DNA of 32,000 nt from an uncultured archaeon. GTDB lineage: Archaea > Micrarchaeota > Micrarchaeia > Micrarchaeales > CABMGC01. The translations under genes and the position numbers were made by a program. A model generated the notes under the pieces. The model made no database searches. It was not told the origin of the DNA and saw nothing but the letters and a program-made list of their open reading frames with translations. The stretch is from positions 240,001-272,000 of the forward strand of contig OY969902.1 of the NCBI GenBank assembly GCA_963704435.1. The letters are read 5' to 3'. The number at the start of each line of letters is the position of its first letter. The first letter of the stretch is position 1. Positions 1 to 32,000 of the stretch are shown here, one piece after another.

Positions 1-90
1 GCCGAAGAGCTCCCTCCATTTCTTCATCGCGCTGCCAGGGCTGTCGGACATCGCTATCTCTCCCGCTATCCTTTCCTGCAGGTTCTCCAT
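1..90 (-). CDS. First 30 codons of a gene that runs off the left edge (MENLQERIAGEIAMSDSPGSAMKKWRELFG...); possibly an HTH-type regulator
   Basis: The reverse complement of 1-90 begins with ATG (90-88) and stays open to the window edge. A TTAATAAG box at 115-122, about 25-30 nt upstream, fits an archaeal TATA box for a near-leaderless mRNA. The functional guess rests only on resemblance of KWRELFG to the start of archaeal XRE/CBS-type regulators. Confidence 0.3.
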   Translation of the reverse strand, partial: MENLQERIAGEIAMSDSPGSAMKKWRELFG

Positions 91-234
91 GGAACCAATA
101 TTGCAGCGGGAGGTTTAATAAGATATCTGACGAACTGCCATACGGCAGTTCCGGCGCATACCTTCCTCTATCGGCGCATGCCCAAATGGCCCGTCCCGGC
201 ACTACAAATTTTGGTATGAATGCTATAAAAAATC

Positions 235-513
235 ATGCGTCGACAGTATCAGGTTGGTGATGGCGTGGCGATGGGCCTGTACGAGTGCAAAAGATATTCG
301 GATAGGGCGTTCAATGAGCCCGACGAGATTGTGGAATCTGTGGACACCGGGGAGCATGAGGAGCGGATGGGCGCGCTGCTGATATGGGCGGGCAGCGTCG
401 AAGAAGCGAAGGAGATGTTCAGGGCGTACGAGGGCGGCGGGGCCCCGTGCGAGATAGTCCTGATAAGGCTCGGCGCGGAAAGCAGGATCATATACGACAA
501 CGATGTCAGATGA
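235..513 (+). CDS. Hypothetical small acidic protein (92 aa)
   Basis: ORF in the track with host-like GC. No motif recognised. An alternative start at Met13 (271) is possible because the TATAAAAA box at about 223-230 lies too close to the ATG at 235. Confidence 0.4.
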   Translation: MRRQYQVGDGVAMGLYECKRYSDRAFNEPDEIVESVDTGEHEERMGALLIWAGSVEEAKEMFRAYEGGGAPCEIVLIRLGAESRIIYDNDVR

Positions 514-516
514 GAC

Positions 517-1227
517 CTAGCCGGAATCCTTCCTCTTCGCCTTCGGCTTGGCCTTCTGCCTCTTCTCCAGCTCGGCGTACTCCTTCTTCGCGGCCTCGTC
601 CGCCTTCGTGACGGCCTGCTCCCTCGCCGCTCCGTCCTTGGGCTTCAGGAAGAGCGAGACGATCGCTATTATTATCCCGGAGATCATCAGCAGGACGGAC
701 GCGCCGCCGAGGATGACCGAGATGTAGGTCGAGCTGAGCTGCGACTGGGTGACGCTGAGGTAGCTGACCGCGACCTGGCTCGGCCCGCTAGCGCTGGCGC
801 CGAACAGGGCGTAGTAGTCGCCCCCGGACAGCATGGTCGAGTTAGCGAGGTAGGGGACCTGCGACGAAGAGAACGGGAAGGTGCCCTTGGTGATGTTGCT
901 ATATATGGCGTAGACTCCGTTTCCCTCCAGGCCCGCTGCCGCGGTCCCGGCGCCCTTGCCGGACGCGCTCGCCGCGCTTATCGCGCTGAACGCGCTCTGG
1001 TTCGCGAAATAGAAGTTCACGCTGCTGGTGGCGTTGTACGAGAGGATGACCATGCCCGACTGGTTGAGGAATATCCTGACATAGCTCAGGGGAGACCCCG
1101 CCCCGAGCGAGACGGTGTTGGTGACCGGGACCACTCCCGCAGGTATGGCCGTCTGCACGGCGACCAGGGCGAGAACCAGTCCGACGACGAATACGATAAG
1201 GCCTATGTAGAGCAGCTTCTTCCTCAT
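517..1227 (-). CDS. Membrane-anchored surface protein: N-terminal and C-terminal TM helices, several N-x-S/T sequons, Lys-rich tail
   Basis: N-terminal hydrophobic segment LLYIGLIVFVVGLVLALVAV. C-terminal segment VILGGASVLLMISGIIIAIVSLF followed by KPKAKRK. Sequons NQS, NAT, NQS, NIT and NST are present. Confidence 0.6.
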   Translation of the reverse strand: MRKKLLYIGLIVFVVGLVLALVAVQTAIPAGVVPVTNTVSLGAGSPLSYVRIFLNQSGMVILSYNATSSVNFYFANQSAFSAISAASASGKGAGTAAAGLEGNGVYAIYSNITKGTFPFSSSQVPYLANSTMLSGGDYYALFGASASGPSQVAVSYLSVTQSQLSSTYISVILGGASVLLMISGIIIAIVSLFLKPKDGAAREQAVTKADEAAKKEYAELEKRQKAKPKAKRKDSG

Positions 1228-1255
1228 GCCATCGCATAATCTTGCATATGCGAAT

Positions 1256-1263
1256 ATTTAAAT
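1256..1263. promoter_or_regulatory. Palindromic TATA-like box ATTTAAAT in a 66-bp divergent intergenic region
   Basis: ATTTAAAT lies 27-30 nt from the minus-strand ATG (1227) and about 31 nt from the plus-strand TTG (1294). This spacing fits archaeal TATA boxes for short-leader transcripts in both directions. Confidence 0.3.
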
Positions 1264-1293
1264 TGTGATGAGTCATTATAACGCTGTGATCGC

Positions 1294-2022
1294 TTGACCA
1301 ACTACATCAAAACGGGCGTGACGGGCCTCGACGCCATGCTGTACGGCGGCATACCGGAGAAGAACCAGGTGCTGCTGGCAGGGGGGCCTGGCACGGGCAA
1401 GACCCTGCTGTCGTTCGAGTACCTGTACAGGAACGCCAAGGCGGGCAATACGTCGCTCTTCTTCGCGCTCGAGGAGGACCCGAAGAGGATCGTCGACAAC
1501 TTCAAGTCGGCATTCACCGAGCTGAAGGACGTGGACAGCCTGCTGAACAGCAAGAAGCTGATAATAGACGGCCAGGACCCGTCGCTGCTGCTGCACGCGG
1601 GCGCGGGCGAGTCGTCGCCGTACGAGTTCGGGAAGGTCATAGCCGACATGGAGTCGCTCGTGGTGTCCACCGGAGCGACCAGGGTCGTCGTGGACTCGCT
1701 CTCGGTGCTCGAGATGCTGATAAGCGAGCCCTCGATATACAGGAAGTCGATGCTCGCGCTGTCGAACAACCTCAGGAGGCTGGGTGTGACCTCGATACTC
1801 ACGAGCGAGATGCCGACGCCTGAGAGGGACAAGCTGGAGTTCAGGACGGAGTTCTTCATCTTCGACGGCATAATGATACTTTACGAGACCGGCGAGGAGG
1901 CGAGGAGGATAACCGCGATGGAGATCATAAAGATGCGGGGCTCCAAGCACAGCTTCGTCACCACGCCTTACGAGATAACGCCCAACGGCTTCAACGTGAT
2001 AGCCGCGGAAGGGATGGTCTAG
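1294..2022 (+). CDS. Single-domain KaiC/RadA-like (RecA-superfamily) ATPase
   Basis: TGVTGLDAMLYGGIPEKNQVLLAGGPGTGKTLLSFEYL matches the KaiC-family N-terminus and Walker A motif. VVVDSLS is a Walker B-like strand. The C-terminal MEIIKMRGSKHS...YEITPNGF is typical of KaiC-like proteins. TTG start. Confidence 0.8.
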   Translation: MTNYIKTGVTGLDAMLYGGIPEKNQVLLAGGPGTGKTLLSFEYLYRNAKAGNTSLFFALEEDPKRIVDNFKSAFTELKDVDSLLNSKKLIIDGQDPSLLLHAGAGESSPYEFGKVIADMESLVVSTGATRVVVDSLSVLEMLISEPSIYRKSMLALSNNLRRLGVTSILTSEMPTPERDKLEFRTEFFIFDGIMILYETGEEARRITAMEIIKMRGSKHSFVTTPYEITPNGFNVIAAEGMV

Positions 2023-2034
2023 CGACGATATGAT

Positions 2035-3093
2035 TTGATGGATTCGGGCGAAGGCAGGGCCGGGGAGGCCGTCACGCCGGACAGGATGAAGCTATACGTG
2101 GGAGCCGCGCTCGCGCTCCTGCTCGTAGCCGCCCTTTCGTACCTGCTGGTCCCGAGCGGAAGCGGGATCGGCGCGTGCGGCCGACTCCTCCTGCAGAACA
2201 GCAGGTACTCCTGCACCGAGGCCTACGCGGTCTCCGCGCTGAACGCCAGCGCGTGCGCAGGCATGCCGAGCGCGTATTCCGACCCGTGCTACCTGCAGAT
2301 CGCGCAGGCCAGGAACGACAGCTCGCTGTGCGCGAAGCTGAGCAGCCCTGCGGAGTCCTACTCCTGCGCCGAGGGGATATACGTCGCGAAGGGCGACTAT
2401 TCCGCGTGCGGCGGAATCGGCCAGCCGTATTCGGGCATGTGCAGGGAGGCGATAGCCGAGAAGCTCGGCAACCAGTCGATGTGCGGCGGCATAGGCAACG
2501 AGACCGACACCGACGTCTGCGTCTCGGAGATCGGGATAAGCGGGATGCTGAGCTCGGGGAACGTGTCGCGCTGCGCCGGAGTGGCCGGAGTCGACGACAA
2601 TAACATCACCGGCCAGGTGATATCGAACTTCAGCTACTCGTCAGGGGGCGCCTACGCGAACCTGACGGTCGGGCTGGAGGCGCTGGCGCTGGTGCCGAAC
2701 TCCTACTTCAGCGCGAGGGACTTCTGCTATGCCCTTGCAGCGTCGCGCCTGTCCGAGGAGGCGCTCTGCCTGAACATCGGAGACAGCAACGCCAGGGCCA
2801 TATGCGACTCGAACGCGGGGTTGCGGGCTACGGCCAACACGACGTTCAACTACACGCAATCGCTCGCTGACTGCGCGGAGATGCCCGGGTCTGAGGCGCA
2901 GGTGTGCGAACAGGCGACCGCGCTCGAGCAGGCGGTAGTGACCAGGAACGCCAGCCTGTGCGGAACGCTCAACGGCGTCTTCTACACCGGCTGCTACTCC
3001 GCCCTCGCAAAGGCTTACCAGAATTCCAGCTACTGCGGATACATCACGAACGCCACCGATAGGGTCTCGTGCGAGGGCAACGCGTCGAGTTGA
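2035..3093 (+). CDS. Membrane-anchored Cys-rich repeat protein (about 9 units of C-x12-14-C-x2-hydrophobic)
   Basis: N-terminal TM segment LYVGAALALLLVAALSYLLV. It is followed by repeats such as SCTEAYAVSALNASACAGM, PCYLQIAQARNDSSLCAKL, SCAEGIYVAKGDYSACGGI, MCREAIAEKLGNQSMCGGI and GCYSALAKAYQNSSYCGYI. Many N-x-S/T sequons. Confidence 0.6.
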   Translation: MMDSGEGRAGEAVTPDRMKLYVGAALALLLVAALSYLLVPSGSGIGACGRLLLQNSRYSCTEAYAVSALNASACAGMPSAYSDPCYLQIAQARNDSSLCAKLSSPAESYSCAEGIYVAKGDYSACGGIGQPYSGMCREAIAEKLGNQSMCGGIGNETDTDVCVSEIGISGMLSSGNVSRCAGVAGVDDNNITGQVISNFSYSSGGAYANLTVGLEALALVPNSYFSARDFCYALAASRLSEEALCLNIGDSNARAICDSNAGLRATANTTFNYTQSLADCAEMPGSEAQVCEQATALEQAVVTRNASLCGTLNGVFYTGCYSALAKAYQNSSYCGYITNATDRVSCEGNASS

Positions 3094-3097
3094 TGGA

Positions 3098-4525
3098 TTG
3101 GCGAAGGAAATCAAGGGAATCGTCACCTGCATAAGGCACCGCGCGGGCCTTTCGGGCGACGACTACTTCATCGTGGCGGAGGAGGGCGGGGCGCTATCTA
3201 CGCTGCCGCTGAAGAGCGGGACGCTACTGAACATCGGAGAGTTCATGAAATTCTCAGTCGAGGAGGGAGCTGTGAAAGGCGCATGGCCAGCCGAGGACGG
3301 GAAGGACCTCGCAAGGATACGCGCCATAATAGACGAGCGGGAGGAGGACCTGCGCTCCGACAGGTACCGGACAGGGATCGACGAGGTTGACGGGATCACG
3401 TCGCGCATGTGGGAGCCGCTCTCCAGGGCCGCTTCCCTGCTGCTGCGGAAGCTGGCGGTCGCGGCCCCGATCACGGTCAGGTTCCACAACGACATCGACG
3501 GGGCATGCGGGGCCTTCTGCCTGAACAAGGCGATGGCGGATGCCGTCTCCAAGACGGGTAAGGACGGCTACTCGCCCAACATCCACTGGCGGATGCACGG
3601 CGGGGTGTCGTACGGAAGGATAGAGGCGACGAGCGACACGCTCGTGATGAACAACTACGAGTGCATCGAGAAGCCGCTGCTCGTGATACTAGACTTCGGG
3701 ACCGCGAAGGAGAGCAACCCGGGCGTGGATCTCGTCAGGGACAGGTTCGACATCATATGGCTGGACCACCATCCGATGGTCGACGGGTTCCAGGGAAGGG
3801 AGCTCAGCCACTACGTCAATCCGTGGCTCTTCGGCGGCGACTCCAACTACACGGCGGGGTTCCTGACGTGCGCATTCTCGAAGACGTTCGCGGACGTGGA
3901 TTCGCGCGACATAGAGAACGCGTCGTTCATCGGGGACTACAGCACATACGCGCGCCCTGATGAGGGAAGCAGGAGGCTGGCCGCGCTGCTCGACCTGATA
4001 ACGAGCGACACGAAGCTGGTGAACGGATCCGGGGGCGACAGCCTAGACCCGGCGCAGATAGAGGCGATGCTGAACGACGGGAAGAGGAGCGCTGACCTCA
4101 TCGCGTTCGCGGAGAACAGGGTCGCAGAGATGCTCGACACCGCACTGCGCTCCGTGAAAGTCTACAGCGGGAGCGAGGCGAAGATATACGTCGCGGACTT
4201 CGAGACCTTGAGGGGTGAGGAGGGGCACAGGTATCCGCTTCCTGGAAGGTTCGCATCGAAGCTGCTTGACAGGATAGAGGAGCTGAACACGGCCCCGTGC
4301 ATACTCCTGCTGCACTTCAAGTCATTCATATCGATAAGGATGAGCAAGCGGCTATCGGACAGCGTGGGCCTGCTGGAGGTGCTCGCGAAGGTGGGGGAGG
4401 AGCATCCTGACGACGTCGACTCGAGCGGCGGGCACAGCAACGCCGCGAGCATAAAGCTGAGGGGTGATTCGAGCAAGAAGGAGATAATAAAGGCGGTCGT
4501 CGACAAGCTCAAGGAGAGGGCGTAG
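3098..4525 (+). CDS. DHH/DHHA1 family phosphoesterase, archaeal RecJ/GAN-like
   Basis: DHH motifs are present: HNDIDGACGAF (motif I), LVILDFG (II), IIWLDHHPM (III) and the DHHA1 motif SSGGHSNAAS. TTG start; the nearby ATG at 3093 is out of frame. Confidence 0.8.
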   Translation: MAKEIKGIVTCIRHRAGLSGDDYFIVAEEGGALSTLPLKSGTLLNIGEFMKFSVEEGAVKGAWPAEDGKDLARIRAIIDEREEDLRSDRYRTGIDEVDGITSRMWEPLSRAASLLLRKLAVAAPITVRFHNDIDGACGAFCLNKAMADAVSKTGKDGYSPNIHWRMHGGVSYGRIEATSDTLVMNNYECIEKPLLVILDFGTAKESNPGVDLVRDRFDIIWLDHHPMVDGFQGRELSHYVNPWLFGGDSNYTAGFLTCAFSKTFADVDSRDIENASFIGDYSTYARPDEGSRRLAALLDLITSDTKLVNGSGGDSLDPAQIEAMLNDGKRSADLIAFAENRVAEMLDTALRSVKVYSGSEAKIYVADFETLRGEEGHRYPLPGRFASKLLDRIEELNTAPCILLLHFKSFISIRMSKRLSDSVGLLEVLAKVGEEHPDDVDSSGGHSNAASIKLRGDSSKKEIIKAVVDKLKERA

Positions 4526-4548
4526 AAGCCTGGTACCCGGACATAGCG

Positions 4549-4734
4549 AAGGTGCTGACTAAGTACTACGGCTATGCCGCGAAGAGCAGGAAGGGCAGCC
4601 ATGTTTAGATGGCTGACGCATCGGGTCACAGGGTCACAATCCTTGCGACAAACGAGCAAGTGAACAGGCATAACTACCAATCGATACTGAGGCAAACAGG
4701 TCTTTCTAAGGCAGACATAGAAAAATACCTCTGA
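4549..4734 (+). pseudogene. hicA: HicA-like toxin remnant interrupted by an in-frame TAG, with no ATG start
   Basis: One frame reads KVLTKYYGYAAKSRKGSHV*MADASGHRVTILATNEQVNRHNYQSILRQTGLSKADIEKYL*. This matches the HicA/YcfA pattern (L.k.G...vr.kGSH...h.....vt.p.h...l..gt..sIlkq.Gls..ef). TAG is at 4606-4608. There is no ATG upstream in frame, and the frame runs into the preceding gene. Confidence 0.6.
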
Positions 4735-4776
4735 GGCATCTTATCTCATGCTGAATAGCGAAACCTGCCTTGCGGA

Positions 4777-5370
4777 CTACGCCTTGCCCAGCTCGGGATG
4801 CTCCGCCTCGAACTCCGCCTGCCATTCGCGGAACTCCGCGAGCTTCTTCTTCTCGGCGGCGCCCATTTTCTTCTCGTACTTCGCCTTCATCCCCCTCTCC
4901 CACTCCTCGAGCGTGAATCCGTAAGGCGGCCTCTCTCGTATCGTCTTCGGGCTGTAGTAGCGACCGTAGACCTCTCTGTAGTAGTCGATCTCCCTCGACT
5001 CCGCCTTCGCGGCGTCGGCGTGCACGCCCTCGTTAGCGAGGAAATCCACGATGCCCTTCAGGCTTATCTTCTCGTTCCTGTTCGCGGCGTCCTCTGGATT
5101 GTACAGCACCCGTATGGTCCGTCCTTCGAAATCGACGGACGCCATGAGCACCGGCTCCATCAGGATCAGCCGGTACTGCAGCCTCGCCGCGCGCTCCGCA
5201 TCCTTGAGCCCGTCCCCGCTCGCGTTCTTGAAGACGACCTCCCTCACCTTCTTGTACGGGACCATGTACTTCCCGCCGTTGTCCTCGATGTACTCGCTGC
5301 TCGCGCTCAGTTCTGCGCCGCTGTTCTTGGCGTAGAAGCTTCTGTAATCCCTCTCGCGCTTGTCCATCAA
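4777..5370 (-). CDS. Hypothetical protein (197 aa), co-transcribed downstream of the radical SAM gene
   Basis: It starts 6 nt after the stop of the upstream minus-strand gene. Host-like composition. No family recognised. The C-terminus is charged and helical (KKMGAAEKKKLAEFREWQAEFEAEHPE). Confidence 0.55.
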   Translation of the reverse strand: MMDKRERDYRSFYAKNSGAELSASSEYIEDNGGKYMVPYKKVREVVFKNASGDGLKDAERAARLQYRLILMEPVLMASVDFEGRTIRVLYNPEDAANRNEKISLKGIVDFLANEGVHADAAKAESREIDYYREVYGRYYSPKTIRERPPYGFTLEEWERGMKAKYEKKMGAAEKKKLAEFREWQAEFEAEHPELGKA

Positions 5371-5376
5371 ATTCCC

Positions 5377-7140
5377 CTATGCGTCATTCCCCGCTTGTGC
5401 AGGCCGCGAATTCACGGGCAGAGAGAACAGGTCTACGATGCTGCCGTAGGTCCGCTTGTACTCCTCCCTCGACTCAAGCTCCTGCACGTCTCTCCTGTAC
5501 TTGTCGGCCGCGTAGCTCCATCCAGGATGCAGCGCCGCCCACTCCTTGCTCGGTATCGCGTAAGCCCTCTGCACCTTGTCCCTGTACAGCTCGGGCATTA
5601 CGTTGAACGTGCAGAACGGCACGGTCCTCCCGTCCGGGAGCGTGTAATGGACCTCGCACTTCTCGACCCTCTTTATGTCATAGTTGTACTCGTCCTGGAA
5701 ATGCATCATGCCGAGGAACAGAGTCTTCATCTGCAGGTCGGCCATGCTCTTGAAGTCGTGCTTGGTCAGTATGCCGGTGAGCAGCTTCGCGAAGTTCACC
5801 GACTTGGGCTGCTTTTCCTTGTCTATGAACTTGAGCGCGCCCGCGAGGGTCTTGGCCGCGATGAGCTTGCGCTCTATCATGCTCTTGCCCTCCATCTCGC
5901 CTGTCGCATTCTGGAGGTGTTCGACCAGCCCCGCGGCGTCGACGAACCTGGTTATCGGTATCACCCTGTTGTCGCTGTCGAGGAACAGGTAGGTGCCCGC
6001 ACCGCACGCGAAGTGCGTGGACAGGTCGTACTTGTACTCCCCGGTGAGCGCCTCGAGGAACTTGTTTATCCCGCCCGTGTACGGCACCGAGAACCAGTCC
6101 TCCCTCGCGACCACGCCATGGGTCTGCTCCTCTATGAGCTTTATCGCGCCGGGGATCGTTATCCTCTGCCTCTCCCTCTGGCCGGTCGGCATCCTCCCGA
6201 CCAGCGATACCGGCTGGAAGTTGATCGCCCTCACGATGTCGAGGTTGTTGAGCGCGAAGTTCACCATCGCGCCGAGCTCGTTGTCGTTCGACGTCCTTAT
6301 CACGGTCGGAGTCAGCACGATCCCTATCCCCGCCTTCCTTGCCGCGCTGAGTATGAGCGGTATCTCCCAGTGGTTCTTCGGGTTCGCCCTCTTGCTCACT
6401 CCGTCGAAGCTCATGTATAGCGTGCTGACCCCCTCGTGCCTCAGCCGCACCATGAGGTCCGGGTCGAAGCCGAGCCGTATCGCGGTTGTGTTCAGCTGTA
6501 TCTGGTCGAAGCCCGCCTCCTTCGCCTTCCTCACTATCTCGGGCAGGTCGGCCCTCATGGTCGGCTCCCCGCCGGTGAGCTGTATCGCGTTGGAGGCCAC
6601 GGGCTTCTGCGCCCTGAGCTTCCTGAACATGCGGTCCAGCTCGTCGAGCGTGGGCTCATATATCGGCTCGTTGCGCTGATCCATGGTGCCGAAGAAGCAG
6701 TAGCTGCAGGAGAGGTGGCAGCGGTTCGTCACCACGACGTTTATCAGGCCGCTGTGCGACTTGTGCCTCTCGCATATGCCGCAGTCGAACGGGCAGTTCT
6801 TGCCCTCGTTGACGTAATCGGGATTGTCGAGCCCCCTTCCGTCATAGTTGTACTTCTTCATCTTCGCGTACATGTCATAGTCCTCCCAGTACTTCTCGAC
6901 GGTCAGGCCGTGCTCCGGGCAGCGCTTCCTTATCATGACGAAGTCCCCGTCGCGGTACAGAATACCGTCGATGATCAGCTTGCACTCCGGGCAGATCGTC
7001 TTCGTCCTGTCGACGACGGGCATCCGCTCCATCTCCTCGGCGGTCCTGTAGTAGGGCGCGGTAAGAGGATCGTGCGCCTCACTGCCGCTCGCATGCACGT
7101 GCGCATCCGTGGATTTGGCATCGCCATGGCCGGAAATCAT
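5377..7140 (-). CDS. Radical SAM enzyme of the MJ0619 / tetraether lipid synthase (Tes, GDGT-MAS)-like family
   Basis: N-terminal zinc ribbon (CPECKLIIDGILYRDGDFVMIRKRCPEHG), then CPFDCGICERH, then the radical SAM motif NRCHLSCSYCFF (CxxxCxxC). The C-terminus reads CEVHYTLPDGRTVPFCTFN. The radical SAM assignment is firm. The Tes-family assignment comes from remembered family architecture. Confidence 0.7.
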   Translation of the reverse strand: MISGHGDAKSTDAHVHASGSEAHDPLTAPYYRTAEEMERMPVVDRTKTICPECKLIIDGILYRDGDFVMIRKRCPEHGLTVEKYWEDYDMYAKMKKYNYDGRGLDNPDYVNEGKNCPFDCGICERHKSHSGLINVVVTNRCHLSCSYCFFGTMDQRNEPIYEPTLDELDRMFRKLRAQKPVASNAIQLTGGEPTMRADLPEIVRKAKEAGFDQIQLNTTAIRLGFDPDLMVRLRHEGVSTLYMSFDGVSKRANPKNHWEIPLILSAARKAGIGIVLTPTVIRTSNDNELGAMVNFALNNLDIVRAINFQPVSLVGRMPTGQRERQRITIPGAIKLIEEQTHGVVAREDWFSVPYTGGINKFLEALTGEYKYDLSTHFACGAGTYLFLDSDNRVIPITRFVDAAGLVEHLQNATGEMEGKSMIERKLIAAKTLAGALKFIDKEKQPKSVNFAKLLTGILTKHDFKSMADLQMKTLFLGMMHFQDEYNYDIKRVEKCEVHYTLPDGRTVPFCTFNVMPELYRDKVQRAYAIPSKEWAALHPGWSYAADKYRRDVQELESREEYKRTYGSIVDLFSLPVNSRPAQAGNDA

Positions 7141-7208
7141 ACCTGCACCTACGACATAAAAATGATATTATTACTGAGTTATGAAAAACTGTTATTTATA
7201 CCTGAGGG

Positions 7209-8798
7209 TCACTCTGGCTTGCGCTTCTTCTTCCCCTTGAACCCGGTCTTGGCGCCGCTCCTGAAGCCGCCTTCGCGGCTCGGATAAGGCTTGCGCGGGA
7301 AACCTCCCTCGCGGTTTGAGTATGACCTCCTCTGAGGGAAGCCACCGCCTTCGCGGTTCTGGTAGGGTCTCCTCTCCGAGAAGCTGCTTCCTTCGCGGTT
7401 CTGGTAGGGCCTCCTCTGCGGGAAACCGCCCTCGCGATCGGAGTATGGCCTTCGCGGGAAGCCGCTTCCTTCGCGGTTCTGGTAGGGTCTCCTCTCCTGG
7501 AAGCCGCCTCCCTCGCGGTTCTGGTATGGCCTGCGCTGGAAATTCCCTTCGCGATTCTGGTATGGTCTGCGCGGAAAACTTCCGCCTTCGCGGTTCTGGT
7601 AGGGCCTTCTCTCCTGGAAGCTGCCTCCTTCGCGATTCTGGTAGGGCCTCCGCGGGAAACTGCCGCTCTCCCTGTTTTGGTAGGGCCTTCTCTCCTGGAA
7701 GCTGCCTCCTTCGCGGTTCTGGTAGGGCCTCCTCTGCGGGAATCCCTCTTCGCGCCTGCTGCTGTCATAGCTCTTCCTGAAGCCGCCCGCCCTCTCGCCC
7801 TCCTGCGAATATTTCCTGTACTGCGGAGCGCCTTCCCTCGGATAGGCCTTCTCCCCTTGCGGCCGGTATGGCCGGCTGGCCTGACCTTGAGCGCGCATCA
7901 CCGTCCTGGGCTTCCACTCCTGCCTCTGCCTCTGGTACTGCTGCGGCTGCTCGGGACCGCGCTCCCTAGGAGGCGACGCGTTTATGCGCGCGATGCCCTT
8001 GTCGAGCGACTCCTTCAGCGTCTCGCCTATGAACCTCTTCGAGATCGAGTCCGCCCGCGCGGCTATGCTGATCTTCGTCGCGAAGATCCTCGCTATCTTG
8101 CCCTTGTTGCCGCGGTCCGCGCTCGCGACCTCCTTCAGCTTGAACAGTATCCCGTACTTGGGCGGCTTGCTCCCGGAGCGCAGGTGCCTGAAGAGCGCCT
8201 TCTCCGCGCCGAGCAGCTGTATCGTGCTCGCCGGCATGTCGGCAAGCTTGGAGAGCGAGCCCGCCTTGGCCAGCAGCTCCGCCGCGACCTTGTAATCGAC
8301 CAGGTAGGCTATGTTCGGCATCGACTTCGGCACGTTCTCCTTCAGGAACTCGTCGAGCTCCTTCTCGAGCGCGAAGAGGCCCAGCTCGGTCTCGGCCATG
8401 CTCTTCATGACGAGGTACTCGTCCTCCTTCGGCTCGTTGCCTATGCTGTTCTTTATCAGCTCGAGTATGTCATCGGCCCGGTCCTTGGCCACCTTCCTTA
8501 GCGAATCAGCGCTGGCGCCCCTCTTGTCGGACCCCGCCTCCATGACGAATTTCGCGTACGCCTCCGCGCTGCCGAGGTCGAGCTCGGGGAAGTATATACC
8601 GTACCACTCCTCGAGCCTCTCGTGGAGCAGGTTCCTGTTGCGCTCCACCTCGTTGTAGGAGTTGATGGCCTGGGCGAGCGCGTGCTCCCCCGTGGAATAG
8701 GCTTCGCTCACCGCCTCCTTCGCGAGCGACAGTATCCTCTTCCTCTTCTCCTCGGGCGTCTCAGCCAAAATAAGCACCAGGATTAATTGGAATCGCAC
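7209..8798 (-). CDS. Nop5/Nop56-58-like (NOSIC + Nop domain) protein with a very short N-terminus and a long repetitive R/Y/Q/N/G-rich C-terminal tail
   Basis: Motifs: LHERLEEWYGIYFPEL (NOSIC), MPNIAYLVDYKVAAELLAKAGSLSKLADMPASTIQLLGAEKALFRHL, PKYGILF and NKGKIARIFATKISIAARAD. The listed start is GTG at 8798. GTG at 8777 or TTG at 8768 are alternatives, given a TATA-like ATATTTATAGG on the minus strand at about 8801-8811. Confidence 0.8.
   Translation of the reverse strand: MRFQLILVLILAETPEEKRKRILSLAKEAVSEAYSTGEHALAQAINSYNEVERNRNLLHERLEEWYGIYFPELDLGSAEAYAKFVMEAGSDKRGASADSLRKVAKDRADDILELIKNSIGNEPKEDEYLVMKSMAETELGLFALEKELDEFLKENVPKSMPNIAYLVDYKVAAELLAKAGSLSKLADMPASTIQLLGAEKALFRHLRSGSKPPKYGILFKLKEVASADRGNKGKIARIFATKISIAARADSISKRFIGETLKESLDKGIARINASPPRERGPEQPQQYQRQRQEWKPRTVMRAQGQASRPYRPQGEKAYPREGAPQYRKYSQEGERAGGFRKSYDSSRREEGFPQRRPYQNREGGSFQERRPYQNRESGSFPRRPYQNREGGSFQERRPYQNREGGSFPRRPYQNREGNFQRRPYQNREGGGFQERRPYQNREGSGFPRRPYSDREGGFPQRRPYQNREGSSFSERRPYQNREGGGFPQRRSYSNREGGFPRKPYPSREGGFRSGAKTGFKGKKKRKPE
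7266..7742 (-). repeat. 12 tandem in-frame repeats of 36-42 bp encoding F(P/Q)(Q/E)RRPYQNREGG(S/G)
   Basis: Read directly from the translation: FPQRRPYQNREGGS, FQERRPYQNRESGS, FPRRPYQNREGGS and so on to FPRKPYPSREGG. The units total 159 aa (477 nt). They are followed by an 18-aa Lys-rich end (FRSGAKTGFKGKKKRKPE). Confidence 0.9.
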
Positions 8799-8907
8799 CT
8801 ATAAATATGTTACCGACCGAGGCAGAGCGCGCAAAAGGCGGAGCCAGCCAACCATTATAATTTTTGCTTACTGATAATACTATACTTATATCGTAGGGTC
8901 TGAGCAC

Positions 8908-10401
8908 ATGAACATGGACGATCTGCTTGCTTTCACCAAGAGCAAGGGCTTCTTCTGGCCTAGCGCGGAGATATACGGCGGATTCGCGGGGATGTACGAC
9001 TACGGCCACCTGGGCGCGCTCCTGAAGAGGCGGTTCGAGCAGCTCTGGCTATCCTATTTCGTGGAGACGAAAGCGGATTACTACCTGATAGACTGCTCCA
9101 CCATACTGCCCGAGAAGCCGCTGGTCGCCTCGGGGCACGCCGCGCGATTCAACGACATCCTCGTGGGGTGCTCGAAGTGCCACACCTACTACCGGGCGGA
9201 CGTCATGCTGTCCGACTTCAAGATAAAGGTGTCTGAGGGCGCGAGCCCCGCCGAGATCGACGGGCTGATAAGCAAAAACGGCGTCGCGTGCCCCAAATGC
9301 CAGGGGAAGTTCCTGCCCTCGAAAGAGTTCAACATGATGCTTGACGTGCATCTCGGGCCCGAGAAGTCGGACAAGGGCTACCTGAGGCCGGAGACCGCGC
9401 AATCGGCATACCTCAACTTCTTCAGGGAGTTCAACGTTCTGCGCAGGAGCCTGCCGATGGGCCTTGCGGTGATCGGGAAGGCCTACCGGAACGAGATATC
9501 GCCGCGCCAGGGCCTTTACAGGATGAGGGAGCTGACCCAGGCAGAACTCCAGATTTTCTTCGACCCAGAAGAATTCGAGGCGGATTTCGACAAGCTGAAG
9601 AATGTCGAGATGACGGTCGTACCCTACAAGACGAAGAAGCAGGTCACCATAACCGCGGAGGAATTGGTGAGGGATTACGAGATTCCAGAGTTCTACGCCT
9701 ACCACATGGCTGCGATAAGGCTCTTTTACCAAAAAGTAATAGGCCTCCCGGACGAGAAGCTCAGGTTCCTGGAGAAGGGAGGGGACGAGAAGGCGTTCTA
9801 CAACAAGCTTCACATGGACATAGAGGTCGATGTGGAGAGCTGGGGCGGATTCAAGGAGGTCGGAGGGCTGCACTATAGGGGAGATTACGACCTAAGCTCC
9901 CACACGAAGGGCTCGAACACGGACCTCTCCGTTACGATAAACGGGAAGAAGATAGTGCCGCAGGTCCTTGAACTCAGCTTCGGGGTGGACAGGAACGTCT
10001 GGATGCTCATAGACGTCTTCTACAAGAAGGAAGGGGAGAGGAAGGTCCTGGCCTTGAAGCCTTGGCTAGCTCCTTTCAACGCAGCAATATTCGCGCTGCA
10101 GAAGGACGAGAAGATAAATGAAAAGGTGAGGAGCGTATCGGACTCCCTTAAACAGAAATTCAGGGTCTTCGTCGACGACTCGGGCTCCATAGGCAGGAGA
10201 TATGCCAGGATGGACGAGATAGGCACCCCGTTCTGCATAACTGTGGACTTCGACACCGTGACCGAGAGTTCCAAAGATTACGATACAGTAACCGTGAGGG
10301 ACAGGGACACGAAAACGCAGGAGAGGATAAAGATAGACAAACTTGCGGAATTTATAGGAGACCGGATAAACCCTCAAAGCCTGGAGCCTTACCCGCAGTA
10401 G
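8908..10401 (+). CDS. glyS: Glycine--tRNA ligase (class II, archaeal/eukaryotic dimeric type)
   Basis: The N-terminus KSKGFFWPSAEIYGGFAGMYDYGHLGALLKRRFEQLW is diagnostic for GlyRS. Also present: a zinc-ribbon insertion CSKCHTYYRAD...CPKCQGKF, the class II motif YRNEISPRQGLYRMRELTQAE, and a C-terminal anticodon-binding region IGRRYARMDEIGTPFCITVD. Confidence 0.9.
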   Translation: MNMDDLLAFTKSKGFFWPSAEIYGGFAGMYDYGHLGALLKRRFEQLWLSYFVETKADYYLIDCSTILPEKPLVASGHAARFNDILVGCSKCHTYYRADVMLSDFKIKVSEGASPAEIDGLISKNGVACPKCQGKFLPSKEFNMMLDVHLGPEKSDKGYLRPETAQSAYLNFFREFNVLRRSLPMGLAVIGKAYRNEISPRQGLYRMRELTQAELQIFFDPEEFEADFDKLKNVEMTVVPYKTKKQVTITAEELVRDYEIPEFYAYHMAAIRLFYQKVIGLPDEKLRFLEKGGDEKAFYNKLHMDIEVDVESWGGFKEVGGLHYRGDYDLSSHTKGSNTDLSVTINGKKIVPQVLELSFGVDRNVWMLIDVFYKKEGERKVLALKPWLAPFNAAIFALQKDEKINEKVRSVSDSLKQKFRVFVDDSGSIGRRYARMDEIGTPFCITVDFDTVTESSKDYDTVTVRDRDTKTQERIKIDKLAEFIGDRINPQSLEPYPQ

Positions 10402-10424
10402 ATGGACAAAAGGTTTGGAAAACC

Positions 10425-11063
10425 ATGGAAATCATAGTTTTCGGGGACAGCATAGCCTACGGGGCTTGGGACAAGGAAGGCGGATGGGTGCAGCGGCTCA
10501 GGAAGATTCTTGACGTTAAAACCCTATCGAATCCCGATCAGTTTTATCTCGTATACAATCTTAGCATTGATGGCGCGGACACTGAATTATTGCTAAAGTG
10601 CATCGATTCTGAAATAAAACACAGGATTCAGGGAGGTAGCCCTCTGATATTGATGTTTGCAGTGGGTGTGAACGACTCTTGTTTCGTAACAACTCAGAAT
10701 GCAAATGCGGTAAGTCAAGAGAAATTTGTCGAAAACCTGCGCTCCGTGATCGATACGGCGGAGCGATACACACAAACAATAGTTTTTGTTGGGCTCACTC
10801 CTGTGGATGAGTCAAGAACTACTCCCGTTTTCTGGGATGCCCAGAAACATTACAAAAACAAGAATATCAAAGAATACAATGAGTTAATAAGATCAGTATG
10901 CGAAGGAGAAAACGTACATTTTATAGACCTTTTTCAACGATTCGCAAAAACAGATTACAATGCCCTGCTTGAAGAAGGCTGGCACCCGAATAGCGAGGGG
11001 CACAAGGAGATTTTCGAGATTGTGAAGGCATACCTGATCGAGAAGAAGATTCTCGACTTATGA
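10425..11063 (+). CDS. SGNH/GDSL-family hydrolase
   Basis: Block I is IIVFGDSIAYG and block III is FAVGVNDS. Block V is GWHPNSEGH, with E rather than the usual D three residues before the His. The gene is visibly more AT-rich than its neighbours. Confidence 0.75.
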   Translation: MEIIVFGDSIAYGAWDKEGGWVQRLRKILDVKTLSNPDQFYLVYNLSIDGADTELLLKCIDSEIKHRIQGGSPLILMFAVGVNDSCFVTTQNANAVSQEKFVENLRSVIDTAERYTQTIVFVGLTPVDESRTTPVFWDAQKHYKNKNIKEYNELIRSVCEGENVHFIDLFQRFAKTDYNALLEEGWHPNSEGHKEIFEIVKAYLIEKKILDL

Positions 11064-11087
11064 AGCATGAAGAAAGAATGTGATTGA

Positions 11088-11456
11088 ATGGCAGGAACAA
11101 TAACGATAGAGGAAAACTTTGTCATATTCCGGCCCCATGGACTCGACAAGGTGTGGGCGCTCAAGAACGAACTGAAGATCCCACTGTCCCATGTCAAGGA
11201 CGTTTCGACGGAAAAGCAGGACTGGGCACTGTTCAAGCAGCTGAAGATGGGCGGAACGGGTCTGCCCGGAGTCATAAAGGCAGGGCGATGGCTGGGCAAG
11301 GAAGGGTTCCTGTTCTACGACATGCACAACCTTGACAACTGCGTCACGGTAAGCACCCAGAACGAGTTCTACACAAAGATAATATTCGAGGTCGAGGACA
11401 AGGAAGCCGCCGCGAAAAGGATAAGCGAAGCCGCGATGATGGCGAAACGCAGGTGA
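11088..11456 (+). CDS. Hypothetical protein (122 aa), possibly a bacterial-PH-like fold
   Basis: ORF with host-like codon usage, ending 4 nt before the next gene. The PH-like idea is only an impression from length and beta-rich pattern. Confidence 0.45.
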   Translation: MAGTITIEENFVIFRPHGLDKVWALKNELKIPLSHVKDVSTEKQDWALFKQLKMGGTGLPGVIKAGRWLGKEGFLFYDMHNLDNCVTVSTQNEFYTKIIFEVEDKEAAAKRISEAAMMAKRR

Positions 11457-11460
11457 TCGT

Positions 11461-12390
11461 GTGCCTTCCAAAAAGGGAAAAGTGGTCCGCGCGCGGAAAG
11501 ACGCGAATCCGGTGTTCAACGTAAAGGACTTCAGCCTCAGGCTGACTTTCGAGAGCGGCCAGCCTCTGGCCTTCTACGGCGACTATTCCTCGAAGGGCAA
11601 AGATGAAACATTGTCCTACGTGACGCGGCGCGGGCTCATAGAGGTGCGCTGCAGCAACTCCGGCGGATATTCCCGGATAAGCTGCAGGCACTCCGGCGAC
11701 TATACCGACGACTCCGCACGCGAGGACGCCTTCTGGAGGCTCGGGATGGGCCAGGACATGGGCAGGATATACTCCGCCATAAGCACGGACGCGTTCGTGG
11801 AGAAGGCGATCAGGGCCCACTACGGGCTGCGCATAACCAAGAGCGAGCCCTGGGAGGCCGCGCTCTGCTTCACGGTCTCGCAGTTCAACAACATAAAGAG
11901 GATACGGGGCATAATGGGGCGCCTGATCGACAGGTTCGGCGAGGCCCGCGAGGGAGGCGGCAGGAAGTTCCGCCTCTTCCCGAACCCTGCGGCGATAGCC
12001 GGCGCTGACGCCCGCGAACTGATGCGCTGCGGCGCCGGATACAGGGCGGCGTACCTAAAGAGCGTGGCGAAATGTTTCGCGGAGGATTCCGGCCTAGAGC
12101 AGCTTTACGAGAAGGACTACGACAGCGCGAAGAGGGAGCTGCTGGGTATCCACGGCATCGGGGACAAGGTCGCGGACTGCATCCTCCTCTTCGGCTACGG
12201 CAAGCTCGGGGCCTTCCCGGTGGATACATGGATAAAGAGGACCGTCGAGCACACCTATTTCGATGGAAAGAAGAAGAGCGTGCCCGAGATACACGCGTTC
12301 GCCGACGGAAAGTGGGGACCGTACGCGGGCTACGCCCAGCAGTACCTGTTCTGGCACGGCAGGTCGACTGCTGTCGGAAAGTCGAAGTGA
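11461..12390 (+). CDS. ogg: 8-oxoguanine DNA glycosylase/AP lyase (Ogg1-type, HhH-GPD)
   Basis: OGG_N-like start FSLRLTFESGQPLAF. HhH-GPD motif LLGIHGIGDKVADCILLFGYGKLGAFPVDTWIKR, containing the catalytic-type Lys (GDKVADC) and Asp (VDTW). GTG start. Confidence 0.8.
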   Translation: MPSKKGKVVRARKDANPVFNVKDFSLRLTFESGQPLAFYGDYSSKGKDETLSYVTRRGLIEVRCSNSGGYSRISCRHSGDYTDDSAREDAFWRLGMGQDMGRIYSAISTDAFVEKAIRAHYGLRITKSEPWEAALCFTVSQFNNIKRIRGIMGRLIDRFGEAREGGGRKFRLFPNPAAIAGADARELMRCGAGYRAAYLKSVAKCFAEDSGLEQLYEKDYDSAKRELLGIHGIGDKVADCILLFGYGKLGAFPVDTWIKRTVEHTYFDGKKKSVPEIHAFADGKWGPYAGYAQQYLFWHGRSTAVGKSK

Positions 12391-12476
12391 GGTTCCTGAA
12401 TGCCATTTACGAATAACGCCGCAGCTACGCGTTTCGATAGTGTTTTATCCTTTCTATCAGATAGTATTGCGAGCCT

Positions 12477-13367
12477 ATGCCGGATTCAAGATGCAACAGG
12501 CATTTCAGGTCGCAGTCCGCGATGGAGTACCTGATGACCTACGGATGGTCGATCCTCATAATCACGGTGATCCTGGGCGCGCTCTACAGCGTCGGCGCGT
12601 TCGGATCGTCGAACATCGGCCCCCGCGCGCCTCCGGGGAACTGCAAGATATTCCGGTCGTCGGGCGAGGCCAACCTCGAGGGCACGTGCGGCGGTGTCCT
12701 GCCGCAGCAGGTCGCGCAGTTCAACGGCCAGAGCTATGTGTATGTGGGCAGCAATGCGTTGCAGATGAACAACCTTGCGACCGCTTTGACGGTGTCCATA
12801 TGGGCGGATCCGCAGAGCCTAGGCCCCAACAGCCAGTACCTGTTCTCCAATTCGAGAGATAGCGGTGGCACTTACAACGGTTACAATCTGTATGTGTCCA
12901 ACACCGGAGTGCCTATCTTCCTAGTATGGAACCTGGCCTCCAACAGCGTATCGGGGGGCACGCTAAGCATGAACGCGTGGTACCAGGTGGCAGGCGTCTA
13001 TGACGGATCGTACCTTTACATATACGTGAATGGTGCGCTTAAAAACAAAATCGCGTATTCTGGAGGGGTAGGCGTACCTTCGTCCTACGGCGCGCTGATA
13101 GGCGTGCTCGCATATAATTATCCTACGTATTACAAATTCGTAGGAGACCTTGCGAATCTGCAGATTTACAACACCTCCCTCGACGCCAATCAGATACAGA
13201 CGCTCTACATCAAGGGCATAGGCGCCGCTCCGGTGGATCCGTATCACATTATAGGATGGTGGCCGCTGAACGGCAACGCCACTGACTACAGCGGAAACAA
13301 CAACGGCGGAGCAGCGACCAACGTCATCTACACGGGCTCGTGGCTTTCGGGATATACCCCTCCTTAA
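12477..13367 (+). CDS. Class III signal peptide (archaeal type IV pilin-like) protein with a LamG/concanavalin-A-like lectin domain
   Basis: RSQSAMEYLMTYGWSILIITVILGALY matches the archaeal prepilin motif ((K/R)(G/A/S)-QSAMEYL.TYGW plus a hydrophobic helix). LamG_3-like blocks are LTVSIWADP, WYQVAGVYDGSYLYIYVNG and FVGDLANLQIYNTSLDANQIQTLY. Confidence 0.7.
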   Translation: MPDSRCNRHFRSQSAMEYLMTYGWSILIITVILGALYSVGAFGSSNIGPRAPPGNCKIFRSSGEANLEGTCGGVLPQQVAQFNGQSYVYVGSNALQMNNLATALTVSIWADPQSLGPNSQYLFSNSRDSGGTYNGYNLYVSNTGVPIFLVWNLASNSVSGGTLSMNAWYQVAGVYDGSYLYIYVNGALKNKIAYSGGVGVPSSYGALIGVLAYNYPTYYKFVGDLANLQIYNTSLDANQIQTLYIKGIGAAPVDPYHIIGWWPLNGNATDYSGNNNGGAATNVIYTGSWLSGYTPP

Positions 13368-13412
13368 GCGGACTAAAAACCCGAAGTCAGGAATCGGGAT
13401 AGAAGAGGAAAG

Positions 13413-14472
13413 GTAGGGACTTGACAAATTTTAAGTCTTTGCACCCAATATGATTTCGGGGGTTTTCTCTTCTCTTTTTATCGTCGGGAAAATAAGGTCG
13501 TGAGTCTCCTGGACGGCCGATACGTCAGTGTATCGACCGCCTTGCCAGGAGTTGAAGACAATGGAAATCTATGAACTAAAGAATAAAATAATAGAAGTTT
13601 GGGCTGCGGCTAAGGTGATCGTGCAGAAGTTCGGGCATACGAGGAAGTTTGCGAAGCATCTTGTCGCCTTTGCGATAAGGCAACATGAGAATCTTACCGA
13701 CGTAAGACTCGCGGAGTTCCTAGTCAGGGACCCGATAGGAAAGATCCTTGGTTACACGAGGAAGCCGCATCCGTCGACCTTCTCGAAGGTGCGGGAACGG
13801 TCGGATGCGGAGATGTTTGCGGAACTGCACAACTGGATAGTGCAGGACCGGATGAAATCAAGGCAACTGCGACTTATCGTGCAGGACAGTACCGACGTCT
13901 TCGCATATTCGCGCAAGGACGGCGATGCGAGGTGGGGGCACAGAACTCCGTCAAGGAAAGAACAACTGATGCAAAACCTCGGCAATGGGAAAGAACTGTT
14001 CTTCGGTTATAAACCACATGTAATCGTAGAAGCCGAGACGGAAACGCCACTTGCAATTGAGGTCATACCTGCGAACACAAACGACAAGAAGATGTTCTGG
14101 CCGCTGTACGACAGAGTAAAGAAGACCTTTCAACTGCAGTATCAGTCAAAATACATTGCGGATGCACAGTACCACGCATCAGCGATAAGGATGCAGTTGC
14201 GCGACGATGGCCTAACTCCAGTAATCCCGAGAAGCGGCAACAAGTATCTGAAAACAGAGAACCCGAAGGATCCGGAGTATGGGAAGAGGTGGGCCGTCGA
14301 ACACCTCTTTGCAAGGTTGAAGGAGCTGTTCGGGCTTGCAAAGAACAGGTTCGTTGGCATAAAGAAGGTCAGGATTCACGTGTTTTCCTGCCTCCTCGCA
14401 AACCTGATCGAATACGTGATGTGAAGGGGTTTGTATTTGACGAGGTGACTGAATGTAAATGTCAACTCCCTA
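13413..14472 (+). mobile_element. Complete IS element (about 1060 bp, IS4/IS5-superfamily DDE transposase) with terminal inverted repeats and a 6-bp target site duplication
   Basis: The left end TAGGGACTTGACA (13414-13426) matches the reverse complement of the right end TGTCAACTCCCTA (14460-14472) at 12 of 13 positions. GGAAAG is directly duplicated at 13407-13412 and 14473-14478. The GC content is lower than in the flanks. Confidence 0.75.
13528..14424 (+). CDS. DDE transposase (DDE_Tnp_1, IS4/IS5-like)
   Basis: Motifs: LIVQDSTDVFAY (D), KYIADAQYHA (D), and KRWAVEHLFARLKELFGLAKNRFVGIKKVRIHVFSCLLANLIEY (the E-containing C-terminal signature). The listed start is GTG at 13528. ATG at 13561 (MEIYELKN) is an alternative. 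Confidence 0.8.
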   Translation: MYRPPCQELKTMEIYELKNKIIEVWAAAKVIVQKFGHTRKFAKHLVAFAIRQHENLTDVRLAEFLVRDPIGKILGYTRKPHPSTFSKVRERSDAEMFAELHNWIVQDRMKSRQLRLIVQDSTDVFAYSRKDGDARWGHRTPSRKEQLMQNLGNGKELFFGYKPHVIVEAETETPLAIEVIPANTNDKKMFWPLYDRVKKTFQLQYQSKYIADAQYHASAIRMQLRDDGLTPVIPRSGNKYLKTENPKDPEYGKRWAVEHLFARLKELFGLAKNRFVGIKKVRIHVFSCLLANLIEYVM

Positions 14473-14522
14473 GGAAAGTCCCCTCCCTCAGGGATATAAA
14501 CCTATTCAGCGGATTCTAGTCC

Positions 14523-16028
14523 ATGGGACTCATCAAGGTCCAGAACGTGATGAGCAACGAGCTCGCGAAGAGGACCATCTTCAGCAGGCCGCCCGAGCCG
14601 CCACAGGAATACCTGCTCAACGATCCCACGAACTCGATATTCATAGGCATAACCAAGCTCTTCAGCGTGCCCTTCACGTGGACGTTCGCCGGCCTGACCA
14701 ATCCCCACATATCCGTGGTCGGAATAACCGGAGCCGGGAAGAGCTTCTTCGTGAAGACGTTCCTCATAAGGGCCAGCTACATCTGGAACACCAACGCGAT
14801 AATAATAGACTGGGCAGGGGAGTACAAGGCGTGGGTCAACCAGAGCGGCGGGGTCACCGTCTCACTGGGGAAGGGCGACTACATCAACATCATGGACCTA
14901 TCGGGCATGAAGCCCCTCGACAGGTCCAAGCAGATACTCACGTCGCTCGAGATACTCACGGACCTCTCGGAATATCCCGAGCAGAAGAGGCTCACAGAGG
15001 AGGCCATAGAGCAGGCGTACACGAACTTCGGGTTCAACCCCGCCGAGACGCCCCCTCCTAACAAGGAGGCGCCCACGTTCAAGGACGTGATAAACCTCCT
15101 GGAGGAGAAGCTGCAGGAGGGCACCTACGAGTATCCGGCGGAGCTCGAGAACGCGGTCTACAGGCTCAGGCAGTTCGCCCGCGAGGGGGAGGACTACTTC
15201 GCGAGGAAGAGCACCATAGACCTCGACAAGCTGATAACCTCGGGGCTGGTGGACATAGACCTGTCCAGCCTCCCGGACGAGAGGTTCAGGGCGCTTGCCG
15301 CGCTGTTCATGCTGCAGACGCTGAAGGAGAAGATGAGGATGGAGGGCTGGAGCGCTTCGAAGGGGCTTAAGGCATTCGTCGTCCTCGACGAGGCGTGGAA
15401 GGTCGCGAGCGACGAGAGGAGCGACGCGATCACCATAGTCAGGGAGGGCAGGAAGTACCAGTTCGGGCTGATTGTCGCGTCGCAGAACCCGACGGACATC
15501 AACGAGGCGATATTCTCCAACGTGGGCACATCCATAATGCTCAGGATAAGGTTCGAGAAGTTCCTCGACTACCTGCAGGGCTCGCTCAACTTCTCTAACT
15601 TCATGAGGAGCGAGATCAGCAAGTTCGGCGTAGGGCAGGCCGCGGTGGACATGTCGTTCCAGACATCGGTGCAGTTCCCCGAGGTGTTCCTGATAGACAG
15701 GGTGGTGGGCGAGATACCCCTCGACGTCTACACCGTGGGCGTCACGGGCGTGCTCAACCAGGCCGAGCTCGAGGACACGAGCCTGCAGAAGGAGTACTAC
15801 TTAGAGAGGATAGACCTGAACTCGAAGTTCATACAGTCGAACGTGAACTCTGTCGCGATAGACGAGATCTTCAGGGAGCTGGACGCGAGGAACAGGAGCA
15901 TCGACATAAGGGGCCTCGTGCAGGTGATGCTGAGCAAGAAGGTCAGCAAGGACACCGCGGTCGAGCTCCTCAGGAGCTTCGGGCTCTCCGACGCCATAAT
16001 AACCAGGGTCTTCATGTACATATCATAG
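14523..16028 (+). CDS. FtsK-HerA superfamily P-loop ATPase, VirB4/TraC (AAA_10)- or HerA (DUF87)-like
   Basis: Walker A is HISVVGITGAGKSFFVK. Walker B is KAFVVLDEAWKV; DEAW is characteristic of VirB4/TraC. It is followed by REGRKYQFGLIVASQNPTDI...SNVGTSIMLRI. No TM segment is seen. Confidence 0.8.
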   Translation: MGLIKVQNVMSNELAKRTIFSRPPEPPQEYLLNDPTNSIFIGITKLFSVPFTWTFAGLTNPHISVVGITGAGKSFFVKTFLIRASYIWNTNAIIIDWAGEYKAWVNQSGGVTVSLGKGDYINIMDLSGMKPLDRSKQILTSLEILTDLSEYPEQKRLTEEAIEQAYTNFGFNPAETPPPNKEAPTFKDVINLLEEKLQEGTYEYPAELENAVYRLRQFAREGEDYFARKSTIDLDKLITSGLVDIDLSSLPDERFRALAALFMLQTLKEKMRMEGWSASKGLKAFVVLDEAWKVASDERSDAITIVREGRKYQFGLIVASQNPTDINEAIFSNVGTSIMLRIRFEKFLDYLQGSLNFSNFMRSEISKFGVGQAAVDMSFQTSVQFPEVFLIDRVVGEIPLDVYTVGVTGVLNQAELEDTSLQKEYYLERIDLNSKFIQSNVNSVAIDEIFRELDARNRSIDIRGLVQVMLSKKVSKDTAVELLRSFGLSDAIITRVFMYIS

Positions 16029-16036
16029 GTGTCGCC

Positions 16037-16333
16037 TTGGGATCCACTTTCACCATCGGCAGGATAATGCTGAAGCGGACGCTCATTGCGCTCGGCATGA
16101 GCGAGAAGAGCGTGGACGAGCTGCTCGCGGAGCTAAACAAGACGCACAGGCACGCCAACGCGGTGGCGTTCGCGGGCTCCCTGCAGAGGCTGGGGCTCAA
16201 GCAGGAGGACATCGTAAACGTGCTCAGGAGGATAGGCATAGACGACATAACTATATCCAGCATCTTCAACGTCGTGGACGAGGAGAGGATAAAGAGCGCT
16301 TACGGGAGGGTCGTCGAGATATACATTCAATAG
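16037..16333 (+). CDS. Small helical protein with three L-x2-(L/I)G(M/L/I)-type hairpin motifs
   Basis: It lies 8 nt after the ATPase stop. The motifs are LIALGMSEKSVDELL, LQRLGLKQEDIVNVL and LRRIGIDDITISSIF. The listed start is TTG at 16037. ATG at 16067 (MLKRTL...) is more likely. Confidence 0.5.
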   Translation: MGSTFTIGRIMLKRTLIALGMSEKSVDELLAELNKTHRHANAVAFAGSLQRLGLKQEDIVNVLRRIGIDDITISSIFNVVDEERIKSAYGRVVEIYIQ

Positions 16334-16335
16334 GC

Positions 16336-16701
16336 GTGTGCATGGCGAAGACATACTGCATGATCTGCGGGAAGGAGAAGGGCGGGATAGCCGTCGAGGA
16401 GGACTACGTCCTCGGCGCGATAAGGTGGTTCAAGAGCAACGTCACCAGGAACGAGAAGGGGAACCGTCTGGTCGTGTGCAGGGACTGCTACGCGCAGTAC
16501 AAGAAGGAGAGGAAGAGGTACGAGTCCAGGCAGGTCGTCTACGCGGTGCTCGGCGTGCTTTTCTTCGTCGTGAGCGTGGCGATGTTCCCGAGGGCGACCA
16601 CTGTCGCCGTATCCATCGGGGTCTGCGCGCTCCTGTACCTCTTTTCGCTGATGAGCTACGTGCCCAGGGTATCTCAAAGACCGCAGCAGCGCAATCAATA
16701 A
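16336..16701 (+). CDS. Zinc-ribbon protein with a C-terminal two-helix TM hairpin
   Basis: CMICGKE...x34...CRDCYAQY supplies four Cys in CxxC pairs. Two hydrophobic helices follow: VVYAVLGVLFFVVSVAMF and VAVSIGVCALLYLFSLMSYV. The likely true start is ATG at 16342 (MAKTYC...). Confidence 0.6.
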   Translation: MCMAKTYCMICGKEKGGIAVEEDYVLGAIRWFKSNVTRNEKGNRLVVCRDCYAQYKKERKRYESRQVVYAVLGVLFFVVSVAMFPRATTVAVSIGVCALLYLFSLMSYVPRVSQRPQQRNQ

Positions 16702-16734
16702 ATACGTTGATAGAGATAGAAGGACGTGAGTTAG

Positions 16735-17463
16735 TTGCCCGAAGAAGAGACCGAGGTGGAGCCCAAGATCGAGAGGGTGGAGTTTCCGGGCAAGCTCAAC
16801 GGTACGGTCTCTGCCGTGAAGGACAAGGTCGCGCAGATGCCCTTCTACAACTTCCGCGAGGCGGAGGGCGGCATAGACATAGTCAGGGTCGAGAGCAGGA
16901 ACGTGCGCAAGAAGCCCTTCCTCTTCTACATAATAACGGTCAAGCCTGACGCGCTCACGCTCACCTATTCCATAGTGCCTGGGAGCAGCGACAGGCTCAG
17001 GAGGGCGGTCGTGATAAAGAACCTTGCCTCGATACTGTCGGTGATATCGGACAGCTTCGCCATAGAGGAGGGCAAGTTCTTCCAGTACGTCGATTCGGTG
17101 CTCGATAGCCTGATAAACGGCATGTCGCAGGGGTACAGCACGCTGTTCAACAAGTACGACGCGGTCGCCGGGGAGTACGCGGAGCTGAAGAAGCTGGCCA
17201 ACGACCTCGCGATGTCCAACAAGAACCTAACGACCCAGACCAGCCAGCTGAGCGAGGAGAACAAGACGCTCAACGAGCAGCTCATGTCGCTGCAGACCTA
17301 CTCGGACGACGCGCTGATGGGCATGGTGGAGGACTGGATAGAGGTGCACAGCAGCGCGATAGACGTCGGGGAGTTCTCCAAGACCTACAAGGTCCCGGAG
17401 CCCAGGATCGAGCAGATACTCGACAAGATGGTCGCCGCGGGCTACATAGAGCTCAAGGGTTGA
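16735..17463 (+). CDS. Hypothetical protein with a central coiled coil and a C-terminal winged-helix-like segment
   Basis: Heptad-like stretch EYAELKKLANDLAMSNKNLTTQTSQLSEENKTLNEQLMSLQ. The C-terminus IDVGEFSKTYKVPEPRIEQILDKMVAAGYIELKG resembles a wHTH. TTG start. Confidence 0.55.
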   Translation: MPEEETEVEPKIERVEFPGKLNGTVSAVKDKVAQMPFYNFREAEGGIDIVRVESRNVRKKPFLFYIITVKPDALTLTYSIVPGSSDRLRRAVVIKNLASILSVISDSFAIEEGKFFQYVDSVLDSLINGMSQGYSTLFNKYDAVAGEYAELKKLANDLAMSNKNLTTQTSQLSEENKTLNEQLMSLQTYSDDALMGMVEDWIEVHSSAIDVGEFSKTYKVPEPRIEQILDKMVAAGYIELKG

Positions 17464-17473
17464 GGCTGGGCGC

Positions 17474-17626
17474 ATGAGATACAACGTGACCGTGAACAAG
17501 AAGTACAGGCACGTGAAGGTGTACCGCATCGTAAAGCGGCTCAACGAGAGCACCAACCCGCTCTCCGCGGCTTTCGCCTCCCTGGTCGACAGGTTCGTGA
17601 GCTCAAGGTCCAAGAGGTCGGGATGA
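17474..17626 (+). CDS. Unlisted 50-aa basic ORF (MRYNVTVNKKYRHVKVYRIVKRLNESTNPLSAAFASLVDRFVSSRSKRSG)
   Basis: Translated by hand; it falls below the ORF-track length cutoff. ATG at 17474 is 10 nt after the previous stop. Its TGA (17624-17626) overlaps the ATG (17623-17625) of the next gene in an ATGA arrangement, suggesting translational coupling. Confidence 0.4.
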   Translation: MRYNVTVNKKYRHVKVYRIVKRLNESTNPLSAAFASLVDRFVSSRSKRSG

Positions 17627-19974
17627 TGAGACTAAGGACCGCGATAATCGCCGTCGTCGTCTTCGCAGTGCTGTTCTCCGCGCTCGTGCTCTACATAAGG
17701 TCCCTCGCGAGCAGCTTCGTCCCCTACGTCACTCCCGCCGCGCCCGGCCCGGTATCGCTGCAGGCGCACGTCAACACGAGCAGGATGATAACCTACAACG
17801 ACACCCACAACCTCGCGGACTACGCGCTCGTGTCATACTCGCTGAGGAACGCGACGAACGCGATCGTGACGCTGGCCGCCTACACTCGGAACCCAATGCC
17901 GCGGATATACCTGCTCAACGTCAGCGCGTACTGCCTGTCATGCTTCAGCTCGGACTACCTAAGTTCGATCCTCCGCTCGGACCTGGCGCAGTACGGGATC
18001 ATAAAGAACGCAACCAGCTTCAGCTACGTCAATGTCACCAACGCGGGCAGCATACCCCGGAACTCGATCGTGATAGTGCCATCCGGCGTACTGCCCCGCC
18101 CGCTCATCGGGAGCTCAAACGCTAGCGTCTTCGCGATGCTGAACAGGGGAGATACGATAATCTTCGCAGGCAGGAACTTCTCGAGCAGGTCGATAGACCT
18201 CAACAGCCTGGTGTACGTTGATTCAGCGAGCGTCATCTCGCAGTTCCTCTCATTCGGCATAGCCGAGGCCCCGTTCACGAACGCGGTCAACAAGTCATTC
18301 ATACCCGCGAACATGAGCTTCCGAGGCCAGACCACGGTGCTGGTCGGAGGGAGGCAGTACGGGAACGCGACCTTCATCAACTCGGCAAACGGAACGGTAA
18401 TAACTTTCACGAACTATCCCACGTCCGGATGGAACAGCGCCCAGGATATGGCGAACGACATCTCCAGCGCCGTGAATTCGAGGTTCTGGATCCCGAACCC
18501 CGGGCGCGGCGGGACGTCATTCGCGGTCGGCGCGAACGGCATAGGCAACGTAGGCGCGGTCGCGATCCTTTCCAGCGTCGTGAACAGCACGAGCATCGGC
18601 AGGATCGCGAACGGAACTTACTCCTTGGTGTCGGTGGCCGCAAGGGGCCCCGGCGGCACCGCGATGGAGGAGTTTGCCTTCCGGAACCAGTACGCGTGGA
18701 AGGGCCTCGTGGGCGTGCAGTCCGTGGCAGGGGAGCGTCAGAACATCCCGCTGACCGTCTTGGTGAACGGAAATCCGAACGCCAACACCAGCGTCCTTCT
18801 GCATCTCGACATGTACGACAAGAACATGAGCTACGTGGGCACGATACCGCTCGCGTTCGTGCTCGTGGGCAGCGAGGTCGTGCAGTACAGGTCGTTCGCC
18901 TTCCCCAGCGGCTACTACCTGATGGAGCTCAAGGACTTCAGCAACAACCTCTACTCCGAGGCGCTCTTCTATCTCACGAACGTGACCTTGAACGCCACCT
19001 CGCTGGACTTCAAGAACGCCACCTTCTCGTTCAGCGCGTTCAGCAATGGCCTTCCGATAACCAACACTACCTACTCCATAAGCATAAACGGGGCGTACAG
19101 CAGCTCCGGCATAGTCAGGAACGGGACGTTCGACTATTCGCTCCCGAAGGGGACGATAGTCAACTACGGCAACGAGGTGTTCCGCATAATGATGTTCAAC
19201 ACCAACTACACCGTATCCGAGCAGTACCAGCAGAACATACTCCACATCCCACCGATATACATCGAGTTCGCAATCGCGATAATCGTCGTGGTGCTCCTGA
19301 ACCTCATCCTCAGGCCGCCCCTGAGGGACGAGTACTACATAGACGTTCCCGAGTTCCCGCCATCCAAGGCAGAGAAGGTCGGCGTGCAGTCGGGATCGGT
19401 GCTCGGCGTCTTCGACAAGGTGAACTACTACTACCGCTGGACCTACATGCCGCTCACCGTCGGTGAGATAAGGCTGGGGATAAACAACAACATAAGGGCC
19501 AATAACATGCCCGTGGCCGTGACTACGCAGAACGCCAACATAGTGCTGGCTAAGCTCGTCATGGACGGCAAGCTCGTGAGCTCCGGGGAGTACTATGCGC
19601 CGAAGGCGTGGGTGGACTCGTCGAAGCACAGCATAGACTACCTGGTAATATTCAGGAAGCTGAGGGACTACTGCGTCTCGCACGCCATACTGTTCACGGA
19701 CCTGGACTCCGACAAGACGGAGGACATGCTCGTGACCAAGGACGGCAGGCGGAGCGGCGTCTTCATATCCGCGCCCGGGTCGAAGACGAAGAGCATCCCG
19801 CTCTCGAACGACTCGAAGAGCTTCCTGGTCTTCCTGGACGACGCCGCGAGGCAGGATTTCGTAAAGAGCCTGTACACGTCGCTGGGCAAGGAGGCGGAGA
19901 TGCTGAAGCTGGGCATAGAGTACAACTACATAAGGCTGGTCGACTGCGATCACCTGGACCAGCTGGAACTCTAG
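17623..19974 (+). CDS. Large bitopic membrane protein: N-terminal TM, about 530-aa sequon-rich ectodomain, second TM, about 220-aa cytoplasmic domain
   Basis: First TM is TAIIAVVVFAVLFSALVLYI. More than 20 N-x-S/T sequons follow. Second TM is IYIEFAIAIIVVVLLNLIL. The soluble C-terminal region has no recognised motif. Confidence 0.7.
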   Translation: MMRLRTAIIAVVVFAVLFSALVLYIRSLASSFVPYVTPAAPGPVSLQAHVNTSRMITYNDTHNLADYALVSYSLRNATNAIVTLAAYTRNPMPRIYLLNVSAYCLSCFSSDYLSSILRSDLAQYGIIKNATSFSYVNVTNAGSIPRNSIVIVPSGVLPRPLIGSSNASVFAMLNRGDTIIFAGRNFSSRSIDLNSLVYVDSASVISQFLSFGIAEAPFTNAVNKSFIPANMSFRGQTTVLVGGRQYGNATFINSANGTVITFTNYPTSGWNSAQDMANDISSAVNSRFWIPNPGRGGTSFAVGANGIGNVGAVAILSSVVNSTSIGRIANGTYSLVSVAARGPGGTAMEEFAFRNQYAWKGLVGVQSVAGERQNIPLTVLVNGNPNANTSVLLHLDMYDKNMSYVGTIPLAFVLVGSEVVQYRSFAFPSGYYLMELKDFSNNLYSEALFYLTNVTLNATSLDFKNATFSFSAFSNGLPITNTTYSISINGAYSSSGIVRNGTFDYSLPKGTIVNYGNEVFRIMMFNTNYTVSEQYQQNILHIPPIYIEFAIAIIVVVLLNLILRPPLRDEYYIDVPEFPPSKAEKVGVQSGSVLGVFDKVNYYYRWTYMPLTVGEIRLGINNNIRANNMPVAVTTQNANIVLAKLVMDGKLVSSGEYYAPKAWVDSSKHSIDYLVIFRKLRDYCVSHAILFTDLDSDKTEDMLVTKDGRRSGVFISAPGSKTKSIPLSNDSKSFLVFLDDAARQDFVKSLYTSLGKEAEMLKLGIEYNYIRLVDCDHLDQLEL

Positions 19975-20003
19975 GGATTGTTCTTAGATGGCGACTCTAC
20001 CTC

Positions 20004-21593
20004 TCAGGACTGCTGTTCCTTCTCCTCCTTGGCCTTAAGCAGGTCCTTGTACTTCTTGTCCACCAGCGCCTTGAGTTCTACCTCTATCTTTTTCCTGTCG
20101 TCCCCGGTTATGTCGCTGAGGTCCCCGGACAGCTGGCTGACGTACCTGACTATCATGCTGTAGCTGCTCTCCTGCAGGTTCCTGTGCCTCTCTCCACTGA
20201 GGTACCTCTCGAGCTTCCTGCCTGCGTCCATCACCGCGAGCTTTATCTCCTCGACGATCTCCTCGTTCTGCGCTATCGCCTGCTTCCCGACGCCCGAGTA
20301 GGGTATGTACACCGATGACACGTTGACGAGCACGCTGACCGGCTCCTCGTCGAACTTCGCTATCGAGTAGCGCTTCCAGTCCACCCCCCCAATCGCCTCG
20401 GTTATCGCGCAGCTGCCCGTGTCGAACAGCAGCGGCACCTTGTTCGCGAACCGTAGCACGTTGCCAGAGACCATCTGGCCGTTCGCCTTGCCCGCCTTTC
20501 CGCCGTAGGCTATGCCCACCTCGACCACGAAGGGTATCCCTCCCTTGAATACCTTCGGCTTGCGCTCCACCACGCTCAGGAACGTCGGGTCGAGTATGTT
20601 CTTCATCGCGATCTCTATCTGGCTCTCCCCTATCGTCGAAAGCGAGTCGAGTTCCGGAGCGATCCACTTCACCTGCCCAAACGCGTTCACTATGCGCTCG
20701 GCCTCCGCCCAGGTCAGCGCCCTCGGCTCCTTCTCGAAGTCGACGTCCTTCGCGATGGCCGCGAGCTCCTTCACCTTCTCCTGCGACACCCTAGAGAACG
20801 TCTCCACGAGCAGCGAGGAAACCTTCCTGCTGCTGCTCATCCTCGCGAAATCGAGAAGGTCGCTCGCCCCTATGCCGAGTGGATGGGGCTTTATCAGCTT
20901 CGCCCTCTTGGGCATCTCCTCTACGGATCTCGGGAAGGCAACCTCATTCCCGTCGGGCTCCACAAGCCTTATGCTGATGTGCGGGTTGGAGAGCGCCGTC
21001 CTCCTTATGTACTCGTAGACTCCGTGGTCGCTCTTCTCGTACTTCACGTCGCCGAACTCGCCGTAGACCGACAGCCCGCGGAACTCTCGCGGCACCGGGG
21101 TCACCTCGCTGATTATGGGCTTGTTGGACCTTATGTCCACGCTGAGGTTGCACTCGAACTGATCCTTCCCCGTGCCCGACTTGACGTGTATGCCCTTGCC
21201 TGTTGTTATGAGCGCGAAAAGCGTGCAGCCCCCGGCCCCTATGCCCTGCTGCCCCCTCTGCTGCATGTACCTGTGGAACTTCGTTCCGGAAAGGACTGAC
21301 GCTAGCGCCTTGCCTACTATGCCCTTGGGTATCCCAGGGCCGTTGTCCGTGACGCCGATGCCGTACTTGTTCTCCGAGATTTCCTTCACGACGACGTCTA
21401 TGCTCGGCAGTATGTTCGCCTCCTCGCAGGCATCGAGCGAGTTCGTGACGTACTCGTGCACCACGGTCGTCAGCGACCTGACCTTCCCGGAGTAGCCGAG
21501 CATCTGGCTGTTCTTCCGGAAGAACTCGGTTATGGAGTGCTCCCTGAACTCCTTGAATATCTCCTCTGAAGACTTTACCTCCTCTTGCGCCAA
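20004..21593 (-). CDS. top6B: DNA topoisomerase VI subunit B
   Basis: FREHSITEFFRKNSQMLGYSGKVRSLTTVVHEYVTNSLDACEEA is the Bergerat/GHKL N-box region. DNGPGIP is the G1 box. The length (529 aa) and the rest of the sequence are typical of Top6B. No top6A gene is adjacent. Confidence 0.9.
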   Translation of the reverse strand: MAQEEVKSSEEIFKEFREHSITEFFRKNSQMLGYSGKVRSLTTVVHEYVTNSLDACEEANILPSIDVVVKEISENKYGIGVTDNGPGIPKGIVGKALASVLSGTKFHRYMQQRGQQGIGAGGCTLFALITTGKGIHVKSGTGKDQFECNLSVDIRSNKPIISEVTPVPREFRGLSVYGEFGDVKYEKSDHGVYEYIRRTALSNPHISIRLVEPDGNEVAFPRSVEEMPKRAKLIKPHPLGIGASDLLDFARMSSSRKVSSLLVETFSRVSQEKVKELAAIAKDVDFEKEPRALTWAEAERIVNAFGQVKWIAPELDSLSTIGESQIEIAMKNILDPTFLSVVERKPKVFKGGIPFVVEVGIAYGGKAGKANGQMVSGNVLRFANKVPLLFDTGSCAITEAIGGVDWKRYSIAKFDEEPVSVLVNVSSVYIPYSGVGKQAIAQNEEIVEEIKLAVMDAGRKLERYLSGERHRNLQESSYSMIVRYVSQLSGDLSDITGDDRKKIEVELKALVDKKYKDLLKAKEEKEQQS

Positions 21594-21597
21594 TCCG

Positions 21598-22101
21598 TCA
21601 CCTTCCGTTCTCCCGTTTCTTCATCTTCTCCATTATGGTGTATGCCTTTTTGTGCGTTCCGCCATCCAGCAGCACGTCCAGTGCAGAGCGCATTATCCTG
21701 AGCTCCTCGATCGTGCCTATCATGCTCACAGTGTCCCCGTAGACCACCATGTCCGCCCCGCTGACCGCCTGCATGTAGCTCTTGGTCCGTCCCTCGCTCC
21801 CTATTATCCTCGCCTTTATCCTCCTCACGTGGTCATCGTTCTTGAACATCGTCTTCAGGTCCACGGACTCGAAGAAGTAGTCCTCGGACAGGAGCTTGTA
21901 GGCCTTGTGTATGTCGAACCCCCTGCCGAACGCAAGCAGGACGTTCTTCGCATTGTACTCATCGTACGCCTCTCCGGTTATCACTACTTCGTTGCCGTCT
22001 CGAACCTCTATGCCGCACGCTAGGCGCTCGCTTATCGAGTCCAGGAGCGCGCGGTCTTCGAGTAGCTTGGCCCTCCTTGCAGGCATCAGGAACTGCTGCA
22101 T
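21598..22101 (-). CDS. KH-domain RNA-binding protein, aDim2/Pno1-like (COG1094-type)
   Basis: AYDEYNAKNVLLAFGRGFDIHKAYKLL, then RRIKARIIGSEGRTKSYMQAVSGADMVVYGDTVSMIGTIEE...ALDVLLDGGTHKKAY. This matches the two-KH pattern of archaeal Dim2-like proteins. It ends 4 nt upstream of top6B. Confidence 0.7.
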   Translation of the reverse strand: MQQFLMPARRAKLLEDRALLDSISERLACGIEVRDGNEVVITGEAYDEYNAKNVLLAFGRGFDIHKAYKLLSEDYFFESVDLKTMFKNDDHVRRIKARIIGSEGRTKSYMQAVSGADMVVYGDTVSMIGTIEELRIMRSALDVLLDGGTHKKAYTIMEKMKKRENGR

Positions 22102-22217
22102 CCAATCACAAAACCAAAATCAGGCTAAGACATATTGCCTCGCCGAGACTTTTATATCTTCGTCTTGCGAGGGCAATTCCTTAATAACCTGTTTTGCCAT
22201 AGAGGATAGGGAGTAAA

Positions 22218-23132
22218 ATGAACATTGTCATCGCGGTTCCGGTGGACGAGAACTTCGCGGCATTCATAGGCAAGAAGGGCTCCGCAAACAGCATCACGTT
22301 CTACAACCGGAAGCAGGAGGGCGACATGATAGTCGCGCTGTTCCCCGGCCAGGAGGACGAGAAAGTGCACGCGCTTGCCCAGTCGCTGCTGGTGGCGCAC
22401 AAGATCGTGATCAGCACGGCCGCAGTCGACAAGAGGTTCGGGGAGGCGCTCATCGCAGCGTCGCTGCTCGAGAAGCCAATCATACTCACGAACGACAACG
22501 ACGTTGAGGCCATACTCAAGGGTTCGGGGATCTCGAACTGCAGGATCGTGCCCAAGGAGGGGCTTTTCGAGGCGATACGCGAAGGCTCGGACCTGGCCCC
22601 CGAAGTGGACGGGAGCGATGTCAGGGTGGACATAGACAAGGCGTTCCCTGTGAGGGGCATAGGCACCGTTGCGCTGGGCATAGTGACCCGCGGAGTCGTG
22701 AAGCAGCACGAGAAGCTCTACCACTCTTCAGGAAAGCAGGTGGCTGTGCGGTCTCTGCAGAGCCACGACGAAGACGTGACCTCCGCAGGCGTAGGCACCC
22801 GCGTGGGCATCTCACTCAAGGACATCGGTGACGATGAGATAAGCAAGGGCGACTTGCTGACATCGATCGCTCCAGTAAGGAAGTCGAGGAAGATCGTGAT
22901 CGATGCGAAGCAGAGCGCGGTCGCGAAGGAATCCGTCTCGGAAGGGTCGTCGTACAGGATTGCTCAGAACTTTTCCTCGAGCGATTGCATAGTGACCGGG
23001 ATCCACGGAAACGATATCGAGGTCGAACTGAGCGCACCGATGCCTGTGGAGAAGGGTGACGAGGTATTCCTGATAAGGAAGGCGGTTCCCAGGCTGTTTG
23101 CGTCAGGCAGGGTTAAGGAAGCCTCTGCGTGA
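22218..23132 (+). CDS. EF-Tu/SelB-like protein with a degenerate G domain (translational-GTPase paralogue lacking a P-loop)
   Basis: A clear EF-Tu domain II is present: DKAFPVRGIGTVALGIVTRGVVKQHEKLY...VRSLQSHDEDVTSAGVGTRVGISLKDIGDDEISKGDLL. The N-terminal 140 aa has no GxxxxGK(S/T), DxxG or NKxD motif. Confidence 0.65.
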   Translation: MNIVIAVPVDENFAAFIGKKGSANSITFYNRKQEGDMIVALFPGQEDEKVHALAQSLLVAHKIVISTAAVDKRFGEALIAASLLEKPIILTNDNDVEAILKGSGISNCRIVPKEGLFEAIREGSDLAPEVDGSDVRVDIDKAFPVRGIGTVALGIVTRGVVKQHEKLYHSSGKQVAVRSLQSHDEDVTSAGVGTRVGISLKDIGDDEISKGDLLTSIAPVRKSRKIVIDAKQSAVAKESVSEGSSYRIAQNFSSSDCIVTGIHGNDIEVELSAPMPVEKGDEVFLIRKAVPRLFASGRVKEASA

Positions 23133-23163
23133 TTCGGCCTAAAACGGCAATCTGCTTGAGCGA

Positions 23164-24000
23164 TCACCGCACAAGGTTCTTTACCGCATCAGACAGTGGA
23201 ACGTTAAGATCTGTCGCGGGCTTTTCGAGCATGACGAATTCGTATTCCGACTCCTTTAGAAGCAGGCCCTGCGCCATCCCGTCTACGATCTGGCCATTCA
23301 TGTGTTCCCCTTTGTCTTTCTGCGCAGGTATGAAGACCCTGCGTTCATATTTGTGCGGGACCCCGTGCTCTGCGCTCTTCTTTTCAGGTATCCACTTATT
23401 CTCCACGTAAGTGACACTGACGTTGCTGTGCTGCTTTGTCAGGCGTCCTATGATCTCGCGACCAAATTCCGTCTGCATGCTGAAAGCGGTTCCCCTGTCG
23501 TCTCTTTCCCTGCCCCTTTTTTCGGCGGAGTCCACGAGCACTGCGATTATTTCATTGAGCTCCCCGAGTTCAGCCAAGTGTGCGGGATACCTGCTTCCAA
23601 GCGTGCGCAGGAAATTCGCATAGATTTCGTTCAATCTCTCGGCATCGAGCTTCCTCTCCGATGCGTGGTGCGAGGATCTTTTCATGATCCGCTGCAGTTC
23701 TATTTTACCATCCACTCCTATCCCGATGTGGCTAGGATAGGAAAAGGTTGCGTCAGAGCGTTCGCTTCCATCTATGAAGTAGACGCGCAAGTTCGTCTTT
23801 ATTCCGGAAAGCTCAGACAGGCTCCTGCTAAGGCTTTCAACATACCACGGTATGAAACTCGAATTTATATCGATTCCGAGAGTTGCTTCTGGCGCAGTGC
23901 CATAGCGCGCGCTTTCGTATGCTGAGCGCTTCAGCTCAGTGAATATCTGTACGGGCGACTTGTGCTCGACGAGCACGCTGACTTCAGTAGGACTAGACAT
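23164..24000 (-). CDS. Hypothetical protein (278 aa) at the edge of the low-GC island
   Basis: Long ORF with intermediate GC. No family recognised. It is convergent with the EF-Tu-like gene (31-bp gap). Confidence 0.55.
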   Translation of the reverse strand: MSSPTEVSVLVEHKSPVQIFTELKRSAYESARYGTAPEATLGIDINSSFIPWYVESLSRSLSELSGIKTNLRVYFIDGSERSDATFSYPSHIGIGVDGKIELQRIMKRSSHHASERKLDAERLNEIYANFLRTLGSRYPAHLAELGELNEIIAVLVDSAEKRGRERDDRGTAFSMQTEFGREIIGRLTKQHSNVSVTYVENKWIPEKKSAEHGVPHKYERRVFIPAQKDKGEHMNGQIVDGMAQGLLLKESEYEFVMLEKPATDLNVPLSDAVKNLVR

Positions 24001-24096
24001 TACAGGGCTTTAGAGTGGTGTACTGCTCCTCTGTCATGCAACTCACGTAACTATTCCTTTGCATGGCCACATATTTATGCCTTGCGTGTGGGCCAG

Positions 24097-24149
24097 CTTT
24101 GTCCATAAAGTCCCTCTTGTCCATAAAGTGTCAATCTTGTCCATAAAGT
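24097..24149. repeat. Three direct copies of (C)TTGTCCATAAAGT spaced 18 and 20 bp apart
   Basis: Copies lie at 24099-24111, 24117-24129 and 24137-24149; the first is preceded by an extra T. They sit between the type IIG stop (24152) and the start of the 278-aa gene (24000), exactly at the GC step. Confidence 0.8.
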
Positions 24150-24151
24150 CG

Positions 24152-26833
24152 TCACACAGTTTCTTCTATTAGTTCTATTTCTTTTTTATCAGATATTCCA
24201 TAAATGTTGTATACTTGTTCATTGATTTCTTTATCTATTCTTTGAATCTCATCTTTCAGCTCGATAGCCCTATTTGTTTTATCCTTTGTTTCCATGAGTT
24301 CATTATTTAGCGAAATAATCCTATCTACTAATTTTATAATTTGATTCTGTTTGGTTTTATCTTTTTTGATAGGTATCTGTTTTAAGTAAATTCGTTTAAT
24401 GTTAATATCGACAAAAAGTTTTCTAAACCAATAATTAATCAGGTTGGAATTTATTATTCCGAGAACATATTTAGTTGAATAGCCTAAGCTTTCGTCAATT
24501 ATTATATTATTTAGGTTTTGAAGAGTATAGTATTTTTGATTATCATAGGCTACAATAAGCCTTCTTGGTAATTTCAGATTTCTTATGAGTTGAACTAATA
24601 ATTTCTGCTCATTTAGATATACTCTCTCATCCCAACAGCCTCCGCCTGCACTACTTTTATCAAAATAAATATATTTGTTATTAAATCTCAGCCAGTATCT
24701 TCCAATATCTCTACCACTTAAGAGGGGTTTATATTTGCTATTTTTCTGAGTATCAAAAATACATTCTTTATTATTACGAGTTACCATACCTCTATAAACT
24801 TCTCCTATCTCTCCAAGAGGTATTGAACCTCTTTCTATCTTCTTCTTTATACTATCAAAGCGGTCATCTACAACTACATTAAAGGAGTAAAAGTTAGATT
24901 TCAAAAAGGATTTTTGATATATTTTCTTTTTATCTTTGATTTTCAACTGAGCAGAATTGCTGTCTCCAGAATAAAATGTAAGCTTATTCTTTAATCTAAC
25001 TTTTTCATCGGATTCTTTTTGGAGTATAAGTATACAGGTATCTACATTTGCTGATTTAAAGACGTCTTTTTTCAAATCGTATATTTGTAAGATTATGGTT
25101 TTATCAAGTATGAGTTTTCTAAGATTACAAAAATATTTGTTGTTTATTATGCTGTTAGGTATGATGAATCCTAAAATTCCACCATCTTTAAGCAAGGATA
25201 TTGCCCTTTCTATAAATAATGCAAAAAGGTTGGGATTAGATTCGGCAGATACATAACCTTTGTCAGATTTGTAAAATTCATATTCATCTGGGTTCTCATT
25301 TGAATATATGACATCGTATGGTGGATTTCCTATTATAATGTCAAATCCGCCATTGTCAAGTATCTCTTTAAATTTTGACCGCCATTCAAATGCATTTTCT
25401 TTTGCGACAGTTTCATCATCTATTAAAGAATTACCATTTTTGATATTCTGTTTTAAATCTGGTAGCCTGTGTTTTGTCTCTGCAATCCTCAATAATAAAT
25501 TAAGTTCGGTTATTTCTACTGCTTTTCTATCAAGGTCAACGCCAAATATGTTATTCCTTAAAACCTTGGTTTTATTTGTAAGTCTCCTTAAGATGTCTTC
25601 CTTATTGACATCTAATTCTGTTTGAGAATAATTTTTATTCTTCTGTTTATAACATTCATCAAGAAAATCAAATGCACCTAAAAGGAAAGAACCAGAACCG
25701 CAAGCCATATCTAAAACTTTTATATTTTCAATATGATTGGGCTTTTTATTTTTTATTGCATTTCCTATAGTATTTTCAACAATATAATTGACTATATATG
25801 TAGGCGTATAATATATTCCTTGATTTCTTCTGAATACTTGAATATTTCCTATATATTTTTCATACATAGAGCCTAATACATTTGCATCAATTTCATTGAA
25901 TTTATATTGATAAATATCGTTTTTATCATAGGTTTCTTTAAGTATTTTATAATATGTTTTGTTATCTATATTAACAAGTTCTGCTTCATGTCTCTCAGAA
26001 AAATCTGATTCGTTATAAGTAAAAAGTTTACTATCGTAAACTTTATCATATTCTTCAAATAATTTGTTAACTTTATCTTTTATTATGATATATCTATTAT
26101 TATCATACTGATTTAAAATTTCCTTTAAAGTTTCATCAGACTTTGCTTCAAGTTTTCTATCCTCTACAGTCCTAATAAATATTATTCTATTAAGTAAAAT
26201 CTGTGCGATTTCTTCCAACGCTTCATCTGAATGTGGTTTTTTATTATTCTTCTTGATGGAAGAGATTATCTTTTTACGCCATGATAGAATATCATTAAGA
26301 AGTTCTTCATCTATTCTAATAGTCTTTTTTATTCTTCCTTCCTCTTCGGCTATTTTATCTATCCGTCCTGTTTCAAAACTTTCTCTTGATAGAAGTAATA
26401 TGTCATCTAATTTTTCAATAAGTTTTTTGTAATTTATGCGCCTAAAGATATGGTTTATGAGTGATGCTTCTTTTGTATCGCAGATTAAAATTATAGTCTC
26501 TTCGAAGTTAGATAATACTGCCCACCTTTTATTTTTATTTCTTCCATAGTTCAATGCCTGAATTATGTCTCCTTCTTCGATGCTTTTGACCTTTTTTGTT
26601 TCTAAGAAAAAGGCTATGCTATTGTTTAAATAAAAAATATAATCAGGTCTTCCTTGTGGTTGATTCTTTTGTTCTTTAACTTCATCAGTATCATCCATGC
26701 GCCAACCAAGATAACCAAAAAGGGGTTCAACATATGCTCTACAGATATCTCTTTCTGATTCTTCACTATGGTCTTTGCTATCAAAGTCCCGAATTTTCTT
26801 AATTAGATTCTTCTTCAGAAGTTCTTTATCCAT
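24152..26833 (-). CDS. Type IIG restriction-modification enzyme: PD-(D/E)xK nuclease, N6-adenine methyltransferase and TaqI_C-like specificity domain in one polypeptide (Eco57I-like)
   Basis: N-terminal HsdR_N-like nuclease core GRPDYIFYL...AFFLETKK. SAM motif VLDMACGSGSFLLGAF. Catalytic motif IIIGNPPYDV. The C-terminal region (YWLRFNNKYIYFD...LGIINSNLINYWFRK...LKQIPI) resembles the TaqI_C target-recognition domain. Confidence 0.85.
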   Translation of the reverse strand: MDKELLKKNLIKKIRDFDSKDHSEESERDICRAYVEPLFGYLGWRMDDTDEVKEQKNQPQGRPDYIFYLNNSIAFFLETKKVKSIEEGDIIQALNYGRNKNKRWAVLSNFEETIILICDTKEASLINHIFRRINYKKLIEKLDDILLLSRESFETGRIDKIAEEEGRIKKTIRIDEELLNDILSWRKKIISSIKKNNKKPHSDEALEEIAQILLNRIIFIRTVEDRKLEAKSDETLKEILNQYDNNRYIIIKDKVNKLFEEYDKVYDSKLFTYNESDFSERHEAELVNIDNKTYYKILKETYDKNDIYQYKFNEIDANVLGSMYEKYIGNIQVFRRNQGIYYTPTYIVNYIVENTIGNAIKNKKPNHIENIKVLDMACGSGSFLLGAFDFLDECYKQKNKNYSQTELDVNKEDILRRLTNKTKVLRNNIFGVDLDRKAVEITELNLLLRIAETKHRLPDLKQNIKNGNSLIDDETVAKENAFEWRSKFKEILDNGGFDIIIGNPPYDVIYSNENPDEYEFYKSDKGYVSAESNPNLFALFIERAISLLKDGGILGFIIPNSIINNKYFCNLRKLILDKTIILQIYDLKKDVFKSANVDTCILILQKESDEKVRLKNKLTFYSGDSNSAQLKIKDKKKIYQKSFLKSNFYSFNVVVDDRFDSIKKKIERGSIPLGEIGEVYRGMVTRNNKECIFDTQKNSKYKPLLSGRDIGRYWLRFNNKYIYFDKSSAGGGCWDERVYLNEQKLLVQLIRNLKLPRRLIVAYDNQKYYTLQNLNNIIIDESLGYSTKYVLGIINSNLINYWFRKLFVDINIKRIYLKQIPIKKDKTKQNQIIKLVDRIISLNNELMETKDKTNRAIELKDEIQRIDKEINEQVYNIYGISDKKEIELIEETV

Positions 26834-26836
26834 AGT

Positions 26837-27352
26837 CTAATCCCTTCGTGTTAAGAGATATGCCCCAAGTCCAATTGCCAAAATTCCAGCTATGCCTATT
26901 GCAATTTTCTTATTTCTATCATCAGTTTCTTTTTGTTTTACTTCATTCGCTATTTCAGAAGATAAACTTTTCAACTGAGTTAATACATTAATTAATTCAG
27001 GAATATTCGTTCTATTAAATTCATATGATGTGGATTTAAATCTTGCTGGTTTAGGAACATCTATTCCTCTTTCTGTAAACACATAGGCAGGACGATTAAA
27101 AGCATGTATTACTCCTAATTCCCACATTACCATATCACGTGTATTTTTATTTTCTATTACATTTTTCGTTATAAAAATAAATGCACTATGTGAATTATAG
27201 ATAGCTCCTATGAGTTTTTCGTGTAATGGACTCGGCTCTGCTGGTTGTAGTTCAGCAAGATATGGAAAGATATTTCCATTTTCAATTTGTGAAACTAAAG
27301 CAGTTATATCTAAATCATCTGAACTATGCGAAATAAAAATTTGAATGGCCAT
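26837..27352 (-). CDS. TIR-like domain protein with a C-terminal transmembrane anchor
   Basis: The start MAIQIFISHSSDDLD matches the TIR beta-A/BB-loop pattern (FISHS..D). A conserved-type Glu lies in VMWELGVIHA. The C-terminal hydrophobic helix IAIGIAGILAIGLGAYLL is followed by TRRD. The stop is 3 nt before the R-M start. Confidence 0.6.
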   Translation of the reverse strand: MAIQIFISHSSDDLDITALVSQIENGNIFPYLAELQPAEPSPLHEKLIGAIYNSHSAFIFITKNVIENKNTRDMVMWELGVIHAFNRPAYVFTERGIDVPKPARFKSTSYEFNRTNIPELINVLTQLKSLSSEIANEVKQKETDDRNKKIAIGIAGILAIGLGAYLLTRRD

Positions 27353-27353
27353 G

Positions 27354-27521
27354 CTATTCCTCTGGTTCTTTCCAGCCTTGCGCTTCTATCTCATCGTCTA
27401 ATGCTTTCTGCACAAAACGAGATAGGTTAATGCTTTTTGCCTCGATAAATCGCTGATGCTTAGGCAATAAAGTAATAGTCTTGGGTATCGCCCTTTCTAT
27501 TGGTTTTCTTTGTTTTCCCAT
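27354..27521 (-). CDS. Unlisted 55-aa ribbon-helix-helix (CopG/Arc-like) protein (MGKQRKPIERAIPKTITLLPKHQRFIEAKSINLSRFVQKALDDEIEAQGWKEPEE)
   Basis: Hand translation of the minus strand, from ATG at 27521-27519 to TAG at 27356-27354. A beta-strand (KTITLL) followed by INLSRFVQKALDDEI fits the RHH pattern. The stop is 1 nt before the TIR gene ATG (27352). Confidence 0.55.
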   Translation of the reverse strand: MGKQRKPIERAIPKTITLLPKHQRFIEAKSINLSRFVQKALDDEIEAQGWKEPEE

Positions 27522-27524
27522 GTT

Positions 27525-27578
27525 ATACGTATTATACGCAAAGCTATATATACCTATTCATTCGTAATACGTATTATA
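27525..27578. promoter_or_regulatory. Two identical 12-mers ATACGTATTATA (each with the palindrome ATACGTAT), 42 bp apart, in the divergent promoter region
   Basis: Copies lie at 27525-27536 and 27567-27578. They flank a CTATATATAC TATA-like box (27544-27553), between the RHH start (27521) and the likely transposase start (27603/27609). Confidence 0.35.
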
Positions 27579-27602
27579 AGTGTAATAAGTAAGGTGCGAT
27601 GT

Positions 27603-28799
27603 ATGGATATGAGAAGGATAAAGGGACAACAGATAGCGCAGACTTGTCAGATACAGAAGAAAGACGAATACAATTGGATAGTGCCGAGCCAGTCGGGGAG
27701 AAGTAGTTATAGGGTAAGCCACTATGGAAAGGACTTCAAGTGCAACTGCCCTGACTACGAGCTAAGGCAACAGCCATGCAAGCATGTCTACGCAGTCATG
27801 GAGATAGTCCTAAAGTGGTTAGACAAGCAGGGAAACGAAACTACAATGACAATAAAGAAGAAAGTCTATTCGCAGGATTGGCATCAGTATAACATAAATC
27901 AGGAACAGGAGAAAGGCAAGTTTATGGAACTGCTGAAAGACCTATGCCAAGAAGTGCCAGAACCGCCATACGTATTCGGAAGACCTACCATAGCCATAAG
28001 GGATTTGCTGTTTTCTTCAACCTTAAAGGTCTATTCTCAATTCTCTTTGAGGAGATTTAAGTCCGATTTGGGAATAGCAAAAGAGAAGCAATTGATAGGG
28101 CAATTGCCTTCAAGGTCTGCGATAAGCGAGTTCATGCAGAGCGAGGAAACAACTCCAATTCTTAGCAGATTGATACAGCTATCGGCGTTGCCTTTAAGGA
28201 GCGTAGAGAAGGACTTTGCAGTAGACAGTAGCGGATTTAGGACTACGAAGTTTAGTGAATATTGCAGAGAAAAGCACAACACGAAACAGCACCATGAATG
28301 GATTAAGTGCCACGTAATGACAGGCGTTAAGACCAACATCATAACTGCCGTAGAAGTGGGTTTTGAGAATGATGCAGACAGCCCTAAGTTTATACCTCTT
28401 GTAAATGCAACTGCCAATGTGGGTTTTGATATGGAAGAAGTGTCTGCTGATAAAGCCTACAACTCGATAGAGAACTACAACGCAGTTCAGGCAGTAGGCG
28501 GAATTGCATACATACCTTTCAAGAGCAATGCGACTGGGCAGTCCAACAGAACCAATGGCAATAAGGCAAGGTTGTGGCGCAAGATGTTCCACTACTTCCA
28601 GCTTAACCAAGATGAGTTCTTGGAGCATTACCATAAGAGAAGCAACGTGGAAACGACGTTCTTTATGATAAAGGCGAAGTTCAATGATTTGCTGAAAAGC
28701 AAAACGAGAACGGCACAGATGAATGAGTTGTTGCTAAAGATTCTGTGCCATAATATTGTAGTCGTAAATAACGAAATTAACAACATAAAATTAACTTAA
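27603..28799 (+). CDS. DDE transposase (IS4/IS5-like C-terminus) with an N-terminal SWIM zinc finger
   Basis: SWIM motif CNCPDYELRQQPCKHVYAV (CxCx10CxH). DDE-type blocks FAVDSSGF and VSADKAYNS. The C-terminal signature is KRSNVETTFFMIKAKFNDLLKSKTRTAQMNELLLKILCHNI. The track ORF starts at 27510, but that extension overlaps the RHH gene and the promoter, so Met32 or Met34 (27603 or 27609) is preferred. Confidence 0.7.
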   Translation: MDMRRIKGQQIAQTCQIQKKDEYNWIVPSQSGRSSYRVSHYGKDFKCNCPDYELRQQPCKHVYAVMEIVLKWLDKQGNETTMTIKKKVYSQDWHQYNINQEQEKGKFMELLKDLCQEVPEPPYVFGRPTIAIRDLLFSSTLKVYSQFSLRRFKSDLGIAKEKQLIGQLPSRSAISEFMQSEETTPILSRLIQLSALPLRSVEKDFAVDSSGFRTTKFSEYCREKHNTKQHHEWIKCHVMTGVKTNIITAVEVGFENDADSPKFIPLVNATANVGFDMEEVSADKAYNSIENYNAVQAVGGIAYIPFKSNATGQSNRTNGNKARLWRKMFHYFQLNQDEFLEHYHKRSNVETTFFMIKAKFNDLLKSKTRTAQMNELLLKILCHNIVVVNNEINNIKLT

Positions 28800-29320
28800 A
28801 CTTTCTTTTGACTCTGTCTTTTTATAAACTCAGCTCTATATAGACCATATCTCATAATTGTCCCGATAGTTAGCAATACAGCAAATACTGCATAGGAAGT
28901 AAAGAAGGTAGAGAAAAAGAATAGCAGAATATTTTCTATGAGATTTGATGAAACATTTACAAAAATAGAAGAGACTATATCTATAGAAATGCTCACTCCT
29001 GCTAAAATTGATGAATACCAAAAAATGAATAATAAGCTATCGTAAATCTTGTTCTCTCTTAATAATGAAACGAAATCATTATCTGACATTGATACGAGTA
29101 TTGTCAAAGATGCAATAACAATTGCTATCATACCCGAAGCTATTGTAGCGTATATTGGTGATATAACTTTGAGTAAAGTTATTACCAATCCTGACTGATA
29201 ACTTATACTGGTAAAAATAATGGCAAGTGCCAATGCTAAAAGAAAATCAACAGAAGTAATTAACTTTGTTAGCTTATATTTCCTAAGCATAGCAAAGAAA
29301 GTCGTATCTTCGTATCTCAT
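28796..29320 (-). CDS. Small integral membrane protein (about 4 TM helices)
   Basis: Hydrophobic segments: VDFLLALALAIIFTSISY, IYATIASGMIAIVIASLTILVSM, LLFIFWYSSILAGVSISIDIVSSIFV and ILLFFFSTFFTSYAVFAVLLTIGTIM. The ATG overlaps the upstream gene stop (ATGA). Its stop overlaps the convergent transposase stop (TTAA). Confidence 0.65.
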   Translation of the reverse strand: MRYEDTTFFAMLRKYKLTKLITSVDFLLALALAIIFTSISYQSGLVITLLKVISPIYATIASGMIAIVIASLTILVSMSDNDFVSLLRENKIYDSLLFIFWYSSILAGVSISIDIVSSIFVNVSSNLIENILLFFFSTFFTSYAVFAVLLTIGTIMRYGLYRAEFIKRQSQKKV

Positions 29321-29871
29321 TTCTTTTCCTCCCCTTTGAGATATTTCTTAAATCTGGTTAGCAATATCTTGATTAAATTGTCTGATTTTTTAAGTGGGAT
29401 TGTCTCTCGTATAATATTATCTTTTGAAGAGATGGTCTGTGTTCCTTCTCCTTCCACTCTTGCCTTATAAGCTCCATAACCCGCATCACTTAAACCAATA
29501 GCTTCTCTTACAATTCCACCTTCTGCTTGGACATTTAATCCTTCTGGATTGTCAAATTGCATTTTGCCATCTTCTATTCCAGATTTATGAAACATTTCAT
29601 CTAATTTTTTGAATATTTCTTTATCATCAGGATTTGAGGGTATGAGCTGAAAAGTTACTCTGACTACTTTTTTATCTTTGAGCATAGTGAATACTCTGCC
29701 TTCTTCCACCATGAGACGTATTTTCATTGCAGTTAAATCAGGAAAATAAGAGAGATAAGAATTTTCAAATATCTTAACGAACTTCTCTATCTTTATATCT
29801 GGCCTTCTCTCTTCAAATATGATGGTCTGCGTTTTTGGATGTATTATGAAGTTGGAGGCTTTGTTTAACAA
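29317..29871 (-). CDS. Hypothetical soluble protein (184 aa), translationally coupled to the membrane protein
   Basis: ORF in the roughly 30% GC block. There is a 4-nt ATGA overlap with the downstream gene. The listed start is TTG at 29871, and the first in-frame ATG is only at codon 49, so the N-terminus is uncertain. No family recognised. Confidence 0.5.
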   Translation of the reverse strand: MLNKASNFIIHPKTQTIIFEERRPDIKIEKFVKIFENSYLSYFPDLTAMKIRLMVEEGRVFTMLKDKKVVRVTFQLIPSNPDDKEIFKKLDEMFHKSGIEDGKMQFDNPEGLNVQAEGGIVREAIGLSDAGYGAYKARVEGEGTQTISSKDNIIRETIPLKKSDNLIKILLTRFKKYLKGEEKK

Positions 29872-29930
29872 GTCAAAATCTGTTTGATATGTTCTGGATT
29901 CTGTTTAAAAAGTCAGCCTTCAGTTAGTTC

Positions 29931-30404
29931 TCAAATTGACAATGCGCCCATGCTCTTTGCAGTATCTATCTTAATTCCTAATTCCCTCAAAATAGACATG
30001 CCTATTATTGGGTGATTCTGAGTTATGGTTTTCCCATCCTCTCCAGCAGCATCGCACTGATCTGCCTTATCGCATACCGTACATATGAAATAAATTTCCT
30101 TCGAGAGAATTCTGATTTTGCCATAGAAGTTATTCGGTTTACAATTGCGTTTCACACGGTCATCAACAAACCAAGTCTCAGCTCTATCATCTGTTGGGCA
30201 CAAACCAATCTCTTTAGCTAACTCTTCTGGAATAAGGGATATCTGTGCTCCAGTGTCTATGAATGCTAAGACTTTACGGCTCCCTGAGGAGCCCGTTAAT
30301 TCTACCCATTCATGAACTTTAAATGCAGTAGTAGAACCCTCTCTGGCTAAGGTGCTGCGGTAGCTTTCCAGAACTCTCTCCTTGGTTTCGTTTGTGCATT
30401 CCAT
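29931..30404 (-). CDS. Retropepsin-like (clan AA) aspartic protease domain protein
   Basis: VLAFIDTGAQISLIP carries the D-T-G-A active-site motif in a hydrophobic context. The C-terminal HPIIGMSILRELGIKID matches the retropepsin I-I/L-G-x-D/S-x-L motif. An inserted Cys cluster is present (CKPNN...CTVCDKADQC). Confidence 0.6.
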   Translation of the reverse strand: MECTNETKERVLESYRSTLAREGSTTAFKVHEWVELTGSSGSRKVLAFIDTGAQISLIPEELAKEIGLCPTDDRAETWFVDDRVKRNCKPNNFYGKIRILSKEIYFICTVCDKADQCDAAGEDGKTITQNHPIIGMSILRELGIKIDTAKSMGALSI

Positions 30405-30470
30405 AGCATTCCCATTTTACTAATAGCTAAAAGATTAATATTTTGAGAGCATAGTCAAAGCGATACTTCT

Positions 30471-30839
30471 ATGGATAACCTTACAAAGTCGCAAAGGAGC
30501 CATGTGATGTCAACCATAAGAAGCAGGAACACGGCCCCAGAGTTGCGCATCAAGAAGCTGATGCAGGCGTTAAACTTTCGCTACCAGCCAAAAGGCATCT
30601 ATGGAAAGCCTGACTTCGCAAACAGGAAGGAGAAAATAGCGGTGTTCATCGACGGGTGCTTTTGGCACGGATGTCAGATACACTACAAGACTCCTACGAG
30701 CAACGTGGATTTCTGGAAAAGAAAAGTGAGCACGAACATCAAGCACGATAGGAAAGTCTCGTATGTGCTGAGGGTGGAAGGATGGAGAGTCATCAGAATA
30801 TGGGAGCATTCTATAACTGCGCTTGAGTCTAAGGATTGA
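30471..30839 (+). CDS. vsr: Very short patch repair endonuclease (Vsr)
   Basis: SHVMSTIRSRNTAPELRIKKLMQALNFRY...GKPDFANRKEKIAVFIDGCFWHGC...VIRIWEH matches Vsr family signatures. Confidence 0.85.
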   Translation: MDNLTKSQRSHVMSTIRSRNTAPELRIKKLMQALNFRYQPKGIYGKPDFANRKEKIAVFIDGCFWHGCQIHYKTPTSNVDFWKRKVSTNIKHDRKVSYVLRVEGWRVIRIWEHSITALESKD

Positions 30840-30852
30840 GCCAATCCAGGGA

Positions 30853-30860
30853 TTTAAATA
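30853..30860 (+). promoter_or_regulatory. Canonical archaeal TATA box TTTAAATA upstream of the cytosine methyltransferase gene
   Basis: TTTAAATA ends 30 nt before the ATG at 30891. This is consistent with a TSS a few nt upstream of the start codon. Confidence 0.4.
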
Positions 30861-30890
30861 TCTTGACTTCTACAACCAACTGTGTGAGCT

Positions 30891-31949
30891 ATGCACTCCA
30901 AGGGTACTGCTGTAGATCTCTTTTCTGGGGCAGGGGGTGCAAGCGAGGGGATTGAGCAGGCAGGTTTTGAAGTGGCTGCCGCCAACGAGATAAATGCACA
31001 TGCCGCACTTACCTACAAGTTCAACCATCCAGACACCGAGCTGATACAGAAAGATGTGAGGAAACTCACTTCGAAAGAGCTGCTCAGGACAGTAAATAGG
31101 ATTGATTTGCTCTTTGCAGGGATTCCATGCCAAGGGTTCTCGAACGCAGGCAGGAAAGACACGCACGACCGCAGAAACTATCTCTTTCGTGAAGTCATAA
31201 GGCTGGCACGTGAAATAAAGCCACCCTTTGTCCTCATCGAGAACGTAGCTGGGTTGCTTGCGCAGAGAAATCGACCTTTTCTCGGTCTGATTGAAGCGGG
31301 CATGAAGCGGACGGGGTACACCGTCTCACACAGATTGTTCGACACATCGGAATTCGGGGTTCCGCAGAGAAGGAGGCGGATTCTGATATTGGCATCTCAG
31401 GATAAAGATGTAACACTGGAATCTTTTAGCTGGAAAAGTCCAGAGGTTGTATCAGTAATGGGGGCTATCGGCGACCTCGATTTCCTGGACCACGGCATTG
31501 CAGCAGAATATCTTAAACTTCCAAGGACACTTTATCAGAAAAAAATGCGTGGAAGCCAAAAGGAGTTATGGAACCACGAAACAGCAAGGCATTCGAGAAA
31601 GGTGGCGAGAAGATTTTCAATCTTGAGGGAGGGAGAGGTGATGCGTACTGCGCTCCCGCGAAGCAGGACAAGGAAGATATACACCGTCAAGCTTCAGGGT
31701 GGAGAGCTATCACCCACAATGACAACTATGCCAGACGACTATGTTCATTATGCACTACCGAGGACGCTCACGGTGAGAGAGATGGCAAGATTGCAGTCCT
31801 TTAGAGATTCATACCTCTTCCTTGGCCCAAGGACCACAGGCGGCACGTTGAGGAGGATGAGCGTCCCTCAGTACACGCAGGTCGGAAATGCCGTGCCGCC
31901 ACTCTTTCTGAAGCAAATTTGCCTTTTGTTGGCGAAAACAATGAGCTAA
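30891..31949 (+). CDS. dcm: DNA (cytosine-5)-methyltransferase
   Basis: Motif I is VDLFSGAGGASEG and motif IV is GIPCQGFSNAG. Motif VI is LIENVAGL, motif VIII is QRRRRILILA, and motif X is QVGNAVPP. Confidence 0.9.
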   Translation: MHSKGTAVDLFSGAGGASEGIEQAGFEVAAANEINAHAALTYKFNHPDTELIQKDVRKLTSKELLRTVNRIDLLFAGIPCQGFSNAGRKDTHDRRNYLFREVIRLAREIKPPFVLIENVAGLLAQRNRPFLGLIEAGMKRTGYTVSHRLFDTSEFGVPQRRRRILILASQDKDVTLESFSWKSPEVVSVMGAIGDLDFLDHGIAAEYLKLPRTLYQKKMRGSQKELWNHETARHSRKVARRFSILREGEVMRTALPRSRTRKIYTVKLQGGELSPTMTTMPDDYVHYALPRTLTVREMARLQSFRDSYLFLGPRTTGGTLRRMSVPQYTQVGNAVPPLFLKQICLLLAKTMS

Positions 31950-32000
31950 AGGCAGCAGTTAACTCTGCGGTTCACCGAAAAGTATATATATCTATTTGCC

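Follow-up and report, generated by a model that had tools for sequence, protein, structure and literature searches.

How fibrillarin reaches its targets when Nop5 lacks the fibrillarin-binding N-terminal domain (NTD) is the question raised by a nop5 (aNOP56-like) gene on the reverse strand of the window, the 32,000-nt stretch of Micrarchaeota DNA analyzed here. In every archaeal and eukaryotic C/D RNP characterized so far, fibrillarin is held by the NTD of Nop5/56/58 (PMC7962484), and for this reason an NTD-less architecture would not be expected to yield a canonical methylating particle. We consider it probable that the gene encodes the single Nop5 of a phylum-typical form that has lost the NTD, acts as a box C/D scaffold, receives fibrillarin by a non-canonical route and carries a repeat arm.

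Gene, start codon and fold

The genome is a single contig of 853 kb from a member of the Micrarchaeota (DPANN), and it contains one Nop-domain gene; a second full-length Nop5, which an earlier note on this DNA had proposed to search for, was not found. The mechanical open reading frame covers 7209-8798 of the reverse strand, ends with a TGA at 7209-7211 and reaches a GTG at 8798, giving 529 aa counted from this first GTG. However, the true start is most likely the TTG at 8768, which yields a coding sequence of 519 aa (7209-8768). We chose this codon because a Shine-Dalgarno-like GGTG, matching the 3′ end of the 16S rRNA (GAUCACCUC), lies 6 nt 5′ of it, because a TATA-like TTTATA is located upstream at 8800-8805, and because distant Nop5 orthologs begin with M-[AV]-E-T-x-E-E-K-R exactly at the residue encoded by this TTG. 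Counted from there, just 47 residues precede LHERLEEWY. An in-frame TAG (8799-8801), directly 5′ of the GTG and overlapping the TTTATA (8799-8805 together, reverse strand), closes the frame, and the divergent glycyl-tRNA synthetase (GlyRS) gene occupies 8908-10401 of the forward strand. An N-terminal extension of the reading frame is thus impossible, in agreement with the earlier claim that there is no upstream coding room for an NTD. GlyRS is the neighbor of nop5 at 43 of 79 Micrarchaeota loci. Residues are numbered below from the TTG unless the 529-aa ORF is stated.

The Pfam Nop domain (PF01798) matched residues 49-269 of the 529-aa ORF with 175.9 bits (cut-off 25.4, E 1e-51). Alignments to PDB sequences, made by phmmer, were confined in archaeal Nop5 to the coiled coil and the Nop domain (E 1e-52 to 1e-55; 1e-18 for Prp31). 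Residues 20-272 of the 529-aa ORF (10-262 from the TTG) aligned with P. furiosus Nop5 107/120-375, and residues 40-272 of the same ORF with S. solfataricus Nop5 139-374, so that the proposed identity as a Nop5 homolog without the fibrillarin-binding NTD is borne out by where these alignments begin. The protein opens with a conserved linker helix, ETxEEKRxRLLxLAKxxVxxAYSTGEH (8655-8768, reverse strand; residues 1-38, pLDDT 85-92), which aligns with approximately 107/120-140 of P. furiosus Nop5, past the aromatic cluster that contacts fibrillarin; the interface residues used for comparison were those of PMC7962484.

The coiled-coil domain with its inserted tip follows (8322-8687, reverse strand; residues 28-149). 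In the AF2 model it consists of long helices at 28-57 and 115-149, the first of which contains LHERLEEWYGIYFPEL, with tip helices at 68-106 and a pLDDT above 95, and in Foldseek it superposes on 3pla_A, 3nvi_A and 3icx_A. The best comparison is with engineered NTD-deleted Nop5, to which the model aligns with TM scores of 0.88 (3nvi_A) and 0.86 (3icx_A); the coiled coil, which the earlier note had believed to be missing, is therefore intact. The C-terminal Nop domain (7974-8321, reverse strand; residues 150-265), the module for L7Ae/K-turn and guide-RNA binding, carries QLLGAEKALFRHL...PKYG, which is invariant across 60 aligned sequences; the GAEKALFRH/PKYG motifs are likewise invariant in archaeal Nop5. 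The AF2 model is confident, with a pLDDT >90, over residues 1-265. The protein is thus a Nop5 ortholog with coiled coil and Nop domain intact but without the fibrillarin-binding NTD of approximately 115 aa. Dimerization would be expected from the predicted coiled coil, and the Nop domain probably binds L7Ae and K-turns. Compared with archaeal Nop5/aNOP56 of known structure (S. solfataricus 3ID5/3PLA, P. furiosus 2NNW/3NMU, and the NTD-deleted 3NVI and 3ICX), the fold is shared (TM 0.86-0.88, 37-42% identity), and here too a single Nop5 occurs alongside fibrillarin, L7Ae and box C/D guide RNAs. It differs from them in that the NTD is naturally absent, the fibrillarin gene is unlinked, and a disordered repeat tail of 255 aa stands in place of a short Lys-rich end.

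[quoted passage not shown]

The truncation is not peculiar to this genome, as the earlier note had implied; NTD loss is lineage-wide and is the norm across Micrarchaeota. At 78 Micrarchaeota nop5 loci, only 0-65 stop-free codons were present upstream of the gene and no fibrillarin gene occurred within 3 kb, whereas in the Nezhaarchaeota outgroup 134 aa lay upstream and a fibrillarin gene adjoined. Fibrillarin itself was present in 150 of 151 Micrarchaeota genomes. The NTD-less representatives included two named clusters, Micrarchaeota and Ca. Bilamarchaeum. No paper describing an NTD-less variant came up in a literature search that covered Micrarchaeota Nop5, truncated Nop5 and fibrillarin in DPANN.

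It is extremely improbable that the locus is a truncated pseudogene, carries a wrong start or owes its repeats to assembly. In favor of such a reading one may cite the lack of an ATG start and the theoretical chance that a low-complexity repeat was mis-assembled, but the same N-terminus is seen in more than 100 independently assembled orthologs, the core is strongly conserved with a confident fold prediction, and the genome is one contig. For the repeat array in particular an assembly artifact seems unlikely, because its units are distinguishable and its motif recurs in independently assembled orthologs.

The docking function could also be provided in trans, either by a stand-alone NTD that has diverged beyond the reach of sequence profiles or by a new adaptor that they likewise miss, a reading that we consider unlikely. 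Profiles PF08156, PF21572 and PF21667 gave no matches in the genome. Nop5 NTDs are poorly conserved and these models are insensitive, passing the cut-off in at most 1 of 4 control archaea, which leaves some room for a diverged domain. In view of this low sensitivity, we built a custom NTD HMM from 28 Nop5 sequences of Thermoplasmatota and Nezhaarchaeota. Its top match in the genome was the linker helix of Nop5 itself (E 0.03), and the next had an E-value of 0.43, which argues against a separate NTD. A region search with the Nezhaarchaeota NTD recovered close relatives only, and none of 79 Micrarchaeota loci had a conserved small ORF adjoining nop5. The universal retention of fibrillarin and the presence of guide RNAs that look functional (see below) speak for docking in trans, as does a gene of approximately 270 aa, encoding a Zn-ribbon and TPR protein, that follows fibrillarin in 8 of 18 loci with a gap of 0-80 nt or a 4-nt overlap. 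However, this protein is limited to one order, while NTD loss is phylum-wide.

The Zn-ribbon/TPR protein, whose gene directly follows that of fibrillarin in the order to which this genome belongs, is a candidate adaptor. As a split NTD it was rejected, since its fold is a TPR solenoid and not the RNase-H-like fold of the NTD.

Fibrillarin, L7Ae and box C/D guide RNAs

The partners that the earlier note had proposed to look for were both found in the genome: a full-length fibrillarin at 657777-658424 (254.8 bits), and L7Ae-family genes at 56515 and 51393. These genes do not adjoin nop5. Searching the genome with NTD profiles and inspecting the neighbors of nop5 and fibrillarin identified no alternative tether for fibrillarin, and NTD-deleted Nop5 constructs are not known to bind it.

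In a scored scan for box C/D RNAs, the genome had 5 matches, as opposed to 0-1 in shuffled genomes. A strict regular expression with spacers of 10-14 nt found no C/D sRNAs in the genome, the actual D′ spacer being 9 nt long, and counts of relaxed box C/D motifs by themselves did not exceed chance. The Rfam model snoPyro_CD produced sub-threshold matches only (18 bits), two of which are real candidates. Three candidate C/D sRNAs, designated 320-kb, 594-kb and 630-kb, sit in short intergenic gaps, and their boxes and guides are kept across genera while the flanks diverge. The D guide of the 594-kb sRNA pairs at 12/12 positions (one G.U) with the anticodon arm of tRNA-Leu(CAA) and with a Ser(CGA)-like tRNA, a pairing equaled by 11 of 3000 shuffled guides. 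The fifth paired nucleotide, the predicted position of methylation, is C34; this wobble base is presumably a usual Nm site in tRNA. The D and D′ guides of the 320-kb sRNA match LSU positions 2471-2482 and 2406-2415 in domain V of the 23S rRNA. For the 630-kb sRNA, whose D guide is invariant, no target was detected, a point against the preferred scaffold explanation. With two of the three sRNAs having tRNA or rRNA targets, the guide system looks active without the canonical tether.

These observations bear on whether the NTD-less Nop5 behaves like eukaryotic Prp31 of the U4 snRNP (2OZB, 3SIU), which binds the 15.5K/L7Ae-type K-turn complex without a methyltransferase. It would then just clamp L7Ae-K-turn RNAs, as an RNP stabilizer or RNA chaperone, and deliver no methyltransferase, leaving fibrillarin to act alone or with other partners. 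The two proteins share one architecture, in which coiled coil and Nop domain are followed by a C-terminal extension and the NTD is lacking (PMC11213020), and nop5 and fibrillarin are unlinked at all Micrarchaeota loci. At the fibrillarin interface the signals diverge. Arg138 of P. furiosus fibrillarin, which bonds Glu7 of Nop5 (PMC7962484), aligns by our reading with an Ala in the fibrillarin of this genome, which fits such a role, but this position is variable among archaea according to the same paper. Tyr102, placed there at the Nop5 interface in P. furiosus, aligns by our reading with a Tyr here (Tyr 95), which speaks against it. The guides are also difficult to accommodate in such a role, as they are kept across genera and show canonical geometry, with 12-nt D guides and the fifth nucleotide falling on tRNA C34 and in 23S domain V. 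Finally, in sequence the protein is much nearer Nop5 than Prp31 (E 1e-55 for archaeal Nop5, against 1e-18 and 22-25% identity for Prp31). Taken together, we regard a purely Prp31-like role as quite improbable. Prp31 identity itself was rejected on the same E-values, only the architecture being common; the NTD was lost independently in archaea, in a genome that keeps its C/D guides and fibrillarin. To our knowledge, U4 snRNA and a spliceosome are not expected in an archaeal genome.

We therefore return to a box C/D scaffold with a non-canonical fibrillarin route as the preferred explanation. An ancestor of the lineage would have lost the folded fibrillarin-docking NTD, and the linkage of the nop5 and fibrillarin genes would have been lost too. 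Nop5 most likely still dimerizes and serves the guide RNAs of the genome as a scaffold for box C/D sRNPs, with its Nop domain presumably clamping the L7Ae-bound K-turns of these RNAs, and fibrillarin would get to the guide-target duplex by a route other than the canonical one.

The C-terminal repeat arm

The tail begins with a non-repetitive, disordered part rich in R, Q, P, E and Y (7734-7973, reverse strand; residues 266-345). It is without secondary structure in the AF2 model, in which pLDDT is <55 from approximately residue 271 and <50 over 293-519. Twelve tandem units of the form RRPYQNREGGxF(P/Q)(E) occupy 7263-7733 of the reverse strand, and a lysine-rich terminus, GFKGKKKRKPE, closes the protein (7212-7244, reverse strand). 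A basic terminus likewise ends the tails of nearly all tailed orthologs. The reading frame, its Nop core, the twelve repeats, the KKKRK end and the shortness of the N-terminus, all of which had been read from the sequence, are real.

The units had also been described as near-identical and hence recently expanded, which the repeat statistics contradict. Units vary from 11 to 14 aa (33-42 nt) with a higher-order period of 27 aa (81 nt); TRF, which places the repeats at 7266-7742, reports periods of 42, 81 and 117 with 70-79% matches, and the longest exact repeat in the array is 38 nt. Synonymous divergence is abundant, with 173 synonymous and 65 non-synonymous codon differences among unit pairs in the 9-codon core. 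The expectation that this long, basic, low-complexity arm varies in length between relatives was correct, as the array has 12 units here but 10 and 5 in the close relatives P0001 and P0002. At 70 Micrarchaeota loci, Nop5 tails had a median length of 26.5 aa and a pooled composition of 26% R, 18% G and 9% aromatic residues, and 14 of the 70 orthologs had no tail. A short tail rich in Arg, Gly and aromatic residues is therefore common in the phylum, contrary to the implied uniqueness, while the repeat array of 255 aa is confined to the genus or species group.

The tail is rich in Arg (20%), Gly (13%), Pro, Gln, Tyr and Phe and has a net charge of about +33. Its suggested likeness to the GAR/RGG region of eukaryotic fibrillarin holds for composition, both being disordered, basic, Arg/Gly/aromatic-rich arms on a core protein of the C/D RNP, as are the KKE/D tails of Nop56 and Nop58. 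It does not extend to motifs: the tail has no RGG tripeptide, the recurring motif being REGG-x-F within the unit RRPYQNREGGxF; it is borne by Nop5 and not by fibrillarin; and KKE/KKD repeats, found in the tails of Nop56/58, are absent, with a single terminal KGKKKRK only. Judged on sequence, the resemblance to GAR/RGG is compositional only. True RGG runs do occur in some Micrarchaeota orthologs, for example at locus L070.

It is conceivable, though fairly unlikely, that in NTD-less lineages the disordered Arg/aromatic arm took over the job of the lost NTD, bringing fibrillarin and/or substrate RNA by multivalent "fuzzy" or condensate-like contacts. We compared tails and NTDs in 140 single-stretch rows among the 150 best representatives at 50% identity, leaving out two-stretch rows. 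Tails of at least 100 aa were present in 26 of 57 NTD-less representatives and in 1 of 83 whose N-terminus overhung by at least 45 aa, which hints at such a replacement. However, the 14 tailless orthologs among 70 weaken this reading and mean that the tail cannot be a general replacement for the NTD. The arm is C-terminal here and N-terminal in some relatives.

Within the preferred scaffold explanation, the arm would have grown by tandem amplification of a 13-14-aa unit inside a short Arg/Gly/aromatic tail. It is most likely a non-specific RNA-binding or RNP-concentrating element that would add substrate affinity, and perhaps it helps deliver fibrillarin or target RNA to the particle.

A whole phylum thus lacks the NTD tether yet retains fibrillarin, L7Ae and conserved guide RNAs whose target geometry is canonical, which leaves three options: another way of recruiting fibrillarin, an unrecognized adaptor, or a methylation-independent role of the guide RNPs. 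As a natural event in archaea, the loss parallels the one from which Prp31 arose, and a second parallel lies in the Arg/Gly-rich disordered arms of eukaryotic snoRNP proteins. That NTD loss and long basic repeat arms recur together provides a concrete lead on tail function. If the arm did replace the NTD, RNA-guided methylation in DPANN archaea would be carried out by a machine of different construction, with a functional counterpart in the GAR domain of eukaryotic fibrillarin.

The nop5 gene and its predicted fold

The nop5 ORF lies on the minus strand at 7209-8798 (529 aa counted from the first GTG) and contains a single Pfam domain, Nop (PF01798; 175.9 bits, E 1e-51, residues 49-269), in agreement with the earlier note. 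That note also saw no coding space upstream, and we concur that a longer N-terminus cannot be encoded, because an in-frame TAG (8799-8801, minus strand) shuts the frame immediately upstream and the divergent glycyl-tRNA synthetase (GlyRS) gene (8908-10401, plus strand) starts at 8908. The start codon is likely TTG 8768, giving a protein of 519 aa. GGTG is found 6 nt upstream of this codon and fits the 16S 3′ end GAUCACCUC, AGGTG is used likewise by the adjoining radical-SAM gene, and a TATA-like TTTATA lies upstream at 8800-8805 (minus strand). Distant Nop5 orthologues start M-[AV]-E-T-x-E-E-K-R, at the residue matching TTG 8768 exactly.

When compared with the PDB using phmmer, ORF residues 20-272 (529-aa numbering) aligned with P. 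furiosus Nop5 107/120-375 and residues 40-272 with S. solfataricus Nop5 139-374 (E 1e-44 to 1e-55). In an AlphaFold2 model made from a 60-sequence alignment, residues 1-265 are all-helical with pLDDT >90, and include two long coiled-coil helices (28-57 and 115-149) and a tip insertion. The fullest Foldseek matches were engineered Nop5 proteins with N-terminal truncations; 3nvi_A gave a target-normalised TM of 0.88 (rmsd 2.1 Å) and 3icx_A (S. solfataricus Nop5 135-380) a TM of 0.86. The coiled coil, which had been thought missing together with the fibrillarin-binding N-terminal domain (NTD), is thus present, and the sole part absent is the NTD, of ~115 aa. The protein is without this one defining feature of its family and shows the Nop domain, the coiled-coil fold and the co-occurrence with fibrillarin, L7Ae and guide RNAs. 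Elsewhere in the genome, searches with three Pfam NTD families revealed no NTD-like sequence, and our own HMM of 28 Thermoplasmatota and Nezhaarchaeota NTDs found no NTD, its sole match being the linker helix of Nop5 (E 0.03).

NTD loss across Micrarchaeota

The genome, a single contig of 853 kb (92% complete), has its relatives in the DPANN phylum Micrarchaeota. It encodes a Nop domain in exactly one gene, and the suggested search for a second Nop5 returned nothing further. A genome-collection scan gave 78 Micrarchaeota nop5 loci. Wherever the locus is uninterrupted by a contig end, the stop-free stretch ahead of the first aligned residue runs to just 0-65 codons, and fibrillarin is not encoded within 3 kb of any of the 78. 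In contrast, in the Nezhaarchaeota outgroup of the same scan, 134 upstream residues form the Pfam-recognised archaeal NTD that Micrarchaeota nop5 is without, and the fibrillarin gene, unlinked in Micrarchaeota, is directly downstream of nop5. NTD loss and the uncoupling of nop5 from fibrillarin are therefore lineage-wide rather than peculiar to this gene. An artefact or decay as the source of the NTD-less protein is excluded by conservation across independent assemblies. Our literature search found no description of an NTD-less Nop5 variant; in a preprint on how Nop5 evolved, the only NTD loss mentioned is that of eukaryotic Prp31 (PMC11213020).

The nop5 neighbourhood (5377-7140, minus strand, and 8908-10401, plus strand) is partly conserved among Micrarchaeota. 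Of 79 loci, 43 have the divergent GlyRS, 33 an Ogg-like glycosylase and 25 a zinc-ribbon radical-SAM (HMPTM/Tes-like) gene, whose ~200-aa partner is also found in 18. Many Nop5 proteins of Thermoplasmatota (loci L141, L145 and L147-L156 of the scan) match only positions ~75-227 of the Nop model, and their coiled coil is therefore short and without the tip, as in A. fulgidus; the NTD is kept, with a conserved TxWFGxFL start. A Methanomassiliicoccales genome has ~8 kb between nop5 and the fibrillarin gene.

The basic tail and its repeats

Residues 265-519 comprise 20% Arg, 13% Gly, 11% Pro, 11% Gln, 10% Glu and 13% Tyr+Phe (pI 11.1, net charge about +33), and are predicted by AlphaFold2 to be disordered, with pLDDT <50 and no secondary structure. 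TRF places the repeat array at 7266-7742 (minus strand), where the protein has 12 units RRPYQNREGGxF(P/Q)(E) and then GFKGKKKRKPE, so that the 12 tandem units and KKKRK end reported earlier are confirmed. The accompanying view of near-identical DNA units and recent expansion has to be abandoned. TRF gives DNA matches of 70-79%, exact repeats reach 38 nt at most, and pairs of units differ in their nine-codon core by 173 synonymous vs 65 non-synonymous codon differences. The array has thus not expanded recently, and the peptide motif seems to have been kept. Repeat number was compared in relatives, as had been proposed, and the RPYQNREGG unit is present in the closest metagenomic ones in 10 and 5 copies, vs 12 here. 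Same-genus genomes encode ~220-aa tails with other repeats (ERPAYRP.., ERPPFRK..). Overall, the protein is a real Nop5 of the NTD-less form typical of its lineage, in which repeats have expanded the basic tail in a genus-specific way.

In 70 complete Micrarchaeota nop5 loci, the tail (residues past the folded part) is 26.5 aa long at the median, is absent from 14 and reaches at least 100 aa in 2. Arg makes up 26%, Gly 18% and aromatic residues 9% of the pooled tails, some of which are true RGG runs. Three NTD-less proteins (loci L044 and L055, and orthologue P0156, where it measures 183 aa) seem to bear an Arg/Asn/Ser-rich low-complexity arm N-terminally, not C-terminally, which suggests that the arm works independent of position. 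Among the best 150 representatives at 50% identity, we considered the 140 single-stretch rows, excluding two-stretch rows. The 57 without an NTD-sized overhang have a median C-terminal tail of 80 aa (at least 100 aa in 26), vs 15 aa in the other 83 (at least 100 aa in 1), a striking association of NTD loss with long tails, in counts that are phylogenetically non-independent and may include fragments. Besides Nop5, one ORF alone was found in the genome to have a low-complexity window of similar Arg/Gly/aromatic content. It encodes a DEAD-box helicase whose C-terminal tail is of RGG/FGG type (C1:277562-278932, plus strand), and lies about 5.5 kb beyond the window end.

Fibrillarin, guide RNAs and how the particle may work

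Both partners named for checking in the earlier note are encoded: L7Ae-family genes, and a full-length fibrillarin (657777-658424; 254.8 bits) that aligns end to end with that of P. furiosus (E 8e-59). The conserved interface tyrosine Y102 of the latter (PMC7962484) corresponds, as we read the alignment, to Tyr 95. Of 151 Micrarchaeota genomes sampled, 150 were found to encode fibrillarin. In the window's genome, the fibrillarin gene is followed by a gene for a ~275-aa protein (C1:658519-659346, plus strand; also L124:4243-5070, in another scanned locus) with an N-terminal four-Cys zinc ribbon, a TPR-like solenoid (AlphaFold2 pLDDT 84.5) and no Pfam family. This possible fibrillarin partner is the candidate for an alternative explanation, an unrecognised adaptor acting in trans. 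Of 18 Micrarchaeota loci, 8, all of the window organism's order, have its gene directly after fibrillarin, either 0-80 nt away or overlapping by 4 nt; however, the protein does not occur in other Micrarchaeota orders, nor does it resemble an NTD.

A scored scan for C/D′/C′/D architecture gave 5 matches (4 distinct) of at least 19/21, vs 0-1 in four Markov-shuffled genomes. Three candidate C/D sRNAs lie in short intergenic gaps, and all are kept across several Micrarchaeota genera, two also matching a second-family genome; boxes and guides are conserved, flanks are not. The first (C1:594407-594455, minus strand; GTGATGA-9 nt-CTGA-7 nt-TGATGA-AGATCTTGAGTT-CTGA) has an invariant D guide. The tRNA-Leu(CAA) anticodon arm (C1:660906-661004, plus strand, for the tRNA; Rfam tRNA 44 bits) pairs 12/12 with this guide, one pair being G.U, and a Ser(CGA)-like tRNA does so equally well. 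In both tRNAs, wobble base C34 occupies the fifth paired position. Among 3000 shuffled guides, just 11 paired as well with any stable RNA. The second (C1:320264-320312, minus strand), with a conserved GUCC/GGAC terminal stem, is a double guide for 23S domain V, its D guide fitting LSU 2471-2482 at 12/12 positions, with one G.U pair, and its D′ guide LSU 2406-2415, ~65 nt apart. For the third (C1:630622-630672, minus strand), a search with the invariant D guide GAGATAGGCGGT found no target. Judging from these conserved sRNAs, two of them with tRNA or LSU targets, RNA-guided targeting looks alive in the lineage. A less likely alternative is a Prp31-like role for the NTD-less Nop5, without methylation.

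Both tRNAs apparently carry non-canonical introns. The T-loop of tRNA-Leu(CAA), missed by ARAGORN, apparently has an insertion of ~11-13 nt; the class II tRNA at 691014-691115 (minus strand), called Arg(GCG) by ARAGORN, has the anticodon loop CUCGAGA (Ser-CGA) and an apparent ~14-nt intron within the anticodon stem.

The sole Nop5 of this organism has intact RNA/L7Ae-binding and coiled-coil modules, no fibrillarin dock, and a disordered, basic tail. Most likely, such a protein would dimerise and scaffold C/D sRNPs, fibrillarin would reach the guide-target duplex by a non-canonical route, and the tail would add non-specific RNA affinity or local concentration. How fibrillarin works with an NTD-less Nop5, and whether the disordered arm compensates, are of interest to the C/D RNP field.

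Follow-up and report, generated by a model that had tools for sequence, protein, structure and literature searches.

Gene Organization and Genomic Context

The locus was analyzed within a 32,000-nt stretch of DNA (the window) from a Micrarchaeota (DPANN) archaeon. Six plus-strand open reading frames, encoding proteins of 501, 98, 121, 242, 50, and 783 aa, were confirmed in the ORF list (Table 1). Intergenic gaps are 8, 2 (to 8), 33, and 10 nt, and p50 and p783 overlap in an ATGA arrangement; the original prediction had the genes, their positions and their spacing right throughout. A TATA-like box was read from the sequence ahead of the ATPase gene, and a comparable box, TTTAAATA, is present at the same distance from the ATPase start in the related locus L040. 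A promoter at this box would yield a leaderless or short-leader transcript.

Table 1. Features of the ATPase locus and its upstream neighbors (positions in the window).
Feature	Position	Strand	Comment
LamG-domain protein	12477-13367	+	Pfam Laminin_G_3, E 3e-21; prepilin-like hydrophobic N-terminus
IS5/IS4-type insertion sequence	~13414-14472	+	Between LamG and ATPase genes; bounded by 13-bp TIRs (13414-13426, 14460-14472)
Putative archaeal TATA-like box GGATATAAAC	14491-14500	+	Centered ~26 nt before ATPase start codon; read from sequence
ATPase gene	14523-16028	+	501 aa
p98 gene	16037-16333	+	98 aa, TTG start
p121 gene	16336-16701	+	121 aa, GTG start; ATG 6 nt further downstream
p242 gene	16735-17463	+	242 aa
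p50 gene	17474-17626	+	50 aa
p783 gene	17623-19974	+	783 aa

The GC content of the operon (0.52-0.60) is the same as that of the flanking DNA, and the window shares its topo VI-B and KH-domain protein neighbors with two related loci (L001 and L002). Housekeeping genes surround the locus, whose composition is host-like. Viral contigs yielded no relatives and plasmids no close ones, the plasmid matches being at most 28% identical. The original description of the composition as host-like rather than plasmid-like holds. Some 4 kb downstream there is a low-GC island.

The presence of a LamG protein upstream, separated from the ATPase gene by an insertion sequence, was also borne out. Its DDE transposase is intact and matches DDE_Tnp_1 (E 9e-22) as well as IS5/IS1182 models; the terminal inverted repeats match at 12 of 13 positions, with GGAAAG on either flank. 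In five related genomes the LamG gene abuts the ATPase gene with no such element in between. The element is a genuine simple insertion and no part of the machine. The LamG protein carries RSQ|SAMEYLMTYGW... in its prepilin-like N-terminus, has one transmembrane (TM) segment (18-36), and matches the NCBIfam TafC fimbrial protein below threshold (6e-7). LamG genes occur within 12 of 81 related loci at varying positions, directly upstream of the ATPase in five, and giant LamG proteins head a compact paralogous system in locus L089. As a candidate, the protein would be a minor pilin or an adhesin at the cell surface; its linkage to the system is recurrent but loose.

The Motor ATPase

Walker A (GITGAGKS) and Walker B (VLDEAW) motifs are present in the 501-aa protein together with RKYQFGLIVASQNPTD, and no TM segment is predicted, as originally described. 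Key residues K73, D289, E290, R307, R310, and Q321 are invariant across the family. A P-loop NTPase resembling the VirB4 C-terminal domain (~58-400) is followed by a helical C-terminal domain of ~90 aa. Only 57 residues precede Walker A, so a HerA-type HAS-barrel N-domain is absent; the VirB4 N-terminal domain is lacking as well. Pfam matches were DUF87 (top), AAA_10, and P-loop_TraG. The best NCBIfam matches were CedD (7.6e-19), VirB4_plasma (1.6e-18), CD1110 VirB4-like (7e-18), and CedB (4e-17), all far below their cut-offs; no curated family cut-off was reached, and these searches did not place the ATPase firmly inside a family of known function with the same conserved partners. One family member has already been auto-named "DNA import protein CedB."

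The VirB4-like character proposed at the outset was supported at two levels. Among PDB sequences the top match is 4AG5 (E 4e-10), a C-terminal domain of VirB4, and the AF2 model (pLDDT 86) is best matched by 4AG5/4AG6 in a Foldseek search of the PDB (E 4e-17, TM 0.78, rmsd 3.3-3.6). By sequence and predicted fold, the protein belongs to the VirB4/HerA superfamily, where VirB4, in its C-terminal ATPase domain, is nearest.

A Conserved 14-Gene Cluster

Relatives were taken from one-genome-per-species GTDB contigs, and at least 582 were confirmed. The best 80 of these are overwhelmingly MAGs labeled Micrarchaeota, with ATPases 69-84% identical; across the related loci, identity to the L001 ATPase is 67-100%. 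Most of ~80 Micrarchaeota species preserve the order ATPase-p98-p121-p242-p50-p783; their versions of the partners are called p99 (p98), p118 or p118zn (p121), p245 or p245cc (p242), p51 (p50), and p781 (p783). Counting only related loci long enough to show the neighbor in question, p99 and p118zn come after the ATPase in 76 of 77 cases; for p245cc and p781 the count is 60 of 65. Linkage this consistent is more than chance, and the synteny check suggested with the original prediction came out in its favor.

The proposed six-gene unit proved too small. Its genes are indeed linked; however, in most relatives the unit comprises 14 genes, with eight more upstream, in the order M1-M6, T1, T2, ATPase, p99, p118, p245, p51, p781. 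T2 adjoins the ATPase in 61 of 72 loci, and at least five M genes lie upstream in 47 of 52. M1-M6 are six paralogous polytopic membrane proteins (mutual paralogy 96-99.5% by hhalign), and T1 and T2 are membrane-anchored proteins that are also mutual paralogs (97%). No M, T, or pilin-like genes were found within the 32-kb window, which holds only the distal part of the cluster; any M/T half of this genome would lie beyond it. The five other genomes mentioned above, in which LamG abuts the ATPase, show the same arrangement. T-ATPase fusion proteins of ~885 aa occur in distant relatives (T1 HMM down to 1e-7), and minimal versions of the system retain M, T, the ATPase, and p245. Median identity across loci is 33-45% for the M proteins and 39% for p781 vs 73% for the ATPase. 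Profile searches identified no relaxase, coupling protein (T4CP), or nuclease in the cluster. We found no paper describing it.

Partner Proteins of the Motor

All four partner descriptions in the original prediction were confirmed: a zinc ribbon with a membrane hairpin, a coiled coil with a winged helix, a basic 50-aa peptide, and a sequon-rich bitopic 783-aa protein. An HMM of the p99 family hits the window ATPase at residues ~400-490 (E 4e-8) and likewise most ATPase family representatives examined, although similarity between p98 and the ATPase was not significant by pairwise BLAST. By these profile matches p98 appears to be a soluble stand-alone paralog of the ATPase C-terminal helical domain, and it may regulate the motor or act as its adaptor.

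In p121, a CxxC...CxxC pattern is followed by TM helices 67-85 and 88-106. The four Cys columns are conserved in 82-100% of 74 homologs, and the zinc ribbon is weakly matched by DUF2116 (Pfam) and TIGR04104 (NCBIfam). The protein is a cytoplasmic zinc ribbon on a two-helix membrane hairpin that could tether the motor to the membrane, in a position analogous to that of VirB3. In distant relatives there is a zinc ribbon fused behind the ATPase (P0220) or a DZR protein heading the cluster (L087).

In the 242-aa protein, a coiled coil (~130-195) separates an N-terminal domain from a C-terminal winged helix. A homolog lies immediately behind the ATPase in three distant loci: L084 (E 4e-29), L087 (3e-29), and, with a weak match, L083. 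The cytoplasmic p242 is a core partner, kept even in minimal versions of the system. The top PDB match of its winged helix is that of CdvB (2XVC, E 4e-4), and of 23 family members examined 17 match EAP30, 15 PCI, and 17 ZapB (coiled coil) in Pfam. A housekeeping role would also fit this CdvB/ESCRT-II-like winged helix, as well as how very strongly the ATPase is conserved. Homologs of p50, which by eye has 12 K/R vs 2 D/E, were found by tblastn in 57 related loci, each time flanked by p245cc and p781 (HMM E 7e-24); no Pfam or NCBIfam family matched.

Two TM helices (7-25 and 545-563) are predicted in the 783-aa protein, which carries 23 N-x-S/T sequons overall and ends in a ~220-aa cytoplasmic tail. 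In the AF2 model (pLDDT 82), the ectodomain (~45-535) comprises an alpha/beta part followed by Ig/FN3/macroglobulin-like beta-sandwiches, and Foldseek matches in the PDB were to Ig, FN3, and alpha-2-macroglobulin MG domains. The cytoplasmic domain is modeled as a winged-helix-like part plus an alpha/beta part and had no sequence match in PDB or Pfam. Only 19 homologs were found, and those named are Micrarchaeota. This bitopic surface glycoprotein may be coupled to the motor and serve as an adhesin or as a stalk across the envelope.

Likeness to Type IV Secretion and Ced/Ted Systems

Except for the ATPase domain, all links to named T4SS or Ced components are below curated thresholds. CedA was the only NCBIfam family matched by more than two of the 65 M proteins scanned (3/65); the best match, to an M protein of the cultivated Ca. 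Micrarchaeum A_DKE, covers 150 residues at E 5.3e-6 and scores 26 bits vs a cut-off of 330. T proteins, which are without the ATPase domain, match VirB4_plasma (three members, 4e-5) and CedB (one member, 2.4e-9). In compact systems, T4SS_pilin is the top match of small proteins encoded ahead of the M genes (E 2e-4 and 4e-3; 21.8 vs a cut-off of 26.6), and the one at E 2e-4 also matches TrbC/VirB2 (0.01). A small pilin-like protein in L089 matches the N-termini of M HMMs (E 5e-6). At one locus a T-ATPase fusion protein adjoins a CedA1-domain protein; the CedA1-domain protein of L085 has no detectable similarity to M profiles. Searches of PDB sequences, VirB6 and VirB4 entries included, with M, T, and p783-tail profiles found nothing.

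In the Ced system, CedB and CedD combine TM segments, a VirB4-like N-terminal domain, and the ATPase, CedA and CedE are VirB6-like, and the CedA1 pilin shares homology with the N-terminus of CedA (PMC11868833; PMC9905601). That homology is mirrored here by the pilin-like protein and the M N-terminus. M1-M6 weakly match the VirB6-like channel protein CedA, and the soluble domain of T1/T2 weakly matches VirB4/CedB profiles and is fused to the ATPase in distant relatives. The original statement that the gene set does not resemble Ced is correct for the six genes alone, but the upstream genes and compact systems give sub-threshold CedA-, VirB2/T4SS-pilin-, and VirB4/CedB-like signals.

Interpretation and Alternatives

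The six genes are probably the motor plus accessory and surface module of a chromosomal, vertically inherited, T4SS-derived, Ced/Ted-like translocon of Micrarchaeota. The broader idea of an uncharacterized envelope or DNA-transfer machine is partly supported: the VirB4-type motor and conserved partners stand, the unit is larger than proposed, and the dissimilarity to Ced is limited to the six genes alone. By analogy with Ced/Ted and with the T4SS of epibiotic Patescibacteria, which is chromosomal and essential for epibiosis (PMC12102498), its most likely job would be to transfer DNA, or some other macromolecule, between the micrarchaeon and its Thermoplasmatales host.

A T4SS-like machine need not move DNA. 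It could build or export a VirB2-like filament, LamG adhesins, or p783, or deliver or extract proteins or other molecules at host contact. The recurrence of LamG surface proteins beside the ATPase family, the large glycosylated Ig-like p783, and the missing relaxase, T4CP, and nuclease suit this reading. In nanohaloarchaea, effector secretion by giant surface proteins bearing a VirB4-like domain has been proposed (PMC10266531), and the role of the Patescibacteria T4SS has not been settled either (PMC12102498). However, the tested archaeal relative Ced transfers DNA (PMC11868833) and Ted is inferred to do so (PMC9905601), the winged-helix-like modules of p242 and the p783 tail could bind DNA, and distant fused ATPases carry, by eye, a wHTH and a nuclease-looking C-terminus. 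We regard a machine that does not move DNA as unlikely. A housekeeping apparatus for chromosome segregation, cell division, or membrane remodeling, built from an FtsK/HerA-superfamily pump, a coiled-coil/winged-helix adaptor, and membrane proteins, would account for the unusual conservation of the ATPase, its presence on at least 582 genome contigs, the adjoining topo VI-B gene, and the CdvB, EAP30/ESCRT-II, and ZapB matches of p242. Those winged-helix and coiled-coil matches are generic, though; FtsK_SpoIIIE scored 14.7 vs a Pfam cut-off of 24, the ATPase fold is nearest to VirB4 and not FtsK/HerA, and CedA-, VirB4-NTD-, and T4SS-pilin-like signals appear among the partners. Because the surface-exposed partners (M, p781) evolve so much faster than the ATPase, an interaction surface suits the cluster better than a division machine does, and we consider the housekeeping reading distinctly unlikely.

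That the locus is an integrated conjugative element or plasmid remnant and no host system seems very improbable. VirB4-like ATPases are typical of conjugative elements, Mia14 genomic islands have been suggested to be such elements (PMC5498576), and both the insertion sequence directly upstream and the low-GC island might be taken as marks of mobility. Against this stand the host-like GC, the shared topo VI-B and KH-domain neighbors, ATPase identity holding at 67-100% over ~80 species, and the viral and plasmid comparisons given above; the surroundings of the cluster showed no integrase, relaxase, or tRNA border. It is scarcely credible that the ATPase is a cytoplasmic DNA-repair helicase of the HerA type, or a defense HerA, lying beside membrane-protein genes by accident. 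DUF87, the "HerA central domain," is the top Pfam match of the ATPase, NCBIfam HerA and antiphage HerA models match at E 1e-10 to 4e-14, and many HerA structures match the model, but at TM ~0.5 vs 0.78 for VirB4. The short N-terminus without a HAS-barrel, the linkage to membrane partners conserved in 60-76 loci, and the lack of NurA, Mre11, Rad50, Sir2, or DUF4297 neighbors in the window, L001, and L002 also speak against it.

In the preferred Ced/Ted-like translocon, the ATPase would be a hexameric motor at the membrane, docked via T1/T2 and the p121 zinc-ribbon hairpin onto the M-protein channel, with p98 and p242 regulating it or recruiting substrate. The membrane-spanning p783 would be coupled to the motor by its cytoplasmic domain; its glycosylated Ig-like ectodomain would pass through the S-layer and contact the partner cell or support the conduit. 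LamG prepilin-like proteins would provide adhesion. The cluster may be a route by which the tiny symbiotic Micrarchaeota exchange material with their hosts.

Operon structure and flanking regions

Six plus-strand genes with the ATPase at their head had been predicted to form an operon, and the ORF listing agrees with the prediction at every coordinate. The genes are separated by gaps of 8, 2, 33, and 10 nt, and p50 and p783 overlap in an ATGA arrangement. The composition is host-like, as had been proposed, with operon GC (0.52-0.60) equal to that of the flanks. Both the LamG gene upstream and the insertion sequence (IS) between LamG and the ATPase gene were confirmed. The IS is a simple and probably recent insertion, because it ends in 13-bp inverted repeats (TAGGGACTTGACA / TGTCAACTCCCTA), has GGAAAG at either flank, and encodes an intact DDE transposase. 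Only one copy was found within the window; a copy ~72% identical across 416 nt is carried by a related genome locus (L058). A TATA-like box (GGATATAAAC) is centered ~26 nt 5′ of the ATPase start codon, and a similar box occupies the equivalent position in another related locus (L040), from which we infer that the operon has its own putative promoter.

A low-GC island (28-39% GC vs ~58% elsewhere) was observed toward the 3′ end of the window. An 893-aa ORF in it encodes a TaqI/BrxX-like N6-adenine DNA methyltransferase region (PDB phmmer E 1.5e-8). It was probably acquired horizontally as a restriction-modification or defence island.

Features of the window and gene clusters in related loci (p98 to p783 are the window genes 3′ of the ATPase gene; M, polytopic membrane protein; T, membrane-anchored protein; L numbers, related genome loci)
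Feature	Coordinates	Strand or position	Basis or content
LamG protein, prepilin-like N-terminus	12477-13367	5′ of operon	Laminin_G_3, E 3e-21 (Pfam)
IS5/IS4-type element	~13414-14472	between LamG and ATPase genes	298-aa DDE transposase, TIRs
ATPase, 501 aa	14523-16028	+	ORF listing
ATPase C-terminal domain, ~90 aa	15720-16028	+
p98, 98 aa	16037-16333	+	ORF listing
p121, 121 aa	16336-16701	+	ORF listing
p242, 242 aa	16735-17463	+	ORF listing
p50, 50 aa	17474-17626	+	ORF listing
p783, 783 aa	17623-19974	+	ORF listing
Low-GC island	24000-30000		GC content
Methyltransferase-like ORF, 893 aa	24152-26833	-	PDB phmmer
L084 minimal system			T-ATPase-p245
L087 minimal system			zinc ribbon-M-T-ATPase-p245
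L083 minimal system			82-aa two-TM protein, then M-T-ATPase-p245
L089 compact second system	L089:1-8113 (GCA_028866715.1)		LamG (747 aa)-LamG (1073 aa)-128 aa-M-T-ATPase

The ATPase

The 501-aa protein carries the Walker A (GITGAGKS) and Walker B (VLDEAW) motifs noted originally, and no TM segment was predicted in it. The Walker motifs are invariant across the family, and the protein has a P-loop ATPase domain of the kind found at the C-terminus of VirB4. Pfam matches were to DUF87, AAA_10, and P-loop_TraG. Among NCBIfam models, CedD, two VirB4 models, and CedB scored 62-68 bits and HerA 49-52 bits, all far under the cut-offs. Individual scores against the respective cut-offs were 67.8/600 bits for CedD and 62.1/700 for CedB (both Ced equivalogs), 39.8/643, 47.3/567, and 65.8/590 for the VirB4 models TIGR00929, TIGR02746, and NF045975, and 49-52 against 800-970 for HerA. 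Of PDB sequences, 4AG5, a VirB4 C-terminal domain, is the closest (E 4e-10). The AlphaFold model (pLDDT 86) also ranks VirB4 first (4AG5/4AG6, E 4e-17, TM 0.78, rmsd 3.3-3.6), followed by the DndH/DptH C-domain and then HerA. The suspected kinship with VirB4 is thus borne out by the best PDB match both in sequence and in fold, and together these identify the protein as a VirB4-type ATPase.

Walker A begins at residue 67; therefore neither a VirB4 N-terminal domain (NTD) nor a HerA HAS-barrel is present. In the Pfam scan the VirB4 N-terminal domain PF03135 was absent from the 501-aa polypeptide, which falls short of a total of ~800 aa, and the model and TM prediction gave no TM or NTD of the kind that precedes the ATPase in CedB and CedD. 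Only short strands precede Walker A in the model, where no HAS-barrel was seen. The final ~90 residues form a helical domain.

With HerA-NurA the ATPase shares a P-loop of the FtsK-HerA superfamily, a DUF87 central domain, and an expected hexameric ring. It differs in the missing HAS-barrel, in the lower structural match, in its conserved membrane partners, and in having no linkage to NurA, Mre11, or Rad50, none of which is a neighbor in the window or in the related loci L001 and L002. A HerA repair helicase was rejected on domain architecture, neighbors, and fold ranking (TM ~0.5 vs 0.78 for VirB4). FtsK was rejected on the same three grounds; PF01580 (FtsK_SpoIIIE) reached 14.7 bits against a cut-off of 24, and its match spans only 23 residues.

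Conservation and gene order in relatives

More than 1,000 ATPase homologs were detected. Identity within the best 120 is 71-100%, and nearly all that carry a name are labeled Micrarchaeota. A survey of one genome per GTDB species confirmed at least 582 relatives. The best 80 of these loci have 69-84% ATPase identity and, with few exceptions, Micrarchaeota labels; the cultivated Ca. Micrarchaeum sp. A_DKE is among them (NZ_CP060530.1, ~801-822 kb). A profile built from more distant members found the family also in Anstonellales/Bilamarchaeaceae and Ca. Iainarchaeum. One representative (P0330, Ca. Bilamarchaeum dharawalense) is named "DNA import protein CedB" by NCBI and UniRef, although family scores fall far short of the curated CedB cut-off.

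The six genes recur in L001 and L002, where topo VI-B and a KH-domain protein lie downstream of them, just as in the window, and eight additional plus-strand genes lie upstream. Searches of all loci with tblastn gave the canonical order M1-M2-M3-M4-M5-M6-T1-T2-ATPase-p99-p118zn-p245cc-p51-p781, where the last five are the relatives' versions of p98, p121, p242, p50, and p783. Counting only loci long enough to show the neighbor in question, p99 and p118 adjoin the ATPase in 76/77 and p245 and p781 lie downstream of it in 60/65, so that the linkage of these partners holds in relatives. T2 is directly upstream in 61/72, and five or more M genes lie upstream in 47/52. The six genes of the original prediction are therefore conserved together, but in most relatives they belong to a larger cluster of ~14 genes. 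A profile search found no M or T gene inside the 32-kb window; LamG lies directly 5′ of the ATPase, as in the window, in five other genomes. As judged from gene content, the cluster is evidently divisible into modules. Between M6 and T1, some Micrarchaeota lineages encode an additional protein of 755 aa (L037:5973-8240) that has one TM and is rich in Lys, Arg, and Ala.

Median identities to the L001 proteins are 73% for the ATPase, 56% for p245, 52% for T2, 39% for p781, and 33-45% for the M proteins. By this measure the cytoplasmic motor is conserved and the surface parts have diverged.

Membrane proteins and fused or compact relatives

M1-M6 are mutually paralogous (hhalign 96-99.5%) and predicted to be polytopic. 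T1 and T2 are also paralogs (97%); a two-TM hairpin is N-terminal in T1 and a single strong TM is present in T2, followed in each by a soluble domain of ~200 aa. When 65 M proteins were compared with NCBIfam, Ced_CedA was the sole family matching more than two (3/65), the best match being M4 of A_DKE (residues 197-349 on profile positions 102-243 of 259, E 5.3e-6, 26.2 bits vs a cut-off of 330). None of the 65 matched the TrbL/VirB6 Pfam families, and profiles of M6, M4, T1, and T2 matched no PDB sequence. Among 49 T proteins, which have no ATPase domain, three match VirB4_plasma (best 4e-5) and one matches CedB (2.4e-9). These sub-threshold similarities weakly suggest M as CedA/VirB6-like candidates and T as a candidate VirB4/CedB N-terminal domain.

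About six representatives of 690-910 aa are fusions in which two TM helices and a T domain precede the ATPase. This layout, seen only in distant fused relatives, is the TM, VirB4-like NTD, and ATPase architecture published for CedB and CedD (PMC11868833). Fusions of ~885 aa (P0174, P0165, P0168, P0173, and P0205, the last at L085:1224-3890) have a winged helix-turn-helix 3′ of the ATPase domain, and a PD-(D/E)xK-like motif was noted by eye behind the ATPase (e.g., ADILVNRKIAFEVETRG). The L085 fusion adjoins a gene whose product is annotated with a precomputed CedA1 domain from Pfam; the M profiles showed no link to this product in hhalign.

The compact system of L089 is paralogous and encodes a T-like protein without TM and a 370-aa ATPase; this MAG comes from the REEA series that also includes L001 and L002, which are Micrarchaeota MAGs. 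The top Pfam matches of its 128-aa protein are T4SS_pilin (E 2e-4) and TrbC/VirB2 (0.01), and the protein also aligns to the M HMMs over their N-terminal part (5e-6), a relation that reproduces the one between the CedA1 pilin and the CedA N-terminus in Ced (Beltran et al., PMC9905601). A PDB sequence search with it was empty. The 82-aa protein of L083 matches T4SS_pilin below threshold (4e-3). Both small proteins may be VirB2-like. The original view that the gene set is unlike CedA/A1/A2/B must therefore be revised, since Ced-like partners (CedA, T4SS_pilin, CedB) are found in relatives, although below threshold.

Proteins encoded 3′ of the ATPase gene

Judged by family profiles, p98 is a stand-alone paralog of the C-terminal domain of the ATPase. 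The p98-family profile matches the window ATPase at E 4e-8 and other members at values as low as 1e-18; pairwise BLAST detects no relation, and the family profile is needed. The predicted features of the remaining products were all recovered: CxxC...CxxC followed by two TM helices in p121, a coiled coil and C-terminal winged helix in p242, a strongly basic p50, and TM helices at residues 7-25 and 545-563 with 23 sequons in p783. Zinc ribbons accompany the ATPase family in three arrangements, fused 3′ of the ATPase in the representative P0220 (residues 685-707), in a soluble double zinc-ribbon protein heading the L087 cluster (L087:603-941), and with the membrane hairpin in p121. Homologs of p242 are retained as a core partner in the minimal systems too. 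Its winged helix is nearest to that of CdvB (2XVC, E 4e-4) and also matches ESCRT-II and PCI winged-helix models, a likeness that we treat as generic.

The p783 model (pLDDT 82) has an ectodomain terminating in Ig/FN3/macroglobulin-like sandwiches and a cytoplasmic part that resembles a winged helix plus an alpha/beta domain. Searches with p98, p50, and p783 gave nothing significant in Pfam, NCBIfam, or PDB sequences, nor did PDB and Pfam searches with the p783 cytoplasmic tail. No link among the p783 tail, p242, p99, the T proteins, and the fused-ATPase C-terminus was found with hhalign; the idea that the tail is a PD-(D/E)xK nuclease akin to that C-terminus is therefore unsupported. Identification of p783 as an S-layer protein was rejected.

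Comparison with known systems

Ced (CedA, CedA1, CedA2, CedB, CedD, and CedE; Sulfolobales) and Ted (TedA, TedB, and TedC; Thermoproteales) are chromosomal T4SS derivatives without an outer-membrane complex, and the same appears to hold here. Like Ced and Ted, the present system and its relatives have several paralogous polytopic proteins, here CedA/VirB6-like candidates, and a small candidate pilin that matches the N-terminal part of the polytopic protein. Type-IV-pilin-like adhesion proteins accompany both Ced (Ups) and the present system (LamG prepilins). In Ced the VirB4/HerA-like ATPase has its VirB4-NTD-like membrane anchor in cis, whereas here the anchor is apparently in trans (T1/T2) and in cis in distant relatives. 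Unlike Ced, no component reaches a curated cut-off (CedB 62/700 bits, CedD 68/600, CedA 26/330). The separate ATPase and the six M paralogs also differ from Ced/Ted, and p98, p121, p242, p50, and p783 are without a known counterpart there. The carrier is a mesophilic or acidophilic DPANN episymbiont, in contrast to the hyperthermophilic crenarchaea that carry Ced/Ted.

The likeness to bacterial VirB4 T4SS lies in the ATPase, nearest to 4AG5 in sequence and fold, and in the minimal set of candidate polytopic channel, membrane tether, and pilin-like protein, which would resemble a monoderm (MPF-FATA) core. Unlike in those systems, PF03135 is not part of the ATPase polypeptide, no VirB3, VirB8, VirB1, or T4CP was recognized, and the carrier is an archaeon with a single-membrane envelope and an S-layer. 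Patescibacteria carry chromosomal T4SS (PMC12102498), which are similar in being apparently vertically inherited, in having no recognizable relaxase, and in their ultrasmall host-dependent carriers. In Nanohaloarchaeota, giant SPEARE surface proteins contain a VirB4-like domain, and a role at the host interface has been proposed for them (PMC10266531). These DPANN symbiont proteins combine an Ig-like ectodomain, a TM, and a cytoplasmic part with a VirB4/TraG-like ATPase; here p783 and the ATPase are separate products of one operon, and the likeness is one of architecture. Sec, Tat, and LamG proteins are listed in the Mia14 genome paper along with two type IV pilus systems, and DNA exchange is raised there as a speculation; the present system is unmentioned (PMC5498576). 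No paper describing the cluster was found by full-text literature search.

Possible function

Sequence and model evidence together point to an envelope machine that derives from T4SS, resembles Ced/Ted, and is chromosomal and apparently vertically inherited in Micrarchaeota. VirB4 would be split, with T1/T2 supplying the membrane anchor and N-terminal domain and the 501-aa protein the ATPase, and the window would hold the motor and the accessory or surface genes. The main thrust of the original prediction, an archaeal envelope or DNA-transfer machine, is thus retained, in a system larger than six genes and with Ced-like partners in relatives. The data show the identity of the ATPase, its linkage to conserved partners, and the existence of paralogs and fusions; the assembly model and any substrate we infer.

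By analogy with Ced/Ted, DNA transfer would be the default function. The search for a relaxase, coupling protein, or nuclease identified none, so a machine that exports or imports proteins or other molecules where the cell meets its host must be taken seriously as an alternative. The cluster may also be a housekeeping segregation or division apparatus, a reading kept in view by the very high conservation of the ATPase and the division-like motifs of p242. An integrative conjugative element or plasmid is unlikely, given the host-like GC, the conserved housekeeping neighbors, a distribution that is broad (at least 582 genome loci) and fits vertical inheritance, the lack of relatives among 2.9 million viral contigs, and plasmid matches of at most 28% identity. 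The envelope machine could, in a more far-reaching form that we regard as possible but rather unlikely, be a Micrarchaeota-wide symbiosis conduit: a domesticated split-VirB4 T4SS in which a six-paralog channel and a p783 stalk bridge the S-layer to a wall-less Thermoplasmatales host and import host DNA, nucleotides, or other macromolecules. It would then be the archaeal counterpart of the essential Patescibacteria T4SS, independently reached in two ultrasmall radiations.

Implications

DPANN archaea have to acquire whatever they are unable to produce themselves, and to our knowledge no dedicated transfer machine has been established in Micrarchaeota. A specific conserved cluster of ~14 genes, present in several hundred or more species genomes related to Micrarchaeota and also in Anstonellales and Iainarchaeum, provides a concrete, testable candidate for the Micrarchaeota-host interface, with a well-modeled motor, a defined surface component, and a cultivated carrier (A_DKE). 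Where there was a vague idea of pili and pores, proteomics, cryo-ET, and interaction assays now have named proteins to address. The system would take archaeal T4SS-derived machines beyond Thermoproteota, with VirB4 apparently split between N-terminal-domain and ATPase genes. Patescibacteria likewise have a chromosomal T4SS, and this parallel suggests that episymbionts have convergently adopted machines derived from conjugation.

Follow-up and report, generated by a model that had tools for sequence, protein, structure and literature searches.

The window, by which we mean the whole 32,000-nucleotide stretch of DNA that was analysed, belongs to a Micrarchaeota (DPANN) archaeon, with the host markers Nop5, Topo VI-B and HerA present and its Topo VI-B 75–78% identical to that of Micrarchaeota MAGs. 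Evaluating the region around the three genes, we found a GC content of 30–42% (core ~60%) and genes for a type IIG restriction-modification (RM) enzyme, a TIR-like protein, a SWIM+DDE transposase, Vsr and Dcm, confirming the low-GC setting amid defence and mobile genes that an earlier note on this DNA had described. That note's gene layout was also borne out at the level of coordinates, such that three co-directional ORFs lie on the minus strand at 29931–30404 (157 aa), 29317–29871 (184 aa, TTG start) and 28796–29320 (174 aa), with the first two 59 bp apart and the last two overlapping by 4 nt (ATGA). Rfam and tRNA scans found no RNA genes in the window. The features on which the following argument draws are listed here by position.

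27354–27521, minus strand: CcdA/RHH-like small protein, 55 aa (weak PF07362 match)
27603–28799, plus strand: SWIM + DDE_Tnp_1 (IS5-like) transposase (Pfam and NCBIfam matches)
28796–29320, minus strand: RexB-like partner gene, 174 aa, with four predicted transmembrane (TM) segments (hydropathy analysis)
29317–29856, minus strand: 3' remnant of a 288-aa RexA-like DUF4747 gene, codons 110–288 and stop (100% identity to the intact protein P0001 from residue 110 on)
29848–29856, minus strand: one copy of the 9-bp target-site duplication TCCAACTTC, codons S110-N111-F112 (SNF shared by the ends of P0160 and P0167)
29857–29873, plus strand: terminal inverted repeat GGCTTTGTTTAACAAGT, 17 nt (inverted repeat I3, found at both ends of the 7163-bp contig L007)
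29857–32000, no strand: left 2.1 kb of a ~7.16-kb transposon bounded by terminal inverted repeats (100% identical to L007)
29904–29911, minus strand: TTTTTAAA inside the subterminal motif GACTTTTTAAACAGA, 20 nt past the protease stop codon (direct repeat family D2)
29931–30404, minus strand: retropepsin-like ORF, 157 aa, terminal cargo gene of the transposon (marginal Pfam matches)
30471–30839, plus strand: Vsr very-short-patch endonuclease, cargo (PF03852, E 6e-25)
30891–31949, plus strand: Dcm-type C5 cytosine methyltransferase, cargo (PF00145, E 8e-65)

The transposon and the gene that it interrupts

The 184-aa ORF (P0160), which the earlier note had left without a recognisable family and had cast as an adaptor, proved to be a truncated RexA-like, DUF4747-type sensor protein, made up of residues 110–288 of a 288-aa protein (intact full-length homologue P0001) and five leading codons (LLNKA) contributed by a transposon terminal repeat. 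Its TTG 'start codon' (29869–29871) falls within that same repeat. In the same population, six other contigs have the gene uninterrupted (an empty site), and the DNA identity of the window to these six contigs stops at the junction 29856/29857, a mobile-element boundary that sits in the 59-bp spacer between the protease ORF and the 184-aa ORF and coincides with the outer end of the terminal inverted repeat bounding L007 at both ends. The repeat occurs once in the window, where 0.03 matches would be expected, and in none of the other loci, L007 starts with ..TC ahead of it, and the transposon continues past the window end to ~37017 in window coordinates.

The N-terminal part of the RexA-like gene was not found within the window, and its 5' half is represented by a 115-aa fragment (P0167) that ends in ...SNF followed by GFV*, the latter encoded by GGCTTTGTTTAG from the terminal inverted repeat. 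Given that P0160 begins LLNKA|SNF, the SNF codons are common to both halves and thus mark the 9-bp target duplication. A 2-bp duplication was also considered and rejected, as its predicted product was not found and P0167 gives 9 bp. P0160 and P0167 are each recorded on an 852,977-bp contig, and from this identical size and the sources of the contig records, rather than from DNA, we infer that both gene halves lie on one contig; the far junction is seen as protein (P0167) only. Under the insertion model the 5' half would lie ~7.2 kb away, past the window end, and the far end would read as the reverse complement of the terminal inverted repeat, GGCTTTGTTTAGAAAGT, preceded by ...CAATCTTACTCCAACTTC, with the DEAD-helicase/NUDIX flank next. 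Turning to another sample, one Logan contig extends k-1 = 30 nt past the junction, at which a second contig of that sample begins.

The terminal inverted repeats, the 9-bp target-site duplication, the internal 335-aa DDE_Tnp_1 protein and the empty site in relatives are together what marks a DDE transposon insertion, and we conclude that a ~7.16-kb element of this type has inserted at codons 110–112 of the RexA-like gene, with the internal 335-aa transposase the candidate for acting on these repeats. A metagenome assembly chimera at 29856/29857, in which no gene would be interrupted, could also yield a sharp GC change across the region, short-read contigs that break exactly at the junction and two alleles coexisting in one sample. 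We regard a chimera as highly improbable, however, given that the breakpoint is the outer base of a 17-nt repeat that also closes the element 7.16 kb away, that the reciprocal junction is a called ORF with a clean 9-bp duplication on a contig likewise of 852,977 bp, and that the junction 31-mer is present in an independent Logan assembly.

At the window locus the sensor gene is therefore split after codon 112, and the remnant, 179 codons fused to five from the transposon, is cut off from codons 1–109 and from its native TATA-like promoter; intact alleles have a DEAD-box helicase gene upstream, encoded on the other strand. Judged by the AF2 model of P0001, the remnant is without most of the N-terminal globular domain. 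The sensor gene is presumably inactive in this strain and the whole system probably so as well, with the membrane gene perhaps still transcribed from the transposon end. Bearing on this last point is the TTTTTAAA box, which could be either an oligo-T terminator or an outward-facing TATA-like box and which belongs to a repeat family (D2) with two further copies upstream of the restriction endonuclease (REase) gene at the other transposon end. One could argue that the insertion made a new functional unit with altered or constitutive activity, in which transcription from the outward TATA-like box, or running on from the protease gene, would yield a truncated RexA-like protein, reduced to its dimerisation domain, along with the 4-TM protein. 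This would fit the outward orientation of GACTTTTTAAACAGA ~40 nt before the TTG, its occurrence upstream of the REase gene, the open 184-aa frame and the retained ATGA coupling to the 4-TM gene. Yet no ribosome-binding context is evident for the TTG start, most globular-domain strands of the model are missing from the remnant and the motif could equally be a terminator, making a new unit very unlikely in our estimation.

The retropepsin-like ORF as transposon cargo

Seeing a transposon end between the first and second ORFs, it follows that the protease is a neighbour of the 184-aa/174-aa pair only by insertion. The gene content of L007 gives the cargo order as retropepsin-like ORF, Vsr, Dcm, a HATPase_c_3 (GHKL) ATPase, a 46-aa ORF, the 335-aa DDE transposase, an N4/N6 methyltransferase and a BglI/SfiI-like REase, and identical copies of the protease ORF on L007 and L008 stand beside Vsr and Dcm. 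The retropepsin-like ORF, Vsr and Dcm are transposon cargo that lies next to the pair only through the accident of insertion.

The sequence motifs reported earlier for this 157-aa ORF are all present, with DTGA at residues 50–53, IIGMSIL at 133–139 and cysteines at 69, 88, 108, 111 and 117, and the catalytic hydrophobic-D-T/S-G-A loop reads AFIDTGAQ at residues 47–54. Alignment to the retropepsin family is limited to ~35 residues around DTGA (42–76; Pfam and NCBIfam local matches span 42–77), such that PF13650 gives 24.6 bits (cutoff 24.3) with only profile positions 7–39 of 90 aligned, PF13975 gives 27.3 (cutoff 28.2) and TIGR03698 gives 25 (cutoff 57), and there is a weak local match to Ddi1. 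The spacing from DTGA to IIGMSIL presumably exceeds that of the 90-aa Pfam model by ~25 aa, with the extra segment Cys-rich, and removing this Cys-rich insert did not extend the Pfam alignment. A single-sequence AF2 model (pLDDT 45) was too poor for a fold search, and homologues in the databases searched were identical copies only. By its sequence, then, the protease is an orphan with a marginal active-site match.

That the protease, an adaptor and the 4-TM protein form one protease-triggered, membrane-disrupting abortive-infection operon, as was initially proposed, draws on the co-direction and proximity of the ORFs, on their defence island setting and on the DTGA motif. We give this operon almost no credence, since a transposon end and a target duplication separate the first ORF from the second, the second ORF is a truncated gene, the protease has no homologues beyond identical copies, and the protease gene is absent from all 9 of the diverged lineages of the pair that we examined. 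Nothing supports a protease trigger, and the protease travels elsewhere with Vsr and Dcm. What survives of the three-gene module is its 184-aa/174-aa part, a conserved two-gene kind that has been tied experimentally to abortive infection, and the protease drops out as lying beyond the transposon end.

Identity of the soluble protein and its membrane partner

We assessed the intact soluble protein by structure prediction, which gave an AF2 model of P0001 with pLDDT 91.4 and pTM 0.87. Searching this model against 350,542 PDB chains with Foldseek returned lambda RexA as the best match (8twq, E 4e-4, prob 1.00, 307 columns) and RdgC as the second (2OWL, full length, E 8.7e-4), and a RexA-RdgC structural relationship has been reported for RexA itself (PMC11077077). 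The global TM-score between P0001 and RexA is only 0.35, a weak value that is consistent with a hinged two-domain protein. Intact P0001 is thus predicted to be RexA-like, with a modelled RexA/RdgC-type two-domain fold of which the window copy retains residues 110–288 only. The connection came from the fold search alone, with a profile search of PDB sequences revealing no link. At the sequence level, P0001 and the window remnant score 21.2 and 20.3 bits against DUF4747 (PF15931; cutoff 27), 27 of 72 phmmer-linked family members match this model (best E 9e-14), and a BFVD search gave matches to five phage proteins, with E values from 1e-13 to 3e-7. The lambda RexA/RexB Pfam models (PF15969/PF15968) did not match the pair, with lambda's own proteins scoring E 1e-97 and 8.5e-92 as a control, and BLASTP and hhalign (single-sequence templates) found no significant similarity to lambda RexA/RexB or to CarolAnn gp44/gp43. 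Neither tblastn of P0001 against 50,697 phage records and a plasmid collection nor a scan of genome contigs with the DUF4747 family alignment (A3) added to these, the former giving no match and the latter no confirmed locus.

The 174-aa protein has no Pfam or PADLOC match, and hydropathy confirmed its four hydrophobic segments, at residues ~21–41, 58–76, 105–123 and 131–152, with a short charged central loop. Its gene looks intact, is adjacent to and co-directional with the RexA-like gene, and shares with it the 4-nt ATGA overlap, which suggests translational coupling. As the earlier note had asked of the pair's synteny, conservation is evident: a homologous 171–203-aa 4-TM gene lies directly 3' of the DUF4747 gene in 8 of 9 diverged lineages, with identities of 27–91% for the DUF4747 protein and 28–91% for the TM protein (the latter across homologues in 7 other lineages), and the pair sits among RM and TIR genes.

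Beyond the pair, the SWIM-DDE transposase gene is convergent with the 4-TM gene, overlaps its stop codon and forms a conserved third neighbour, with the same layout and co-diverging identities in the P0002, P0005 and P0006 lineages. The 55-aa CcdA/RHH-like gene, the first in an RHH-TIR-type IIG operon, encodes a protein 67–68% identical to small ORFs in L109 and L097, two other lineages in which it likewise adjoins the transposase. We looked for terminal inverted repeats flanking the DUF4747-4TM-transposase-RHH block and found none, so that its status as a transposon could not be demonstrated. These neighbours raise the prospect that the pair is real but mainly serves a linked mobile element, for example by securing its maintenance (addiction), by excluding superinfection or by governing a switch of the lysis/lysogeny type, as lambda RexA and RexB likewise do. 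[quoted passage not shown] However, the transposase is missing in 4 of 9 lineages (with a fifth contig too short to tell), the pair keeps company with RM and TIR genes, and homologous architectures excluded phage in every tested case (PMC6426596, PMC6426606, PMC7542560), so that we hold a chiefly non-antiviral role to be improbable.

Proposed role and comparison with known systems

We consider it very likely that window positions 28796–29856 are the leftover of a RexAB-like two-gene module in a Micrarchaeota defence island, in which a transposon split the RexA-like gene and brought the protease as cargo. Intact copies encode a 288-aa cytoplasmic protein with the predicted RexA/RdgC fold and, directly 3' of it, the four-helix membrane protein of 174 aa. 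If lambda RexAB and the actinophage systems Sbash gp30/31 and CarolAnn gp44/43 are taken as models, the soluble protein may sense an infection-associated nucleic-acid or protein signal and then activate its membrane partner, which would collapse the membrane potential and abort virus growth. A broader proposal, which we put forward tentatively and think doubtful as a whole, holds that Rex-like modules (DUF4747 + 4-TM) protect DPANN archaea from viruses by abortive infection and go unrecognised by current defence-annotation models (no PADLOC match). Under this proposal they would travel as a co-diverging cassette with the convergent SWIM-DDE transposase and small RHH regulator beside RM genes, and their recurrent inactivation in one Micrarchaeota population (by transposon here, elsewhere perhaps by a frameshift) would mirror how costly a membrane-collapsing suicide module is to an ultra-small episymbiont. 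Within a representative library of 1.84 billion proteins, the family amounts to ~200 representative clusters at 50% identity, and it escapes the PADLOC models.

These results remove a false lead, in that there is no new protease-triggered system at this locus, and they provide a natural case in which a transposon with defence cargo of its own (RM, Dcm/Vsr) has knocked out a defence gene. The coexistence of intact and disrupted alleles in the same population further points to defence-island turnover in a ~0.85 Mb genome.

Compared with IS4/IS5-type DDE transposons with passenger genes, the element shares 17-nt imperfect terminal inverted repeats, a 9-bp target-site duplication, an internal DDE_Tnp_1 protein and an empty site in sister genomes, but differs in carrying ~6 kb of cargo (two methyltransferase-based modules, the GHKL ATPase and the protease-like ORF). 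The protease-like ORF resembles retropepsin-like clan AA (PF13650/PF13975, TIGR03698; Ddi1 RVP domain) in its hydrophobic-DTGA and C-terminal IIGMSIL motifs, and departs from it in aligning over ~35 residues only and in its presumably longer, Cys-rich spacing. RdgC (2OWL) is a full-length structural match, second best, to the soluble protein, whereas RdgC itself is a stand-alone ring-forming dimer without a membrane partner or defence role.

The earlier note could match the locus to no named system; we place it with the RexAB-like, alias DUF4747/CarolAnn-type, systems. Like lambda RexA/RexB (PF15969/PF15968; 8TWQ), the pair has its genes side by side in one orientation, with a ~280-aa soluble protein encoded ahead of a ~145–175-aa four-TM protein, and TM2 with the central loop is the sole segment of the 174-aa protein that aligns to RexB (an alignment that is not significant). 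It differs from lambda RexAB in having no significant sequence similarity, in being archaeal and in its location, a chromosomal island and not the immunity region of a prophage, with the window copy split by a transposon. Among actinobacteriophages, Sbash gp30/gp31, CarolAnn gp44/gp43 and Butters gp30/gp31 pair a DUF4747-type cytoplasmic protein with a 4-pass membrane protein and have been shown experimentally to confer heterotypic phage exclusion (PMC6426596, PMC6426606, PMC7542560), and the DUF4747/CarolAnn system is listed as an immune operon (PMC13373217). Their proteins are longer (337–372 aa) and hhalign of our family profiles against CarolAnn gp44 and gp43 found nothing, but the pairing is the same as the one seen here. 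The Rex-like (DUF4747 + 4-TM) architecture, which had been documented for lambda and for actinobacteriophages and counted among the immune operons of bacteria, is thereby extended to a DPANN archaeon.

Three open reading frames and their setting

An earlier note read three adjacent ORFs (28796-30404) as a protease, an adaptor and a four-transmembrane (4-TM) protein acting together in abortive infection. The three minus-strand ORFs, the 59 bp separating the 157-aa and 184-aa ORFs, the ATGA overlap of the 184-aa stop with the 174-aa start, the DTGA and IIGMSIL motifs of the 157-aa ORF and the defence or mobile neighbours on both sides were all recovered as described, in a block of 30-42% GC versus ~60% for the genome:

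24152-26833: type IIG RM enzyme, 893 aa, neighbour of the ORF block
26837-27352: TIR-like protein, 171 aa, C-terminal TM helix, weak ThsB and CAP12-TIR matches
between the TIR-like and transposase genes: RHH/CcdA-like ORF, 55 aa
27603-28799: SWIM+DDE (IS5-like) transposase, convergent with the 4-TM gene
28796-29320, minus: 4-TM ORF, 174 aa
29317-29871, minus: middle ORF, 184 aa, TTG start
29931-30404, minus: protease-like ORF, 157 aa
opposite flank of the block: Vsr and Dcm

A transposon insertion created the arrangement, which is a juxtaposition and no three-gene system; the genuine feature here is a Rex-like pair, DUF4747 plus 4-TM protein, insertionally inactivated in this strain.

Archaeal markers include Nop5, Topo VI-B (75-78% identity to Candidatus Micrarchaeota MAGs), HerA and a methanopterin-type radical SAM enzyme, and the ~0.85-Mb source contig fits a near-complete DPANN genome. 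The 55-aa RHH, TIR-like and type IIG RM genes form a tight operon (window 26837-27521); at another locus with the pair (L109), the counterpart of the small ORF lies ahead of a type ISP enzyme and there is no TIR gene. In the sister genome, an 839-kb Micrarchaeota contig, the RHH-TIR-type IIG genes are replaced at this locus (L001 11600-20000 / L103 500-9600) by a low-GC element encoding Cas1, a Peptidase_A4 protein, a Zn-ribbon protein and a 781-aa HAP2-GCS1/Fsx1 fusexin homologue. GC content also falls to 46-50% at two more places in the 60% GC core, window 10000-11500 and 13000-14500, the latter coinciding with a 298-aa ORF (13528-14424) that is a DDE_Tnp_1 transposase in the sister contig.

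A transposon end within the middle gene

Used as a query, the 184-aa ORF, earlier considered to lack a recognisable family, proved to be a fragment of a DUF4747 gene, with 100% identity from residue 110 on to P0001, a 288-aa protein so annotated. The window frame 5' of the TTG is closed by stop codons, and the missing N-terminal 109 residues of P0001 are not encoded anywhere in the window. In six public contigs (L001-L006) the 288-aa gene is whole and the 174-aa gene comes after it, with an opposite-strand DEAD-box helicase and no protease upstream; these contigs match the window DNA at 99.7-100% identity that ends abruptly at about 29857. A 7163-bp contig (L007, the transposon) matches window 29857-32000 with 100% identity and terminates exactly at this junction; its ends are imperfect inverted repeats of 17 nt, GGCTTTGTTTAgaAAGT and GGCTTTGTTTAacAAGT. 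The latter is window 29857-29873; it is seen nowhere else in the window (0.03 occurrences expected) and was not found in 107 other loci. The element encodes a BglI/SfiI-like REase, an N4/N6 MTase, a 335-aa DDE transposase, HATPase_c_3, Dcm, Vsr and the protease-like ORF, and bears a subterminal motif, GACTTTTTAAACAGA, at these positions:

window 29900-29925, minus: GACTTTTTAAACAGA, 20 nt past the protease stop codon
L007 11-56 and 7095-7120: copies of GACTTTTTAAACAGA, same orientation at both transposon ends

At the other end two copies lie 5' of the REase gene, and the motif may serve as a TATA-like box facing outward or as an oligo-T terminator. The MTase and REase make a second RM pair on the same 7.16-kb element, the HATPase_c_3 (GHKL) protein (499 aa) adjoins Dcm and Vsr (L007 3298-6549, past the window end), and the 335-aa transposase shares 63% identity with the window SWIM-DDE transposase and is without its N-terminal SWIM part.

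The reciprocal junction was found among protein records. The 184-aa ORF (P0160) is recorded on an 852,977-bp contig; a 115-aa ORF (P0167), recorded from the same sources on a contig of equal length, reads MRNDW...LAQSYSNF and then GFV and a stop (GGC TTT GTT TAG, the other inverted repeat). Since SNF recurs in P0160 (LLNKA+SNFIIHPK), codons S110-N111-F112 (TCCAACTTC) flank the element on both sides; TCCAACTTC is its 9-bp target-site duplication, the far junction being seen at the protein level only. Duplications of 9 bp are typical of DDE transposition. A 2-bp duplication was ruled out, P0160 and P0167 giving 9 bp. In an independent Logan assembly of another sample, one contig extends k-1 nt past the junction, no more and no less, and a second contig begins there, so intact and interrupted alleles coexist in that population; the 839-kb sister-sample contig has the same core flank (278-aa protein, Topo VI-B, others) and an intact gene.

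Judged by an AF2 model of P0001, the 184-aa remnant has lost most of the strands that make up the N-terminal globular domain, and it is without a conserved ATTATAAG-type box that lies ~30 nt 5' of the intact gene's ATG, and therefore the sensor is very probably non-functional at this locus; the 4-TM gene is intact. A second disrupted allele of the same gene (P0169/P0004, 6969-bp ENA contig) has a frameshift near residue 140 giving ORFs of 148 aa and 131 aa; this may be an error in sequencing a homopolymer or else a second inactivation that arose independently.

The proposed three-gene protease system does not hold, as the transposon end divides the protease-like ORF from the middle ORF and no protease lies beside the pair in any of nine lineages (0/9). 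Elsewhere the only copies of the protease ORF are identical ones, on two contigs and beside Vsr and Dcm, and no other homologues were found in the databases searched. Its profile matches cover only residues 42-77, at or below curated cutoffs, and become no longer on deleting the Cys-rich insert; the closest PDB sequence match is Ddi1 (E 0.28), and a single-sequence structure model was unusable. The most fitting description is an orphan gene, possibly retropepsin-like, carried as cargo by the transposon.

The RexA-like protein and its membrane partner

Exhaustive phmmer searching with P0001 gathered 207 representative proteins, nearly all 270-300 aa; Pfam DUF4747 was matched by 27 of 72 aligned family members (best E 9e-14), with P0001 itself under threshold (21.2 versus 27 bits). 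The AF2 model built from this family alignment was confident (pLDDT 91.4, pTM 0.87), and a Foldseek search of the PDB gave lambda RexA as its top match (8TWQ; E 4e-4, prob 1.00, full length), followed by RdgC, the same RexA-RdgC relationship given in the RexA structure paper (PMC11077077). The global TM-score to RexA is low, 0.35, as would be expected if the two hinged domains are posed differently. Five uncharacterised tailed-phage proteins in BFVD also matched (E 1e-13 to 3e-7).

As the earlier note had suggested checking, the pair is conserved as neighbours: comparing nine DUF4747-gene lineages (27-100% identity), we found a homologous 171-203-aa protein with four hydrophobic segments next after the DUF4747 gene in eight, the genes overlapping or lying <=35 nt apart. 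The exception (P0005, L012 5860-6499) has two single-TM proteins of 116 aa and 98 aa in its place. The TM family matched nothing in Pfam or PADLOC.

In four lineages (window 27354-29856, L109, L097, L012/L014) a convergent SWIM+DDE transposase gene accompanies the pair, its stop codon overlapping the 4-TM stop codon, and in three of them a small RHH-like ORF is present too. Identities co-diverge (DUF4747 91/48/41%, transposase 78/57/60%, RHH 67/-/68%). Upstream contexts are unlike between loci L012 and L013, and a search for terminal inverted repeats bounding the DUF4747-4TM-transposase-RHH block found none.

Compared with RexB, the TM family aligned only over TM2 and the central loop, not significantly. 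A DUF4747 protein with a 4-pass membrane protein is the make-up given in the literature for lambda RexAB, Sbash gp30/31, CarolAnn gp44/43 and Butters gp30/31, pairs for which exclusion has been validated by experiment (PMC6426596, PMC6426606, PMC7542560). By analogy with the lambda and actinophage work, the sensor would activate its membrane partner, and membrane potential would then be lost. The pair is an archaeal addition to this known kind of abortive-infection module.
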